64,000 nucleotides of DNA. Source: Chthoniobacterales bacterium (GTDB lineage: Bacteria; Verrucomicrobiota; Verrucomicrobiia; Chthoniobacterales; UBA10450). The translations under genes and the position numbers were made by a program. The number at the start of each line of letters is the position of its first letter. The stretch's first letter is position 1. The notes beneath the pieces are model-generated. The model saw only the letters and a program-made list of their open reading frames with translations, ran no database searches and had not been told where the DNA came from. This document shows positions 1 through 64,000 of this stretch, piece by piece. Location of the stretch: NCBI GenBank assembly GCA_039915555.1, contig JBDSNB010000044.1:3122-67121 (forward strand). The letters run 5' to 3'.

Positions 1-1319
1 TTTGAGGCCTGGGCCGAAAGTTGAATCTCCCACGTCTTTTTGAGCCGCGGGACTTCGAAAGCAAAGAAGCGCGCGATTTGATCTTCGTCCTGCAGGATGA
101 AGCGTTCCCCCCTCGTGCCGAAACCGAGCGCCGATAACCGCTGCACGGCGGCGTCTTCGGCGTCCGCGTCGCGCAGGAGGATCGCTTCGCCCGCCGGATC
201 GCGGACGAAGGACGGTTCGCTCTCGCGTTTGGCGAAGCCCAGCGGTCGCGAGCCGTCCGCATAGGTCGCGCGCAGTTCGGCTCGCACTTCGCGGAGTGAG
301 CCTTCGAGGTTGAGCGCGAACTTCGGGGTCGCGTAGCGAACTTCGGGTAAAACGAAATCGCTCTCGACTTCAAACCACGCTTTTAAGTGCGGGGCAGTGG
401 AGATGAGAAATTTCTGGGCCCGTTCACCGCGCAGGGTGATCGATCCTTCCGCCAACGCCTGCAGATCGTCCGGTAGATTCTCCGGCAACGGCAGGAAGGA
501 AGTGTCGCGCGCCATCCAGGCTTCCTGGCCCGCAACGAGCAGTCGCTCATCCGCCGACGCTGCGAGTTTCAGCGTGACGGAATCCGCGTCGTCGCGGCTT
601 AGATGCAGGAGTGGCCGATGCGCTTCGATGGCGATGCTGACCGCTTTCGTTTTCCCGAAGGCCACGCGCGGATGCCCGCGCAGCGAACCCAGCAGGTGCA
701 GGAATTGTTCGCGCGAGAACAACTGCATCGCGAGCGGCGCGCCGAGGAAATCGAGCGCGGCGAGGTCGTGGTTATCGCAGGCGTAGGTTTCGTTAGGCGA
801 CAAGGTAGTCGGCATGGCGCGCTGACCAGAGCGCTCGATTTCGGTCACGAGCATGAGCTGTCCTTTGGCCCACGCGGACTCGAAGTTTGGCGGGAGAATG
901 AAATGGAGCGCGATCGGCGTGGCGGTTTCTTCGGCGCCGATTTCCACGAAATGCGGAGCGGGGGCCGGCGGTTCTTCGGCCCGGGGGCGGGCCGGCTCCA
1001 TCGCTTTTGGTTTAGTGGCGGCTTCGATCTGGGCGAGGCCGACGGCCAGAGAGTGCGCGCAGATTTTTCCCCAGGCGCGGGATTCGCGGCAGGTGCAGAT
1101 ATTTTCCACATCGGAAAAAGTCTTCACGCGCAATCCGGACCGCAGATTGTGAAGACCATCGCGCACCAGACCGGAGAGGATGGGCGGTTCGTAGTTCGCT
1201 TCGACCACACGACCGGCCTCATGCAGTCGCTGCGCGGCTTTCATGGCCGGCCAGCCGCCGGCGTTGACCAGGAATTTTTGCGTGATGGGGATGGCGGCGT
1301 TCGACACGAGGCGCACCAT
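1..1319 (-). CDS. SWIM zinc-finger protein, N-terminal part of a probable SNF2-type helicase (3' end runs off the window)
   Basis: Missing from the supplied ORF track because it is open at the window edge. My reverse-strand translation from the ATG at 1319 reads MVRLVSNAAIPITQKFLVNAGGWPAMKAAQRLHEAGRVV...DVENICTCRESRAWGKICAHSLAVGLAQ. This carries a CxC..CxH SWIM signature, and the frame stays open to position 1. The overlapping + strand ORFs (397..786, 603..1340) are Arg/Gly-rich antisense artefacts. Confidence 0.6.
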   Translation of the reverse strand, partial: MVRLVSNAAIPITQKFLVNAGGWPAMKAAQRLHEAGRVVEANYEPPILSGLVRDGLHNLRSGLRVKTFSDVENICTCRESRAWGKICAHSLAVGLAQIEAATKPKAMEPARPRAEEPPAPAPHFVEIGAEETATPIALHFILPPNFESAWAKGQLMLVTEIERSGQRAMPTTLSPNETYACDNHDLAALDFLGAPLAMQLFSREQFLHLLGSLRGHPRVAFGKTKAVSIAIEAHRPLLHLSRDDADSVTLKLAASADERLLVAGQEAWMARDTSFLPLPENLPDDLQALAEGSITLRGERAQKFLISTAPHLKAWFEVESDFVLPEVRYATPKFALNLEGSLREVRAELRATYADGSRPLGFAKRESEPSFVRDPAGEAILLRDADAEDAAVQRLSALGFGTRGERFILQDEDQIARFFAFEVPRLKKTWEIQLSAQAS

Positions 1320-1352
1320 AGCACGCGCCGGAAAGCGTGAGACTGTCCTGCC

Positions 1353-2453
1353 GTGAGTCCCGCTTCCGCTTATGCGCCCGGCCGTGTCGAATTACTCGGC
1401 AACCATACCGATTACAATCAAGGCGTGGTCCTGGCGGCGACGATCGATCGTGGCCTGACCGTGGCCGGGATCGCGCGTCAGGATGAATCGATCATCCTGA
1501 CGTCGATCAACGCGCGCGACCGGATTCACGCACCTTCGCTCCGCGAGCTGGAACCGCTGGGCAATGGGCATTGGGCGAACTATCCGCTCGGCGTGGTGCG
1601 GGAGTTTGTGCGCGCGGGATTTGAGATTCGCGGATTCGATGCGGAAATCTCGGGCGACCTGCCCTCGGGCGCGGGGCTGGCCAGCTCGGCCGCGCTGGAG
1701 GTGGCCACGGCGGGATTACTGATGAAGCTGCACGAATTGCAGATTGCTCCGATGGAGGTGGCGAAGCTTTGTCAGCGCGCGGAGAACGATTTCGCGGGCG
1801 TGCACTCGGGTTTGCTTGATCAGGCGACCTGCGTCTTTGGGCGCGCGGGACACGTCGTCTATCTCGATTGCCAGACAGAGGAAGTGCGGACGATTCCGTT
1901 TCCGGCCGACTGCGCACTGGTGGTGGCGGAGTCCGGCGGGAAACACGCTTTGCTGCAGAGTTTTTACAACGCGCGGCGGGAGGGATGCGCGAACGCCGCG
2001 GACGCGCTCGGGGTGGAAAGTTTGCGTGAGGTGACACCGGAACATTTGGAATTGGGCGGCGGCTCGCTCGATCCGGTGATCTCTCGGCGTGCGGCGCACA
2101 TCGTGGGCGAGAACGATCGGGTCTGGCGCGCGATCGACGCACTGGAGAAGGGCGACGCGGAGATGCTGGGCGCGTTGCTGAACGCGTCGCACGAAAGTTC
2201 CCGGACGAATTTTGAGAACAGCTCGACGGAACTGGATGCGCTGGTGGAACTGGCGCGCTCGCTCCCGGGTGTGCTCGGCTCGCGGCTGACGGGCGGCGGG
2301 TTTGGCGGGGCGACGGTTTCGCTCGTTAGGGCAAAGCAAGCGGACGAAGTCGCGGAAGCGCTGCGCCAGCGCGAGCAGGATCCGAGCGGACCTCCGACGA
2401 AGGTGTTTGTCTGCGCACTGGCGGACGGTGCGGTGGTTCGTTGGAATCGGTAG
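1353..2453 (+). CDS. galK: galactokinase
   Basis: GHMP-kinase/galactokinase signatures: GRVELLGNHTDYNQG near the N-terminus, PSGAGLASSAALEVA, and LTGGGFGGATVSL. Confidence 0.9.
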   Translation: MSPASAYAPGRVELLGNHTDYNQGVVLAATIDRGLTVAGIARQDESIILTSINARDRIHAPSLRELEPLGNGHWANYPLGVVREFVRAGFEIRGFDAEISGDLPSGAGLASSAALEVATAGLLMKLHELQIAPMEVAKLCQRAENDFAGVHSGLLDQATCVFGRAGHVVYLDCQTEEVRTIPFPADCALVVAESGGKHALLQSFYNARREGCANAADALGVESLREVTPEHLELGGGSLDPVISRRAAHIVGENDRVWRAIDALEKGDAEMLGALLNASHESSRTNFENSSTELDALVELARSLPGVLGSRLTGGGFGGATVSLVRAKQADEVAEALRQREQDPSGPPTKVFVCALADGAVVRWNR

Positions 2454-2558
2454 GGACGCCGCGCTGCGGCGTCCGAGGCGGGTGGATGGCGGCGATGACG
2501 TTCGATCGTTCTCTGGCGTGGCCCCATCTCTCGGACGGCGCAGCGCACCGTCCCTACC
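2449..2558. repeat. REP-like palindromic intergenic element (imperfect 20-nt terminal inverted repeats enclosing GC-rich hairpins)
   Basis: GGTAGGGACGCCGCGCTGCG (2449-2468) matches the reverse complement of 2539-2558 (GGTAGGGACGGTGCGCTGCG) at 18 of 20 positions. An internal perfect 9-bp hairpin GGACGCCGC/GCGGCGTCC lies at 2454-2474, directly after the galK stop. A second hairpin GGACGG..CCGTCC lies at 2533-2553, and a third GGACGGCG copy at about 2563. Confidence 0.4.
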
Positions 2559-2597
2559 CACTGGACGGCGTCGCGTCGCAGCGGATGTTCCAGCTCC

Positions 2598-3656
2598 ATG
2601 AATGCAGACAGCGAAGATTTTCTGAAACAGCTCGTCGAGACGCCGAGCCCTTCCGGTTACGAACACGGAGTGCAGAAGCTGGTGCGGGAGCGGATCGCGC
2701 CCTGGTGCGACGAAGTGCGCACGGACGTGATGGGAAACGTCTTCGGCACCCGGCAACCACAAGGCCGGCCGCGGATCATGCTCGCCGGGCACTGCGACCA
2801 GATCGGGTTCATCATTAACTACATCACGGACGATGGGTTTCTGTATTTTGAACCGATCGGCGGCGTGGATCCGGTGGTGGCGACTTCGCAGCGGGTTTCG
2901 ATCATGACGCGGAACGGTCTGCTCACGGGCGTGATCGGGCGGAAGGCGATCCATCTGATGGACGAGGAGGACAAGAAAAAGGTGCCGAAGATGTTCGATC
3001 TCTACCTCGACATCGGGGTCTCGACGAAGAAGGACGCGCTCGAGTTGGTGTCGTTAGGCGACGCGGGAGTTTTCCTGCAACCCTATATCGAACTGGCGAA
3101 CGAGCGGGCGGTGGCGATGGCGTTCGATAACAAGATGGGGACGTGGATCGTGACGGAGGTTTTGCGTTTGTTGCAGGGGCAGGTTTTCGAAGCGTGCGTG
3201 ATTGGCGTGTCCACGGTGCAGGAGGAGATCGGACTGCGCGGCGCGCACACGAGCGCGTTTTCGAGCGAGGCGGAGGTGGGGATCGCGCTCGATGTGGCGC
3301 ACGCCACCGATATGCCGGGGATCGAGAAGAAGCGCGCGGGCGATTTAAAGCTCGGCGGCGGGCCGATCATTGCGCGCGGGGCGAACATCAATCCGCGCGT
3401 CTTCGAGTTACTGGTGGCGGCCGCGGAAGCGGAAGGCATCGCCTACCAAGTGGAGCCAGCGGCGCGCGGGACGGGGACGGATGCGAACGCGATGCAGCTC
3501 GCGCGCGGCGGGATGGCGACGGGGTTGCTCTCGGTTCCTTTGCGCTACATGCACACGCCGAATGAGTTGCTCTCGCTGGAGGATTTGGAGAATACTGCTC
3601 GCTTGCTCGCCGCTTTTTGTGCACGGCTGAATCAGAGTCAGGACTTCACGCCGTGA
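2598..3656 (+). CDS. M42 family metallopeptidase (glutamyl aminopeptidase / FrvX-CelM-like)
   Basis: The N-terminus LKQLVETPSPSGYEHGV, the motif MLAGHCDQIGF, and the C-terminal PLRYMHTPNE are typical of the M42 family. Confidence 0.85.
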   Translation: MNADSEDFLKQLVETPSPSGYEHGVQKLVRERIAPWCDEVRTDVMGNVFGTRQPQGRPRIMLAGHCDQIGFIINYITDDGFLYFEPIGGVDPVVATSQRVSIMTRNGLLTGVIGRKAIHLMDEEDKKKVPKMFDLYLDIGVSTKKDALELVSLGDAGVFLQPYIELANERAVAMAFDNKMGTWIVTEVLRLLQGQVFEACVIGVSTVQEEIGLRGAHTSAFSSEAEVGIALDVAHATDMPGIEKKRAGDLKLGGGPIIARGANINPRVFELLVAAAEAEGIAYQVEPAARGTGTDANAMQLARGGMATGLLSVPLRYMHTPNELLSLEDLENTARLLAAFCARLNQSQDFTP

Positions 3657-3696
3657 CGCGGAAAAGAAGTGGCTGAGAAAAACTGAGGAGACGCTT

Positions 3697-4839
3697 ATGA
3701 ACGCGACACGGAGGAAGTTTATTCAAGTTTCCGCGATGGCGGGTGGAGCGTTAGGCGCGGGGTTGTTTACCCAAACCGGACGCGCGGCGGATGAGAAGGC
3801 TGGCAAGCCGCTGCGCATTTTGGTGCTCGGCGGGACCGGTTTCACGGGGCCGTTTCAAGTGAAGTATGCGCTGGAGCGCGGACACACGGTGACGGTGTTT
3901 AATCGTGGCAAAACGCGGCCGGGTGAATTGCCGGAAGGCGTGGAGCAATTGATCGGCGATCGGAATGGGCAGCTCGATGCGCTCAAGAATCGCGAGTGGG
4001 ATGTGGCGATCGATAACCCGACGAGCGCCCCGGTTTGGATTCGCGATGTGGCGCAGGTCTTAAAGGGGAATGTGGAAAACTACGTCTTCATTTCCTCGAT
4101 TTCGGTTTACGCCGATAACAGCAAGCCGAACGACGAAACCGGCGCGGTGGCGAAGTACGAAGGCGCGGATGCGATGAAGGAATCGCGCGAGACGATCGTG
4201 GCGTCGCAATTCAAACTCTACGGCCCGTTGAAGGCGCTCTCGGAAGAGGAAGCGGAGAAGTGGTTTCCCAAAAAGGCGCTCGTGATTCGACCGGGTTTGA
4301 TCGTGGGACCGGGCGACCAGACGGATCGATTCACTTATTGGCCGGTGCGAATCGAGCGCGGCGGTGAGGTGCTGGCGCCGGGCGCGCCGAGCGATCCGGT
4401 GCAGATCATCGATGCGCGCGATCTGGCGGAGTGGACGATCCGGATGGTGGAGCAGCGGGCGGTGGGAATTTATAACGCGACCGGGCCGGAGAAGCCATGG
4501 CCGATGGGTGAGATGCTGGATGGGATCAAAACAGCGCTGAAGTCGGAGGCGAAATTTACCTGGGCGGACGCCGATTTTCTGGAAGCGCAGAAGGTGGCAC
4601 CGTGGTCGGACATGCCGGTGTGGGTGCCGCCGCGCGGAGAGGAAGGCGGGATGGGACGCACGAGCAACGCGAAAGCGTTGGCGGCGGGGTTGACCTTCCG
4701 TTCGTTAGCCGACACGTCGCGCGATACGCTGGCGTGGTTCAAGACATTGCCGGCCGAACGGCAGAAGACGTTGAAGGCGGGTCTGACGCCGGAACGCGAA
4801 GCGGAAGTGCTGGCGGCGTGGCATAAGCGCGAGGGCTAG
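3697..4839 (+). CDS. NAD(P)-dependent epimerase/dehydratase-family (SDR) protein with a twin-arginine signal
   Basis: Tat-like leader MNATRRKFIQVSAMAGGALGAGLF, followed by the Rossmann motif ILVLGGTGFTGP. Confidence 0.75.
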   Translation: MNATRRKFIQVSAMAGGALGAGLFTQTGRAADEKAGKPLRILVLGGTGFTGPFQVKYALERGHTVTVFNRGKTRPGELPEGVEQLIGDRNGQLDALKNREWDVAIDNPTSAPVWIRDVAQVLKGNVENYVFISSISVYADNSKPNDETGAVAKYEGADAMKESRETIVASQFKLYGPLKALSEEEAEKWFPKKALVIRPGLIVGPGDQTDRFTYWPVRIERGGEVLAPGAPSDPVQIIDARDLAEWTIRMVEQRAVGIYNATGPEKPWPMGEMLDGIKTALKSEAKFTWADADFLEAQKVAPWSDMPVWVPPRGEEGGMGRTSNAKALAAGLTFRSLADTSRDTLAWFKTLPAERQKTLKAGLTPEREAEVLAAWHKREG

Positions 4840-4852
4840 GGGAGGGCTTCTC

Positions 4853-6163
4853 ATGGCCCGATTCTCAGATTGGTTTTCGGGTGAGATTCTCTCGCGTCTG
4901 ACAAGAGTTGAACGGCGCGAACGGCTGCTGGTCATTGTCGCGTTCTTTCTTTTTTTCTGCGTACTGGGCGGCTACTTCGCCGTCCGGCCGGTGCGAGAAA
5001 CTGTCGGCACGCTTCTAGGCCGCGATCGCGTGGCCAACCTCTGGCTGGCCACTTGGATTGCGTCCCTGGCGATTGTTCCCTTGTACGGAGCGGTGGTCGC
5101 GAAAATCAGGCGGAGCGTTTTCCTTCCACTCATTTATGGGTTCGTCGCGGTCGCGCTGGCGATCGTGGGCCTCGTCCTGCAAACGCGGCCGCAAAGCTTG
5201 GGCATCGGCCAGTTCTTCTACGTCTTCATCAGCGTCCTCAGCCTTTTCCTCGTCTCGGTTTTCTGGAGTTTCCTGGTCGAGCTTTTCGATTCGGGACAAG
5301 CGAAACGGCTCTTTCCAGTAATCGCCGCCGGCGGAACTGCCGGTGCTCTCGTCGGACCGCTCTTCACCGATCTCGCGGCACGGACAATCGGGAATGCCGG
5401 CATCCTTTTCGTCGGGGCCGCGCTCTTTGGGATGGCCGTCGTGCTGCAGAGAATCCTGATTCGTCTTTGGAAAAGCGGGCCCGAACCTGCTCGCGAAGCC
5501 GGCGCAACTCAGGAGCAAACGCGGGACCGCGCCCTCGGCGGAAATGTATTTGCGGGCGTTACGCTGGTCTTGCGTTCGCCTTACCTGCTCGCGATTGCGG
5601 CCTACGTGACTTTGCTGGCGACCGCGAACACCTTTCTTTACTTCGAACAGTTGCGACTGGTCGAAGCCACCTTCGCGGATGTGCAGACACGCACGAGTGT
5701 TTTTGCGCGGATCGACTGGATCGTCCAGAGCCTGACGATTCTGGCGCAACTCTTCATCACCGGCAGAGTCGCTTCGCGTTTAGGGCTAGTCGTACTGCTT
5801 ACGATCATTCCTGTGGCCATCCTCTTTGGATTCCTGGCGCTGGCGATCTGGAACACGTTTGCGCTTTTCGCGGTGGTCATCGTCCTGCGTCGCAGCGGCG
5901 AATACGCTTTCGTTCGTCCCGGCCGGGAGATGCTTTGGACCTCAATGTCCAGGGAGACAAAATACAAGGCGAAGAATTTCGTGGACGTGCCCGTTTATCG
6001 CGGGGCGGACGCAGCGGTCGCGCAACTGCAACGCGCGATTGAAGCGGCTGGATTCGGCGCCCCCACTGTGGCCCTGTTCGGCGCGGTGGGCGCGGCCGCC
6101 TGGGTGGTAAATGGCTGGTGGCTGGGTCGACGCTATGACTCTGCCGCGCGAAAATCGAGCTAA
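4853..6163 (+). CDS. polytopic MFS-type transporter (TLC / Npt-like family, substrate unknown)
   Basis: About 12 hydrophobic segments. The N-terminus RERLLVIVAFFLFFCVLGGYFAVRPVRETVG resembles ATP/ADP-translocase-like MFS proteins. The family assignment is from memory only. Confidence 0.6.
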   Translation: MARFSDWFSGEILSRLTRVERRERLLVIVAFFLFFCVLGGYFAVRPVRETVGTLLGRDRVANLWLATWIASLAIVPLYGAVVAKIRRSVFLPLIYGFVAVALAIVGLVLQTRPQSLGIGQFFYVFISVLSLFLVSVFWSFLVELFDSGQAKRLFPVIAAGGTAGALVGPLFTDLAARTIGNAGILFVGAALFGMAVVLQRILIRLWKSGPEPAREAGATQEQTRDRALGGNVFAGVTLVLRSPYLLAIAAYVTLLATANTFLYFEQLRLVEATFADVQTRTSVFARIDWIVQSLTILAQLFITGRVASRLGLVVLLTIIPVAILFGFLALAIWNTFALFAVVIVLRRSGEYAFVRPGREMLWTSMSRETKYKAKNFVDVPVYRGADAAVAQLQRAIEAAGFGAPTVALFGAVGAAAWVVNGWWLGRRYDSAARKSS

Positions 6164-6247
6164 CTTCTGGGGAGCGCACACCTTCGCGCGGGCAGATTTT
6201 TTGGGATGAACTCTCGTCGCGAATTGAAGAGCGGAAGGAGCCGCGCC

Positions 6248-6556
6248 TTACTCGCTCGCTTCCTGGTCGCGCAAGTCGAGAAGCGTTTTGCAGAGCGCGT
6301 CGACGGCGGCTTCGGCGTCGATGCCGAAGGCCTCCAATTGCGCGGTGGCGCCGCATTCGAATTGGCCGCGCAGGATGTCCATCAGACTCATGGCGTCGTA
6401 GCGTTCGCCGTTTCGCAGGATGAAAATCTGGGAGCGGAAGCTATTCGCGCGGCGGACAAAAGCGGCGGCGGGACGGGCGTGAAAGCCGTGCTTGTTCGAG
6501 ATGACAATGTCGCGCGTGATCTTGACCGGCTCGCGCTTGGTTCGCCACAACATCAT
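6248..6556 (-). CDS. ptsH: HPr-family phosphocarrier protein
   Basis: ITRDIVISNKHGFHARPAAAFV contains the HPr His-15 active-site motif (GxHARPA). The length, about 100 aa, fits HPr. Confidence 0.8.
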   Translation of the reverse strand: MMLWRTKREPVKITRDIVISNKHGFHARPAAAFVRRANSFRSQIFILRNGERYDAMSLMDILRGQFECGATAQLEAFGIDAEAAVDALCKTLLDLRDQEASE

Positions 6557-6837
6557 GTGCCGGGGAGGAGGGAGCGGGCCGCTTTATTCTTGCCGAAGGA
6601 CATGTGTTCGTTTGTTTTGCCGAAAAGCTCCGCGCGGTTGAGCGCTCGGCGGGTTCGAACAGGCCTAGTTTACTCCATCCGGGCGCCGCTCGCAATCGCC
6701 GGAAACGACCGCGCGCGTCCGCAGATGCGATGAAGCGGCAATGCGGGCTTGGATTTTTCTCGTGAAATGGCGGCTTTCGGCCAAGCTCTGAGCCCGGCAG
6801 AAAAAGCCGGCGTTTCCCAGGACCGATAATTTTTGCC

Positions 6838-8619
6838 ATGACGCTTCCCATCGCTTTCGTCCTGGGCTTGTTGTTGATCGCGGTGGTGCTTTTCGCGACC
6901 GAGCGGGTCTCGGTGGATCTCGTCACCTTCATGCTTTTGATCGCGCTCGTGGTGGGCGGAATATTGACGCCGCGCGAAGCGTTCGGAGGGTTTAGCGAGG
7001 ATATCATCATCATCCTGGGCTCGATTTTCGTGATCAGCGGTGCGCTGCAGCAAACGGGAGTGCTCGATCTGCTCGGCACGCGGGTGCTGAAATTGGCGGG
7101 CTCGAATCCGAACCGGTTGCTGCTTTTATTAATGACGAGCACGGCGGCGATCTCGGGCTTCATGAATAACACGACCGTGACCGGCATGTTCGTTCCACCG
7201 GTGGTGACACTGGCGCGGCGGGCGAAGATCGCCGCGTCGAAATTGCTCATGCCGCTCGCGTTCGCCTCCATTCTGGGCGGCACCTGCACGCTCATCGGCA
7301 CGTCGACGAATGTGGCGGTGAGCGGTTACATCAAACGCGCCGGGATGGAGGAGATCGGGATGTTTGAGGTCACACCGATCGGGGTGGTGATGGTGCTGGT
7401 AGGCCTCGCCTACATGATGTTGATCGGTAAACGCCTCCTGCCCGATCACCCCGAGGAGAGCCTGACCGCGAACTATGCGATGCGCGAATACGTGAGCGAG
7501 ATCATCGTCCTGCCGGACTCGCCGCTCATCGGGCAGAAAAGCTACGACTCGGATTTGAACGTGCTCGAGTTCAGCATTCTCAAAATCCTGCGCGCGCAAC
7601 GCGAGATCATTCCCGGCCGCAATATCCTGATCGAGGAAGGCGACACGCTCCTTGTGGAAGGCAAGGCGGAGACCTTGATGAAGGTGAAGAAGATCGAGGG
7701 CATCGAGATCAAACCTGAGTTCAGCCTGGGCGATCTGGATTTGCAGACTGCGGACATGCGGATCGCCGAAGTCCTCCTCACGCCGCAAAGCGAACTCGCC
7801 GGTCGCACTCTGCGCGAGGCGAATTTTCGCCAACACTACGGACTGACCGCGCTCGCGCTTTACCGGCATGGGCAATCGTTGCGCGAACAGGTGGGCAAGA
7901 TCGTGCTGCGCGTGGGCGACCTGCTGCTCGTGCAAGGCGAAGGAGCGCGGATCGAGGGACTGCGCAGCCATCCCGGGCTCTCGCTCCTCGGCGAGGTGAC
8001 GGAGCCATTTTACCACCCGCGCAAAGGGATGCTCACGATCATTCTCTTCGTCGCGGCGGTGCTGATCGGCAGCCTGGGTTTGGTGCCGCTCTCGGTGGCG
8101 TTTCTTTCGGCGGCGGTGATGACGGTGCTCTTGCGCTGCATCAGCGTCGAGCGGGCCTATGAATTTGTGGATTGGCGTTTGCTTATCCTGATCGGCGGCA
8201 TGACGGCCTTCGGCACCGCGATGGAAAAGAGCGGCTGCGCTGCGCTCCTGGCCGATCTCATCGTGCAATGGTTCGAGCCGTTCGGCGTGCTCGCAATCCT
8301 CGGCGGCTTCTTCATTCTCACGATCATTCTCACACAGCCGATGTCGAACGCGGCCGCCGCGCTCGTCGTCCTTCCGGTGGCGCTAAACGCGGCCCATAAG
8401 CTGGGCGCGAACGAACGCACCTTTGCCATCGGTATCATGCTCACAGCGTCGCTTTCGTTGGTCGCGCCCTTCGAGCCGTCTTGCATCCTGGTTTACGGGC
8501 CGGGAAAATATCGCATCGCGGACTTCGTGAAGGTGGGAATGGGCCTCACCATCACGCTCGCGCTCGTGGTGCTTTTCGCGCTCGATTTCTTCTGGCCGCT
8601 GATGAAAGTCGCGCCCTGA
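6838..8619 (+). CDS. SLC13/DASS-family permease with central tandem TrkA-C (RCK_C) domains
   Basis: Hydrophobic N- and C-terminal halves flank a soluble region of about 200 aa (EYVSEIIVLPDSPLIGQ...; AEVLLTPQSELAGRTLRE...), which is typical of RCK_C pairs. Confidence 0.85.
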   Translation: MTLPIAFVLGLLLIAVVLFATERVSVDLVTFMLLIALVVGGILTPREAFGGFSEDIIIILGSIFVISGALQQTGVLDLLGTRVLKLAGSNPNRLLLLLMTSTAAISGFMNNTTVTGMFVPPVVTLARRAKIAASKLLMPLAFASILGGTCTLIGTSTNVAVSGYIKRAGMEEIGMFEVTPIGVVMVLVGLAYMMLIGKRLLPDHPEESLTANYAMREYVSEIIVLPDSPLIGQKSYDSDLNVLEFSILKILRAQREIIPGRNILIEEGDTLLVEGKAETLMKVKKIEGIEIKPEFSLGDLDLQTADMRIAEVLLTPQSELAGRTLREANFRQHYGLTALALYRHGQSLREQVGKIVLRVGDLLLVQGEGARIEGLRSHPGLSLLGEVTEPFYHPRKGMLTIILFVAAVLIGSLGLVPLSVAFLSAAVMTVLLRCISVERAYEFVDWRLLILIGGMTAFGTAMEKSGCAALLADLIVQWFEPFGVLAILGGFFILTIILTQPMSNAAAALVVLPVALNAAHKLGANERTFAIGIMLTASLSLVAPFEPSCILVYGPGKYRIADFVKVGMGLTITLALVVLFALDFFWPLMKVAP

Positions 8620-8670
8620 AGAGGCCGGGCCTGCTTATTGCTTTAAATCCGGGACAACCTATCGTCGCCA

Positions 8671-9648
8671 GTGCCTGTTTCATCTCCGCTTCCTGAGCAT
8701 TCCGTCGAGCGCCCAATCGTTCCCCGCGAAGTTCCGCCTTCGCCCAATGCGAAATTACCTCCGCGCGAACGCACGCTGCTGAACGTCCCGCGGCATCGAA
8801 TTAATTGGATCACGAGTTCGTTCCTCATCGGCACTGCGTTGCTCACCGTCACCGCCGTCCCGTTTTATCTTTGGAAGTTTGGGCTCGATTGGTTTCAGAT
8901 CGCGCTCTTCTTTGCCATGTTCGCTGCGAGCGGGTTCAGCATCAGCCTCGGTTATCACCGGCTCTTTTCGCACATCGCATTCCAGGCCGCGTGGCCGGTG
9001 CGTTTGTTCACCCTCGTCTTCGGCGCGGGTGCGTTCGAGAACTCGGTCATCATGTGGGCGAGCGAACATCGCCGCCATCACAAGCACGTCGATCACGACG
9101 ACGATCCGTATGACATCTCGAAAGGTTTTTTCTACGCGCACATCGGCTGGTTGCTTTTCAAAATGAGCCCGCAACCGCCCTTCGATAACGTGCCGGATTT
9201 GAAACGCGACCGCCTTGTCATGTGGCAGCATCGCCATGTGCATCTGATCGCGGTGCTCGTGGCTTTCGCGCTCCCGACTTTGATCGGCTGGGCGTCGAAC
9301 GGCGCCGTTGGCGCGCTCGGCGGATTCCTGATCGCGGGCGTGGCACGCGTCACCGTGCTCCAGCATTGCACCTTTCTCATCAATAGCGCCTGCCACACGC
9401 TCGGCCGGCAGCCGTACTCAGATCGTTGCAGCGCGCGCGATTCGCATTTGCTCGCGCTCTTCACCTTCGGCGAGGGCTACCACAACTATCACCACGAGTT
9501 TCAGCACGACTATCGCAACGGCGTGAAGCCGTGGGAATTTGATCCCACGAAATGGATCATCTGGACGCTCTCGAAACTCGGGCTCACGGCGAACCTGCGC
9601 CGCGTCGCCGCCGAAAAAGTGCGCGAAGCCCAGAGCCTGCGCCGCTAA
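8671..9648 (+). CDS. acyl-CoA (delta-9-type) fatty acid desaturase
   Basis: Three histidine boxes: HRLFSH, HRRHHKHVDHDDDPY and GEGYHNYHHEFQHDY. The start codon is uncertain because the N-terminal extension is Pro-rich. Confidence 0.85.
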   Translation: MPVSSPLPEHSVERPIVPREVPPSPNAKLPPRERTLLNVPRHRINWITSSFLIGTALLTVTAVPFYLWKFGLDWFQIALFFAMFAASGFSISLGYHRLFSHIAFQAAWPVRLFTLVFGAGAFENSVIMWASEHRRHHKHVDHDDDPYDISKGFFYAHIGWLLFKMSPQPPFDNVPDLKRDRLVMWQHRHVHLIAVLVAFALPTLIGWASNGAVGALGGFLIAGVARVTVLQHCTFLINSACHTLGRQPYSDRCSARDSHLLALFTFGEGYHNYHHEFQHDYRNGVKPWEFDPTKWIIWTLSKLGLTANLRRVAAEKVREAQSLRR

Positions 9649-9698
9649 ACGCCTGTTGTTGGGCGCTTCTGCGAAACGTCATTGCATTCGCACGCACA

Positions 9699-11600
9699 TT
9701 AGCGGCGTGGTTTGACGTAGGCTTCTTCCGCCGACGGCATCTCGAAGACGAGCGATCCGTCGTCGGCCGTCCCTAGAAAGCGCGCGCGGCGGGAACGTTT
9801 CGGCAATCCGAGCGTTCCCTCTGCGGGTTCGGCGGCTCGCACCTCCAGGCCGTTGATTCGTTTCACGCGCCTGCTGGAACGCGCGGCGCGGGTCGAATTC
9901 TCGACGGGCTGAGGTTCGTCCACCACCGGTTCAGCGCGGCGCACCTGCACGCCATCGAGTGTCGGGGGCGCGGGCCGGGTTGACGGACTCACGCTGGCTC
10001 GACTCTTTTTCGCCACCATCGGCGTCTCGGACACGACCGGAGCCTGGTCCACCACGGATGTCTCGGCTACCACCGGCGCCTCCGACCTTGTGGCAGGTTC
10101 CGCACGGAGCGGCTCTTCTTCTTCCGGCATGCGCACTTCCGCGGACGCCCGCGTCTGGGTCACGACGGGTTCCGGCGTGGTCGTGGGCGGAGGGGCGGAA
10201 ATCTCCGCGCGGCTCGTCGTGGGTGGCGCGGCGGTTTCGCGTTTCGCAATCACGGGCTCAGGCGGCGGTGCGGTCACGGGCCCCACAGAAGGCGCGGCCT
10301 TAGCCAGAACGCGTGCAGGCTCCTGTGGGGGAGGCAATACCGTGGTCGGCGGCACCTCCGGCTCTGGCGTGGTCTGGGCAGAAGACGGCGGATCCACGGC
10401 CACCACTTGAGTGGCCTCGACATCCGGAACAGTCTCGGGTGCGGGCGGAGCTTCTGCGACAGACGCCACCGCGGCCGTCGGCGCGGGCACCGGCCTGGTC
10501 AGCGCATTCGGCGGCACGCCCGCCTCCGCCAACTCCTCGTTAATCGCCGGGGCCCGCTTCTCTGGCACACCGATCGGAACGCCGATCGGTTCGTTCCTGC
10601 TTGCGGCCACCGATTGTCCCGGGCGTAAATTATTGCGCCAAAAAGCGGTCGCCACCGTCGCGAGCAAAAGAACCAATGCCGCGATCGTCAATGGCCGCCA
10701 CGGAATCCTGCCACCCGCCTCCTTCTTGACCGCAGGCTTGGGGGCTTCCACCGCCACGCCAAACTTTCGCCCGATCGCTTCGCGCCGTTCCGCCCCCTCC
10801 AGACAGTCACGGATGCGATCCTGCAACATCACGGGATCGTGTGGTCGCTCATCGTGATTCCGCGCCATCATTTCCTCGATCAACCGCATCACCGGCTTCG
10901 ACAAACCGCTCACCTCCGTGGCGCCGGCGCCACCGGTCGGGGGCGTGCCCGTGAGCAGAAACAAGAGCGTGGCTCCGAGAGAATAAATCTCCGAACGGAA
11001 ATCGGCCCGGCGGTTTTGCAGTTGTTCCGGGCTGGCGAAGTGCGCGGCAAACTCCGGTTCCGCGGCCGCAAACTGCGAGCCTGTGAAGGTAGGCGCCACT
11101 CCGACCAGGCTCAAAACCTTCACCAGCGGCCACTCACCCTGCGCGGTCTGGCCCGGCACCAGGAGAATGTTTCGGGGATTGATCGCCCCGTGCACGATGT
11201 TTTGAAACGCGGCCGCAGCGAGCGCACTGACCACTTGCGCCCCGATGCGCAAGGTCGGCCCGACCGGCATCGGGCCGCAGGTCGTCACCCATTCTTCCGC
11301 AGAGGTGCCGTCCGCGTATTCCGAGGCATAGACGAGATGCTCCCCTTCTCGAGCGAAAGCGTGCAGCTTTGGCAGATTAATGTGCGCGATCTCTTTCGCG
11401 CCAGCAGCTTCCCTTTCCAGTTGTTCCAAAATCTTCGGCGACAAGCCGCCCGTCGGAACCACCTCCAGCGCCACCTCTTCACCGGACCCGAGATCCTCCG
11501 CCTTGTAGGTCACGGTCTCGCCGCTCCGGCGAATCACCACGGGGGTGCCCGTTTCGTCCGCGAGCACGCGGTAGCGATCCAGATAAGTTATTTGATTCAT
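9699..11600 (-). CDS. membrane-anchored Ser/Thr-protein-kinase-like protein, predicted pseudokinase, with a long Pro/Ala/Val/Thr-rich extracytoplasmic region
   Basis: Kinase-fold landmarks are present (ASPE, EIYSLGATLLFLLTG) but the catalytic residues are replaced. The VAIK Lys reads VALEVV, HRDLKPEN reads HGAINPRN, and DFG reads SLVG. A TM segment follows (LTIAALVLLLATVATAFW), then about 300 aa of low-complexity sequence. Confidence 0.75.
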   Translation of the reverse strand: MNQITYLDRYRVLADETGTPVVIRRSGETVTYKAEDLGSGEEVALEVVPTGGLSPKILEQLEREAAGAKEIAHINLPKLHAFAREGEHLVYASEYADGTSAEEWVTTCGPMPVGPTLRIGAQVVSALAAAAFQNIVHGAINPRNILLVPGQTAQGEWPLVKVLSLVGVAPTFTGSQFAAAEPEFAAHFASPEQLQNRRADFRSEIYSLGATLLFLLTGTPPTGGAGATEVSGLSKPVMRLIEEMMARNHDERPHDPVMLQDRIRDCLEGAERREAIGRKFGVAVEAPKPAVKKEAGGRIPWRPLTIAALVLLLATVATAFWRNNLRPGQSVAASRNEPIGVPIGVPEKRAPAINEELAEAGVPPNALTRPVPAPTAAVASVAEAPPAPETVPDVEATQVVAVDPPSSAQTTPEPEVPPTTVLPPPQEPARVLAKAAPSVGPVTAPPPEPVIAKRETAAPPTTSRAEISAPPPTTTPEPVVTQTRASAEVRMPEEEEPLRAEPATRSEAPVVAETSVVDQAPVVSETPMVAKKSRASVSPSTRPAPPTLDGVQVRRAEPVVDEPQPVENSTRAARSSRRVKRINGLEVRAAEPAEGTLGLPKRSRRARFLGTADDGSLVFEMPSAEEAYVKPRR

Positions 11601-11777
11601 AAAGCAGGATGAAAAAGGGGGATGCTCCTCTAATTCAATCGAAAGCGCAGAGTTCCGGGAGCGTAAGTTTGGACAAGAATTTCTAGAAAAAATTCAATCG
11701 CATCTCGTTCCCCGACTGGCGTTCGCGAGAGTTTGCGCTCGCCCTCCTCCCCGGAGTTGCAGGAAACTGGAGAAGAC

Positions 11778-13040
11778 ATGGTTACGAAGAATCTTCTCGA
11801 CCCCTTGCGCACCATCGCCGAGCTGAAAGAACTGCGCGCGCTCACCGGCGACGACAACGGAGCCCAGCGCGTCGCCTTCACCGGCCTCTGGGCCGGCGCG
11901 CGCGAGTGGCTCCTGCGAAAGCTCGAGCAAATCCCCGCCGAGACGCATCGCGACGAAGCCGGCAACCTTTGGGCCACCCTGCGCGGGAAATCCGAGAAGG
12001 CGCTCCTCATCGGCGGCCACATCGACAGCGTCCCAAATGGCGGCTGGCTCGACGGTTGCCTGAACACGCTCGCCGGGGTCGAGATCCTGCGCCGCATCCA
12101 TGCCCAATACGACGGCCAACCCCCCGTTACCGTCCGCCTCGTCGATTGGGCCGATGAAGAAGGCGCGCGTTTCGGCAAGAGTCTCTTCGGTTCCTCCGCC
12201 TGCTCCGGGAATCTCGACATGGACGAAGCGCGGGTCTTGAAAGATCACGACGGCCTCGCCCTGCCCGAAGCGCTGCGCGCACACAAGATCGACTTCGAAC
12301 GCGTGAAAAATTGCGGCCAGGAACTACAAACCGCCGCCGCCTACCTCGAGTTGCACATCGAGCAAGGCCCCGTCCTCCTCGATCTCGACCTCCCGTTAGG
12401 CACCGTCCTCGGCACCTTCGGAGTCGAGCGTCACGCCATTACTTTCCACGGGCAGGCCGCGCATTCCGGCAGCACCCCCATGCATCGCCGGAAAGACGCC
12501 TTCCTCGCCGCCGCGAAAATGAGCCCGGAAATCTACCGCATCACAGAGGCCCACGGCGGCGTCTGCACCATCGGCTCCTGCACCACCAAGCCCGGCATCG
12601 TCACCAGCGTAGTCGAGGAATGCCGCATTACCCTCGATCAACGCCACCTCGACCCGGCCGCCCTCGCCCGCATGCTCCAGGCCGCGCGCGAAGCCAGCGA
12701 ACGCTTCGCCCAGGAAGGCAACGTCACCGTCTCTTGGGAACGTCTCTGGCAAATCGAGCCCATCCTGTTTAACGAAGACCTCATCGCGATGAGCGACGCC
12801 GCCATCACCGACGCCGGCGCCAAAGCCCACCGTCTCCCCTCCGGCCCACTGCACGACGCCGCCGAAGTCGCCCGCGCCGGCGTGCCCACCATCATGATGT
12901 TCGTGCAAAGCCTGCACGGCCTCAGCCACAATAAAATCGAGGACACGAAGGAAGAACACCTCGCAATGGCCGTCACCGCTTTCGATAAATTAGCCGACAA
13001 AGCGATCACCTGGATCGCGGAGTCGCGATGGATGAAGTGA
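11778..13040 (+). CDS. M20-family amidohydrolase of the allantoate amidohydrolase / N-carbamoyl-amino-acid (beta-ureidopropionase, AmaB/Pyd3-type) group
   Basis: Motifs TGDDNGAQRVAFT, IGGHIDSVPNGGWLDG and FHGQAAHSGSTPM. I prefer the ATG at 11778, preceded by GGAGAAG, over the upstream TTG at 11733. The gene sits in the pyrimidine-degradation cluster. Confidence 0.8.
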   Translation: MVTKNLLDPLRTIAELKELRALTGDDNGAQRVAFTGLWAGAREWLLRKLEQIPAETHRDEAGNLWATLRGKSEKALLIGGHIDSVPNGGWLDGCLNTLAGVEILRRIHAQYDGQPPVTVRLVDWADEEGARFGKSLFGSSACSGNLDMDEARVLKDHDGLALPEALRAHKIDFERVKNCGQELQTAAAYLELHIEQGPVLLDLDLPLGTVLGTFGVERHAITFHGQAAHSGSTPMHRRKDAFLAAAKMSPEIYRITEAHGGVCTIGSCTTKPGIVTSVVEECRITLDQRHLDPAALARMLQAAREASERFAQEGNVTVSWERLWQIEPILFNEDLIAMSDAAITDAGAKAHRLPSGPLHDAAEVARAGVPTIMMFVQSLHGLSHNKIEDTKEEHLAMAVTAFDKLADKAITWIAESRWMK

Positions 13041-13259
13041 GGGTGAGCACGGGCTCCGTTTGGGTATGCAGCATGCGTCCCGATTGCCGCGGACGACGCA
13101 GCGCGCGCACGATCAGCCCTTCACCCGCTCCGGTGCGCTAAGGCGGTCGAGTCTCGTTCTCGTCGGACCAAGCTTGGTTCGCTGGCGCCGCGCCCTTGAA
13201 GTTTTGTATCGAATTTCGGGTCCACGTTCGTTATACCGGACGGCCTAACACCTCCACGT

Positions 13260-14396
13260 ATGCCTACGCTCGCCACCACCGTCGACGGTCTCAAGCTTCC
13301 GAATCCTTTCATCATCGGTTCAGGCCCTCCCGGCACGAACCTCAATGTCATCAGCCGCGCCTTTCGTGAAGGTTGGGGCGCGGTGATCGCGAAGACGGTC
13401 AGCTTGGATTCGTCCAAGGTCGTGAATGTCGCGCCGCGTTACGCGAAGCTGCACGCGAACGAAGGGAGGGAAGTGATCGGCTGGGAAAACATCGAGCTGA
13501 TCAGCGACCGGAAGTTCGAGATCTGGCTCGATGAATTCAAGAAGTGCAAGGACATGCACCCGGACGGCGTGCTCATCGCGTCGATCATGGAGGAGTATAA
13601 CAAGGACGCGTGGGTCGAGATCGTGGAACGCTGCGAAGGCGCGGGGGTGGATTCTTTCGAGCTGAATTTCTCCTGCCCGCACGGTTTGCCGGAGCGGAAG
13701 ATGGGTGCGGCGATGGGCGAGAACCCGGAGATCGTGGCGGAGGTGAGCGGCTGGGTGATGTCGGCCGCGAAGAAGCCGGTCTGGGCGAAGATGACGCCGA
13801 ACGTGACGCGCATCACGGAGCCGAGCCGTGCGGCCTTCCGCGGTGGCTGCCAGGGCGTGGCGGCGATCAATACGATTCGCAGCGTGATGGGAGTGAACCT
13901 CGACACCTTACGGCCCGAGCCGACGGTGGAGGGTTTCACGACGCCGGGCGGCTATTCTTCCAAGGCCGTCCGCCCGATCGCGCTCCGCATGGTGATGGAA
14001 ATCGCGACCATGATCCGGAATGAATTTCCGGGCCGCAGCCTGTCGGGCATTGGCGGGATCGAAAGCGGCGGCGATGCGGCGCAATTCATCTTGTTAGGCG
14101 CAGACACGACGCAGGTCTGCACGGGCGTGATGAAGTTCGGCTACGAAAGCGTGAAACGGATGTGCGACGAGCTGCTCGCCTTCATGGAGAAACACAAATT
14201 CGAGACGCTGGCGGATTTCAAAGGCAAGAGCCTGGATTATTTCACAACCCACGCCGAGTTGGTGCGGATGCAGGGCGAACGGAAAGCGAAGGACAAAGCC
14301 GAAGCCGAAGACGCCGCGGCCAGGAAGATGGTGCGCGCCGACAGCGAGTGGAGCGGCGATGAGTTTGTGAAGCAATCGGACGCGCTCGCGCGATAG
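13260..14396 (+). CDS. dihydropyrimidine dehydrogenase-like FMN (DHOD/DPD domain IV, PreA-like) protein lacking the ferredoxin tail
   Basis: LKLPNPFIIGSGPPGT and the DPD catalytic-Cys motif ELNFSCPHGLPE are present, along with GIGGIESGGDA. The C-terminus is a Lys/Glu/Ala-rich segment with no CxxCxxCxxxC motifs. Confidence 0.8.
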   Translation: MPTLATTVDGLKLPNPFIIGSGPPGTNLNVISRAFREGWGAVIAKTVSLDSSKVVNVAPRYAKLHANEGREVIGWENIELISDRKFEIWLDEFKKCKDMHPDGVLIASIMEEYNKDAWVEIVERCEGAGVDSFELNFSCPHGLPERKMGAAMGENPEIVAEVSGWVMSAAKKPVWAKMTPNVTRITEPSRAAFRGGCQGVAAINTIRSVMGVNLDTLRPEPTVEGFTTPGGYSSKAVRPIALRMVMEIATMIRNEFPGRSLSGIGGIESGGDAAQFILLGADTTQVCTGVMKFGYESVKRMCDELLAFMEKHKFETLADFKGKSLDYFTTHAELVRMQGERKAKDKAEAEDAAARKMVRADSEWSGDEFVKQSDALAR

Positions 14397-14461
14397 TCTA
14401 CACCGCGGATGACGAAACTCCCGTCTGCGCGCTTCGCGTAACCCCGCGGTTTTTATATTTT

Positions 14462-15943
14462 ATGACACCCTGCCCCTCCTTCATCGCCGGCGAATGGCGC
14501 ACCGCCCACGGCAACGGCACCTCGCCGGTGTTTAACCCATCGCGCGGCGAGACCATCGCGGAAGTCCCGATGTGCGGTGCTGACGTCGTGAACGACGCGG
14601 TCGAAGCCGCGGCGGCCGCCTTTCCCGCCTGGCGCGACACGCCGCCCGTGGAGCGCGCGCGGCTCTTCTTTCGCTATCGCCAACTGATCGAGGAAAACTT
14701 CGATCGCATCTGCGCGAGCGTTTCGCGCGAGCACGGCAAGACGCTGGCGGAAGCGCGCGGCAGCGTCTTCCGCGGGATCGAGAATATCGAATACGCGTGC
14801 AGCGCGCCGACCCTCCTGATGGGCGATACGCTGGAGAACCTGGCGCGCGGAGTGGATTGCGAAACGATGCATCAACCGCTCGGCGTTTGCGTGGGCATCA
14901 CGCCCTTCAACTTCCCGGCGATGGTGCCGATGTGGATGTTCCCGCTCGCGCTCGTGTGTGGAAACACGTTTGTGCTCAAGCCGAGCGAGAAGGTGCCGCT
15001 GACCGTGGTGCTGTTGATCGAGTTGCTCGAAAAGGCGGGTCTGCCGAAAGGCGTCCTCAACGTCGTGCACGGCGGCCGCGAGTGTGTGGATGCGTTGCTG
15101 ACGCATCCGAAAGTGCGGGCGATTTCGTTTGTCGGTTCGTCGCCGGTGGCGAAATACATTTTCGAAACCGGCACGCGGCACGGGAAACGCGTGCAGGCCA
15201 ACGGCGGCGCGAAGAATTACATCGTGGTGATGCCGGATGCCGACATGGCGCAAACCGTGGACGCGCTCAGTACCGCGGCCTTCGGTTGTGCGGGCGAACG
15301 TTGCATGGCGGGTTCGACCGCGATCACGGTCGGCCAGGCGGCGGAGCATCTGCTGCCGTCGCTCGTGGAAGCGGCGCGCGCGATTCGCGTGGGACCGACC
15401 GATCGCGAGGCGCAACCGGACATGGGCCCGGTGATCACCGCGCAACATCGCGAGCGGGTGCTCGATTTGCTCGCGGGCGGGGAGAAGGAAGGCGCGAAGA
15501 TTATCGCGGATGGACGCGGCGCGAAAGTGGACGACGCGCCGAATGGCTTTTATCTCGGCGCGACGATCGTGGACGAGGTGCAGAACGAAATGACGATCGC
15601 GCGCGAGGAAGTTTTCGGTCCGGTTTTAAACGTGATGCGGATGGACGATCTCGATCACGCGATTGCACTCGCGAACCAGTCCGCCTACGGCAACGGCGCC
15701 GCGATTTTCACCAACTCAGGGAAAGCGGCTCGCGAGTTCAAGCATCGTGTGAAGGCGGGCATGGTGGGGATCAACGTGGGCGTGCCGGCGACGATGGCGA
15801 TGTTTCCGTTTACTGGATGGGATGAATCGTTCTACGGCGATCTCCACATCCAGGGAAAGGAAGGCGTGCAGTTTTACACGCAGCAGAAGGTCGTAAGCAC
15901 GCGGTGGTTTGGTGAGGGCGTGGGCGACGTGTGGAAGAAGTAG
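14462..15943 (+). CDS. mmsA: CoA-acylating methylmalonate/malonate-semialdehyde dehydrogenase
   Basis: An aldehyde dehydrogenase fold with the MmsA-typical N-terminus (FIAGEW...VFNPSRGETIAEVP) and active-site region FGCAGERCMA. Confidence 0.9.
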   Translation: MTPCPSFIAGEWRTAHGNGTSPVFNPSRGETIAEVPMCGADVVNDAVEAAAAAFPAWRDTPPVERARLFFRYRQLIEENFDRICASVSREHGKTLAEARGSVFRGIENIEYACSAPTLLMGDTLENLARGVDCETMHQPLGVCVGITPFNFPAMVPMWMFPLALVCGNTFVLKPSEKVPLTVVLLIELLEKAGLPKGVLNVVHGGRECVDALLTHPKVRAISFVGSSPVAKYIFETGTRHGKRVQANGGAKNYIVVMPDADMAQTVDALSTAAFGCAGERCMAGSTAITVGQAAEHLLPSLVEAARAIRVGPTDREAQPDMGPVITAQHRERVLDLLAGGEKEGAKIIADGRGAKVDDAPNGFYLGATIVDEVQNEMTIAREEVFGPVLNVMRMDDLDHAIALANQSAYGNGAAIFTNSGKAAREFKHRVKAGMVGINVGVPATMAMFPFTGWDESFYGDLHIQGKEGVQFYTQQKVVSTRWFGEGVGDVWKK

Positions 15944-15950
15944 GAGTTTG

Positions 15951-16021
15951 GGCCACGGGATGAAACACGTTTTTTTCCTTCTGCTTCTCACATCCGTGTT
16001 TCATCCGTGTCTCTCCGTGGC
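15951..16021. repeat. long imperfect intergenic hairpin / REP-like element containing CATCCGTGT repeats
   Basis: GCCACGG (15952-15958) pairs with CCGTGGC (16015-16021). GATGAAACACG (15959-15969) pairs with CGTGTTTCATC (15995-16005). The right arm carries tandem (T)CATCCGTGT units. The element lies between the mmsA stop (15943) and the dihydropyrimidinase start (16037). Confidence 0.4.
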
Positions 16022-16036
16022 TAGATCAATTTCTTT

Positions 16037-17419
16037 ATGTCCCTATTGATCAAAAACGGCGAGATCGTAACCGGCGACGCGCGCTACGTAGCCGATATTT
16101 TTTGCGCCGGCGAAACCATAACGGAGATCGGCCCGAATCTCAACGCGCCGAGCGGTGCGGAAGTGATCGACGCGACGGGGAAATACGTTTTTCCCGGCTT
16201 CATCGATCCGCACACGCACATCTATCTGCCGTTCATGGGCGCGTTCGCGAAGGACACTTACGAGACGGCGAGCAAGGCCGCGTTGGTCGGCGGAACGACC
16301 ACGATTTTTGAGATGGTCTGCCCGTCGCGCGAGATGAGCGCGGCGGACGGCTTCCGGCTTTGGCAGGAACAGGCAGCCGGGAAGTCGGCTTGCGATTACA
16401 CCTATCACATGGGCGTGACGCGTTTCGATGCGGCGAACGCCGCGCAGTTGCGCGAGATCGTGGCGGCCGGCATCACGTCGTTCAAGATCTTCCTGGCGTA
16501 CAAAGGCGCGTTCGGGATCGACGACACCGAGCTCTATCACACCCTCAAGCTGGCGAAAGAGCTGGGCGTAATCGTGACCGCGCATTGCGAAAACGAGACG
16601 CTTGTGGCGGAGCGCCAGAAGGAGTTGCTGACCGCTGGCCTGACGGGTCCGGAGCAACATCATGCCAGCCGGCCGCCCCTCGTTGAAGCGGAAGGCGTGC
16701 ATCATTTGATGACGTTTGCGGAGCTGACCGGCGCGCAGGTTTACATCGTGCATCTCAGTTGCGAAGAGGCGCTGCGCGAGGCGCTCGCGGCGCGGCAGCG
16801 CGGCGTCGATGTCTCGATTGAGACGCTGATCCAATATCTCGTGCTCGATAAGAGCTACGCGGAGCAGGCGGATTTCGAAGGCGCAAAGTTTGTCATGTCG
16901 CCGCCGTTGCGGGACAAGCGCAATCAAGAGGTAATGTGGAACGGATTGCGCGTCGGCGACATTCAAACCGTCGGAACGGATCACGCGCCGTTTGATTTCC
17001 AAACGCAGAAGCCGATGGGCCGCGACGATTTCACGAAGATCCCGAACGGGATCCCAGCGCTCGAAGAACGCGTGAATCTGCTCTTCACTCGTGGCGTGAA
17101 AACCGGGAAGCTGGATTTGCAGAAGTTTGTAAATGTCGCGAGCACGAACGCGGCGAAGATTTTCGGATTGTATCCGCGGAAGGGCGCGATCGCGGTGGGT
17201 TCCGATGCCGACCTGGTGATTTACGATCCGGATTATCGCGGCACCATCTCGGCGAAAACGCAGCTTATGAATGTGGACTACAGCGCGTTTGAGGGCTGGG
17301 AAATCGAAGGGCGGCCGAGCGTGGTGACGGTGCGCGGCGAGGTCGCGGTGCGCGCTGGAAAATTTGTCGGCACGATCGGGCGTGGACGAATGTTGCAACG
17401 CAGTCCGCTGCGCGACTGA
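16037..17419 (+). CDS. dihydropyrimidinase (D-hydantoinase)
   Basis: A cyclic amidohydrolase: LLIKNGEIVT, GFIDPHTHIYLPFMG (metal-binding HxH), FKIFLAYKG (carboxylated Lys), VTAHCEN and GTDHAPF. Confidence 0.9.
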   Translation: MSLLIKNGEIVTGDARYVADIFCAGETITEIGPNLNAPSGAEVIDATGKYVFPGFIDPHTHIYLPFMGAFAKDTYETASKAALVGGTTTIFEMVCPSREMSAADGFRLWQEQAAGKSACDYTYHMGVTRFDAANAAQLREIVAAGITSFKIFLAYKGAFGIDDTELYHTLKLAKELGVIVTAHCENETLVAERQKELLTAGLTGPEQHHASRPPLVEAEGVHHLMTFAELTGAQVYIVHLSCEEALREALAARQRGVDVSIETLIQYLVLDKSYAEQADFEGAKFVMSPPLRDKRNQEVMWNGLRVGDIQTVGTDHAPFDFQTQKPMGRDDFTKIPNGIPALEERVNLLFTRGVKTGKLDLQKFVNVASTNAAKIFGLYPRKGAIAVGSDADLVIYDPDYRGTISAKTQLMNVDYSAFEGWEIEGRPSVVTVRGEVAVRAGKFVGTIGRGRMLQRSPLRD

Positions 17420-17437
17420 CAAGGAACGCGCCACCGC

Positions 17438-18922
17438 ATGCCCTTGTCCTCCGCACCGCAGAGAAAAGACACTTTCGCGCGGGACGCAGCGCTGACGAAC
17501 GAAGACCTCGCGCCGATTCCGCCGGAGCGGCAAACGTGGACGAAATGGAACATCGCCGCGCTCTGGGTGGGAATGAGCGTCTGCATTCCGACCTACATGC
17601 TGGCGTCGTCGCTCATCACCGGCGGGATGAATTGGTGGCAGGCCATCCTGACGGTCTTCCTCGGCAACCTCATCGTGCTGATACCGATGGTGCTGAACGC
17701 GCACGCGGGGACGAAATACGGCATCACATTTCCGGTTTTCGCGCGGGCCTCGTTCGGCATCCTGGGCGCGAATGTGCCGGCGATTCTGCGTGCGATTGTG
17801 GCCTGCGGCTGGTTCGGCATTCAAACCTGGATCGGCGGTTGGGCCATTTACAAGCTCGCGCTCGTGGCGTGGCCCGCGCTCGGCGGCAGCGTGATGCTCG
17901 GTTTTCTCGGCATCAACGCGGCGCAGCTCATTTGCTTCCTGCTTTTCTGGACGCTGAACGTCTGGATTTTCTGGCGCGGGATGGAGAGCATCCGCGTGAT
18001 CGAAGATTGGGGCGCGCCGCTCTTGTTGCTCATCGGCGTCGCCTTGCTGATCTGGGCGTACCGCAAAGCGGGCGGCTTCGGGCCGATGCTGACGCAGCCT
18101 TCGAAGTTCAAAACGGCGGGCGAGTTTTGGAGCTTCTTCGTGCCTGGCCTCACCGGCATGGTCGGCTTTTGGGCCACGCTTTCGTTAAACATCCCTGACT
18201 TCAGCCGTTTCGCGCGCAGTCAAAAAGATCAGGTCTTCGGCCAGGCGCTCGGGCTTAATCTGACGATGCCGTTCTACGCTTTCATCGGCGTGGCCGTGAC
18301 CAGCGCCACGGTGGTGATCTTCGGCGAGACGATCTGGGATCCGATCGAGCTCATGTCGCGTTTCGACAGCGTCGGCTTGATGCTGGTGGCGATGTTCGCG
18401 CTCACGCTCGCCACGCTGACGACCAATCTCGCGGCCAACGTGGTCGCGCCCGCGATTTCGTTTTCCAATCTGGCGCCGCGTTATATCAGCCGGCGCGCCG
18501 GGGGAATCATCACCGGGCTCATCGGCATTTTGATGATGCCGTGGAAATTGGTGGCCGATCCGACGGGTTACATTTTCACCTGGCTGATTGGTTACTCCGC
18601 ATTGCTCGGGCCGGTCGGCGGGATCTTGATCTGCGATTATTTTCTGATTCGGCGCACGCAACTGAACGCGCGCGACCTCTTCCGACGCGAGGGCGAATAC
18701 ACTTACAGCGGCGGATTTAATCTGGTCGCGCTGCTCGCGCTCGTGCTCGGGGTTGCGCCGAGCGTCCCCGGTTTCTTGGGCACGATCGGCGCCGTCGCGC
18801 CGGACGCGGTGGGGACCTTTTGGATGGGACTTTATAGCTACGCGTGGTTTATCGGCTTCGCGGTGGCGCTTCTTGCCTACTGGATTGGCATGCGTATACA
18901 GCCCCCTCGCGCTCGAATATGA
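17438..18922 (+). CDS. NCS1-family nucleobase/hydantoin:cation symporter
   Basis: N-terminus [33 protein letters not shown] and 12 TM segments, typical of the cytosine/uracil/allantoin permease family. Confidence 0.85.
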
Positions 18923-20259
18923 AAACACCTGAACTGCCGCCCTTTTCTCACCAACCCGTCGCCTATTCCGGTCCGTCGGCCGAGGAAGTGTTGAAGACGC
19001 GCCGCGAGTTTCTGAACCCCGGCATTTTCCTCTACTACAAGAAGCCCCTCATGATGGTGGAGGGGAAGATGCAGTACGTCTGGGATGAAACGGGGAAGCG
19101 TTATCTCGATGCGCTCGGTGGGATCGTGACCGTGAGCGTGGGGCATTGTCACCCGCACGTGGTGGAAGCGGCGCGGAAGCAGAACGAACTGCTGCAGCAT
19201 TCCACGACGATCTATTTGAACCCAAATGTCGGTGCGTTTGCGGAGAAGCTCGCCTCGAAAATGCCGGGCGATTTGAAGGTCTGCTATTTCGTGAACTCCG
19301 GTTCGGAAGCGAACGATCTGGCGCTCCTGATGGCGCGCGCCTACACCGGCAATTACGACATGATCGCGCTCCGCAATGCGTACCACGGCGGGAACGCGAG
19401 CGGGATGGGCATGACCGCGCATCACACTTGGAAATATAATGTGCCGCACAGCTTCGGGGTGCATCACGCGATCACGCCCGATCCGTTTCGCGGATATTGG
19501 GGACGCGACGATGCGGAAGCAGGCCGCAAATATGCGGACGATGTGAAGAGTTTGATCGAGTACGCGACGCCGGGACAAATCGCCGGGTTCATCGCGGAAT
19601 CGATTCAAGGTGTCGGCGGTGTGATCGTTTTCCCGGATGGCTATTTGAAGCACACCTACGAGCACGTGCGCGCGGCGGGCGGCGTCTGCATCGCCGATGA
19701 AGTGCAATCCGGCTTCGGCCGCACGGGCACGCATTATTGGGGTTTCGAAACGCAAGACGTGCTGCCGGATATCGTCTGCATGGCGAAGGGTATCGGGAAC
19801 GGCGCGCCGCTCGGGGCGGTCGTGACCACGCCGAAAATTGCGGCGGCGTTATCGCAACGGATTCACTTCAATACTTTCGGTGGCAACCCGGTCGTCTCCG
19901 CGCAAGGGCTGGCGGTGCTGGAAGTGATCGAACGCGAAAACCTGCAGGCCAATGCGCTTAAGATTGGCGCGCAGTTGATCGCGGGTCTCGAGCGCCTGAA
20001 GGCGAAGCACAACATCATCGGCGACGTGCGCGGAAAAGGGCTCATGCTTGGAATTGAGCTGGTGAAAGATCGCGCCACGAAAGAGCCGACCAAGGCGGAG
20101 TGCGCGCAGGTTCTGGAGACGTGCAAAGAAATGGGGCTGTTGTTAGGCAAAGGCGGACTCTACGGACAGACGATCCGATTTTCGCCGCCGATGTGTGTGA
20201 CGGAAGGGGACGCGGAGTTTTTGCTGGAGGTGCTCGAGCAGGCGTTCAGTGCGTTGTAA
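18919..20259 (+). CDS. class-III aminotransferase (AGXT2 / beta-alanine:pyruvate transaminase-like)
   Basis: Motifs [26 protein letters not shown] and the PLP Lys in MAKGIGNG. The start is taken at the ATG at 18919, which overlaps the NCS1 stop codon (ATGA). The ORF-track start at 18844 would overlap the permease. Confidence 0.85.
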
Positions 20260-20343
20260 TCCCGGGCGCGCGCTGCGTCTCACGACGTGAGCCACGGATT
20301 CGGCCGGGATGACAGAGAAGGCGACGCGTGATATTTCACGGGC

Positions 20344-21273
20344 GTGCCAGCCGACATCCAGCAAAGCGCGAACGCGGTCCTTATGATCCGTCCGCACCGG
20401 TTCTACCCGAACCCGGAGACGGCAGCCGATAACGCGTTCCAAAAAGCCGTGGCGGCGGGCGAGTTGCCGGCCGTCTCCGCGGCGGCGCAGCAGGAGTTCG
20501 ATCGCGCAGTGGAAACGCTCCGGAATGCAGGCGTGACGGTTCAAGCGGTGGACGACACCGCCACGCCGGAAAAGCCGGACGCGGTCTTCCCGAATAACTG
20601 GTTTTCCACCCATCACGATGGACGCGTGGCGCTCTACCCGATGTATTCCGCCGCACGCCGGCAGGAGCGGCGGCACGATGTGATCGACGAATTGCGGAAA
20701 GCGTATCGCATTACCGAGGTAATCGATTATTCCGAGTCGGAGACGAGCGGTCGCGCCTTGGAGGGCACCGGCAGTCTGGTGTTGGATCACGTCAATAAAA
20801 TGGCTTACGCCTCGCTTTCACAGCGCACGCATCCGGAAGTGTTGAAAAAATTCTGCGACGATTTCGCTTACGAAGCGGTCATCTTCCGGAGCGAGAGCGA
20901 GCCGGGCCGTCCGATCTATCACACTAACGTAATGATGTGTGTCGGCTCCGCCTTCGCGCTCGTGGGTTTGGGGAACATCCCCGACGAGGCGGAGCGCGAC
21001 GGCGTGCAGAATCTTCTGGAAGCCAACGGCCAGGAAGTGATCGAATTGTCCCGCGCGCAGATCGCCGAGTTTGCCGGCAACGCGCTCGAACTGCACAACG
21101 ACCGCGAAAAATTACTTATCCTCTCCACGCGCGCAGCGGCCGCGCTCACGCCTGCGCAACAAACCGCGATCGAACGTCACGCGCGGCTTGTTCCGTTAGC
21201 GCTTCCCACGATCGAACTCGCGGGCGGAAGCGCGCGCTGCATGATGGCGACGATTCATCTCCCGCGTTTGTAG
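20344..21273 (+). CDS. amidinotransferase-superfamily hydrolase (arginine deiminase-related, CtlX-like)
   Basis: About 310 aa, with the N-terminus AVLMIRPHRFYPNPETAADNAFQ and the C-terminal catalytic-Cys motif GGSARCMMATIH. Confidence 0.7.
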   Translation: MPADIQQSANAVLMIRPHRFYPNPETAADNAFQKAVAAGELPAVSAAAQQEFDRAVETLRNAGVTVQAVDDTATPEKPDAVFPNNWFSTHHDGRVALYPMYSAARRQERRHDVIDELRKAYRITEVIDYSESETSGRALEGTGSLVLDHVNKMAYASLSQRTHPEVLKKFCDDFAYEAVIFRSESEPGRPIYHTNVMMCVGSAFALVGLGNIPDEAERDGVQNLLEANGQEVIELSRAQIAEFAGNALELHNDREKLLILSTRAAAALTPAQQTAIERHARLVPLALPTIELAGGSARCMMATIHLPRL

Positions 21274-21285
21274 CGAGAGTGTCGG

Positions 21286-21864
21286 CTACGGTTGCGCAAG
21301 CCGTTCCTCCACCGCTTCGCAAAGGACGTGGAGTAGGAGCATGTGCGCTTCTTGAATGCGGGCGGTAGTCTCGCCGCGCACGAGCAATTCGAGGTCGGCT
21401 GTGCCTTTGCTCGCTCCACCGTCGCGGCCCAGGAAGGCGAGGCTCGTAATCCCACGCGTCTTCGCTTCTTCGAGCGCGCGCTGGATATTCGGGGAGTTGC
21501 CGCTGGTCGTTAGGCAAAGGAGGACGTCGCCCGGCTGGGCGAAGGCGGCCACCTGGCGGGCGAAAATTTCCGCGAAGCCATAGTCGTTGCCCGCCGCAGT
21601 GAGCAGGCCGCCGTCACTCGTCAGGCAGATGGCGGGATAGGCGGGCCGATCATTAATGAAACGGATGACGAACTCAGTGGTGAAATGTGCAGCATCGGCG
21701 GCGCTGCCACCATTCCCGCAGACGAGCAGTTTGTGGCCGGAGCGGAGGCACACGGTGAGCGCGTCGGCCGCGCGGCGCATTTGCTGATCGAGCTCGCCGA
21801 GTGCGCGCAGAGTTTCAATCGATTGCGTGACCGCGTGCTGCAGAATGCTGGAGAGATCACGCAT
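21286..21864 (-). CDS. gmhA: SIS-domain D-sedoheptulose-7-phosphate isomerase (GmhA/DiaA family)
   Basis: Motifs LLVCGNGGSAADAAHFTTEF and LTTSGNSPN. Confidence 0.8.
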   Translation of the reverse strand: MRDLSSILQHAVTQSIETLRALGELDQQMRRAADALTVCLRSGHKLLVCGNGGSAADAAHFTTEFVIRFINDRPAYPAICLTSDGGLLTAAGNDYGFAEIFARQVAAFAQPGDVLLCLTTSGNSPNIQRALEEAKTRGITSLAFLGRDGGASKGTADLELLVRGETTARIQEAHMLLLHVLCEAVEERLAQP

Positions 21865-21906
21865 GGGCGCAGTCCGGCGGAGAGCTGAGGATGAGGCCTT
21901 GCTCGC

Positions 21907-22770
21907 TTAACGCGTGTTTGGCTTCGGCGAAGGCTTGGCGCCCTTGGCGGGGCTGGCCTTGGGTTTCGCGTCGGCTGCGTCGGGCGCTTTGGGTTTGGCT
22001 TTTTCCAGAACGGCCAACTGCGCTTTCGCGTCGGCGTCGTTCGGCTTGATTTTCAAAATGGCGCGCAGGTCTTCCATCGCCTTCTCGTTCTCATTCGTGA
22101 CCCGGTAGATGTAAACGCGGCGCCGGTAGGCCTCGATGTCCTTCGTGTTGGCGTCGATCACTTTCGAAAAATCGATCAAGGCCATGTCATATTTTTTCAG
22201 GCTGCGATAGGCGAACCCGCGGCGGGTACGGCCCTCGATGTCGATTCTGGCGGTGCTGTTGATCGCGAGGTCGTAGTCCTCGATCGCTTTCTCCCACTCC
22301 TTCTTTTGCAGGTAGATGTAGGCCCGGAGGCGGCGCGCGGACATTTCGCGCGGTTCCTTGTCGATCGCTTTGTCCAGCTCTTCGAGAGCCGCATCGAGCT
22401 TCTTTTCACGAAGCAACGCGCGCGCCCGCGTGGTGTAGGTCCGGGCGGAGTCGGGATTGAGTTCGTTGGCTTTTTTGGTGTCGGCTTTGGCTTCCGCCGC
22501 CTGGCCATTCAGGCGGTAGGCGAGCGCGCGATTGCGGTAGTTTTTCGGATCTTTCGGCTGGCGTTCGATCGCCTTGGTGAATTCTTCGACCGCTTTGTCG
22601 TATTTTTTTTGGCGCGCGTATTTCACGCCGCGATTGGTGTGGCCACCGGGATCGCCGGAAACGGAGCGGCTGCTGCGGGAACCGCGGGCGGCCTCGGCCG
22701 TGGTGGGAACGGTGAGCAAACCGGAAACCGCCAGAATGACGGCCAGGCAGGTAAGGTGGAGGAGTTTCAT
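21907..22770 (-). CDS. secreted tetratricopeptide-repeat protein
   Basis: Signal peptide [27 protein letters not shown], followed by repeated TPR-like units (Y..A...F..AI...P). Confidence 0.75.
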
Positions 22771-22899
22771 GGAATGGTGAGGTTGGCTGCTTTTTGTCTG
22801 TATCTTTGGCGACCGCCGGGTTCAAGCTTACTCAATTCTCCAAAACGCGCGCGCGGAAAGACGAGCCGGCGTTCGGAGGGGAGATGTGTTGCCCCCAGA

Positions 22900-25541
22900 A
22901 TGATGAATGCTGAGCGTGAACGCCTGCGTGAGGATGCAGCCCGAGAGAAAAATTGGAAACGCTGGGGCCCGTATCTTTCCGAGCGGCAGTGGGCGACGGT
23001 GCGGGAGGATTATTCGGCGGGCGGGAATCCGTGGGAGTCGTTTCCGCACGACCATGCGCGGAGTCGCGCCTACCGCTGGGGCGAGGATGGGTTGCTCGGG
23101 ATTACCGATCGGGAATGTCGGCTGTGCTTTGCGCTCGCGCTTTGGAATGGGCGGGATCCGATTCTCAAGGAGCGGCTCTTCGGGTTAACGGGACCGGAGG
23201 GAAATCACGGCGAGGACGTGAAGGAGGCTTACTTCTATCTCGACTCGACGCCGACTCATTCCTACCTGAAGGCGCTCTATAAGTATCCGCAGGCGGAGTT
23301 TCCCTATGCGCGCTTGCTGGCGGAGAATCGGCAGCGCGGGTTGCACGCGCCCGAGTTTGAATTGGCGGACACGGGCGTGTTTGATGAGGGGCGTTACTTC
23401 GATGTCTTCGCGGAGTACGCGAAAGGCTCGCCGAACGACATTCTGATCCGAATCACGGTGGCAAACCGCGGACCGGAAAAGGCCACCCTGCATCTGCTGC
23501 CGACTCTGTGGTTTCGCAATATGTGGTCTTGGGGCGAGGTGCCGGAGATGATGAAAACCAAACCGTCATTCCGGATGCAGGATGCGCACACGATCGTCGC
23601 GGAACACGAACGGCTGGGCGTTTATCAATTCGCGTACGAAAACGCGGCGCGACCGCTGTTCACCGAGAACGAAACTAACGCCGAGCGGCTTTTCGCCGCG
23701 GCCAATCCGTCGCCTTATGTGAAGGATGCTTTTCACGAGTTTGTTCTTCGCGGGCACGAGGCGGCGGTGAATCCCGCGCAGACGGGAACGAAGGTGGCGT
23801 TGCACGAAGTTCTGCAATTGGACGCTGGCGAGTCGCGCACGATCCGGCTGCGCTTGTCCGCCGGGAAGGAAACGCCGGTGAAAGCGTTTGGCTCCGGGTT
23901 CGATGGCATCTTCGCGCTGCGACAGGGCGAGGCGGACGAGTTTTTCGATCAAGTAGCCGGCGCGCGCGAGGGCGACGCCGATGCGCGCAACGTCATCCGG
24001 CAGGCCTATGCCGGTCTGCTTTGGACGAAGCAGTTTTATTATTACACGATTCACGAATGGCTGGCGGGTGATCCCGCGCAGCCGCCCCCGCCGCCGGAGC
24101 GATGGCAGGGCCGCAATAGCGCATGGCAGCATCTCTACAATCGCGACGTCCTCTCGATGCCGGATAAGTGGGAGTATCCGTGGTTCGCCGCCTGGGATCT
24201 GGCTTTTCATATGATCCCGTTCGCGAAGATCGATCCCGACTTTGCGAAGCACCAATTGAGCCTGCTCCTGCGCGAATGGTACATGCACCCGAACGGGCAA
24301 ATTCCGGCCTACGAGTTTGCGTTCGGCGACGTAAATCCACCGGTGCACGCCTGGGCGGCGTGGCGGGTCTATAAAATGACCGGGCCGAGCGGAGGACGCG
24401 ATCGGGCGTTTCTCGAAAGCGTCTTCCAGAAGCTGCTCCTCAACTTCACCTGGTGGGTAAACCGAAAGGATATGGAGGGGAACAACCTCTTTGCCGGTGG
24501 TTTCCTCGGACTGGATAACATCGGGGTCTTCGATCGCTCCAAGCCGCTCCCGACCGGCGGTTACCTCCAGCAGGCGGATGGCACTGCATGGATGGCGTTT
24601 TATTGCCTAACGATGCTCTCGATGGCGTTGGAGCTGGCGCAAACCAATCGGGTCTACGAGGACATGGCCTCGAAGTTTTTCGAACACTTCATTCACATCA
24701 GCGATGCGATGAACGCGTTCGGCGAGGCCGGCCTGTGGGATGAAGAGGACGGTTTTTATTACGATGAACTGAAGACGCCGCGCGGACGCCAGATTCCCCT
24801 GAAGACGCGCTCGCTGGTTGGGTTGATGCCGTTGATCGCAGTCGAAGTTTTGAAAAGCTCGCAGCTCGAAGGGCTGCCGGGCTTCACGAAACGGATGAAT
24901 TGGTTTCTCCGGCATCGGACTGATCTCGAACCACTCGTCACGCTCGGGCGGCTGGGCGTGCACGGCCGGCGGCGCATCCTCGCGGTGGTCACGCAGGAAC
25001 GACTCAAACGCATGCTCCGCTATGTGCTCGATGAGGAGGAATTCCTTTCGCCACACGGTGTGCGGTCGCTCTCCCAGATTCATCGCGATCATCCCTACAT
25101 TTTTCACGCCGGGCAGGAGGAGCATCGGGTCGATTACGTGCCGGGCGAAAGCGCGAGCTACGTTTTCGGGGGCAACTCAAACTGGCGTGGGCCGGTCTGG
25201 TTCCCGATCAATTATCTCATCATCGAAGCGCTCGAGCGCTACCACCATTTCTATGGCGACGACTTTCAGGTCGAGTGTCCGAAAGGTTCCGGCATCATGA
25301 TGAACCTCGGACAGGTCGCGGCCGAACTGGGACGCCGCATGGGCAGCCTTTTCCTGCGGAACGCGCAGGGCGAGCGGCCGTTTGCGGGTGGCGAAGCGCG
25401 TTTCGCGAACGATCCGCATTGGCGCGATCTGGTGCTCTTCCACGAGTATTTCCATGGCGATAACGGACGCGGTCTCGGCGCGAGCCATCAAACCGGGTGG
25501 ACCGCGCTCGCCGCGCCCTTGATCGAGGATATGCTGTCGAC

Positions 25542-25566
<25 letters not shown>
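22900..25566 (+). CDS. GH63-like (MGH1-like) glucosidase
   Basis: [39 protein letters not shown]...[16 protein letters not shown] matches the conserved N-terminus of bacterial GH63-like glucosidases as I remember them. The start is the ATG at 22900. The ORF-track start at 22306 lies antisense inside the TPR gene. Confidence 0.8.
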
Positions 25567-27773
<2,207 letters not shown>

Positions 27774-29243
27774 AGTCACCGCGTTCCCGCCGCATCAGGC
27801 GGTCAAAAATCGGCGACGCCATCAATGTGGTGATGACCGCCATGATGACGAGCGCCGCAAAAAGTCCGGGCGAAATGATGCCCCGCTGGAGGCCGATGTT
27901 AATGATGATCAATTCCATTAAGCCACGCGCGTTCATCAATGTGCCGATGCCGAGCGCTTCGCGATTCCCAATCCCGGTGGCGCGCGCCGCGAGCCAGCAG
28001 GCCACGCCTTTTCCAGTCACGGCCGCGAGCAGGACGAGCAGCGCCATGAGCCAGAGAGACGCGGAATCGAGGACCGTGATCTGCGTGTTCAAGCCCGAGT
28101 AAGTGAAGAAGAGCGGAAGCAGGAGCGCGACCGTGAGCGGTTGGGCGCGGGTGATAATGCCTTGCGCGATCACGCCGCGCGGCATCGCGGCGCCCATAAC
28201 AAACGCGCCGAAGACCGCATGCAAACCGACTGCATCGGTTAACCACGCGCCCGCCACCATAAGGATGAGCGCGATGACAAATTCGCGATCGGAAAGCGTG
28301 CCGCGTGCTTCACTGCCACGGCTCCAGCGCGCGAGGAGGGGGCGCAGAACGAGGAACGCGAAGGCCACGTAGGCGACACCGCTGCCGATGGTGCGCGCCG
28401 CGACCGTGAAATCCCCATCGAAACTCGCGAGCACGACCGCGAGTAAACACCACGCCGCCGCATCGTTGATCGCGCCCGCACCGAGCGCCACCGTGCCCAT
28501 CGTGGTGCCGGCGAGTTTTTTGAAATGGATGATGCGCGCGAGCATCGGGAAGGCGGTGATGCACATCGACGCGCCGAGAAAAATCATCGCTTCGGACAGC
28601 GTCGTGCGCGGGCCGAAAAGCGTGGTGTGCGCGTGGAAGAACCATCCAAGCAACGCGCCGAGGACGAAAGGTGCGGCCATCCCGGCGATCGAGACCGCAA
28701 CCGCGCTCCGCAATTTCTGGCTTACGATATCCATCCGAAATTCGAGCCCGACGACGAACATGTAGGCGGCCAGACCGAGCTGCGAGAGCGGGAAGAGCAC
28801 CTTCATCGAATCCGGCGGAAACAATTGGGCGGAGAACCCGGGCCAGAAAAGCCCGAAGACCGAGGGGCCAAGCAGCACGCCGGCGATCATTTCGCCCACT
28901 ACTTGCGGCTGCCCGAAGCGCTGGCCGATCGCGCCCACGATCTGGCAGATCGTCAGGATGACTGCGATCTGGAGGAGGAAGAGGACGGCGAGTTGGAGCG
29001 TGGTCACGGGAGAGTGAGGCATGGTTTGCCATGAGGCAGCGTTTTGCGCCACGGAATTTTGTCTGCCCGGCGAGAGCGCCGCCCCGTGGTGGGATCGAAG
29101 GTTCCACCGACGGCGAGATCCTCGGCCGTCTCCGCGGCTCGGGATAACGGGCGAATGCTTCCCTCCCGACCCAGAAACGCTAAAGTCGTTTCCGTGTCGG
29201 CCTCGCAACCATCCTCCTCATTAATGGAGAGGAGCTTGGAATA

Positions 29244-29819
29244 ATGTCGCCGCCCACCGCTCCCACGGACGTGGCGAAAGTCGATTTTGAGCTCCTCGTG
29301 GAGACCCATTACGCGGCGCTTTACCGGTTCGCCTACAGCCTCGCCAAGAACGCCATGCAAGCCGCCGATCTCACCCAGCAAACCTTCTACCTCTGGGCGG
29401 CAAAAGGTCATCAACTGCGCGAAACTTCCAAGGTCAAGACGTGGCTTTTCACCACGCTCTATCGCGAATTTCTTGGCGGACATCGGCATGAGACGCGCTT
29501 CCCAAAAGTGGGTCTCGAGGAAGCGCCGGAACAATCGGCCGAGACGCCTTCCGTTTACGAAAAGATCGACGCCACAGCGGCGGTGGAAGCGTTGCAAACG
29601 CTGGAGGAAAATTATCGCGCCCCACTCACGCTGTTTTATCTGAAACAATTTTCTTATGCCGAAATCGCCGAGGTCTTAAACGTGCCAATCGGCACCGTGA
29701 TGTCGCGGCTCTCGCGCGGGAAGGAATTTTTGCGCCAGAAATTCTCCGAGAAATGGGGGGACGCGGAACGCAAAATTGTGCCGCTGCCGATGAGACGAGC
29801 CGAGGGGGAACGCGAGTGA
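29244..29819 (+). CDS. ECF-type RNA polymerase sigma-70 factor
   Basis: Region 2 (YAALYRFAYSLAKNAMQAADLTQQTF) and region 4 (YAEIAEVLNVPIGTVMSRLSRGK). Confidence 0.85.
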   Translation: MSPPTAPTDVAKVDFELLVETHYAALYRFAYSLAKNAMQAADLTQQTFYLWAAKGHQLRETSKVKTWLFTTLYREFLGGHRHETRFPKVGLEEAPEQSAETPSVYEKIDATAAVEALQTLEENYRAPLTLFYLKQFSYAEIAEVLNVPIGTVMSRLSRGKEFLRQKFSEKWGDAERKIVPLPMRRAEGERE

Positions 29820-30565
29820 ACAACGACGAGGCCAAATTTATCCTGAGCGCGTATCGGCCAGCGGGCGACGATGCGGGCGACCCGCGTTTTGGCGAAGCGA
29901 TCGCGCAGGCGGAGCGCGATCCAGAGTTGAGCGCATGGTTCCAGGCCGAGCGTCGCTTTGATTCCGAAATGTCCGCGGCTCTCGAGACCGTGCCGCTGCC
30001 CGCTGCCTTGCGCGCCACCATTCTGGCCGGTGGAAAAATCAGCCGCCCGCACGTCTGGTCCGGTCGCCGCACGATTCTCGCGCTCGCCGCCAGTCTTCTG
30101 CTCCTCGCCGCGCTTGCCGGCGTGTGGTGGCCGCGCGCGCCGCAGCTCGATTTCTGGCAGCGCGACGCGCTCGCGCTGGTGCCGAAGCTTGGCACGAAGG
30201 CGATGCGTTTCGATTTGGAAAATGAAGACGGCGCGGTGCTGCGCAACTGGTTGGAGCAACGGGAGGCGCCCGCGCCGGGTGTCATCCCGGTCGCGCTGCA
30301 AAAGATGCCGGCGCTCGGTTGCAAAACGATCAGGACGCAGGGTCAGGAGGTCTCGATCCTTTGCTTCCAGTTAAGCTCGGGCAAATTGATCCACCTGGTG
30401 GTGACGGAGCAGGGAACGCTCCGACATCCGCCAACGAACAAGCCCCGTTTCGTGGACGCGGAGGGCTGGAAAACCGCGAGCTGGAGCGCCCACGGCCGCG
30501 CCTACATGCTGGCGACGAAGGCATCCGAGAGTGAATTGCGGGCCACGTTGCCGCAGAATATTTGA
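29816..30565 (+). CDS. putative single-pass membrane anti-sigma factor
   Basis: A GTG start at 29816 overlaps the sigma-factor stop codon (GTGA). The N-terminal cytoplasmic segment NNDEAKFILSAYRPAGDDAGDPRF is followed by a TM helix (ILALAASLLLLAALAGVWW). The call rests on position and topology only. Confidence 0.5.
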   Translation: MNNDEAKFILSAYRPAGDDAGDPRFGEAIAQAERDPELSAWFQAERRFDSEMSAALETVPLPAALRATILAGGKISRPHVWSGRRTILALAASLLLLAALAGVWWPRAPQLDFWQRDALALVPKLGTKAMRFDLENEDGAVLRNWLEQREAPAPGVIPVALQKMPALGCKTIRTQGQEVSILCFQLSSGKLIHLVVTEQGTLRHPPTNKPRFVDAEGWKTASWSAHGRAYMLATKASESELRATLPQNI

Positions 30566-30624
30566 GGGGCGGCCGCCAGCCGAATCGGCTGGAATAGAAA
30601 TGCGTATCCGCTCCTCCCACGGAT

Positions 30625-31353
30625 ATGCGACCAACCATTCTCACGCTTCTCGCGCTGGCTGCCGCGCTGCCGTCCGTCGTTTCCGCGGAGACTACCTTCA
30701 CGAGCCCGCCGACCCGCGCCCATCTGCTAGAGCTCTACACTTCCGAAGGGTGCAGCAGTTGTCCGCCGGCCGAATCGTGGTTGAGCAAACTGAAGGACGC
30801 GCCCGGTCTCTGGACGGAGTTCGTGCCGCTGGCGTTTCATGTCGATTATTGGGATCGGCTCGGTTGGCGCGATCCGTTCGCGTCCAAAGCCTGGACCGCG
30901 CGGCAGTATCGGTATTCCGCGAGTTGGAAAAGCAGCAGCGTTTACACTCCAGCCTTCGTGCTCAACGGCCGCGAATGGCGCAACAGCGGCGTGCCTTCCG
31001 CTTCGAGGGAAACGCCGGGCGTGCTTAAAATTTCGGTCCTCAATCCGGAACGCGTGCGAGTGAATTTCGCGCCGGCCAAAGTGGAGGGTCGCGCCTACGA
31101 AGTGCACGTGGCGCGGCTCGGATTTGACGTGAAGATCAATGTGAAAGCGGGCGAGAACCGCGGACGTGAGCTGCTGCACGACTTCGTGGTCCTCGCGCTG
31201 GCCAAGGCACAATTAGGAGAGGGCGCGGCCGAAGTGGCGTTGCCCGCGGGCACGCCGACGCCGGGGGGTACGACGCGACGGGCGATTGTCGCCTGGGTGA
31301 CGGAAGCGGGAGGAATGGAGCCGCTCCAGGCGGTCGGGGGCTGGCAGCCGTAG
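30625..31353 (+). CDS. DUF1223 family secreted thioredoxin-like protein
   Basis: A signal peptide followed by LELYTSEGCSSCPPAE, the DUF1223 hallmark. Confidence 0.8.
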   Translation: MRPTILTLLALAAALPSVVSAETTFTSPPTRAHLLELYTSEGCSSCPPAESWLSKLKDAPGLWTEFVPLAFHVDYWDRLGWRDPFASKAWTARQYRYSASWKSSSVYTPAFVLNGREWRNSGVPSASRETPGVLKISVLNPERVRVNFAPAKVEGRAYEVHVARLGFDVKINVKAGENRGRELLHDFVVLALAKAQLGEGAAEVALPAGTPTPGGTTRRAIVAWVTEAGGMEPLQAVGGWQP

Positions 31354-31370
31354 GGCTGGGCGGCTGCCAG
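31341..31370. terminator. perfect 10-bp hairpin between convergent genes (putative bidirectional terminator)
   Basis: CTGGCAGCCG (31341-31350) and CGGCTGCCAG (31361-31370) flank a 10-nt loop that contains the DUF1223 stop codon. No U-tract is present. Confidence 0.4.
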
Positions 31371-31386
31371 CGTTTAGCGGCTTCCG

Positions 31387-31989
31387 TCAGGCGTGTTGCC
31401 AGTTTTCGGGATCGTCCGAATCGTTAGGCGACAATCCGAGCCTGTCGCCTGCTGTCGTGACGCCGAGGCCAAGGACGGTGCGATTCGCGTAAGCGAAATA
31501 GCTCGCGACCTGATTCGCTTCGAGAATTTCGCCGTCGTCCAAACCGGCGGAGCGCAGCTCGTCGATATCCGATTCGGTTAGCTCGTGCGGTGCTTGCGTA
31601 ATTTGCTTCGCATATCGGAGCAGGGCTTGCTCTCGGGCGTCGAAGGTTTGGTCCAGAGTTTCCGTTTCCAAGGCCGCTTGAATCGCGCTCGCGCGTGCTT
31701 CCGAGAGAAGCCGACGCAGACCGGCCGTGTGATGCGCTACGCAGTAGGCGCAGCGATTGAGCAAGCTCACGTAAATGCCGATGGTTTCGAGGAACCAGAA
31801 GGGCAGGCTATTGCCGTGGTGATGCAGCACATTTTTGTAGAGCGCCAGATGTGCTTCCAGCGTGTGTGGGCGGAGGCTGTGGACTTGGAGGACATTGTCC
31901 ACCGCTCCGTCGGGAGCCGCGATGCGGAGATAGATTTCCCGCAGCCGTCCCGCGGATTCTGCCGGCGAAACCGTTTTGATCCAGCTCAT
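31387..31989 (-). CDS. carboxymuconolactone decarboxylase / AhpD-like peroxidase-related protein
   Basis: The NRCAYCVAHH (CxxC-x2-H) motif and the N-terminus MSWIKTVSPAESAGRLREIY are typical of CMD-domain peroxidase-related enzymes. Confidence 0.8.
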   Translation of the reverse strand: MSWIKTVSPAESAGRLREIYLRIAAPDGAVDNVLQVHSLRPHTLEAHLALYKNVLHHHGNSLPFWFLETIGIYVSLLNRCAYCVAHHTAGLRRLLSEARASAIQAALETETLDQTFDAREQALLRYAKQITQAPHELTESDIDELRSAGLDDGEILEANQVASYFAYANRTVLGLGVTTAGDRLGLSPNDSDDPENWQHA

Positions 31990-32195
31990 GCCGCACCCTA
32001 CACGCGCAGGAATTGTCCGCTGGCCGGTTTATCGATGGAGATGCGCCGGCGGGAGAAGACGGCACGTTCGTTTCCAAGCCCTCGCGCTGCTTTCATTCTC
32101 GGAAATGAATACGTCTGTTTGGTCGCAGCGAGCGTGATTTGGGAGGGCGGGTCGGGATTGCGGTCCTTTGGCGCACCGCAGCGAATGCCTCCGTC

Positions 32196-32723
32196 TCAGA
32201 AACCCGGCGGATGCCGTGCCTCGAAGCCGCGCGGAGTGCGCGGTGTCGCCTGCCAGCGCGGCGCCCAATGACGGTCGCGCCGCATCGTATTCCACGCGGT
32301 CGTGTCGAGCCGGAGACCGGCGATGACGGCGAAGGTGTGACCGTTGCGCGCGTAGACGGTGATCCATTTGCCCTGTCCACGAGCGCCGAACTTCCGGAAA
32401 TCCGAGGAGCTCATGGGTGATTTCACGATCCCCGCCGCGCCCAGCGCGTAAGAGACGGTGCCCGAGCAATCGTAACCGGAATCGTGGAACGAGCGATGGC
32501 CGCCGCCGTAGCGGTAGGGCTTGGTGCGTAGCTGGTTCGCGGCCCAAATGACCTGCTTCACGGCCTGTGGCGCTTCCGCAGGAGCGAGGGCGATTCCGCC
32601 GCGAAGGGTGGCGCGCACGCCGGGAACAACAGGCCCGGTCGTGGGAAAAAGAATGGGGCCGGCGACGGCGGAAGAGATGCAAAAAACCGCCGCAGTGACG
32701 GTCGCGAGAGCCAACGGATTCAT
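32196..32723 (-). CDS. secreted NlpC/P60 (C40)-like peptidase
   Basis: Signal peptide MNPLALATVTAAVFCISSAVAG. The motif YRYGGGH...GYDCSGTVSYAL resembles the catalytic Cys motif of NlpC/P60 proteins. Confidence 0.6.
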   Translation of the reverse strand: MNPLALATVTAAVFCISSAVAGPILFPTTGPVVPGVRATLRGGIALAPAEAPQAVKQVIWAANQLRTKPYRYGGGHRSFHDSGYDCSGTVSYALGAAGIVKSPMSSSDFRKFGARGQGKWITVYARNGHTFAVIAGLRLDTTAWNTMRRDRHWAPRWQATPRTPRGFEARHPPGF

Positions 32724-33118
32724 CGAGGCAGTTTCCTAGCCGGTGTTGTGCCAAAGCACAAACCCGTGGGACGTAATTCTTTGTCCCGCCACGCGCTGCT
32801 TCAGAGCGTCTTGAGATACTCGAGCAGGTTCTCTTTCTCCTCGGGGGCGAGGGTGGTGCCGTAGAGATGGCCCCCGTCTGCCTTCGCCGCGCCGGCGGGT
32901 GTCGAAGAGGAAGAATGGTTGGTGCAATTCGCCGGTCGGTTCGAGGGCGCGCGGCGCGGGTTCGACGAAACCGAGATTAATCGGATCGTAGACATCGTAG
33001 CCGCGCTGAAGAGTGATGGGGCGTTCAACCGCGTGCTTAAGCAGATCGCGCAAGGTGGGGAGCGCTGTAGCCCGGCGCTGCGTGGCCGGGCCGCGCGCAT
33101 GCGCAGCTCACGGAAAGA

Positions 33119-33210
33119 TGGCGGAAGGGGTGGGATTCGAACCCACGGTAGGTTTAACCCTACGTTCGATTTCGAGTCGAGTGCCTTCAACCGGGCTCAG
33201 CCACCCTTCC
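33119..33210 (-). tRNA. tRNA-Ser (anticodon CGA), CCA encoded
   Basis: Reverse complement: GGAAGGGTGGCTGAGCCCGGTTGAAGGCACTCGACTCGAAATCGAACGTAGGGTTAAACCTACCGTGGGTTCGAATCCCACCCCTTCCGCCA. It has a 7-bp acceptor stem, anticodon loop CU-CGA-AA, a long variable arm and a GGTTCGAATCC T-arm. Confidence 0.9.
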
Positions 33211-33307
33211 TTCGTGCGCGGCACGGACTGCTCCGTCAGCGCGCCCTATTATGGGAGGTGGTGGCGCGTTTGGCAACCGCGGGCTGCGTGGCGAGCCTCT
33301 AGGGCCT

Positions 33308-34492
33308 TTATTGCTTCGTGGCGTCGGCGCCGGGCAGCTGCTGGCCGGTGCGCGATTTTACGATCGCGACATCACTGGCGTTGGTCGCGCCGGAGGCGTT
33401 GACGTCGGTGCGGAAATTCGCGCTGCTCAACGCCTGGCTGGTCGAGAGTTTGGTCTGTGCAATGTCGGTCGAACTCACACCGCCGCTGCCGTTCACGTCG
33501 CCGATCAACACACTCATCGGAATGGTAAACGAACGCGTGGTCGTCCCATCGCTCACGTTGTTTAACGTCACGGCGATGGTCTGCGCGTTGGTCACGTTGG
33601 TGAGCGGGATCGTAATCGTGTTGCTACTAATCGAGACCGCCCCGCCGTTGCTCACTCCGCCGGTGCCGATGTTGGCACTGCCCGCGGTGACCTGGGCCTG
33701 CGGACTGCCATTGACGCTGATGGTTCCGCCGGCGGGGTGCGTGACGACCATCTCATAATCATTGCTCGCGCTGTTCGTTCGCGGCTCGATTCCAGCGGTG
33801 CCGGTGAGCGGCAGGGGAATATCGAAGACTCCCACACCGCCGTGCGTTTTCCGGGAAACGGCCGTGACCGAGCTCGCCCGGATGTTGTCGATCCCCAATT
33901 GTCCAACCACCGGGTCGCCGTTCAGGTTGATGGTGCCAGCTTCGTTAATGATGCGGATCTCTTGGAAGCCGTTCTGGAAAAATACGTTGTAGGCCGCGGG
34001 ACCGCCAATCGGGACCAGGTTCGCTGCCGTGATGGGAATCGAGAAATGCTGCCAGCCGCTCCCCGGGGCGAGAATCACCCTTGGGGAAAGATAACCGGGC
34101 GATGCCTGCGAAATTTCCGCCTTGAACGCGATGCGAACCGAGAGCGTGGTGGTGCCTTGATTGATGAGATCGAGCTCGATCGAGGTCACGCCGGTGGAAA
34201 TGTAATTGCCGGTCCACTGGCTGATGATCGGCGGCTTATTGAACGGGTTGTTATAATTCTGCGCCACCAAACGGCCGCCCGAACCGCTGCCGTCCGCCAT
34301 CACCTGAATATAGGCGTCGCCCATCCCGGCCGGCCCCCCTGTGCTGATCAATTCCACGGCAGAAGCGCCGTTCAGCCAGTTCATCCGGGTCCCGTTCTGG
34401 AAATCATCGATCTGCCCGAGCACGATCGCCTCGGCCGGACGGGCAAAAAACAGAACCGGGAGTGCGAGCAGGCAGAAAAATTTCGTCAACAT
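33308..34492 (-). CDS. secreted protein with a C-terminal dockerin-like repeat pair
   Basis: Signal peptide MLTKFFCLLALPVLFFARPAEA (ATG at 34492, GGAGG upstream). Central motif SRKTHGGVGVFDIPLPLTG. The C-terminus GDVNGSGGVSSTDI...DVNASGATNASDVAIVKS resembles dockerin type I Ca-binding loops. Confidence 0.7.
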   Translation of the reverse strand: MLTKFFCLLALPVLFFARPAEAIVLGQIDDFQNGTRMNWLNGASAVELISTGGPAGMGDAYIQVMADGSGSGGRLVAQNYNNPFNKPPIISQWTGNYISTGVTSIELDLINQGTTTLSVRIAFKAEISQASPGYLSPRVILAPGSGWQHFSIPITAANLVPIGGPAAYNVFFQNGFQEIRIINEAGTINLNGDPVVGQLGIDNIRASSVTAVSRKTHGGVGVFDIPLPLTGTAGIEPRTNSASNDYEMVVTHPAGGTISVNGSPQAQVTAGSANIGTGGVSNGGAVSISSNTITIPLTNVTNAQTIAVTLNNVSDGTTTRSFTIPMSVLIGDVNGSGGVSSTDIAQTKLSTSQALSSANFRTDVNASGATNASDVAIVKSRTGQQLPGADATKQ

Positions 34493-34587
34493 GTTGCCTC
34501 CGACCCTATCGAAACCGCGCGCCGAATCAATAAACGGCGGGGAAAGCGTGGCCTCAGTTTGCTTGTGCATCCGTGCGATCATGCCGG

Positions 34588-35385
34588 CTATTCGTCGTCG
34601 TCGCCCTTCACGGGCTTGGCCGGTCCGCTCTCAGCTCCGGAAAAGAGATCGACGCGGATCAAGGGATCGCTCGGCTCTGCGAACGGACCCTCGAAACGCA
34701 GAAACTCGGCGGGCGGTTTGGTCAGCCAGATCTGCGTGTCGGGCACGGTGATGAATAGCTTGGCGATCGCCGGAATCTTCGGATGCACGAGGAAACGATC
34801 GCCGGTCAGAACTCGATCCGACATCTTCATCCGGTCGGTCCCGGCGTGTGAAATTTCCACGGTGACGGTTTTCGGTTTAGGTGTGAATCCGACGGCTTCG
34901 AGCTCGATCTGTTCGCCCTTGACCAGACGGGACCGAAGGTTCTGCACCGCGAGCACGAATCCGTAGCCCCCAAACGTCCGGCCGGGTTGGATCTCGATTT
35001 TCTCGGTCCACGTTTTCATCTCGCCGTCTTCCCGCTTTTTCGCGGTGGCCGTTTGCGCTTTGAAATCAATCGAAAACTCGCGCTGTAGATCGCCGCCTTT
35101 CGTTTCTTTCCACGACCATTCTTCTTGGATCAGTTCATCCTTTTGCCGGAAGACAGCTTTCTCTTCGGTGCGGCCTCCTTTAAATTTGTATTTCAGCGTG
35201 ACGGACAGGCGCCCGTCTTCCAGTTCCTGGGTGAATTCGCCGTCGGCCAGTTTTTTTCCATTCAGATCCAGCATGGCCGGGAAGCCGTGCGCTGGTCCTT
35301 CCAAAGCGGTGACCTCGACCGCGGACGCGGACCACGGGACGAGCAGCGCGAGGGCAAAGAAAAGATGGAGCGTTCTTAGTTTCAT
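34588..35385 (-). CDS. hypothetical secreted beta-rich protein
   Basis: Signal peptide MKLRTLHLFFALALLVPWSASA (ATG at 35385). I recognise no motif. It is on the same strand as the desaturase-family gene and 61 nt downstream of it. Confidence 0.55.
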   Translation of the reverse strand: MKLRTLHLFFALALLVPWSASAVEVTALEGPAHGFPAMLDLNGKKLADGEFTQELEDGRLSVTLKYKFKGGRTEEKAVFRQKDELIQEEWSWKETKGGDLQREFSIDFKAQTATAKKREDGEMKTWTEKIEIQPGRTFGGYGFVLAVQNLRSRLVKGEQIELEAVGFTPKPKTVTVEISHAGTDRMKMSDRVLTGDRFLVHPKIPAIAKLFITVPDTQIWLTKPPAEFLRFEGPFAEPSDPLIRVDLFSGAESGPAKPVKGDDDE

Positions 35386-35445
35386 AAATTTATTGCAACC
35401 GCACCTGCTTCTGCGCTTCCGCAAGCATTGCGGCACTCTAAAACC

Positions 35446-36435
35446 TTACGATCGAACTGCGTCCGCCGGATGCCAGTCAGCTGGCTCATCAGCCGTGTGC
35501 CATTGAGCTCCCACGCGGGGATCGGCGAGGTTGCGCACCAAGTCCACCAAAGCGTGTGAGTAGCTCGGGAACGGCGGACGCTCTCTGTCGGCTGCCGGTT
35601 CGAGATCGATCGCGTATTGCGGCAGCTCGGCATGCGTCAGCCCCGCTCGTTTGTGATGCACCCCGTGATACGGCTCGTGCAGCAGCGAAAAAGAAACCAG
35701 CCGACCCACCCAGCCTTCCGCGACGATGCTACGAGTAGAACTATTAACCGTGTTCCCCGCCAAGCCGACGTGCTCGATGTATTTGCGCCAGCTTTGCAGA
35801 TTCGCCGCGATGATCGCCGGCACGAGATACATCCAGAGAAAATAGCGCCCGAGCTGGAAGTAAAAGACCGCGGCCAGAACCAAGCTCCACACGATCACGG
35901 TCGCGATAATTTCCGCCCAAATCCGTCGGCGCACTTTTTTCTGACGAATCGGCGAACCGCTGCGCAGAAAAGCGCGTTGGAACAAAAACGGGGTGAAGAG
36001 CAAACCGGCCGTGAGCTCGAGAAACGCGGCCAGCACCCGACCCCAGCGCGGCGTTCCTACGCGCACAAACGGCCACAGTTCCTCATCGCGCTCGGTGCCG
36101 AGATTGGCGTGATGCGTTTGATGGGCTGCGCGGTAGAGGCTGAAGCTCATGAAACTGAGGATGCCGAGGAAGACGCCGTTCACTTCATTGAAGCGTCGGT
36201 TGCGCTGCAGCATGCCATGCGACGCTTCGTGGAAACCCACGAGCGACCCGTGCATGAGATGACTGATGAGCAACACGAGCAGCACGACAGCCCAAATGGG
36301 CGCGCCTTGGTAAAGCGCATAAGCCAGTGCGATTTCGCTGAACAAGAAAAACGCGCTCACCACATGATACGCGGAGCGGCTGACCCAATGCGGCTCTTCC
36401 ATCGCGGTCGTTGAGGATGTCGTAGATTCGTTCAT
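35446..36435 (-). CDS. membrane fatty-acid desaturase/hydroxylase-family protein
   Basis: Histidine boxes HEASHG, HQTHHANLG and YHGVHHKR, with 4 or more TM segments. The ATG at 36435 overlaps the stop of the upstream condensation-domain gene (ATGA). Confidence 0.8.
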   Translation of the reverse strand: MNESTTSSTTAMEEPHWVSRSAYHVVSAFFLFSEIALAYALYQGAPIWAVVLLVLLISHLMHGSLVGFHEASHGMLQRNRRFNEVNGVFLGILSFMSFSLYRAAHQTHHANLGTERDEELWPFVRVGTPRWGRVLAAFLELTAGLLFTPFLFQRAFLRSGSPIRQKKVRRRIWAEIIATVIVWSLVLAAVFYFQLGRYFLWMYLVPAIIAANLQSWRKYIEHVGLAGNTVNSSTRSIVAEGWVGRLVSFSLLHEPYHGVHHKRAGLTHAELPQYAIDLEPAADRERPPFPSYSHALVDLVRNLADPRVGAQWHTADEPADWHPADAVRS

Positions 36436-37775
36436 AGCGCGGTCAGAAGAGCTTCGATGCGGCTTTCGGGAGACCGGCAAACGCTGGCCAGCACGGCCTG
36501 GTATATGTCGGCCAGCTTGCGGATCTCATCAATCGGAAACAGGTCGCGGCGGAAGAGCCAGGCCACTTCCAGGGCCTCGCCTTCCTCGTTAATTTCGCAC
36601 CCGAGATCGAAGCGCACCGTGCCGGTGGACCGAGTTTCAAAATGAAACGCCAACGTCGGCACCGCTGCATCCGGTGCCGGATGATTTTGCAGCGCAAAGC
36701 GAATTTCGAAAACTGGATTCCGCCCCGGCGCCTCCGACTCGCCCAGCGCTCGCGTCAGTTCGGCGAAAGGCATCGCATGCGCGAACGCGTCCAACGTCGC
36801 CTGATGCACCGCGCGCAACGTGTCGGAAAACTTCCGCTCCCGCTCGATCCGACCGCGTAACGGCACGATCCCCGCAAAATAACCCATCGTCTCGCGCACC
36901 GTTTGCTTGCTGCGATTCGCCACCGGCGTGCCGACCAGAATGTCCGCCGCGCCCATCCATTGCGAGAGCGCCATCTGAAACGCCGCCAGCAGTGCGCTGA
37001 AAAGTGTGACGCCGTTTTGCCGCGCCATCTCACGTAACGCGCGGCCGAGTTCCGGTGCGACGATCAACGCGAAACGTTCTCGCGACCCTGAATCATTGGC
37101 CGAATTCCAAAATCGTCGCGTGCCGGCTAATGATGTTTTCCAAAACTCGGCCCGCCGCGCGAGCTCCGCCGGTTGCCAGAAAGCGCGCTCCGCGGCGCCC
37201 CATTGCGAATAGGAAAGCGGCAGCGGACGAGGTGCCGCCCGGTCGCCCCTCAGCCCATCGATGTAGGCGGCCACCAACTCCTGAAAGAAAACGCCTAACG
37301 ACCAGCCATCGGCAATCGCGTGATGAATCGCGAAGACGAGCAGGTGGTCATCCGGGCCCATCCGAAACATCTCCACGCGAGAAAGCGGACCCTGCACCAA
37401 ATCGAACGGCTGGCGAAAAACTGCCTGCGTAAATTTTTCGATCGCTTCCGGTTCGCATTGCGCCGCTGAGAGTTCGCGGAAAGTGAACGCCGGCTTGCCC
37501 GTGCTCCGGATCATCTGCATCGGGCGATCCTTTCCCGGCAAAAACGAAAGCCGCAAAACCTCCTGCCGATCCACCACTCTTTGCAACGCGGCCTCACACC
37601 GTTCCGGGGTGAGCGCCCCCCGCGCTCGAATCGTGGCGCAGATATGGTTCGAGACATCGGTCACGAGCACCGGCGAGGTCTCCCACAATTCCCGCTGCGG
37701 AAAGGTCAACGGCTCGAGCCGGGCCTCGCCGCTCTGCAGCCATTGCTTGAAGCGGATGCGTTTGTCGCCGGACAT
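36432..37775 (-). CDS. stand-alone NRPS-type condensation (C) domain protein (PapA-like acyltransferase)
   Basis: 447 aa with the catalytic HHAIADGWS (HHxxxDG) motif. It starts 10 nt downstream of the PKS stop codon. Confidence 0.8.
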   Translation of the reverse strand: MSGDKRIRFKQWLQSGEARLEPLTFPQRELWETSPVLVTDVSNHICATIRARGALTPERCEAALQRVVDRQEVLRLSFLPGKDRPMQMIRSTGKPAFTFRELSAAQCEPEAIEKFTQAVFRQPFDLVQGPLSRVEMFRMGPDDHLLVFAIHHAIADGWSLGVFFQELVAAYIDGLRGDRAAPRPLPLSYSQWGAAERAFWQPAELARRAEFWKTSLAGTRRFWNSANDSGSRERFALIVAPELGRALREMARQNGVTLFSALLAAFQMALSQWMGAADILVGTPVANRSKQTVRETMGYFAGIVPLRGRIERERKFSDTLRAVHQATLDAFAHAMPFAELTRALGESEAPGRNPVFEIRFALQNHPAPDAAVPTLAFHFETRSTGTVRFDLGCEINEEGEALEVAWLFRRDLFPIDEIRKLADIYQAVLASVCRSPESRIEALLTAL

Positions 37776-37784
37776 AGCGCGTCG

Positions 37785-40700
37785 TTAGGCGCGCACTTCC
37801 GGCGCGGGGTCCTCGATCTCGCCCTCGAGCAAACGATCGATCTCCTCGTCGGAAAGCGCTTCCAAATCCACGCCTTCGGCGTGCTCCGTTTCCACCGCCT
37901 CGGACCTTGCGGTCGGCCCAGCCGCCGCGGGTGCATTAGCAGACGCGTGCCCACCGACGAACTCCGCGAGCAAGGTCGCGATCTGGCCGATCGTCCGCGC
38001 GCGCATCAAACTCGCGGGTGGTAAAGCCACTCCGACGGCCGCTTCAAGCGAGTTCTCAATCTCGACCGCCATGAGCGAATCAAGTCCGAGATCCGCCAGC
38101 GGCTGATCGTCGCGCAACGTTTCCGGCTTGACGCGCAAAACCGACCCGACCACTTCGCGCACGGCTTGTCCGATCACACCCTCGCGTTCCTCCAGCGAGG
38201 CGTTTTCAATCTTGCGGGCCCAATCGCCCTTCGCGCCACTCGCGTCCACGCCATCCACCGTGGCCGCGGCAATGTGTTCGAGCAACGGACTCTCTTGCGT
38301 GCCGCGAAAAGCCTGCCGCCATTTCGACCAATCCACTCGCAGCGCCATCGCCTGCGCGGCTCCCGCAGAAAGGAACGACTCCAGCAGGACGGTTAATTCG
38401 TTAGGCGTGAGCGGCGTCAAACCAAGGCGCGCCAAATATTCCGCCACCCGCTCATTGCGCGCCACGTAACCTTCGCCGCCGAGCGCGCCCCAGTTGATCG
38501 CGAGGCCCGGCAAACCGAGCGCCTGCCGATGATGCGCCAGCGCATCGAGAAAGGCGTTGGCTGCGGCGTAGTTGCCTTGCGCCGTACTGCCAAAGACGCT
38601 CGAGACAGACGAAAACATGACGAAGCAATCGAGCTCGAGCCCGAGCGTTCCCTCGTGCAGCAGCCACGCGCCCTGCGCTTTTGGTGCAAGCACGGTGCGC
38701 ATGCGTTCGCGCGTGAGCGAAGCGAGCGGCGCATCGTCGATCACCATCGCCAGATGGAACACGCCCTTGAGCGGATGTCCCGCAGACGAAATCTCCGCCA
38801 GCAATCGTTTCACATCGTCGGCCGATCCCGAATTGGCCTGCACTACTTGCACCTCTACGCCACGACCGCGCAGCTTCGTCAAAAATTCTTCCGCTTCCGG
38901 TGTGGTGGGACCGTTTCGACTCGTGAGCACCAAATGGCGCGCACCGCGATCGACCAGCCATTCGGCCAGCACTTTGCCGAAGCCGCCAAAGGCGCCCGTG
39001 ATCAAATAACTTCCATCCGGTTTCACCACGAAACCCGGCGCCAACGGCTCACCGCGCCGCGCCACGAAAGGTTCCGGAAACGCCACCACCACTTTGCCAG
39101 TGTGCTTGCCCTGCGCCATCCAACGGAAAGCCGCGTCGATCCGTGCCGCGGGGAAGGCGCGGAATTGCAGTGGCCGAAGCGCGTCCTCCGCGACGAGATC
39201 GGTGATCGTGCCCAAAAGCTGGCGCGCCTGTTCTTCGTCGCCAGTAAAGATCGCGTCCATCGCGACGACGTGGAACGACGCGTTCCTGCGCATCGGCCAG
39301 AGCGGAATGCGCGAGTTCTGATAAATGTCGCGTTTCCCGATTTCAACAAAGCGGCCGAAGGGCGCGAGACAGGAAAGTCCCATCGGAATCGCTTCCGCGG
39401 CCAGCGCGTTCAAAACCACGTCCACGCCTTTCCCGCTGGTAATTTCCATGACCGATTCCACAAAGTCTCCGCGCCTCGAATCGATCACATGTTTCACGCC
39501 CAGCACTTCCAGCAGGGCGCGCTTCGCCGGACTGCCCGCGCTCGCGATCACTTCCGCGCCGAGATGATGTGCGATCTGAATCGCCGCCATCCCCACTCCC
39601 CCCGCGCCCGCGTGAACGAGGACGCGCTCGCCCGCTTGCAAGTGGGCCACGGTCTTCAGCGCATGCCACGAAGTCATGAAGACCACCGGCAGGGTGGCCG
39701 CTTCTTCAAACGACAAACCGGTTGGAATCCGACGCACGTCGCCACCACGCGCCATCGCGTGAGTCGCGAGACCGAAAACTGCGAGACCAAAAACGCGATC
39801 GCCCACCGCCACCTGCGTCACGCCATGGCCGACCGCTTTCACCACCCCGGCCACTTCGTCGCCGTAGATGCGCGCGTCAGCCGTTTCTGCCGGGTAAAGC
39901 GCGAGCGCTTTGAGCACGTCGCGGAAATTCATCCCCGCGGCTTTCACTTCGATCGTCACCTGACCCGGTCCACATTCGGGCAGAGCAAACGGCACCAAAC
40001 GCAACGAACTGAGCAGCCCGCGCTCGAGAGATTCGATCCGCAACGGCACCGAGGGATCGAGCACTTCTTCCCGGCGCGGCAACCCGCGACCGATCCGGCG
40101 GACGTAGCGCGCTTCCCCGCGAAACGCGATCTCGGATTCGGAGTCCTTCTGCAAAAGCTCTTCCCAAAGTAAAACGTCGTCCGTCTTCGAAACGGAAGTC
40201 GGAAGATCGATGCCGCGGCAGGTGAGATTCGGATACTCGTTAGCCATCACCCGAAGCATGCCGACGACAGGCGCCTGCTGCACCGCGACGGCGTGCTCGC
40301 GCCCGACCGGTTGCGCGCCGCGCGTCACCAGATCGAGCCGCAGTTTCGCCGTGGCGCCGAGCGCCTGCGTGAGATGCAGGAGCGCATCGACGCTAAACGA
40401 GCCGACGCCCTGCTCGCGCTCATCCAGGCTCCAAAGAAAAACGAGACGCTGGGGAGAATCTTGCGCACATGCTGCCAACAACTGAGTCCAATCCTGCGGC
40501 TCTTCGGCGCGCAGCACGTAGGCGTCTTCTCCTTCGGAGGCGAATGCGCCACCTCGGTGCGCCACTCGGCAACGCGCGCCGGTGGCGCGAATTTGCTGCG
40601 CCAGTCGGTCGCCGGTTCCAGCTTCATCCGCCAATACGAGCCACGAATTTTCCGTGAGCGGCTCAGCCGTCGCGCTGGGCGCGAACGCTTCCGGTTCAAT

Positions 40701-43700
40701 CCACGACTTGCGCGCCATCAGACCAACGAGGCTTTCGTCACCCAACCCCGACAGGGATGCCGTTTCCGCGAAACCCGAATCGCGCAGTGTCTTCGTCCAC
40801 GCATCACGCGAGAGCCGTTGCGCCGTGCTTGTTAGACCAAAAACCGCATTCCACCAGAGATGCGGCTTCGCCATCTCGACCAGGAAGAGACTTCCACCGG
40901 GCGTCAGCAGGTCCTGCAGATTGCGCAGCGCGAAACGCGGATCGGAGGCAAGGTGGAGAACGTCGGCGCCAATGATGAGATCGAAATTCCCCGCCGCGAA
41001 ATCCTGCTCCGCCCCGGGCTGATCGAGATTGAAGGTTTTATATTCCACCTCGGGATACCCCGCCAGGTTCTGCCGCGCGCCAGCAAACGACGCGTCGGTC
41101 GCGTCGCTCAAAATGTAAGAGTGCAGTCCGCGCTCGAGCAGCGGCAGCACTTGCGAGGCGAGGCCACCGGTGCCGGCGACGATCTCCAGGATGCGCAGTC
41201 CGCGCCCCTCGGGAAGATGACTGGCCGCTTCTTTCACCGCCGCACCGACGGCCGCGTGCCAGGGACTAGACCTGAGGCCGTCACCGAAAAATTGCTCGAG
41301 TTGTTCCGGGCCGTCGCCGTTGCTCAAGACCTGCGCCGCGTTCTTCTCGCCCCGCAGCACGGCGCCGAGTTGCGCTGCGCTGGCTGCGACCAGAAGAGCA
41401 TCGGGGAGATGGCCGGGATATTTGGAAATCGCATTGCGAAACACCTCGGCGGCGCCGTCCGCAGTCGCGGTGAAAGCGGAGGTCGGTCGATAGCCGACAC
41501 CTTCTGCCACCAGCAAATCGTTTTGCACGAGACCGTCCATCAACTGCGCAAACGCCGGATGCATCGCGGCGGTGACGCTGAGTGCTTCGGCGGTGAACGT
41601 TTCGTTAGGCCGCGCACCCATTTCGCATAAAACGCGGGCGATTTGCGCTGCCGCCAACTGATCACCGGAGGCACTCGCCGATCGTAACGCTTCGCGCCCG
41701 CGCATTTCGAAAACCTCATCGAGCGCCTGCTGCGCTACGTTTCGCAAACGATCCAACGGCAGCGGCGCCAGCCGTGCGCGCGTGGTTGGAGCGGCAGTCC
41801 GGTCCCATCCGACGTGGTAAACCAGGTCGCGGCCTTTCCCGGTTTTGCCCGAGCGCCGCGCGCCCTCCACGCTGATGACGCGGAAGCCATCGATCCGCAC
41901 GCAGGGCTGGCCGGCGGCGTCGAATAAATCCAGCCCACCCTCAATAAATTCGTCATTGGCTTGGGTGACGCCCGCCCGCACCAAACCCGCCGCGCCGGGC
42001 GAACGCAGGAAGAGGATTCGCGAAAAACGCACCGGCAATCGCAGTCCCGCGTTCTGGCCTTCGAGCGTGGCCGCACCAGCGGAGAAAATTTGGAGCGCGC
42101 CATCAAACAGCGCCGGATGCAGCGAGTACTCGCCGGCCCGTCGCGCGGCCGCTTCAGTTAACGACAGGCGGCCGGCTGATTTTCCAGCGCCCGCCGACAA
42201 CTCGCGGATCGGCCGGAATTCTTCGCCGTAGGGCAATCCGAGATCGCTCATCCGGCCGTAAAAGGTGTCGACTTCCAGCGGCTCCAAACCAGCGGTCGCC
42301 TCCCAATTGGAAGTGGCAAAGGCGGATTCCACGCGCTCCCCGCGCATCGAGCCGACGACATGGACCGACCAGGAGCCGCCGTTCTCAAAGCGACTCTGGA
42401 TTGCGAACGTCCGCTCGTTAGGCTCGAAGGTCAGTTCGAGAAGCAATCCGGAAGCGGGGTCCGGCAGGATGAGCGGTTTGCGGATTTCGAAATCCTCGAC
42501 CGCGAAAGGTTTGCCTTCGAACCATTGTGCGCCCGCTTCGAGCACCATCTCGACGAAACCAGCGGCCGGGAAGACGATAAGATTTTCGACGCGGTGATCC
42601 TTCAGGAACGCCATCTGCCGGCCATCGAGACGCGCGGTCCATGTGGGAGTGGCGCGCGATAACCGGACATCGAGCAACCCACGACCACCGGGAGCGAGCC
42701 GGCCTTCGCGGAGGTCGTGGCCCTCATTCCAGCAACGGCTTTTGTCCCACGGATAGGCCGGCAGATTAAGCAGCCGTCGCGAAGGCGTGGCGGCCTTAAA
42801 GTCGAGCGCCACGCCGGCGAGGTGCAAATCGAGCGCTGTTTCGAGGAAGGCTTCGTGTTCGCGCTCGCGCCGGGTCGACGCCACGACCGTTCCTTTGCTG
42901 CCTTGCTCGGCCAGACATTCCTGAATTGAACGGACCAACGCCGGATGGGATCCGATTTCCAACCACACATCCACGCCGAACTCAGTGACGGCATTGACCG
43001 CGGAAACAAACTCCACCGTGTCGCGGACGCCACTCGCCCAATGCGCGCCCTTGCAGCCTTCGCCCGAGAAGCGCCCGCCGCTGACCGAACTGAAAAACGG
43101 AACTGTTTCCGCACGCGGCTCGAGGTCGGCCAACGCTTCTTCGATCGCGTCCGCTGCCGGCTGCATCATCTCGTGGTGGAAGGGGCTCGCCACCTGCAGG
43201 AACCGGCAAAAAATATCGCGCGAGTCGAGTTCAGCAGCGATGCGTTCGAGCGAGGTCTTTAAGCCCGCGAGCGTCAGCGAACGAGGTCCGTTAAACGCTG
43301 CGATGCTCACTCTGCTGTCGTGCCGGGCGATCACCGCATTCGCTTCGTCCGCGCCCATGCCCACGGCCAGCATGCTGCCGCCAGTCGGCGCGCGATCTTC
43401 CATGAAAATGGACCGCAGCACGATGACCCGCGCCGCTTCCTCCAGGCTAAGAACACCAGCCGCACACGCGGCCGCAACCTCGCCGGTGCTGTGACCCATA
43501 ATCGCGACCGGCTGCACTCCCCACGATTTCCAAAGTTCGGCCAGCGCGACCTGCATCGCGAAAATGGCGGGCTGCACGATCTCCGTGCGATGCATCTGTG
43601 AGTCTTCCTGCGTTCGCGCGAGTTCCTCCAAAAGCGAAAAACGCGCCCAAGGTTTCATCGCCTTGTCGCACGCTTCCATGACCTCGCTGAAGACCGGCTC

Positions 43701-45383
43701 GTGCTGCATCAGTTCACGGCCCATGCCCCACCATTGCGGTCCCTGTCCGCTCATGATGAAGGCAACGCGGACCGCCTTTTCGAGGCGTGGAGTGAAAGCG
43801 GTGCGCAGCTTCGGTCTGGCTTGTCCTTGCGAGAAGGCGTCGAGCTCGCGCGACAATTCTGAGACTGATCGGACGGTCGCGGTCAAGCGATGCGAGTGAT
43901 GATTGCGCCGTCCGCCTAACGAGTAAGTGAGGTCGGGCAATTGCGGCGGAATCGAGTTGCCATTTAACTTGGCCTGCTCGTCCAGCCACGCGCCCAACTG
44001 CCGCGCCGAAACTCGGAGCGATTCTTCGGAACGAGCCGAAAGCACGATCGGCCACGCGCGATCCGTCGTCGGCACGACTGAGGCCGCCAGCGGCCGCGCG
44101 GGCGCTTCCGCCAGGATGACGTGCGCATTGGCTCCGCCGAAACCGAACGAATTGATCCCCGCCATCCGAATGCCATCCGTCTTCGGAAAGGGCTCGCTCA
44201 CCAACGGGACCCGGAGCTTTAGCTTCGCGAAATCGATGTTCGGATTCGGTGTTTCGAAATGGAGATTCGGGGGAATGGTACCGTGCTTCAGAACCAGCGC
44301 GGCTTTGATCAAACCGGCCACGCCGGCGGCAGTTTCGAGGTGGCCCAGATTGGTTTTGGCGGAACCGATGACGAGCGCCGTCTCCGCCGTGCGTCCGGTG
44401 CACAGTGCTTCCGCCAAGGCATGCGCTTCGATTGGATCGCCCACCGCCGTGCCCGTGCCATGCGCTTCGACGTATCCGATTTGCGCGGGATCGATTCCGG
44501 CGTTCGCACACGCCTCGCGCACCAGCCGCGCCTGCGCTTCGGTGCTGGGGAGCGAAATGCCGTTCGTGTGGCCATCCTGATTCACTGCGGAGGCCGCGAT
44601 CACCGCGTAAATCGGATCGCCGTCCGCGACGGCGTCGGAGAGCGGCTTCATCAAAATCATGCCCGCGCCTTCGCTGCGCACGAAGCCGTTGGCCGATGCA
44701 TCGAACGCTTTGCATTTGCCATCAGGCGACAGCATCCCGGCTTGCGAAAAACCGATGAAACCATCGGGCGAAATTAACACCGTCACGCCACCCGCCACCG
44801 CCGCCCGGCAACGTCCGCTGTTAATGTGTTCGCAGGCCAAATGCACTGCGGTGAGCGCGGACGAACACGCGGTATCGAGCGCGAGACTGGGCCCGCGCAG
44901 ATTTAGGCAATAGGAAATGCGATTGGCCGCAATGCTGTGCGCAGTGCCCGTGGAGGTATGCGCGCCGATGCCGGCTCGGTCTTGAATTGTTTGGTAGTCG
45001 CTGTGCGAAAGCCCGACAAAGACGCCGATGTCGGTTCCCTTTTCCAAATCCAAAACGACACCCGCATCTTCGATCGCTTCCCACGTGGTCTCGAGCAGCA
45101 GTCGATGCAGCGGATCGACGAAAGGCGCTTCGCGGAGCGAGATTCCAAAAAACTGCGGATCAAACTGATCGATCCCGGAGACAAAGCCGCCGCGTTTCGC
45201 GATCGACTTCCCCGCCAGTCCAGGCTCCGCGTCGTAAAAACGATCGATGTTCCAACGATCGGACGGTATATCCGTGACCGCCTCGCGGCCTTCGACCAGC
45301 AGTTTCCAAAACGATTCCGGGTCGTTTATGCCGCCCGGGAAACGGCAGCCGATTCCGACGATGGCAATTTGTTTCTCGTTCAT
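37785..45383 (-). CDS. type I polyketide synthase, single fully reducing module KS-AT-DH-cMT-ER-KR-ACP, no thioesterase
   Basis: 2532 aa; residue numbers are from my own count.
- KS: DTACSS (Cys173), EAHGTGT (His308), NLGHLE (His348).
- AT: GHSTG (Ser632), with specificity region VASPFHH.
- DH: HRVENLIVFP (His930) and HPALFDGALQ (Asp1094).
- SAM methyltransferase motif: LEIVAGTGG (aa 1399-1407).
- ER: HAGAGGVG (aa 1924-1931).
- KR: GAFGGFG (aa 2130-2136) and NYAAAN (Tyr2272).
- ACP: LGLDSL (Ser2436).
- An acidic C-terminal tail of about 60 aa follows. Confidence 0.95.
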   Translation of the reverse strand: MNEKQIAIVGIGCRFPGGINDPESFWKLLVEGREAVTDIPSDRWNIDRFYDAEPGLAGKSIAKRGGFVSGIDQFDPQFFGISLREAPFVDPLHRLLLETTWEAIEDAGVVLDLEKGTDIGVFVGLSHSDYQTIQDRAGIGAHTSTGTAHSIAANRISYCLNLRGPSLALDTACSSALTAVHLACEHINSGRCRAAVAGGVTVLISPDGFIGFSQAGMLSPDGKCKAFDASANGFVRSEGAGMILMKPLSDAVADGDPIYAVIAASAVNQDGHTNGISLPSTEAQARLVREACANAGIDPAQIGYVEAHGTGTAVGDPIEAHALAEALCTGRTAETALVIGSAKTNLGHLETAAGVAGLIKAALVLKHGTIPPNLHFETPNPNIDFAKLKLRVPLVSEPFPKTDGIRMAGINSFGFGGANAHVILAEAPARPLAASVVPTTDRAWPIVLSARSEESLRVSARQLGAWLDEQAKLNGNSIPPQLPDLTYSLGGRRNHHSHRLTATVRSVSELSRELDAFSQGQARPKLRTAFTPRLEKAVRVAFIMSGQGPQWWGMGRELMQHEPVFSEVMEACDKAMKPWARFSLLEELARTQEDSQMHRTEIVQPAIFAMQVALAELWKSWGVQPVAIMGHSTGEVAAACAAGVLSLEEAARVIVLRSIFMEDRAPTGGSMLAVGMGADEANAVIARHDSRVSIAAFNGPRSLTLAGLKTSLERIAAELDSRDIFCRFLQVASPFHHEMMQPAADAIEEALADLEPRAETVPFFSSVSGGRFSGEGCKGAHWASGVRDTVEFVSAVNAVTEFGVDVWLEIGSHPALVRSIQECLAEQGSKGTVVASTRREREHEAFLETALDLHLAGVALDFKAATPSRRLLNLPAYPWDKSRCWNEGHDLREGRLAPGGRGLLDVRLSRATPTWTARLDGRQMAFLKDHRVENLIVFPAAGFVEMVLEAGAQWFEGKPFAVEDFEIRKPLILPDPASGLLLELTFEPNERTFAIQSRFENGGSWSVHVVGSMRGERVESAFATSNWEATAGLEPLEVDTFYGRMSDLGLPYGEEFRPIRELSAGAGKSAGRLSLTEAAARRAGEYSLHPALFDGALQIFSAGAATLEGQNAGLRLPVRFSRILFLRSPGAAGLVRAGVTQANDEFIEGGLDLFDAAGQPCVRIDGFRVISVEGARRSGKTGKGRDLVYHVGWDRTAAPTTRARLAPLPLDRLRNVAQQALDEVFEMRGREALRSASASGDQLAAAQIARVLCEMGARPNETFTAEALSVTAAMHPAFAQLMDGLVQNDLLVAEGVGYRPTSAFTATADGAAEVFRNAISKYPGHLPDALLVAASAAQLGAVLRGEKNAAQVLSNGDGPEQLEQFFGDGLRSSPWHAAVGAAVKEAASHLPEGRGLRILEIVAGTGGLASQVLPLLERGLHSYILSDATDASFAGARQNLAGYPEVEYKTFNLDQPGAEQDFAAGNFDLIIGADVLHLASDPRFALRNLQDLLTPGGSLFLVEMAKPHLWWNAVFGLTSTAQRLSRDAWTKTLRDSGFAETASLSGLGDESLVGLMARKSWIEPEAFAPSATAEPLTENSWLVLADEAGTGDRLAQQIRATGARCRVAHRGGAFASEGEDAYVLRAEEPQDWTQLLAACAQDSPQRLVFLWSLDEREQGVGSFSVDALLHLTQALGATAKLRLDLVTRGAQPVGREHAVAVQQAPVVGMLRVMANEYPNLTCRGIDLPTSVSKTDDVLLWEELLQKDSESEIAFRGEARYVRRIGRGLPRREEVLDPSVPLRIESLERGLLSSLRLVPFALPECGPGQVTIEVKAAGMNFRDVLKALALYPAETADARIYGDEVAGVVKAVGHGVTQVAVGDRVFGLAVFGLATHAMARGGDVRRIPTGLSFEEAATLPVVFMTSWHALKTVAHLQAGERVLVHAGAGGVGMAAIQIAHHLGAEVIASAGSPAKRALLEVLGVKHVIDSRRGDFVESVMEITSGKGVDVVLNALAAEAIPMGLSCLAPFGRFVEIGKRDIYQNSRIPLWPMRRNASFHVVAMDAIFTGDEEQARQLLGTITDLVAEDALRPLQFRAFPAARIDAAFRWMAQGKHTGKVVVAFPEPFVARRGEPLAPGFVVKPDGSYLITGAFGGFGKVLAEWLVDRGARHLVLTSRNGPTTPEAEEFLTKLRGRGVEVQVVQANSGSADDVKRLLAEISSAGHPLKGVFHLAMVIDDAPLASLTRERMRTVLAPKAQGAWLLHEGTLGLELDCFVMFSSVSSVFGSTAQGNYAAANAFLDALAHHRQALGLPGLAINWGALGGEGYVARNERVAEYLARLGLTPLTPNELTVLLESFLSAGAAQAMALRVDWSKWRQAFRGTQESPLLEHIAAATVDGVDASGAKGDWARKIENASLEEREGVIGQAVREVVGSVLRVKPETLRDDQPLADLGLDSLMAVEIENSLEAAVGVALPPASLMRARTIGQIATLLAEFVGGHASANAPAAAGPTARSEAVETEHAEGVDLEALSDEEIDRLLEGEIEDPAPEVRA

Positions 45384-45606
45384 GAAAGGCGTCCAGCAAG
45401 CGCGTGCTCACCCGCGGGCTTCGAGGCTGCAATGATTCCAGGGAAGGGTGCGTTCACGGTTCCGTGCCGGAGCGCTGTCCCACCGGAAGTATGGGGGCAT
45501 GCGGCAGAGCCGAAGTTACACGACGTAACTGCCTCTGGCAATGGACGGAAGGATTTCATCGATCTGGTAAATTTTTTCTCGGACACCGAATGCAAGCTGC
45601 GGATTT

Positions 45607-45631
45607 CCCCTCTGGAAAGGGGCTATTTTTT
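45607..45631 (+). terminator. intrinsic-terminator-like hairpin plus T-run in the PKS/asnB divergent intergenic region
   Basis: CCCCT (45607-45611), a 6-nt loop, AGGGG (45618-45622), then CTATTTTTT. It lies about 110 nt upstream of the asnB-like ATG, with no + strand gene upstream. The stem is short (5 bp), so this is weak. Confidence 0.3.
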
Positions 45632-45739
45632 GACGGAAGCGTTACTGGTTTATTCGCTCTCTGCCGATTTTGTGGTGCGAAGAGGTCTCTAAGGAAATCG
45701 GATTAGCGCTTCGTTCCGGTCTGCTCTAGTAGAAGCTTC

Positions 45740-47737
45740 ATGTGCGGGATTGCGGGTGTGATGGATTTGGCTGGGCGCCGAGCGGTGCCCGACGATGTCA
45801 TCCAACGCATGGCGGGCGCGATCGTTCATCGCGGGCCGGATGAGGACGGCTTCCTGGTTCGGCCGGGTCTGGCACTCGCTTCGCGGCGGCTCAGCATCGT
45901 CGGGTTGGCCGATGGGCGGCAACCGATCGGCAACGAAGACCAGAGCGTGCAGGTGGTGTTCAATGGCGAGTTGTTCGATTACGTCGAGCGGCGCGCGGAA
46001 TTGCAGGCGCGCGGGCATCGCTTTGTCACGCATTGCGACACGGAGATCATTCCGCATCTGTGGGAGGAGAACCGGGAAGCGATGTTCGAGAAACTGCGCG
46101 GGCAGTTCGCGATCGCGCTTTGGGACGCGCCGCGCGAACAACTGACGCTGGTCCGTGATCGGTTTGGCATTTCGCCGCTTTATTGGACGCGGCAGGGCGA
46201 TTGGCTCCTCTTCGCTTCCGAGATCAAGGCCTTGCTCGCTTCCGGCATGGTGGAAGCGAAAGCGGACCGGCGCGGGATCGATCACATCTTCACTTTCACC
46301 GCCATGCCTGGGCCGATCACCTGCTTCGAGGGCGTGCAACTTTTGCGGCCTGGTCATTTTTTGCAGATCACTCCGGGGCGTGAAAATGGCACCGCGCCCA
46401 TGCTCGACGAGCGCGCTTATTGGGAAATGGATTTCCCGGACGCAGGCGACGAAGAGGACTCGCGCGATCCGCGGCGGTTGGTGGACGAATTCGAGCAGAT
46501 CTTGCTGAAGGCGGTGGAGAAACGGCTGCGCGCCGACGTGCCGGTGGGCGCTTATCTCTCCGGCGGGCTGGATTCGAGCATGATCGTGGCGATGGCCTGC
46601 AAGCTCAAGGGCCCGGCGATTAACACCTATACCATCCGGGTGGACGATCCTTCTCTCGACGAACTCGACGCCGCCACTCTCTCGGCCCGCCATATCGGCG
46701 CGAAACCGCCGATCGTGCAGGAATTCCGCGCCAGCGATACGCTGGAGACGTATCCGGAATTGATCCAGGCCGCCGAGTCGCCGGTGATCGACACTTCGTG
46801 CGCGGCGTTGCTGAAGTTGGCGCGACGCGTTCACGGCTGCGGACAAAAGGTGGTCCTCACCGGCGAAGGTGCGGACGAATGGCTGGCCGGTTATCCGTGG
46901 TACAAGGCCGCGAAGCTTCTTGGTTACCTCGACGTGATCCCGGGATTGCGCTTGAGCGATCTGGCGCTGCGGGCCTTTCTAAAGGTCAGCGGTATTCCGC
47001 AATATCCGTCCGGGTTTCGGCACAAGGTGGAGGCGTCTGTGGGCGGCCCGAACGCCTGGGTCGAAGCCTATGGAATGCTCGGGCTTTCCAAACTCTTGTT
47101 CTACTCGCCCGCGATGCGGGAGGTGCTGGAGCAGAACCAGCCGTGGGCCACGCTCGGATTGAATCTGGAACGCGCGAAACGCTGGGCGCCTTTGAATCGC
47201 GGGCTCTGGTTCGGCGCGCGCGTCACGCTGGCCGGGATGTTGCTGCAAGCGAAAGGCGATCGCGTGGCGATGAACTCCTCCGTCGAAGTGCGTTACCCGT
47301 TCCTCGACGAGGATGTTTTTGCCTTCACCGCGCGGCTTCATCCGCGTTGGAAGCTGCGTGGATTTCACGATAAATATCTGCTGCGCCTCGTCGCGGAACG
47401 CTGGCTGCCGAAGAAAATTGCCCGACGCAGCAAAGTCATCTTCCGCGCGCCGCTCGATAGTTTTCACATGGACCCAGAGCCGGAGTTTGTCGGCCAGCTC
47501 TTGAGTGACGAATCGCTGCGCCGCACCGGTTACTTCGATGTCACGGCCGTGCACCACTGGCGAAAAGCTTTCCGTCTCATGCGCGCCGGTTCGCTCCCGC
47601 GGCTCTCGGTCGAAATGGGACTCGCCGCCGTCGTCGCCACCCAGCTCTGGCACCACACTTACATTGACGGTTCGTTAGCCGACTTGCCCACGCGGACCGG
47701 TCGCAGCGAACCCACGTTAGTCGCGCCGCGAGTTTAA
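45740..47737 (+). CDS. asparagine synthetase B-type glutamine amidotransferase (long, 665 aa)
   Basis: N-terminal nucleophile MCGIAG, the GATase-II motifs HRGPDE and VFNGELFDY, and the PP-loop YLSGGLDSS. Confidence 0.9.
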   Translation: MCGIAGVMDLAGRRAVPDDVIQRMAGAIVHRGPDEDGFLVRPGLALASRRLSIVGLADGRQPIGNEDQSVQVVFNGELFDYVERRAELQARGHRFVTHCDTEIIPHLWEENREAMFEKLRGQFAIALWDAPREQLTLVRDRFGISPLYWTRQGDWLLFASEIKALLASGMVEAKADRRGIDHIFTFTAMPGPITCFEGVQLLRPGHFLQITPGRENGTAPMLDERAYWEMDFPDAGDEEDSRDPRRLVDEFEQILLKAVEKRLRADVPVGAYLSGGLDSSMIVAMACKLKGPAINTYTIRVDDPSLDELDAATLSARHIGAKPPIVQEFRASDTLETYPELIQAAESPVIDTSCAALLKLARRVHGCGQKVVLTGEGADEWLAGYPWYKAAKLLGYLDVIPGLRLSDLALRAFLKVSGIPQYPSGFRHKVEASVGGPNAWVEAYGMLGLSKLLFYSPAMREVLEQNQPWATLGLNLERAKRWAPLNRGLWFGARVTLAGMLLQAKGDRVAMNSSVEVRYPFLDEDVFAFTARLHPRWKLRGFHDKYLLRLVAERWLPKKIARRSKVIFRAPLDSFHMDPEPEFVGQLLSDESLRRTGYFDVTAVHHWRKAFRLMRAGSLPRLSVEMGLAAVVATQLWHHTYIDGSLADLPTRTGRSEPTLVAPRV

Positions 47738-47792
47738 CGGCTGCAAGAAGCGCAGGCAGCGCCGTGTCTACAGCGCAATCGACGAGATCCTG

Positions 47793-48563
47793 CTACGGAA
47801 GTTTGCTCAGCGTTTCGCGCCCGCGCGCTTTCACTTCCGCATCATCCTTGTCCGTTTGGCGCAAGGCCAGACCTTTGCTCAGGACCGTGCGAGCCTCAGC
47901 GTTGCGCCCCAGGCGCGCGTAAACCTCGCCGAGTTCGATTTGATTCAAGACTCGCTCAGGTTTTAAAGCCGCCGCCTGCTCGAAACATTTGGCCGCTTCC
48001 TCAAAGGTCGACACCGGCAGGCTCCCGTAGGTCATCTCAGCCATCTTGCGCTTCACGCCGGTCAGTTCCGCATAGCCCATGTGCCAGCGCCCGAGCACGT
48101 GCCACGCGAGATCGTTTCCCCGATCCAGTTTGATCGCTTTCTCGGCCTGCATTTTGATGATGCGCGCGGTCGCGATTTTTTCCTTCACGCTCGCGAGGGG
48201 CTGCAGTCTGCCGTAGCCGATGGCCAGTGCCAGTTGCGCGTCGGAATCGTTCGGCCCGGCCGCGGCGGCGCGCTTCGCGTAGTCGATCGCGATCCCGCCC
48301 AGTCGCAGCTTCTCCGTCTTCTTGCCGGCGTCGCTCATCAGATACCGGTATTGGCGCGAGATGCGGGTGAGGAGTGGCGCGTTCGCCGGTTCCAGTTTCT
48401 CCGCGGGGAGATAGAACTTCAGCGCCTCGGTGCCGTTGAACTTGAGATCAAAGGCATCGCCCTCAGCCGTTAGTTCGCTCGCGGATTGAGCTCGGGTGAC
48501 TCCGCCGATGAGCAAGAGGAACGCGGCGACCGGAATGGTCCGGCGGAAAAAAGATAAACGCAT
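47793..48563 (-). CDS. secreted TPR-like protein
   Basis: Signal peptide MRLSFFRRTIPVAAFLLLIGGVTRAQS (ATG at 48563), followed by helical repeat content. Confidence 0.65.
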   Translation of the reverse strand: MRLSFFRRTIPVAAFLLLIGGVTRAQSASELTAEGDAFDLKFNGTEALKFYLPAEKLEPANAPLLTRISRQYRYLMSDAGKKTEKLRLGGIAIDYAKRAAAAGPNDSDAQLALAIGYGRLQPLASVKEKIATARIIKMQAEKAIKLDRGNDLAWHVLGRWHMGYAELTGVKRKMAEMTYGSLPVSTFEEAAKCFEQAAALKPERVLNQIELGEVYARLGRNAEARTVLSKGLALRQTDKDDAEVKARGRETLSKLP

Positions 48564-48591
48564 GCTCAAAAAGATTCGGCGCGCGACCCGC

Positions 48592-49890
48592 TTACGGTCT
48601 GGAATCAATCAAACGCCCCGCGTTTAAAAGCTCTGCTTCGCTCAAACGCGGCCCGATCAGCTGCAAGCTCGTCACCGGAATATCGCGGCCCGGTTTCGCG
48701 TCCGGCAGCGGAATCGGAATCGCGAGCGCAGGATTGCCCGCGAAGTTCACCGCGATCGTGTTCTGCATGTCGAACACCAGCAACTCGAAGACGACCGAAC
48801 GCACGAACAATGGAATCCTCGGCGGCAATTGCTTCATCGTCGGCAAAGCGATGAAATCCACCTTCGCCAAAGCGCGGCGCAGGTCACGTTGCCAGGCAGA
48901 CTTGCGTCTCACCGCCTCTTGGTAATTTTGCGGATAATTGACTGACCCGAAGTTCACGACCGCTTTGGTCGAGCCCGCGACGTCGGGTTTATCCAGAAAT
49001 TCCTTGTCGTGCACCCAGGCGTCCGCAAACGCGATCGTCGTGCCGTCCTTCTCCGCCTGCAGCCACTTCGCTTTGAAATCGTCATCCAGTCTCACCACCT
49101 TGAAATTTTTCGCCGCCAGCGCGTCATCCAGCGCTTTCTCGATCACGGGATCCGTCCCGTCGAGATACAGCCGCCCGAGCGTGATCTGCCGCGCCGAAGG
49201 CTTCGCCGCCACCGCGCGCTGATAGCGGCCCGCAAATCCGCGCTGCAACAAATCCATCCCCTGCACGAGACGCGGCATGTCTTTCGCCATCGGCCCGATC
49301 GTGTCCAGGTGTTTGGGCGAAATCGGAAACACCCCCTTGGTGGAAATGAGCCCGAAAGTCGTCTTCAATCCCATGATGCCGGTGCAAGCCGCCGGCACGC
49401 GGATCGACCCGCCCGAGTCCGTGCCGAACGCGACATCCGCCATCCCGCTCGCCACCGCCACGGCCGAGCCGCTCGACGAGCCGCCGGGAATAAATTTATG
49501 CCGGCCATCCAGTTTGTTCACCGGCGTCCCGAAATAGCGGTTCTTGCCCGAAACCGTCACCGCGAATTCCGTCAGGTTCGTCTTGCCCACAATCTGCACC
49601 CCGCGCTCCCGCGCGATCGCCATGCACGCCGCGTCCTGCGTCGCCGGCGTCCCCGATTCCGCCAGATACTTCGATCCCGCCGTCGTCACCACGCCCTTCA
49701 TGTCGATGAGATCCTTCACCGCCAGTCGCAATCCCTGGCTGCCTTCCGCCGGCGGCCAATACTCAATGAAAGCGTGATTGCCGTTACGAGTCGCCGGCCG
49801 CGGCTCCAGCGAGACGCAACCCGTGAGAAAACTGGTCAATAATAGCCCGGCCAGAATTCCGTGGGCGGCGACGCTAGGGCAAATTCTCAT
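48592..49890 (-). CDS. amidase-signature family amidase, probable lipoprotein
   Basis: The AS motif GGSSSGSAVAVASGMADVAFGTDSGGSIRVPAA and a lipobox LLTSFLTGC. The start is the ATG at 49890. The longer ORF-track N-terminus is simply the translated tRNA-Thr. Confidence 0.85.
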   Translation of the reverse strand: MRICPSVAAHGILAGLLLTSFLTGCVSLEPRPATRNGNHAFIEYWPPAEGSQGLRLAVKDLIDMKGVVTTAGSKYLAESGTPATQDAACMAIARERGVQIVGKTNLTEFAVTVSGKNRYFGTPVNKLDGRHKFIPGGSSSGSAVAVASGMADVAFGTDSGGSIRVPAACTGIMGLKTTFGLISTKGVFPISPKHLDTIGPMAKDMPRLVQGMDLLQRGFAGRYQRAVAAKPSARQITLGRLYLDGTDPVIEKALDDALAAKNFKVVRLDDDFKAKWLQAEKDGTTIAFADAWVHDKEFLDKPDVAGSTKAVVNFGSVNYPQNYQEAVRRKSAWQRDLRRALAKVDFIALPTMKQLPPRIPLFVRSVVFELLVFDMQNTIAVNFAGNPALAIPIPLPDAKPGRDIPVTSLQLIGPRLSEAELLNAGRLIDSRP

Positions 49891-49964
49891 CCGGCTCACT
49901 GCATCATGTCGCAGCCGAAGGTCAAACCGGATGTCTCCAGCGGTCGGAAACGATGAGAAAGGCA

Positions 49965-50037
49965 AGCCGGCTGACGGGTTCGAACCGACGACCTGCTGAT
50001 TACAAATCAGCTGCTCTACCAACTGAGCTAAGCCGGC
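49965..50037 (-). tRNA. tRNA-Thr (anticodon UGU)
   Basis: Reverse complement: GCCGGCTTAGCTCAGTTGGTAGAGCAGCTGATTTGTAATCAGCAGGTCGTCGGTTCGAACCCGTCAGCCGGCT. It folds as a cloverleaf with anticodon loop TT-TGT-AA. The T-stem has one U-U mismatch, and CCA is not encoded. Confidence 0.9.
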
Positions 50038-50116
50038 AAACTAACGGGCGCATCCTAGTGCACCCTCTTCGTGGAGACAAGCGCGGTCCGGGAAGCGGGC
50101 GCGTGTTGCCTCGACT

Positions 50117-51016
50117 TCACGCGAAGAGCCTTGATTGCGCGTGCTCGGTCACGGCCACCACGGCGGCATGTTTGAGCCGCCGCTCCGCCGTGATCGCATA
50201 AAATTGGCCAAGACATTGGCGGACCCGGCCAATCGTGCGCCAGTTGTATTGTCGCGCTGCGCCTTTCGCGATCACGCTATGAATCGGGACGAAGCCGACG
50301 CCATCGGTGGCGGCTGGGTGCATGAGCGCGGTGTCTTCAAATTCCGCGACCAACCTCGGCCGGATGCTGACGGAATCGAACCAGGTTTCCAAAGCGGAGC
50401 GGAACGCGGTGTTCTCCGCGGGGAGGAGCGCGGGTGCGCCGTGCAAGGATTGCGGGAATCCTTTCCGCAATTTTGCGGCCAGCGGCGCGGCGGCGCAGAA
50501 TGTGACGTCGCTGGTGCCGAGCGGATGGTTGAAGTTTTGCAGTTTCAGGGCGCTGGACGCCGGCTCATCGGCCAGCACAATGTCGAGTCGTTGCGCGGCG
50601 AGGAGCGCGAGGAGCGCGCCCACTTTTCCCTCGCGACAAATCATCTGCACCGGCGGCCGGAGTTGGAAAGCCGGCCGGATGATCTCGTACGCGATCAGCT
50701 TGGGCACGGAGTCGGCTACTCCGACCCGGAACCGCATCGGCCGCGCGCCGGCCTGGTGTTTGACCGTGTTCAGCATTTCGCGCCCCAGCGAGAAAATTTC
50801 GTCGGCGTAACCGAAGACGACGCGGCCCATTTCGGTCAGCACCTTGGTCCGTCCGCTGCGGCGAAATAGTTTCTCGCCGAGCGCTTCCTCCAGGGCGCTG
50901 ATCTGCGCCGAGATGGAAGGCTGAGAGACGTGCAACCGGACGGAGGCTTGGCGCAGGCCGCCTTCGTTTTCCACCGTCCAAAAGTAGAGCAGGTGATGAT
51001 AGTTCAGCCATTTCAT
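50117..51016 (-). CDS. nhaR: LysR-family transcriptional regulator, NhaR-like
   Basis: MKWLNYHHLLYFWTVENEGGLRQAS... and the C-terminal FYAITAERRLKH closely parallel E. coli NhaR (INYNHLYYFW..., YHAIFAERMIQHPAV). The start is the ATG at 51016. Confidence 0.85.
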   Translation of the reverse strand: MKWLNYHHLLYFWTVENEGGLRQASVRLHVSQPSISAQISALEEALGEKLFRRSGRTKVLTEMGRVVFGYADEIFSLGREMLNTVKHQAGARPMRFRVGVADSVPKLIAYEIIRPAFQLRPPVQMICREGKVGALLALLAAQRLDIVLADEPASSALKLQNFNHPLGTSDVTFCAAAPLAAKLRKGFPQSLHGAPALLPAENTAFRSALETWFDSVSIRPRLVAEFEDTALMHPAATDGVGFVPIHSVIAKGAARQYNWRTIGRVRQCLGQFYAITAERRLKHAAVVAVTEHAQSRLFA

Positions 51017-51121
51017 GATCGAGCAACTGTTCCATAAAAACGAAGCGTTAGGAACGAACTTCGTATTAGTCGAAGTCTTGGAGCGCAGAGATAATCGGCC
51101 AAAGCAGAACTCGCCATCGAC

Positions 51122-51463
51122 ATGAAACTCTTGATCAAACACTTCGCCATTCATCCCGTGAAAGCCCTGGACGCCCGCGTCCGCAAGCATCTGCGGAAGC
51201 TGGAACCTTTGCGCCAGATTGACGAAGCGATCGTGGACCTGGCTTGCGAACGAGAGACGAGTCCGCCCTATCGAGTGCGGGTGCAACTCGTCACGCCCGG
51301 GCCCGACGTTTTCGCGGAGGCGCGCGATCACACTCTGGGCGCAGCGTTGAGAAAAGTAATGAAACGCTTAGCGCGAATCATTGGCGATCGCGCTGAGAAG
51401 CAACGTGCCCGGATCAAGCAGAACCTGCGCGCTCCGGGACGTCTGGCGCGCAGCAGCGCCTAA
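51122..51463 (+). CDS. small HPF/RaiA-like ribosome-associated protein (tentative)
   Basis: 113 aa. The pattern MKLLIKH..I......L...V...L.KL...ID.A.V.L.......YRVRVQLVTPGPDVFAE..D..L..AL resembles short HPF/RaiA-family proteins. This is from memory only. Confidence 0.45.
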   Translation: MKLLIKHFAIHPVKALDARVRKHLRKLEPLRQIDEAIVDLACERETSPPYRVRVQLVTPGPDVFAEARDHTLGAALRKVMKRLARIIGDRAEKQRARIKQNLRAPGRLARSSA

Positions 51464-51564
51464 CGGACGAAATCAATCAAAACCCCTCAAAAATCTCAGC
51501 GAAGCGTCTGTCACCGGGATGCCGCGCGGTGGCGGCGCGCGCCTGACAGAACGCACCGCGAATT

Positions 51565-52515
51565 ATGACGCCGGAGACGTTCTGGTGGGCGATTTTCGTG
51601 GGCGCGGTCCTGGCGCTCCTCGCTCTCGATCTCGGAATCTTTCACCGCAAGAGCCACGAAGTGAAAATGCGCGAAGCGCTGATCTGGGTCGGCATCTGGA
51701 TCAGCCTCGCCGTGCTTTTCGGGTTCGGTATCTATCTCGGGTGGATCGGGCCCTATCTGGAGCAAGCCGCGCAACATGAGGCAGCGCTGGAATTCCTGAC
51801 CGGCTACCTGATCGAGCTTTCCTTGAGCGTGGATAACGTTTTCGTCTTCGCGCTCCTCTTCGCTTACTTCAAGGTGCCGCCGCTCTATCGGCATCGCGTG
51901 CTTTTTTGGGGAATCCTCGGGGCGCTCGTCATGCGCGCGGCGATGATCTTCGCCGGCGTCGCACTTCTACAGAGCTTCCATTGGGTGATCTACATCTTCG
52001 GCGCGATCCTCGTGCTCGGGGGGATCAAGATGTGGCGCAGCCACGGGGTGGAAATCGATCCGCAAGCGAACCCCGTTTTGCGATTCGTTAGGCGCGTCCT
52101 CCCAGTGGCGGAGGGTGAGCACGGGCCGCGATTTTTCACGCGCATGAATGGCGCTTTCGCGGTCACGCCGCTCTTTGTCGTGCTCGTGCTGGTGGAATGG
52201 ACGGACCTGGTTTTCGCAGTGGATTCCATCCCCGCTGTGCTCGCGGTCACGGAAGATCCTTTCATCGTCTTTACCTCCAACGTGATGGCGATCCTCGGAT
52301 TGCGTTCGCTTTATTTCGCGCTCGCCGGAGTGATGCAACGCTTCCACGCCCTGCATTACGGCCTGGCGGTGATCTTGATTTTTGTCGGCGCGAAAATGCT
52401 CTTCGTGGAGATTTATAAAATCCCGACGACTGTTGCCCTGGCGGTGGTAGTCGGCATCCTCGCCGCCTCGGTTCTTTTCTCGATTATGCGTCCGCCACCC
52501 GCGGCCGCGGACTAA
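51565..52515 (+). CDS. TerC/Alx-family integral membrane protein
   Basis: Motifs EFLTGYLIELSLSVDNVFVFALLF and the second repeat FAVDSIPAVLAVT. Confidence 0.85.
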   Translation: MTPETFWWAIFVGAVLALLALDLGIFHRKSHEVKMREALIWVGIWISLAVLFGFGIYLGWIGPYLEQAAQHEAALEFLTGYLIELSLSVDNVFVFALLFAYFKVPPLYRHRVLFWGILGALVMRAAMIFAGVALLQSFHWVIYIFGAILVLGGIKMWRSHGVEIDPQANPVLRFVRRVLPVAEGEHGPRFFTRMNGAFAVTPLFVVLVLVEWTDLVFAVDSIPAVLAVTEDPFIVFTSNVMAILGLRSLYFALAGVMQRFHALHYGLAVILIFVGAKMLFVEIYKIPTTVALAVVVGILAASVLFSIMRPPPAAAD

Positions 52516-52519
52516 GATC

Positions 52520-53905
52520 ATGTCATTTGTTTCTCTGCCACTCTCCATCGTCGCTGTGCTCGCCCCCGCGACCGAGTGGGAACCGATCGGGATGGTGCTG
52601 CTCAAGCTCCTTACGATCTTTTTTTTAGTCCTGCTCAATGGCTTCTTTGTCGCTTCCGAGTTTGCGATCGTAAAGGTGCGCGGATCGCAGCTCGATTCAC
52701 TCATCGAGCGCGGCACGGAGGGCGCGAAGTTTGCGCGCCATGTCGCGAGCCACCTCGATGCCTACCTTTCCGCCACTCAACTGGGCATCACGCTCGCCAG
52801 TCTCGCGCTGGGCTGGCTCGGCGAGCCGTTTCTCGCCCGTATGGTGGAGCCGGTCTTCGCGCTCGCTGGCGTGACCTCACCGGCAGTCATCCATGCCTCT
52901 TCCTTCGCGCTCGCCTTCGCCGCCATCACCTTTTTGCACATCGTTCTGGGCGAGCTGGCGCCGAAATCGTTGGCCATCCGCAAGTCGGTGGAGACGACGC
53001 TCTGGGTGAGCCGTCCCCTCGGAGTTTTCTACACTGTTTTCAAACCCGCGATCTGGCTCCTCAATGGCGCCGCCAACTTCATCCTGCGGCACTTCATGCG
53101 CGTCGATCCGGTGGCCGAAACTGAGTTGGTGCACTCGGAGGAGGAACTGCGCCTCATCCTCGGCGAGAGCCATCAGGCCGAGGAAGTTTCGACCTTGGAA
53201 AAGGAGATGTTGCTGAACGTGCTCGACCTCCGCAGCCTGGCCGTCCGCGACATCACCACGCCGCGCCGTAACGTTCTGTTCCTCGACCTCGATGAGTCGT
53301 TCGCGGAAAACCTGCGGCTGGCGAAGACTTCAGGGCACACCAGGTTTCCCCTCTGCCGGCGGCATCTCGACGAGACGGTCGGTCTCATTCACATCAAAGA
53401 CTTGCTCACACTCGCGGGCGAGCCGGACCCGAACCTGCTCGCCATCAAACGCGAGCTGCTCGTCGTGCCGGAAATGTTGCCACTCCCACGTTTGCTCGAT
53501 CTTTTTCTCAGTCGACACGCGCACATGGCTCTCGCGCTGGATGAATTCGGCGGTGCCACCGGCATCGTGACCCTCGACAATGTGCTCGAGGAATTGGTGG
53601 GTGAAATTCAAGACGAGTCCGATCGCGAGCCGCCAAAGATCGAGCGCCTCAGCGCGGAGGAATTCATCGTCCGCGGTCAGCTTTCGTTGCACGAGTTGCG
53701 CGCTCAGACCGATCTCAGAATGGAAAGCGAAGAGGTCACCACCGTGGGCGGTTACATCACCGAACGGCTTGGCCACCTCCCGAAGGAAGGCGACACGCTG
53801 CGGGTGGACGGCTATCGCGCGACCGTGACGAAGTGCGATAGCCGACGCGCGCGCCGGGTGAAATTTCAGCGGAGCGTGAGCAGTTCCCAAAGCGAACACG
53901 GATGA
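52520..53905 (+). CDS. CNNM/DUF21-CBS-CorC_HlyC family transporter (hemolysin/TlyC-like)
   Basis: An N-terminal DUF21 membrane domain (NGFFVASEFAIVKVR), a CBS pair, and the C-terminal CorC_HlyC domain (VGGYITERLGHLPKEGDTL). Confidence 0.85.
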   Translation: MSFVSLPLSIVAVLAPATEWEPIGMVLLKLLTIFFLVLLNGFFVASEFAIVKVRGSQLDSLIERGTEGAKFARHVASHLDAYLSATQLGITLASLALGWLGEPFLARMVEPVFALAGVTSPAVIHASSFALAFAAITFLHIVLGELAPKSLAIRKSVETTLWVSRPLGVFYTVFKPAIWLLNGAANFILRHFMRVDPVAETELVHSEEELRLILGESHQAEEVSTLEKEMLLNVLDLRSLAVRDITTPRRNVLFLDLDESFAENLRLAKTSGHTRFPLCRRHLDETVGLIHIKDLLTLAGEPDPNLLAIKRELLVVPEMLPLPRLLDLFLSRHAHMALALDEFGGATGIVTLDNVLEELVGEIQDESDREPPKIERLSAEEFIVRGQLSLHELRAQTDLRMESEEVTTVGGYITERLGHLPKEGDTLRVDGYRATVTKCDSRRARRVKFQRSVSSSQSEHG

Positions 53906-55083
53906 GCGCTACGCCCGGAATTGTGACAAAAAGTTTCACCGCATTTTTCGAATCCGAAAAATCGAGCGGCATCCTGCTCATCCTGTGCACCGCGGTTTCG
54001 CTGGCTCTGGCCAACTCCAGTCTCGGCCCGGCTTACGTGAGGATGTGGGACGCTCCGCTCGGCGGCCTGAGCCTGTCGCATTGGGTGAACGACGCGCTCA
54101 TGGCGATCTTCTTTCTCATGATCGGCTTGGAACTCGAACGTGAGCTCTACAACGGCGAACTCTCGGATTTCAAGAATGCGCTCCTCCCCATTTTCGCGGC
54201 TCTGGGCGGCCTCGCCTTTCCCGCGCTCATCCATTTTTCGTTGAATGCGGGCACGCCGACGGCTGCGGGCATTGGCATCCCGATGGCGACGGACATCGCC
54301 TTCGCACTGGGCGTGCTGGCCATCCTAGGTCGTCGCGTGCCGGCGGCGTTGAAAGTGTTCGTCGTGGCCTTCGCGGTCATCGACGATTTGTGCGCCATCA
54401 TTCTCATCGCCGTCTTTTACACGGCGAAGTTTTCGCTGCTCTACCTGGCCGGCGCGTTGACGGTTTGGGCGTTGCTCATCGCGGCGAATCGCTTGTTTAA
54501 GGTGAGGGCGCTCACGCCGTATCTCATCGGCGGCGCTTTGATGTGGTTCTTCATGTTTCGCTCGGGCGTCCATGCCACGATTGCTGGAGTGCTGCTCGCC
54601 TTCACTCTGCCGTTTTCCGCCCGAGCGGATGACGCCGAATCGCCTTCGCACAAGCTCGAGCACTTCCTGCACAAGCCGGTCGCGTTCGTCATCCTGCCGA
54701 TCTTCGCGCTCGCGAACACCGCCATCCTGATCGACGCGAACTGGGGAGCTGCCTTAACGAGTGCCAACAGTCTCGGGATTATCGGCGGCCTGGTCCTGGG
54801 AAAACCGCTGGGCATCGCGCTTTTGAGCTTCCTGGCGGTCGCGTTCGGCGTTTGCAAGTTGCCGCCCGCTCTGGATTGGCGGCACATCTTCGGCGCCGGC
54901 CTGCTGGGGGGGATCGGCTTTACGATGTCGATCTTCATCACGAATCTCGCTTTCGTCGGCGACGCGGACGCGATCAATGCCTCGAAGATAGCCACGCTGG
55001 CCGCTTCGCTCGCTGCAGGTCTGGTGGGCATCGTGTGGCTTGGATGGTGTTGCCGACAAGCCCACGAACGCTTGGCCGACTAA
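53902..55083 (+). CDS. nhaA: Na+/H+ antiporter NhaA
   Basis: Motifs SGILLILCTAVSLALANS, WVNDALMAIFFLMIGLELERE and ATDIAFALGVLA. The start overlaps the upstream stop codon (ATGA). Confidence 0.9.
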   Translation: MSATPGIVTKSFTAFFESEKSSGILLILCTAVSLALANSSLGPAYVRMWDAPLGGLSLSHWVNDALMAIFFLMIGLELERELYNGELSDFKNALLPIFAALGGLAFPALIHFSLNAGTPTAAGIGIPMATDIAFALGVLAILGRRVPAALKVFVVAFAVIDDLCAIILIAVFYTAKFSLLYLAGALTVWALLIAANRLFKVRALTPYLIGGALMWFFMFRSGVHATIAGVLLAFTLPFSARADDAESPSHKLEHFLHKPVAFVILPIFALANTAILIDANWGAALTSANSLGIIGGLVLGKPLGIALLSFLAVAFGVCKLPPALDWRHIFGAGLLGGIGFTMSIFITNLAFVGDADAINASKIATLAASLAAGLVGIVWLGWCCRQAHERLAD

Positions 55084-55967
55084 TCGATCAATCGCTGCTC
55101 GATGCCGCTGTAGGCGTCGATGCGGCGATCGCGCAGGAAAGGCCAATGTGTGCGTTGCACGTCCAGGTTGTTCCAGATGACGTCAGCCATCACTATCTCT
55201 TCGCGATCGACGCTGCCTTTCGCGAGAATCTGGCCATCCGGTGCGACGAGGAAGCTTTGCCCCCAGAACTCAAGACCGGGCCCGCCCACTGGCGCTTCAT
55301 GGCCGACGCGGTTCACGGCCGCCACATAGCAGCCGTTCGCGATCGCGTGACTGCGTTGCATCGTTTCCCAAGCGGAATGTTGCGCGACGCCGTATTGCTC
55401 TTTCTCCGCCGGATGCCAGCCGATGGCGGTGGGGTAAAAGAGCAACTGCGCTCCACGGAGCGCGGTCAGGCGCGCGGCTTCCGGATACCATTGATCCCAG
55501 CAGACGCAGACGCCGATGTTGCCCTGCGTCGTGGTCCAGGCTTTGAAGCCGAGATCGCCGGGCGTGAAGTAGAACTTCTCATAAAACGCCGGGTCATCCG
55601 GGATGTGCATCTTGCGGTACTTCCCCATGAATGTGCCGTCCGAATCGATGATCGCGGCGGTGTTGTGGTAAACACCGGCCGCGCGTTTCTCGAAAAGCGA
55701 CGCCACGATGACGACGCCGCACTCGCGCGCGATTTCCTCCAGTCGTGCGGTCGTCGGTCCCGGCACTTCTTCGGCGAGCGCGAAGTTTGCGTGATCTTCC
55801 GCCTGGCAAAAATATTGCGAGCGAAAGAGCTCCGGCAGACAAACGATCTGCGCGCCTTGCTTCGCGGCGTCGCGCATAAACGCGATCGCTTTCTCCAGAT
55901 TGGCCGCGGGATCGATCCCGCACTGCATCTGGACCAGCGCGACGCGTGATTGTCCGGGCGTCGCCAT
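55080..55967 (-). CDS. aguB: carbon-nitrogen hydrolase, N-carbamoylputrescine amidase-like
   Basis: Motifs VALVQM, CLPELF, YRKMHIPDDPAFYEKFYFTPGD and GVCVCWDQWYPEAAR (catalytic Cys). Confidence 0.8.
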   Translation of the reverse strand: MATPGQSRVALVQMQCGIDPAANLEKAIAFMRDAAKQGAQIVCLPELFRSQYFCQAEDHANFALAEEVPGPTTARLEEIARECGVVIVASLFEKRAAGVYHNTAAIIDSDGTFMGKYRKMHIPDDPAFYEKFYFTPGDLGFKAWTTTQGNIGVCVCWDQWYPEAARLTALRGAQLLFYPTAIGWHPAEKEQYGVAQHSAWETMQRSHAIANGCYVAAVNRVGHEAPVGGPGLEFWGQSFLVAPDGQILAKGSVDREEIVMADVIWNNLDVQRTHWPFLRDRRIDAYSGIEQRLID

Positions 55968-56002
55968 AGTTCACATAAGTCGCATACGACCTATGAGCAC
56001 GC

Positions 56003-56632
56003 TCACTTTACCGAATCCGCGGGCACAATCTTGACGCTCTCCACGTTCATCCGTTTCACCGGACGATCGGGCGCAGTCGTAGGCGTGGTCGCGATTTTTT
56101 CCAGCACATCGTCGCCTTTGATCAGCTTCCCGAACGCGGTGTATTGCCCGTCGAGAAACTTCGGCGCGCCGTGGCAGATGAAGAACTGGCTTCCCGCGGA
56201 ATTCGGATCCTGCGAACGCGCCATCGAAAGCACGCCCCGCTCGTGCGTCTTAGGATTGAACTCGGCGTCGATCTTGTAACCCGGATCGCCCGTGCCCCAA
56301 CGGCTCTGCTTCGATTCGTCTTTCGTCAACGGATCGCCGCCCTGGATCATGAAGCCCTTGATCACACGATGAAACGCGGTGCCATCATAGAATCCTTCGC
56401 GCGCCAGTTTCTTGAAATTTGCCACCGTCTTCGGCGCCACATCATCCCAGAACTCGGCGACCATTTCGCCCTCGCTGGTCTTGATGATGGCGACTTCGTT
56501 GGCGGCTGGGCTGGGTGATGGACTCATGGCTGGTGTGGTGGTGGGTGATGGAGTTGCAGTGGCTTCCTGGCTGAAAGCGTTGGGCGCGATCAGTGCGATC
56601 GCCGCGAGGCAACCGAGGATGTTGAATTTCAT
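56003..56632 (-). CDS. secreted cyclophilin-type peptidyl-prolyl cis-trans isomerase
   Basis: A signal peptide (MKFNILGCLAAIALIAPNAFS) plus FHRVIKGFMIQGGDP and SAGSQFFI. Confidence 0.85.
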   Translation of the reverse strand: MKFNILGCLAAIALIAPNAFSQEATATPSPTTTPAMSPSPSPAANEVAIIKTSEGEMVAEFWDDVAPKTVANFKKLAREGFYDGTAFHRVIKGFMIQGGDPLTKDESKQSRWGTGDPGYKIDAEFNPKTHERGVLSMARSQDPNSAGSQFFICHGAPKFLDGQYTAFGKLIKGDDVLEKIATTPTTAPDRPVKRMNVESVKIVPADSVK

Positions 56633-56748
56633 GGCCCGCACCCTAACGGCCCAAGCCGAAGGTTCAACGCCCAACCGAAAAAATGCGCCGCGCCTCCATC
56701 GCCCGGGGGCGCGACGGAGGGCGGCGTTGGATTTGGCCAAGGCGTCGA

Positions 56749-57447
56749 CTACTTCTTGCGTGTGTAGCTGATCTCCATCGTCTTCGCTTCCGTGCCGCGG
56801 GAATTATCGTACCAGTCGAAAGTATGGTGATCGTTGTCCACGAGCTTGATCACCTCGCGAATTTTCATCGGCATCCCGGGCATCATCTCCGCCTCCGCCG
56901 TGAAAGTGAACGTCTTCGTCGCGGCATCGTAAGTCCCTTCCGACATCATGATGCCGGTCGCCATATTGTCCGCCCACGTGGAAACGAATTTTTTCTTCAC
57001 GTTGTCATAGCCCTCCAGCGCGCGCCCTTTGAAATCCATCTCCATCATCTTCCCGTCCGGCCCCGGCATGGGAATTTTGCCAGCGACGTCCGCTTCAAAG
57101 TAGCGCCCATCCATGATCGCCTTCCGCACGGCCGTGCCTTTCGACTCCGTGGGCGGCGCTTTCGGATCGGGATCCATCCACATCTTGATCGTGTAATCCC
57201 AACTGCCCGCCATTTGCGCGAGCAGCTTGTGATTGTCGTTCAACTCGGCGAGCGCCATCATTTGCTTCATCATCTCTTCGTCGCTCGGCTTTTGCGCGGA
57301 AGCCGCGGCGCCATCAGCCTTCGGCGCAGCCGCTGTTTTCTCTTCGCTGAACGCGGGCGCGGCGAGACAGAGCGTCGCCAAAGCCACCAAACACATCACG
57401 GAACGCCATCCGCGCACTTTCCCAGTTAACATTGTCCCAGTTTTCAT
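56749..57447 (-). CDS. DUF1579-family secreted protein
   Basis: A signal peptide, followed by LAQMAGSWDYTIKMWMDP...FEADVAGK...GYDNVKKKFVSTWADNM, which is typical of DUF1579. The start at 57447 is uncertain. Confidence 0.6.
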   Translation of the reverse strand: MKTGTMLTGKVRGWRSVMCLVALATLCLAAPAFSEEKTAAAPKADGAAASAQKPSDEEMMKQMMALAELNDNHKLLAQMAGSWDYTIKMWMDPDPKAPPTESKGTAVRKAIMDGRYFEADVAGKIPMPGPDGKMMEMDFKGRALEGYDNVKKKFVSTWADNMATGIMMSEGTYDAATKTFTFTAEAEMMPGMPMKIREVIKLVDNDHHTFDWYDNSRGTEAKTMEISYTRKK

Positions 57448-57500
57448 GACGCGATTGTCTCGGAGCCCCGCGGCCTCCGTCAAGACAGGAGATGTGCCGC

Positions 57501-58484
57501 CTAAGCCGGGAAACGTCCCGCGTGGAACAACCCGGTCGTTTCCGGCAGCCCGAGCGCGAGATTCATCGCCTGCACCGCCTGGCTGGCCATGCCTTTCCCG
57601 AGGTTATCGAGCGCCACCATGATGGCCGCGCTTCCCTCTGCCATCGCCAGGCTGAGGTCGGCGAAATTACTCCCCGTCACTGCGGCCACGCGCGGGCTGG
57701 TCTCGACCAGCCGGACAAACGGCTCGTCCGCGAACGTTGCTCGCACGCGCTCAATCAAATCGACGCCCGGCAATGCGAATTGCACCGTCGCAAAGATTCC
57801 GCGCACAAACGGGCCGCTCTGCGGAACAAACGCGAGGTGTCCTTTAATCGCGCAAGCCGCCATCGCCATCCGCACTTCCGCGAGATGTTGATGCGTCAGC
57901 ACCTTGTAAGCGCGAAAATCATTCGCCCGCATCGGATGATGCGTCCCCGCGCTTGCCGCCGTCCCGCTCCCGCTCGAGCCCGTCACCGCGCTGGCCGCGA
58001 TGAACCCGACCTCGAGTCCACGCAAAGGCAAAAGCGCGAGCTCTAACGCCGTCGCGAAACAACCGGGACATGCGATCCGGCGCGCACCCGCGAGCGCGCC
58101 GCGATTCCACTCCGGCAGACCGTAAACAAAATCGTCGGACGCGCGAAAATCAGCCGACAAATCGAGCAGCAAGAGACGCTCGTAAATCTCCGCGGCCCGC
58201 CACTCCGTCTCCAGATCAGGCAGAAGTTTCGCCAGCTCGCCGTGTGGCAGCGCGGAAAAAACGACCAGCTCTTCGCTCCCGGAAAAATCACGCCACGCGA
58301 TCGCGTTCTCGAAATTTCCCGGCACCACGCCGCGCAAATTCGGATGCGCTTCCGCAAAAGCCTCACCGCCTAACGAGCGCGAAGTCCCCCGCACCCTGGC
58401 CACGTTCGGATGCTGCGAAAGCCAGCGCAGCAGCTCGCCCCCGCCGTAACCCGACGCGCCCAGAATGACCGCGTCAAACTGCAT
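57501..58484 (-). CDS. argC: N-acetyl-gamma-glutamyl-phosphate reductase
   Basis: ILGASGYGGGELLRWL and the catalytic Cys in IACPGCFATA. Confidence 0.9.
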   Translation of the reverse strand: MQFDAVILGASGYGGGELLRWLSQHPNVARVRGTSRSLGGEAFAEAHPNLRGVVPGNFENAIAWRDFSGSEELVVFSALPHGELAKLLPDLETEWRAAEIYERLLLLDLSADFRASDDFVYGLPEWNRGALAGARRIACPGCFATALELALLPLRGLEVGFIAASAVTGSSGSGTAASAGTHHPMRANDFRAYKVLTHQHLAEVRMAMAACAIKGHLAFVPQSGPFVRGIFATVQFALPGVDLIERVRATFADEPFVRLVETSPRVAAVTGSNFADLSLAMAEGSAAIMVALDNLGKGMASQAVQAMNLALGLPETTGLFHAGRFPA

Positions 58485-59535
58485 GGGGAGCGGGAAGATG
58501 GGGCCGCAGTTTATCGAGCACGATGTCGCCTAATTGCCGCGCATTCGAGCGCGCGTTCGCCGCGGGCAAACCAAGCCCTTCCACGAAACGCGTGCCCACG
58601 CGGTTGTCAGTCGCCGGTCCGGTCACGACATCCACGTTCAACCCAAACGCGCTTCGGAAATGCTCGACCGCGCCCGCCACGCCCACCGGATCGTTCGCGC
58701 ACAGGATGTGCACCTTGCCCCAAGCCTGCAGTTCCTTGTCGGTTAAAATCGTCTGCACTCCGTACTCGCCCATGATGCCATCGCCCGTCTCCGCAATAAT
58801 GAGATCCACCTCACGCGCGGCCAGTTCGCTCAAGATCACGCGCGCGATCCGCGCCGAAGTTTCCGGCCCAGTGCACGCCACGCCCGCATCAGTGAAATCG
58901 AGCACCGCCTCCGCGCCGTAATCACGCATCGAAAGCACATCGCGCATCAGGCTCACGCCCGTCAATTTCGCGCCGCCCACGCGATAACCCTCCTGCGAGA
59001 GCCGGCGCACGAGGGCACAGGCCGCATGCGTTTTGCCCGCATTCATGCACGTCCCCGCGATGTAGATCACCGGCACCGGCCTGGCTTCCGGTCGTCCTTT
59101 CACCGCGGCGGAATCAATCGACGCCGGCTGCCCCACGCGGCTTCCAAACTCCGGAAACAGGAGCACCTGCCCGAGAATCTCGATTTGAAACGGCGCGCCC
59201 ACATCCGGGCTTCCGGAAACCGCGTGACCGATCACACCGCCCACATTCAAGAGGTGCAAAGCGTCGCCCGGCTTCACCGCGGTCGGCATCACGCCTTCGT
59301 AACCTTGCAACGCATTTCGATGACCGAGCGCGCCCACCACCACATCGCCATCATGCAGCACGCTTAAACGTCCATGCACATCTTCGAGCTGATTATAGAC
59401 GCTCTTCTCCCCACGAATCCGACCCACCACGACTGCCCCCGGACGCGCTTCGATTTCCTCCGTCAACGTCACCTGCCGGCCGAGCCGGAGATTGCGCGTC
59501 ACGGAAGCGATCTTGTCTAGATGCGTTCGAATCAT
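58474..59535 (-). CDS. uncharacterised protein with a C-terminal P-loop-like (BioD/CobQ/DUF1611-like) domain, embedded in the arg operon
   Basis: 353 aa with a Walker-A-like motif IYIAGTCMNAGKTHAA and, later, DLIIAETGDG (Walker-B-like). The beta-rich N-terminal region of about 150 aa has no motif I recognise. The gene overlaps argG by 4 nt and argC by 11 nt. Confidence 0.7.
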   Translation of the reverse strand: MIRTHLDKIASVTRNLRLGRQVTLTEEIEARPGAVVVGRIRGEKSVYNQLEDVHGRLSVLHDGDVVVGALGHRNALQGYEGVMPTAVKPGDALHLLNVGGVIGHAVSGSPDVGAPFQIEILGQVLLFPEFGSRVGQPASIDSAAVKGRPEARPVPVIYIAGTCMNAGKTHAACALVRRLSQEGYRVGGAKLTGVSLMRDVLSMRDYGAEAVLDFTDAGVACTGPETSARIARVILSELAAREVDLIIAETGDGIMGEYGVQTILTDKELQAWGKVHILCANDPVGVAGAVEHFRSAFGLNVDVVTGPATDNRVGTRFVEGLGLPAANARSNARQLGDIVLDKLRPHLPAPHAV

Positions 59536-60737
59536 GATTCCTCATCCTTCCGCGCACTCATCGCCAGCATTTGCGGGACTCCAAAAATTTTCGCATACGC
59601 CGCCGCTTCCGCTCCGCTCCAAAGCGAGGTCGCTTCGCCATAACTCGCGATCTTGGAATTCATCAAACTCTGCGGCGACCGCACCCCTTCGATCACAAAC
59701 GAATGCGGTCGCAAGAGCAGCCGCACCTCGCCAGAAACCGCCGTCTGACTCGAAGTGAGGAACGCCTCCAGATCACGCGCCAGCGGATCGAAGAAATGTC
59801 CCTCGTGCAAAAGCCCGCCGTAAAGGTTTCCGAGAGTTTCCTTCCAGAACATCTGCTTCCCAGTGAGCACCAGCTTCTCGAGTTCGCGATGCGCCGCGAT
59901 CAACAAATGCGCCGCCGGCGCCTCGAAACCAACCCGCCCTTTGATTCCAAGAATCGTGTCGCCCAGATGAATCCCGCGCCCGATTCCATAGCGGCCTCCG
60001 ACCTGATTCAACTCCTCCACAATCGCGACCGCATCCGCCACCTTCCCGGCTATTTTAGCCGGCACGCCACCCTCGAAACCCAGCGTGATCGTCACGGGCG
60101 CGAGCGCTGGATCGATCGTGCCGCCCGGGTACGCTTCCTCCGGCAAATGCTGCCACGGATCGTGCGTTTCCTTCCCTCCGATGCTCGTGCCCCACATCCC
60201 TTCGTTGATGCTGTAGCGCTCGATCTTTTCCGGAAATTCAAACCCGCGCGTCGCCAGAAACGCGCGTTCTTCCGCACGACTCGGCGCCAGATCACGGATC
60301 GGCGCGAGGATTTCCAGCTGCGGCGCGAGCGTGCGAAAGGCCACATCAAATCGCACTTGATCATTCCCCGCACCGGTCGAGCCATGCGCCAACGCAGTCG
60401 CCCCAATTTCCTCCGCGTAACCGACCACCCGTCGCGCCTGACAAACCCGCTCCGCGCTCACCGAGAGCGGATACAAACTGCCGCGCAATACATTGCCGAA
60501 AATCAAAAACCGCAAGTAATCGCGAAAGAGTTCCGCGCGCGCATCGATTGTCCGATGCGAAGCCGCGCCGAGATCAGCGGCCAGCTTTTCAATGCGCGCC
60601 AATTCCGCCGCATCAAACCCGCCGGTGTTCACCGTAACGGTATGCACTTCGCGTCCCTGCTCGCGCAGCCAGAGAACGCAATACGACGTGTCGAGGCCGC
60701 CGGAAAAAGCGAGAAGCGTGCGTGCGGGTGCATTCAT
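59532..60737 (-). CDS. argG: argininosuccinate synthase
   Basis: LLAFSGGLDTSY (PP-loop) and ALAHGSTGAGNDQVRF. The ATG at 60737 overlaps the argH stop codon (ATGA). Confidence 0.9.
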   Translation of the reverse strand: MNAPARTLLAFSGGLDTSYCVLWLREQGREVHTVTVNTGGFDAAELARIEKLAADLGAASHRTIDARAELFRDYLRFLIFGNVLRGSLYPLSVSAERVCQARRVVGYAEEIGATALAHGSTGAGNDQVRFDVAFRTLAPQLEILAPIRDLAPSRAEERAFLATRGFEFPEKIERYSINEGMWGTSIGGKETHDPWQHLPEEAYPGGTIDPALAPVTITLGFEGGVPAKIAGKVADAVAIVEELNQVGGRYGIGRGIHLGDTILGIKGRVGFEAPAAHLLIAAHRELEKLVLTGKQMFWKETLGNLYGGLLHEGHFFDPLARDLEAFLTSSQTAVSGEVRLLLRPHSFVIEGVRSPQSLMNSKIASYGEATSLWSGAEAAAYAKIFGVPQMLAMSARKDEES

Positions 60738-62068
60738 GACCAGTCGAACAATCGCGCGCTCGTCTCCTTGAGAAACTCTTTCCGCTCCGCCAGCCACGCC
60801 TGCGATTGTTGAAGTTCCTTCTTCATCTCATCGAAGTGCAACCCCGGCGCGGCCGCGTCGTCCACCGCAGGTACGAAAGTGCCATCCTGTAGCTGCCGCG
60901 CCACCGTCGCGTAAGCATCGCGAAACGGCATTCCATCCGCGGCCAACTGGCAGGCGTTATTCGCGGCGTGCAACTCTGCGGTTGAAGCCGTGGTGCATGC
61001 CTTCTCATTAATTTTGAGCCCCGGAAGCAAGTGCGCGAGGACGGCGAAAAGCTCCGCGCCTTTCGCGGTGATTTCGAGCAGCGGCGCTTTCAGTAATTGA
61101 TGATCGCGGTGATAACTCGATGGCAACCCGCCCGCCAGTTCCGCGAGCAATCCGGACAACCCGCGCAGCTCGCGACAACGCCCGCGCGCCAATTCCAGCA
61201 CATCAGGATTCCGCTTCTGCGGCATCAAGCTGGAGCCGGTGGTAAATGCATCCGGCAACCGCACGAATCCAAATTCCTCCGTGCTCCAAAGGAGCAAATC
61301 CCAAATCGCGTTTTCCAGCGTCCCCGCCGCTGAGACGATCCACGCCGCGACCGCCTGCTCGTGCCGGCCGCGTCCGTTCATCACGTCGATCGGACTGCGC
61401 TGCACGCGCGAAAATCCAAGCAGCTCCGCGCTCCTTTTCCGGTTAATCGCTACTGGCACGCCGAAGCCCGCCGCAGCACCGAGCGGCGAGCGATCGAGCC
61501 GCGACCAAATCGCCGGCAGTTGTTCCAGTTCTTCCAGTAACCCTTCCGCAAACGCACTCGCCCACATGCCCCAACTCGAAGGCATCGCGCGTCGCAGATG
61601 CGTGTAACCAGGAAGTGGCGAGTCCGCATGCTCACGAGCAAATGAGAGAAAAGCCGACGCGCAACGCTCCAACGTTTCACCCAGATCGAGCAACCGCGCG
61701 CGCATCAACAAACGCAGTGCGGTCTGCACCTGATCATTGCGCGAGCGCGCAAGATGAATCCGCCGCCCGGTGGTGCCGAGTCGCTGCGTCAGCGCCACTT
61801 CCAGCGTGGTGTGTCCGTCTTCTTGTTCCGGAGTAATCGTGAGCTCGCCGCGTTCCGCCTCCGCTTTCAATTCTCGCAACGCACCGACCAGCGCCTTGGC
61901 CTCCGCCAGGTAGAGCAAACCGCACTCACCGAGCATGCGCGCATGCGCGGCGCTTCCCTCTGCATCGAAGGACAACAACGCGAGATCGGTCGTCCGATCG
62001 TTCCCGACCGTGAACGCGTGCAGTCGCTCATCGAGCGGCAGGTCTTTCGCCCAAAGCGTCTCAGGCAT
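60734..62068 (-). CDS. argH: argininosuccinate lyase
   Basis: Fumarate-lyase family motifs: GYTHLRRAMPS, GSSLMPQKRNPDVLE and TSRNDQV-like (RSRNDQV). Confidence 0.9.
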   Translation of the reverse strand: MPETLWAKDLPLDERLHAFTVGNDRTTDLALLSFDAEGSAAHARMLGECGLLYLAEAKALVGALRELKAEAERGELTITPEQEDGHTTLEVALTQRLGTTGRRIHLARSRNDQVQTALRLLMRARLLDLGETLERCASAFLSFAREHADSPLPGYTHLRRAMPSSWGMWASAFAEGLLEELEQLPAIWSRLDRSPLGAAAGFGVPVAINRKRSAELLGFSRVQRSPIDVMNGRGRHEQAVAAWIVSAAGTLENAIWDLLLWSTEEFGFVRLPDAFTTGSSLMPQKRNPDVLELARGRCRELRGLSGLLAELAGGLPSSYHRDHQLLKAPLLEITAKGAELFAVLAHLLPGLKINEKACTTASTAELHAANNACQLAADGMPFRDAYATVARQLQDGTFVPAVDDAAAPGLHFDEMKKELQQSQAWLAERKEFLKETSARLFDWS

Positions 62069-63131
62069 GCGCCACCTCCGGTTTCGTCATCCGCGCGAAG
62101 TAGGCCTGCGCCAGCTTGCGATAAAATTGCGTGCCGGCCTCAAGTTCCTCGAACAGCAAATATTCGTTAGGGCGATGACTTCGGGCGGTGTCGCCCGGAC
62201 CGGCTTTCACCGCCGGAATTTCGCGCAGGAAGGCCCAATCCGACGCGGTGGCGGAACCCACTGGCACCGCGCGACCCGCCGCTTCCAACGCGGCTTGAAC
62301 AATCGGTTCCGCGCCATCGGTCGCCACCGCTTCGTAACGTCCGGAGTGGACGGTGACTTCACTTTCCAGCGCGGCATCGATGGTCGCTGCCAGCTTGGCG
62401 TGATCGAGATTCGGCGTCGTGCGCAGATCGACGAAGAACTCGCAACGATCCGGCACTTGATTGCGCGCCAAACCGCCGGCGATTTGCGTCACTTGCGCGG
62501 CCGTTTCGCCTAACGAAGCGTGAGGCGGAAATTTCATCTTCGCCAAGACTGCCACATCACGCGCCGCTTTATGGATCGCGTTCTCGCCCAGCTCAGCGTG
62601 CGCGACGTGCGCCGCTTCGCCATGCGCGGTGCAACGCAAGATCAATATCCCGCGCTGCGCGTTGCAAATTTCCAGCGAGGTCGGCTCGCCGATCACGGCG
62701 GCGTCGATCGCGCCGAGCTTGGGCTTCGTGGCGCGCACTCCTTCGCCACCGGCCTCTTCCTGAGCGACGAATGCGAACGTCAACCGACCAGCGAGCGGGG
62801 CAGTCTTTAATTCACGCGCGGCGAGAATCATCGCGGCGACGCATCCCTTCGCATCATTCGCGCCCAAACCAACCAGACGGTCGGTTGTGACCAGCGGAAT
62901 CTGCGGATCGCTCTCCCAACCGGCGCAGGCTGGGACGGTATCGAGGTGGCTGATCAGCAAAAGATGCGGCCGCGCTTCCGTCCCGAGACTGATCCAAAGA
63001 TTGTCGCCTTCGCGTTCCACCGCGAAGTCTTCGGCGCGCAAAAACTCCGAGAGTTGATCGGCGAGCGCGCGCTCGCTCCCGGAGACGCTCGGAATCGAAA
63101 CCAGCCACTCGAGCAGTTGCGCCGCTTTCAC
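62061..63131 (-). CDS. M20-family deacylase (acetylornithine deacetylase ArgE / LysK-like)
   Basis: LLEWLVSIPSVSGSE, LLLISHLDTVPA and FVAQEEAGGEG, plus the position inside the arg operon. Confidence 0.8.
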   Translation of the reverse strand: MKAAQLLEWLVSIPSVSGSERALADQLSEFLRAEDFAVEREGDNLWISLGTEARPHLLLISHLDTVPACAGWESDPQIPLVTTDRLVGLGANDAKGCVAAMILAARELKTAPLAGRLTFAFVAQEEAGGEGVRATKPKLGAIDAAVIGEPTSLEICNAQRGILILRCTAHGEAAHVAHAELGENAIHKAARDVAVLAKMKFPPHASLGETAAQVTQIAGGLARNQVPDRCEFFVDLRTTPNLDHAKLAATIDAALESEVTVHSGRYEAVATDGAEPIVQAALEAAGRAVPVGSATASDWAFLREIPAVKAGPGDTARSHRPNEYLLFEELEAGTQFYRKLAQAYFARMTKPEVAHA

Positions 63132-64000
63132 GAGCTGGCTTCGGTGGGCCGCTGCGTCACGACCATGGTGCCGCTGCCTTCATTCGTGAAAACCTCCGCC
63201 AGGATTGCATCGGCGAGCACGCCGGAAACCAGATGCACGCTGTGCACTCCCGCGGCGAGCGCAGCGCGCGCCGCCGTGATCTTCGGACGCATGCCAGTCT
63301 GGATGGCGCCGTTGTTTTCCAACTCGTCGAGTTTCGCGAGGTCGACCAACGGAAGAAGACTCCGCGCGTCTTCCGGGTTCGAAAGCAGACCGGGCGCTTT
63401 CAAGACAAAGAAAAGTTTCTCGGCCCCGAGCGCACCGGCGATTGCCGCCGCCACCGAATCCGCGTTCGTATTCAGAACCTGATGCGCGCTGTCAGCGGTG
63501 AAAGGTGCGATCACGGGCACGTAGTGGCCGTCAATCAAATGCCGCAGGAGACGCGGCTCTACTTTTTCGATATCGCCGACGCAGCCGAAATCCACCGTCT
63601 TGCCATCGATCGCGATCGGAGGCCGCCGCCGGCTTTGCAGCAATCCGCAATCCTGCCCCGACAAACCAACCGCCGGCAAACCAGCCGCTTGCAAGTCCGC
63701 GATGAGATCCATCTGTGCGCGGCCCTTTAACGCCATCTTGGCCGCTTCCAAAGTCTCCGGTGAAGTGACGCGACGACCAGCTACTTTGTGAGTCGTTAGG
63801 CCGAGGCGCTCCGCGAGCGCGTCCACCGCCGGCCCACCGCCGTGCACGATCACGAGCGGAATCGCAAAGCTGGAAAGGAGCGCGAGCTGACCGCAGACGC
63901 TTTGGCGCAAGGCGAGGTCAGCCAGGATGTCGCCGCCGATTTTGACGACGAACGGTTTGTCGCGAAACGCGCGCACATATTTAGCGGCGTCTTTCAGCGG
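63128..64000 (-). CDS. argB: acetylglutamate kinase (5' end probably beyond the window)
   Basis: Motifs FVVKIGG, VIVHGGGP, LNTNADSVAAAIA and GVHSVHLV. The reverse frame remains open from 63976 to 64000 (PLKDAAKYVRAFRDKP), so the GTG at 63976 is probably not the true start. Confidence 0.85.
   Translation of the reverse strand, partial: PLKDAAKYVRAFRDKPFVVKIGGDILADLALRQSVCGQLALLSSFAIPLVIVHGGGPAVDALAERLGLTTHKVAGRRVTSPETLEAAKMALKGRAQMDLIADLQAAGLPAVGLSGQDCGLLQSRRRPPIAIDGKTVDFGCVGDIEKVEPRLLRHLIDGHYVPVIAPFTADSAHQVLNTNADSVAAAIAGALGAEKLFFVLKAPGLLSNPEDARSLLPLVDLAKLDELENNGAIQTGMRPKITAARAALAAGVHSVHLVSGVLADAILAEVFTNEGSGTMVVTQRPTEASS

Follow-up and report, generated by a model that had tools for sequence, protein, structure and literature searches.

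Described systems

Stand-alone condensation (C) enzymes such as VibH (vibriobactin) and Bamb_5915 (enacyloxin) release carrier-bound acyl groups onto free nucleophiles. Aryl-polyene and flexirubin clusters combine LolA-like proteins with an exporter, and heterocyst glycolipid systems combine HglE with DevBCA. In the fungal synthase LovB the ER is inactive. In zeamine biosynthesis, the stand-alone C enzyme Zmn19 off-loads a PKS-ACP thioester by joining it to a free amine (PMC5811116), and a Mas-type PKS lipid is exported by an ABC transporter together with the lipoprotein LppX (PMC7261415). For the domain architecture KS-AT-DH-cMT-ER-KR-ACP, full-text searches yielded fungal papers only.

Organization of the locus

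The window analysed, a stretch of 64,000 nucleotides from a Chthoniobacterales MAG, carries a PKS of this architecture followed by genes for a C protein and a membrane oxygenase, DES (Table 1). An earlier sequence-only reading had proposed a three-gene operon, and its genes, span and domain matches were borne out, all on the minus strand (Pfam E-values from 1e-94 to 1e-15). These E-values, together with a gene order kept in 80 of 80 related loci, place the arrangement far beyond chance. The C stop and the DES start are joined by an ATGA overlap, as had been noted, while the PKS-to-C gap, given before as 10 nt, is in fact a spacer of 9 nt (TAA cgacgcgct ATG). The start of DES is the ATG at 36435 and not the TTG farther upstream with which the mechanical ORF begins. 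Overall, the proposal of a co-transcribed, lipid-type operon is supported.

Table 1. Features of the locus, with positions in the window
Feature	Span	Strand	Detail
"H282", secreted beta-barrel-like protein directly 3' of DES	34588..35385	-	AF2 model pLDDT 88
DES, membrane diiron desaturase/hydroxylase family, 329 aa, translationally coupled to C	35446..36435	-	PF00487, 113 bits
C, free-standing NRPS-type condensation protein, 447 aa	36432..37775	-	PF00668, 246 bits
PKS, single-module type I, KS-AT-DH-cMT-ER-KR-ACP, 2532 aa	37785..45383	-	Pfam domain order
Acidic C-terminal tail of PKS	37788..37871	-	conserved motif VDLxALSxEEIDRLL
ACP	37968..38168	-	aa 2406-2472; phosphopantetheine site LGLDSL
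KR	38481..39014	-	aa 2124-2301; GAFGGFG + catalytic Lys, Ser, Tyr, Asn
ER	39084..40037	-	aa 1783-2100 (Pfam 1805-2100); NADPH motif HAGAGGVG, 100% conserved
C-methyltransferase (cMT), CurJ-type	40749..41675	-	aa ~1237-1545 (Pfam MT 1392-1508)
In-frame 12-aa deletion in cMT	40815..40826	-	rest of GWWRFTDRDLRPxHPLL segment gone
DH	41856..42677	-	aa 903-1176; H930...P939 and D1094xxxQ
AT	42807..43760	-	aa 542-859; GHSTGE + specificity motif SPFH
KS	44109..45374	-	aa 4-425 (Pfam 4-377); Cys-His-His triad in DTACSS, EAHGTGT, NLGH
AsnB-type glutamine amidotransferase, 665 aa, N-terminus MCGIAG	45740..47737	+	TIGR01536, 401 bits vs cut-off 267
Secreted TPR protein, signal peptide	47793..48563	-	travels with the block
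Amidase-signature enzyme, lipoprotein signal (FLTGC lipobox), GGSSSGS	48592..49890	-	outer boundary of the block

The polyketide synthase

The Pfam scan recovered the domain order read earlier from the sequence, and neither a loading module nor a thioesterase was found in the protein. Its 53 full-length orthologues are 61–82% identical, and over the 54 sequences the catalytic motifs of KS (triad residues 100%), AT, DH, ER, KR and ACP are conserved at ~100%; the earlier description of the motifs as intact thus holds for these domains, but not for the cMT of this genome. A Phe in the AT specificity motif is typical of malonyl-CoA-specific ATs (the HAFH/YASH rule), and from the Phe of SPFH the AT would be of the malonyl type.

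The closest solved cMT is that of CurJ (5thy, 106.9 bits), ahead of PksCT (72.5) and LovB (55). The window protein deviates at 16 of 60 near-invariant columns of the MT core, as against 18 of 775 elsewhere (Fisher p = 5.6e-11). Among the changes, G1402V turns the first Gly of SAM motif I into Val, N1474D turns the Asn of the NxxH motif into Asp, and G1520T, W1521A and W1522Q replace the GWW motif, alongside F1425L, S1429T, F1432S, K1439N, A1478L, V1479A and F1501L. The segment struck by the in-frame deletion is common to all 53 orthologues and has the form GWWKFTD...LRPDYPLL in CurJ; none of the alternative reading frames at this point carries the missing GWWRF motif. Judged by this alignment, the cMT is decayed in this genome and not in the family, so that the methyl-branched product proposed before may stand for the family, but probably not for the organism at hand.

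In a PDB search, the nearest solved structure to the whole PKS was the M. tuberculosis mycocerosic acid synthase (MAS 9d2y, 1080 bits), and the Pks2 NCBIfam model was its second-best match. Together with the single module without thioesterase and an export logic parallel to that of PDIM (ABC transporter plus LppX), this could make the operon a homologue of the mycobacterial Mas/Pks2 and PapA machinery, with multimethyl-branched acids moved by a PapA-type acyltransferase. Nevertheless, the PKS reaches 1248 bits with the Pks2 model, whose cut-off is 2400, and it was rejected as a Mas/Pks2 equivalog. Moreover, a cMT combined with a malonyl-type AT would imply a different branching chemistry, the cMT is itself decayed here, and the block has no conserved FAAL partner. 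With the C protein scores given below, such homology appears very improbable.

The condensation protein

The free-standing C protein with HHAIADGW, described earlier, was confirmed, and by its sequence it is a canonical NRPS-type C domain. HHAIADGW is invariant, the basic N-terminus is conserved and includes invariant residues, and no unique substitution was found at near-invariant columns. Against the PDB, the C profile matches Txo2 (199 bits), TycC (197), the PsoA C domain (139), the LovB CON domain (61) and VibH (28.6), its nearest relatives being in-line LCL-type C domains (Txo2, TycC, fuscachelin PCP-C and PvdL). The protein is ~30% identical to giant NRPSs and falls among more than 120 clusters at 62% identity or above. 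The PapA-like label of the sequence-only reading had to be abandoned: the protein reaches 23 bits with the PapA5 model, whose cut-off is 396, and PapA5 is absent among the PDB matches of the profile.

This kinship with in-line C domains would also suit a trans-acting NRPS condensation domain, the acceptor being an aminoacyl-PCP from an A-PCP protein encoded elsewhere and the product a lipopeptide or an N-acyl amino acid on its carrier. In none of the 80 related loci, however, is an adenylation- or carrier-domain gene conserved within 10 kb, nor does any A or PCP gene occur among the ORFs scanned in the 64-kb window; downstream release would still require a thioesterase or a reductase, neither of which is present. 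We regard this arrangement as improbable.

A natural fusion backs the idea that the ACP passes its chain straight to the C protein: in one Udaeobacter MAG (L062), PKS and C are joined in frame. The acidic tail of the PKS reported earlier is present (...VDLEALSDEEIDRLLEGEIEDPAPEVRA), and its motif recurs in L024, L062 and L080, continuing in L062 directly into the C domain; the tail is probably a docking element for the C protein.

DES and the downstream gene

The earlier assignment of DES to the three-His-box membrane desaturases and hydroxylases was upheld. Its boxes are HEASH, HQTHH and HGVHH, hydrophobic segments are present, and the eight box His and H222 are 100% conserved in 73 sequences. 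Among curated equivalogs no match was obtained (GntB 42 against a cut-off of 380, DesA 31 against 500). The gene directly 3' of DES, "H282", has no Pfam match and gave only weak Foldseek matches (DUF1849, TM ~0.5; LolA/LprG-like, TM 0.27–0.35); its distant homologues lie in unrelated contexts, and the gene probably stands outside the system.

Conservation and the wider block

The 541 relatives returned by the search include generic C domains, the search pattern being a generic C-domain motif, and the safe count is that of the 80 best species-level loci retained, almost all on MAG contigs. Within these, 78 loci have PKS, 80 have C and 76 have DES, in one order and on one strand throughout, barring contig ends and one DES loss. 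The synteny on which the earlier reading had made its claim depend is strongly conserved. The operon is carried, with little change, by no fewer than 80 verrucomicrobial species from soil and freshwater. Identities across the two orders Chthoniobacterales and Verrucomicrobiales, the small-genome Udaeobacter included, are 61–82% for PKS and 52–76% for C, which speaks for a housekeeping role in the envelope more than for a secondary metabolite of patchy occurrence.

The three-gene composition first described proved incomplete. The conserved order runs amidase, TPR protein, divergent AsnB, PKS, C, DES, and in 56–64 of the 80 loci three exporter genes come after DES, for a LolD-like ATPase (which scores 195 bits with the DevA model), a permease of the MacB/FtsX type and a LolA-like carrier (LolA_like, PF17131). 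Any further gene family is shared by at most 11 of the 80 loci. Neither this window nor its closest relatives have the exporter trio, which leaves export in this organism unsupported.

AsnB stands divergently upstream of PKS in 47 of the 80 loci and is relocated along with TPR and amidase in L049. Its membership of the pathway is uncertain, the more so as it passes the housekeeping asparagine synthase model, and the adjacency may be inherited synteny only. In L085–L087, amidase-TPR-AsnB-PKS stays constant while the genes past the amidase vary; elsewhere, the TPR gene lies directly upstream of PKS (L039, L044) or after the LolA-like gene (L033), and 7 loci have the amidase downstream of the LolA-like gene. 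Both amidase and TPR protein carry export signals, and the amidase is probably periplasmic.

Amidase-signature enzymes include fatty-acid amide hydrolases, and zeamine biosynthesis pairs stand-alone C release with later hydrolytic trimming. With the lipobox-bearing amidase, the secreted TPR protein and a MacB-type exporter in the block, the product could be an exported specialised metabolite (signal, antibiotic or surfactant), made as an acylated precursor, processed or activated after export by the periplasmic lipoprotein amidase in a prodrug-like manner, and with a head group supplied or amidated by AsnB. This we hold to be rather unlikely, as secondary-metabolite clusters are usually patchy and fast-evolving, whereas the block keeps 52–82% identity over Chthoniobacterales and Verrucomicrobiales, and a LolA-like carrier suggests membrane-to-membrane lipid transfer, not secretion.

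Proposed pathway

On balance of this in silico evidence, we favour as the somewhat more probable reading that the block conserved in these Verrucomicrobia has PKS, C and DES as its biosynthetic core: a reduced acyl chain is built, C releases it, DES oxidises it, and it is then exported to serve as an envelope lipid. The PKS, a single fully reducing module, would assemble malonyl units into a saturated chain held on the ACP of the same protein, presumably either by iteration or by extending a fatty-acyl primer. In the family, the CurJ-type cMT would add SAM-derived alpha-methyl branches, and because this domain is decayed here the chain is probably unbranched. The C protein would dock on the acidic tail and free the chain by linking it, through an amide or less probably an ester bond, to a nucleophile presumably not bound to a carrier; against this, its nearest relatives, the in-line NRPS C domains, normally take PCP-bound acceptors. 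DES may then desaturate or hydroxylate the chain or the finished lipid, and AsnB, amidase and TPR protein may also play some part. In most relatives, the Lol-like ABC transporter would pull the product from the inner membrane and pass it to the periplasmic LolA-like protein, a route implying a lipid of the outer membrane or surface. The operon thus points to an undescribed envelope lipid.

Comparison with known systems

Full-text literature searches turned up no characterised counterpart of the operon. The mycobacterial PDIM/sulfolipid machinery (Mas or Pks2, PapA5/PapA1; MmpL7, DrrABC, LppX) shares the thioesterase-less, single-module, fully reducing PKS, off-loading by a separate HHxxxDG acyltransferase, and a dedicated ABC transporter with a periplasmic lipid carrier, there a lipoprotein; its product is an outer-envelope lipid, as is proposed here. 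In the verrucomicrobial system, by contrast, the C protein falls in the NRPS C clade and not the PapA clade, cMT and SAM with a malonyl-type AT would supply the branches in place of methylmalonyl-CoA, a FAAL partner is lacking, the exporter is of the MacB/FtsX type with LolA_like (PF17131), the block adds a diiron oxygenase, amidase, TPR protein and AsnB, and the host is diderm.

As with the free-standing C enzymes Zmn19, VibH and Bamb_5915, which act on the thioester of the last carrier of an assembly line to give a chain-terminating amide or ester, release would be entrusted to a separate protein. The sequence relation to VibH is remote (28.6 bits), and the systems of Zmn19, VibH and Bamb_5915 differ in that their donor is a multimodular line, here a monomodular reducing PKS, and in being confined to one antibiotic cluster, whereas the verrucomicrobial C is conserved across a bacterial class.

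Fungal highly reducing PKSs of the LovB type (KS-AT-DH-cMT-ER-KR-ACP-CON) and PKS-NRPS hybrids (PsoA) have the identical domain order, and the L062 fusion reproduces their ...ACP-C end exactly. Nevertheless, the verrucomicrobial cMT resembles that of bacterial CurJ (107 bits) more than those of PksCT or LovB, the ER has an intact NADPH motif where that of LovB is inactive, the C protein is full-length with HHxxxDG intact, and the genes lie in an operon of a bacterial host. Finally, aryl-polyene/flexirubin and HglE/DevBCA systems likewise send a PKS lipid past the inner membrane with the help of an ABC exporter of the MacB/DevA type or a LolA-like carrier; their synthases are type II-like and multi-protein, respectively, they have neither C-domain release nor a diiron oxygenase, and an exporter of this kind is missing in the lineage of the window itself.

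Composition and conservation of the operon

The three genes of the sequence-only reading, coding for a polyketide synthase (PKS), a free-standing condensation protein (C) and a three-His-box membrane oxygenase (DES), were found as described, except that 9 nt and not 10 separate the PKS TAA from the C protein start, that the state of the C-methyltransferase (cMT) domain is different, and that the strand, which had gone unstated, is the minus strand. The TGA of the C gene overlaps the ATG of DES (ATGA).

Features of the window and of related verrucomicrobial loci (handles L010 to L062)
Feature	Position	Strand	Description
PKS ORF	37785-45383	-	2532 aa, KS-AT-DH-cMT-ER-KR-ACP
PKS domains (Pfam, aa)	KS 4-377, AT 542-859, DH 903-1176, methyltransferase 1392-1508, ER 1805-2100, KR 2124-2301, ACP 2406-2472
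C protein	36432-37775	-	447 aa; PF00668 246 bits (cut-off 30.6), HHAIADGW
DES	35446-36435	-	329-aa membrane protein; PF00487 113 bits (cut-off 29.7); HEASH, HQTHH, HGVHH
H282	34588-35385	-	Secreted beta-barrel-like protein; no Pfam family
Dockerin-type gene	33308-34582	-	Secreted 424-aa protein, C-terminal dockerin-type domain
tRNA gene	33122-33210	-	Just past the dockerin-type gene
Amidase, mechanical ORF	48592-50022		Crosses a tRNA gene
tRNA gene	49965-50037	-	Just upstream of the amidase
Second desaturase-family gene	8671-9648	+	325 aa, fatty-acid-desaturase family, PF00487 62 bits
Putative degradation cluster	13260-21273	+	DHO-dehydrogenase-like, aldehyde dehydrogenase, amidohydrolase, cytosine/purine/allantoin-type permease, class-III aminotransferase, DDAH-like hydrolase
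Arginine-biosynthesis operon	57501-63976	-	argB-like kinase, M20 deacylase, argH-like lyase, argG, unknown gene, argC
L062, single ORF	2357-11338		Candidatus Udaeobacter sp. SMAG_U5487; PKS and C in one frame, 2994 aa
L033	11353-16229		Akkermansiaceae MAG; no DES
L010, L012, L023, L045	~12255-13900 each		Verrucomicrobiales subgroup; 530-aa secreted alpha/beta-hydrolase, lipase/esterase-like

A database entry annotated from a Chthoniobacterales MAG is 100% identical to the C protein. At an identity of at least 62%, the C protein is found in more than 120 clusters (90% identity level), the named ones belonging to Chthoniobacterales, Verrucomicrobiales and Prosthecobacter; the C protein of a Prosthecobacter isolate is 63% identical. 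Loci were surveyed in one genome per GTDB species, keeping the best 80, whose C proteins have 52–76% identity. Since the search pattern was the generic HHxxxDGW motif, the 541 relatives of the survey, which include ordinary NRPS C domains, are not taken as the family size, and the counts used here rest on the best 80 loci. These are nearly all MAG contigs and nearly all verrucomicrobial by name (Chthoniobacter, Udaeobacter, Terrimicrobiaceae, Verrucomicrobiaceae, environmental Akkermansiaceae, Prosthecobacter and Brevifollis), with a few named just "bacterium". By tblastn, the PKS was located in 78 of the 80 and DES in 76, with an order and strand relative to C that never vary; the exceptions to PKS-C-DES are contig ends and L033, from which DES is truly lost. 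In one locus, L069, the PKS-C junction lies, at 57–66% identity, on a 4349-bp contig (DATLPS010000130.1) binned as Candidatus Limnocylindria (Chloroflexota), which is probably a binning error and not a cross-phylum occurrence.

The GC and GC3 of the operon (0.71–0.72) lie inside the range of the neighbouring genes, and horizontal transfer was discarded, as the composition bears no sign of a recent event. Two tRNAs were the only matches of an Rfam scan, which placed no riboswitch in the 356 bp between PKS and AsnB, and the promoter and terminator scan gave background level only.

The synthase and its methyltransferase domain

The PKS opens directly with the KS (MNEKQIAIVGIGCRFPGG) and closes with an acidic tail, and neither Pfam nor the translated sequence revealed a thioesterase or a loading module in it. 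Its Pfam order is that of a single fully reducing module without thioesterase, a trait of Mas/Pks2. Further modules or a loader were absent across the 80 loci, which is compatible with iteration or with one extension of a fatty-acyl primer.

The motifs were aligned in 54 full-length orthologues, window included. The KS Cys-His-His triad, AT GHSxGE, DH His and Asp motifs, ER HAGAGGVG, KR GxGxxG with its Lys/Ser/Tyr/Asn, and the ACP DSL site are all conserved at approximately 100%. The AT specificity motif is xPFH (SPFH in the window), with the malonyl-type Phe kept in 96% of these sequences. According to the HAFH/YASH rule, a Phe in this motif indicates malonyl-CoA, and the AT would be of the malonyl-CoA type.

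Among solved structures, the family cMT is nearest to that of bacterial CurJ (5thy, 106.9 bits), followed by fungal PksCT (72.5) and LovB (55); this similarity, together with a His-Glu dyad, marks it as CurJ-type. The dyad His, in a VLH motif (~aa 1477), is conserved in 100% of the 54 orthologues, while the second position is Glu or Asp in the relatives and remains, in the window, the Glu of LVEM. Nevertheless, of the 60 near-invariant columns in the MT core, 16 are changed in the window, versus 18 of 775 in the rest of the PKS (Fisher p = 5.6e-11), and its C and DES have no unique substitution at such columns. The changes comprise the first Gly of SAM motif I, GxGxG (G1402V), the NxxH motif (N1474D) and the conversion of GWW into TAQ (G1520T, W1521A, W1522Q), after which a 12-aa in-frame deletion takes the rest of the GWWRFTDRDLRPxHPLL segment. 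Both SAM motif I and GWW(R/K)FTD...LRPxxPLL are kept in all 53 other orthologues and in CurJ, but not in the window, and the cMT is intact in its closest relatives L002, L004 and L005. A frameshift artefact was rejected as the source of the lesion, the motif being encoded in no other frame. Because of the core substitutions and the lost GWWRF segment, the window cMT is probably inactive or strongly impaired. The claim that all catalytic motifs are intact thus holds for KS, AT, DH, ER, KR and ACP but not for the cMT of the window; likewise MT degeneracy, named beforehand as evidence against the whole reading, affects this genome and not the family.

The condensation protein and the proposed release of the chain

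The active-site residues H151, H152, D156 and G157 (HHxxxDG) are invariant in 18 C sequences. Searched against the PDB, the C-family profile matched Txo2 (199 bits), TycC (197), PvdL (145), PsoA (139) and VibH (28.6), with no match to PapA5, and the PapA5 NCBIfam model NF006787 gave 23.1 bits on the C protein against a cut-off of 396. The family assignment "PapA-like" is therefore wrong, since in-line NRPS C domains match best and PapA5 fails. In a representative-library search, the C protein was about 30% identical to ordinary C domains, the ranking there being by summed score, which puts giant multi-C NRPSs on top.

As regards the acceptor, no conserved adenylation or carrier gene was present in the 80 loci or among the window ORFs scanned, and the commonest other gene family near the operon occurs in at most 11 of the 80. 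It follows that release of the chain onto a nucleophile not bound to a carrier would be the most economical reading, whereas a PCP-bound acceptor encoded elsewhere is distinctly improbable. There is a precedent for such release in Zmn19, by which a free primary amine is joined to a PKS-ACP thioester (PMC5811116).

The short spacer, the adjacency in 78 of 80 loci and the single ORF of L062 all couple this free-standing C to the terminal carrier domain of the synthase, as in stand-alone releasing C proteins. In L062 the ORF reads KS-AT-DH-cMT-ER-KR-ACP-C, which either a genuine fusion or a stop codon lost in the MAG may explain; as a Rosetta-stone fusion it supports a direct hand-over from ACP to C. 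Moreover, conservation extends to the tail motif of the PKS (VDLxALSxEEIDRLL) and to the basic N-terminus of C, which fits a putative docking pair.

The membrane oxygenase and the surrounding genes

In DES, the eight His of the boxes and H222 are 100% conserved in 73 sequences, and four hydrophobic segments are present. None of the curated equivalogs of known regiochemistry was reached (GntB 42 bits against 380, DesA 30.6 against 500, CrtR 21 against 475), and a PDB sequence search with DES returned no match. The second desaturase-family gene of the window is unlinked to the operon.

The PKS-C-DES arrangement is real, but the composition of three genes assigned to it by the sequence-only reading falls short of a larger unit. 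Downstream of DES and on the same strand, a LolD-like ABC ATPase is encoded in 64 of 80 loci (LolD model 234 bits, DevA 195), a MacB_PCD+FtsX permease in 62 and a secreted LolA_like protein (PF17131) in 56. Contig ends account for most of the loci without this trio. With enough downstream sequence, it is truly absent from eight: L001, L002, L003, L005 and L007, of the window's own clade (L001–L005 and L007), in which no member carries it, and L050, L062 and L075; nor is it found anywhere in the 64-kb window. In L010, L012, L023 and L045 the secreted hydrolase gene lies between DES and the ATPase gene.

Upstream, a divergent AsnB-type amidotransferase (TIGR01536, 401 bits versus a cut-off of 267; N-terminus MCGIAG) adjoins the PKS in 47 of the 80 loci. 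Past it come the genes of a TPR protein, which has a signal peptide, and of an amidase-signature enzyme, which carries GGSSSGS and a lipobox (FLTGC). In the window the amidase must start at ATG 49890, because the mechanical ORF runs through the tRNA gene. The order amidase-TPR-AsnB-PKS is constant in three further genomes, while beyond the amidase LysR, argCJBDF or NHL/RHS genes are met. The amidase gene is found downstream of the LolA-like gene in seven loci (L033, L049, L058, L066, L068, L074 and L076), in two of which, L033 and L049, the TPR gene is its neighbour; in L039 and L044 the TPR gene directly abuts the PKS. That the association survives such rearrangements speaks for a functional link between the operon and at least the amidase and TPR genes; AsnB may be linked to the pathway or be a housekeeping gene held by synteny. 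In L033, the LolD-like ATPase gene comes directly after C, and past the LolA-like gene, in the same orientation, lie those of the amidase and the TPR protein, which makes one long operon.

In the window, the gene directly after DES codes for H282, a half-open beta-barrel according to an MSA-based model (pLDDT 88; 37 from the single sequence). Its best PDB match by Foldseek is DUF1849 from Brucella (TM ~0.5), with LolA/LprG/EPDR folds at 0.27–0.35. Of its 346 homologues, the few with names are from Chthoniobacterales and Udaeobacter, and the distant ones lie in unrelated neighbourhoods; it adjoins the operon only in the window's clade. H282 was considered as a non-homologous stand-in for the missing LolA-like carrier, but on the weak TM values, a BLASTP E of 1.4 against the LolA-like protein and the contexts of its distant homologues it was rejected as a conserved part of the system. 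The dockerin-type gene that follows on the same strand has no counterpart in related loci.

The arg genes lie 8–14 kb from the block in the window, and argCJBDF abuts the amidase end in L086, a related locus. Since the neighbours vary between genomes, this proximity is probably coincidental, and ornithine, suggested by these genes as the acceptor, was discarded. The cluster at the other side of the window looks like one for pyrimidine or guanidino-compound degradation.

Proposed pathway

Beyond domain content, we infer the following functions. From malonyl units the PKS would build a saturated chain, to which SAM would add methyl branches in the family, the chain made in the window being probably unbranched; C would dock on the PKS tail, the chain being released as an amide or possibly an ester, and DES would oxidise it by desaturation or hydroxylation. 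In most lineages the Lol-like ABC transporter and the LolA-like carrier would move the product outward, and the periplasmic amidase and the TPR protein, perhaps with AsnB, would act on the head group. Tentatively, then, soil and freshwater Chthoniobacterales and Verrucomicrobiales might share an unrecognised core envelope lipid, with a PKS-made and normally methyl-branched chain, amide-linked by an NRPS-type C and oxidised by DES, having its own Lol-like route to the outer membrane and a head group remodelled by AsnB and the periplasmic amidase. If so, the pathway would have natural variants in lineages of the window type, whose cMT has decayed and which lack a linked exporter. The rival reading, by which the product is exported as a metabolite or prodrug and processed by the amidase, is unlikely, the conservation being broad and strong.

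The 7.6-kb synthase is kept at 61–82% identity over two orders, Udaeobacter included, which implies an important product. To our knowledge, verrucomicrobial envelope chemistry is barely known, and the block offers a testable handle on a candidate membrane lipid and its transport route. In addition, cMT decay (window), PKS-C fusion (L062), DES loss (L033) and exporter loss (some clades) provide a natural variant series for the study of function. Udaeobacter, Chthoniobacter and other Verrucomicrobia rank with the most abundant bacteria of soil (PMC7343977, PMC12714770). The conservation of the block is class-wide in these abundant, poorly studied organisms.

Comparison with known systems

Full-text literature searches and reviews, including a 2026 aminolipid review, contained no description of this block, although its components all fall into known enzyme classes and there are precedents for the logic of release and export. 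A KS survey reported an uncharacterised clade of monomodular PKSs, including Verrucomicrobia, without MIBiG relatives (PMC10308959), to which the PKS of the block may belong.

The parallel with Mas/PapA proposed earlier stands as a way of working. Mycobacterial MAS (9d2y) is the nearest solved PKS (1080 bits), and the logic of PDIM, in which Mas uses a trans-acyltransferase and export requires an ABC transporter and the lipoprotein LppX (PMC7261415), is mirrored by a separate acyl-releasing enzyme, an ABC transporter and a periplasmic lipid carrier. It does not extend to family membership. On the Pks2 model NF041183 the PKS reaches 1247.6 bits against a cut-off of 2400, below equivalog level, and the PapA5 cut-off is likewise missed; furthermore, Mas/Pks2 introduce branches via a methylmalonyl-specific AT, without MT, whereas the PKS described here combines a cMT with a malonyl-type AT motif. 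With three defining features looked for and not found, it is highly improbable that the operon is a true member of the Mas/PapA family. The relation of C to VibH-type releasing C proteins is remote in sequence (28.6 bits). The ORF of L062, in turn, has the same architecture as fungal LovB, and the block shows LovB-like KS-AT-DH-cMT-ER-KR-ACP(-C) logic in a bacterial setting.
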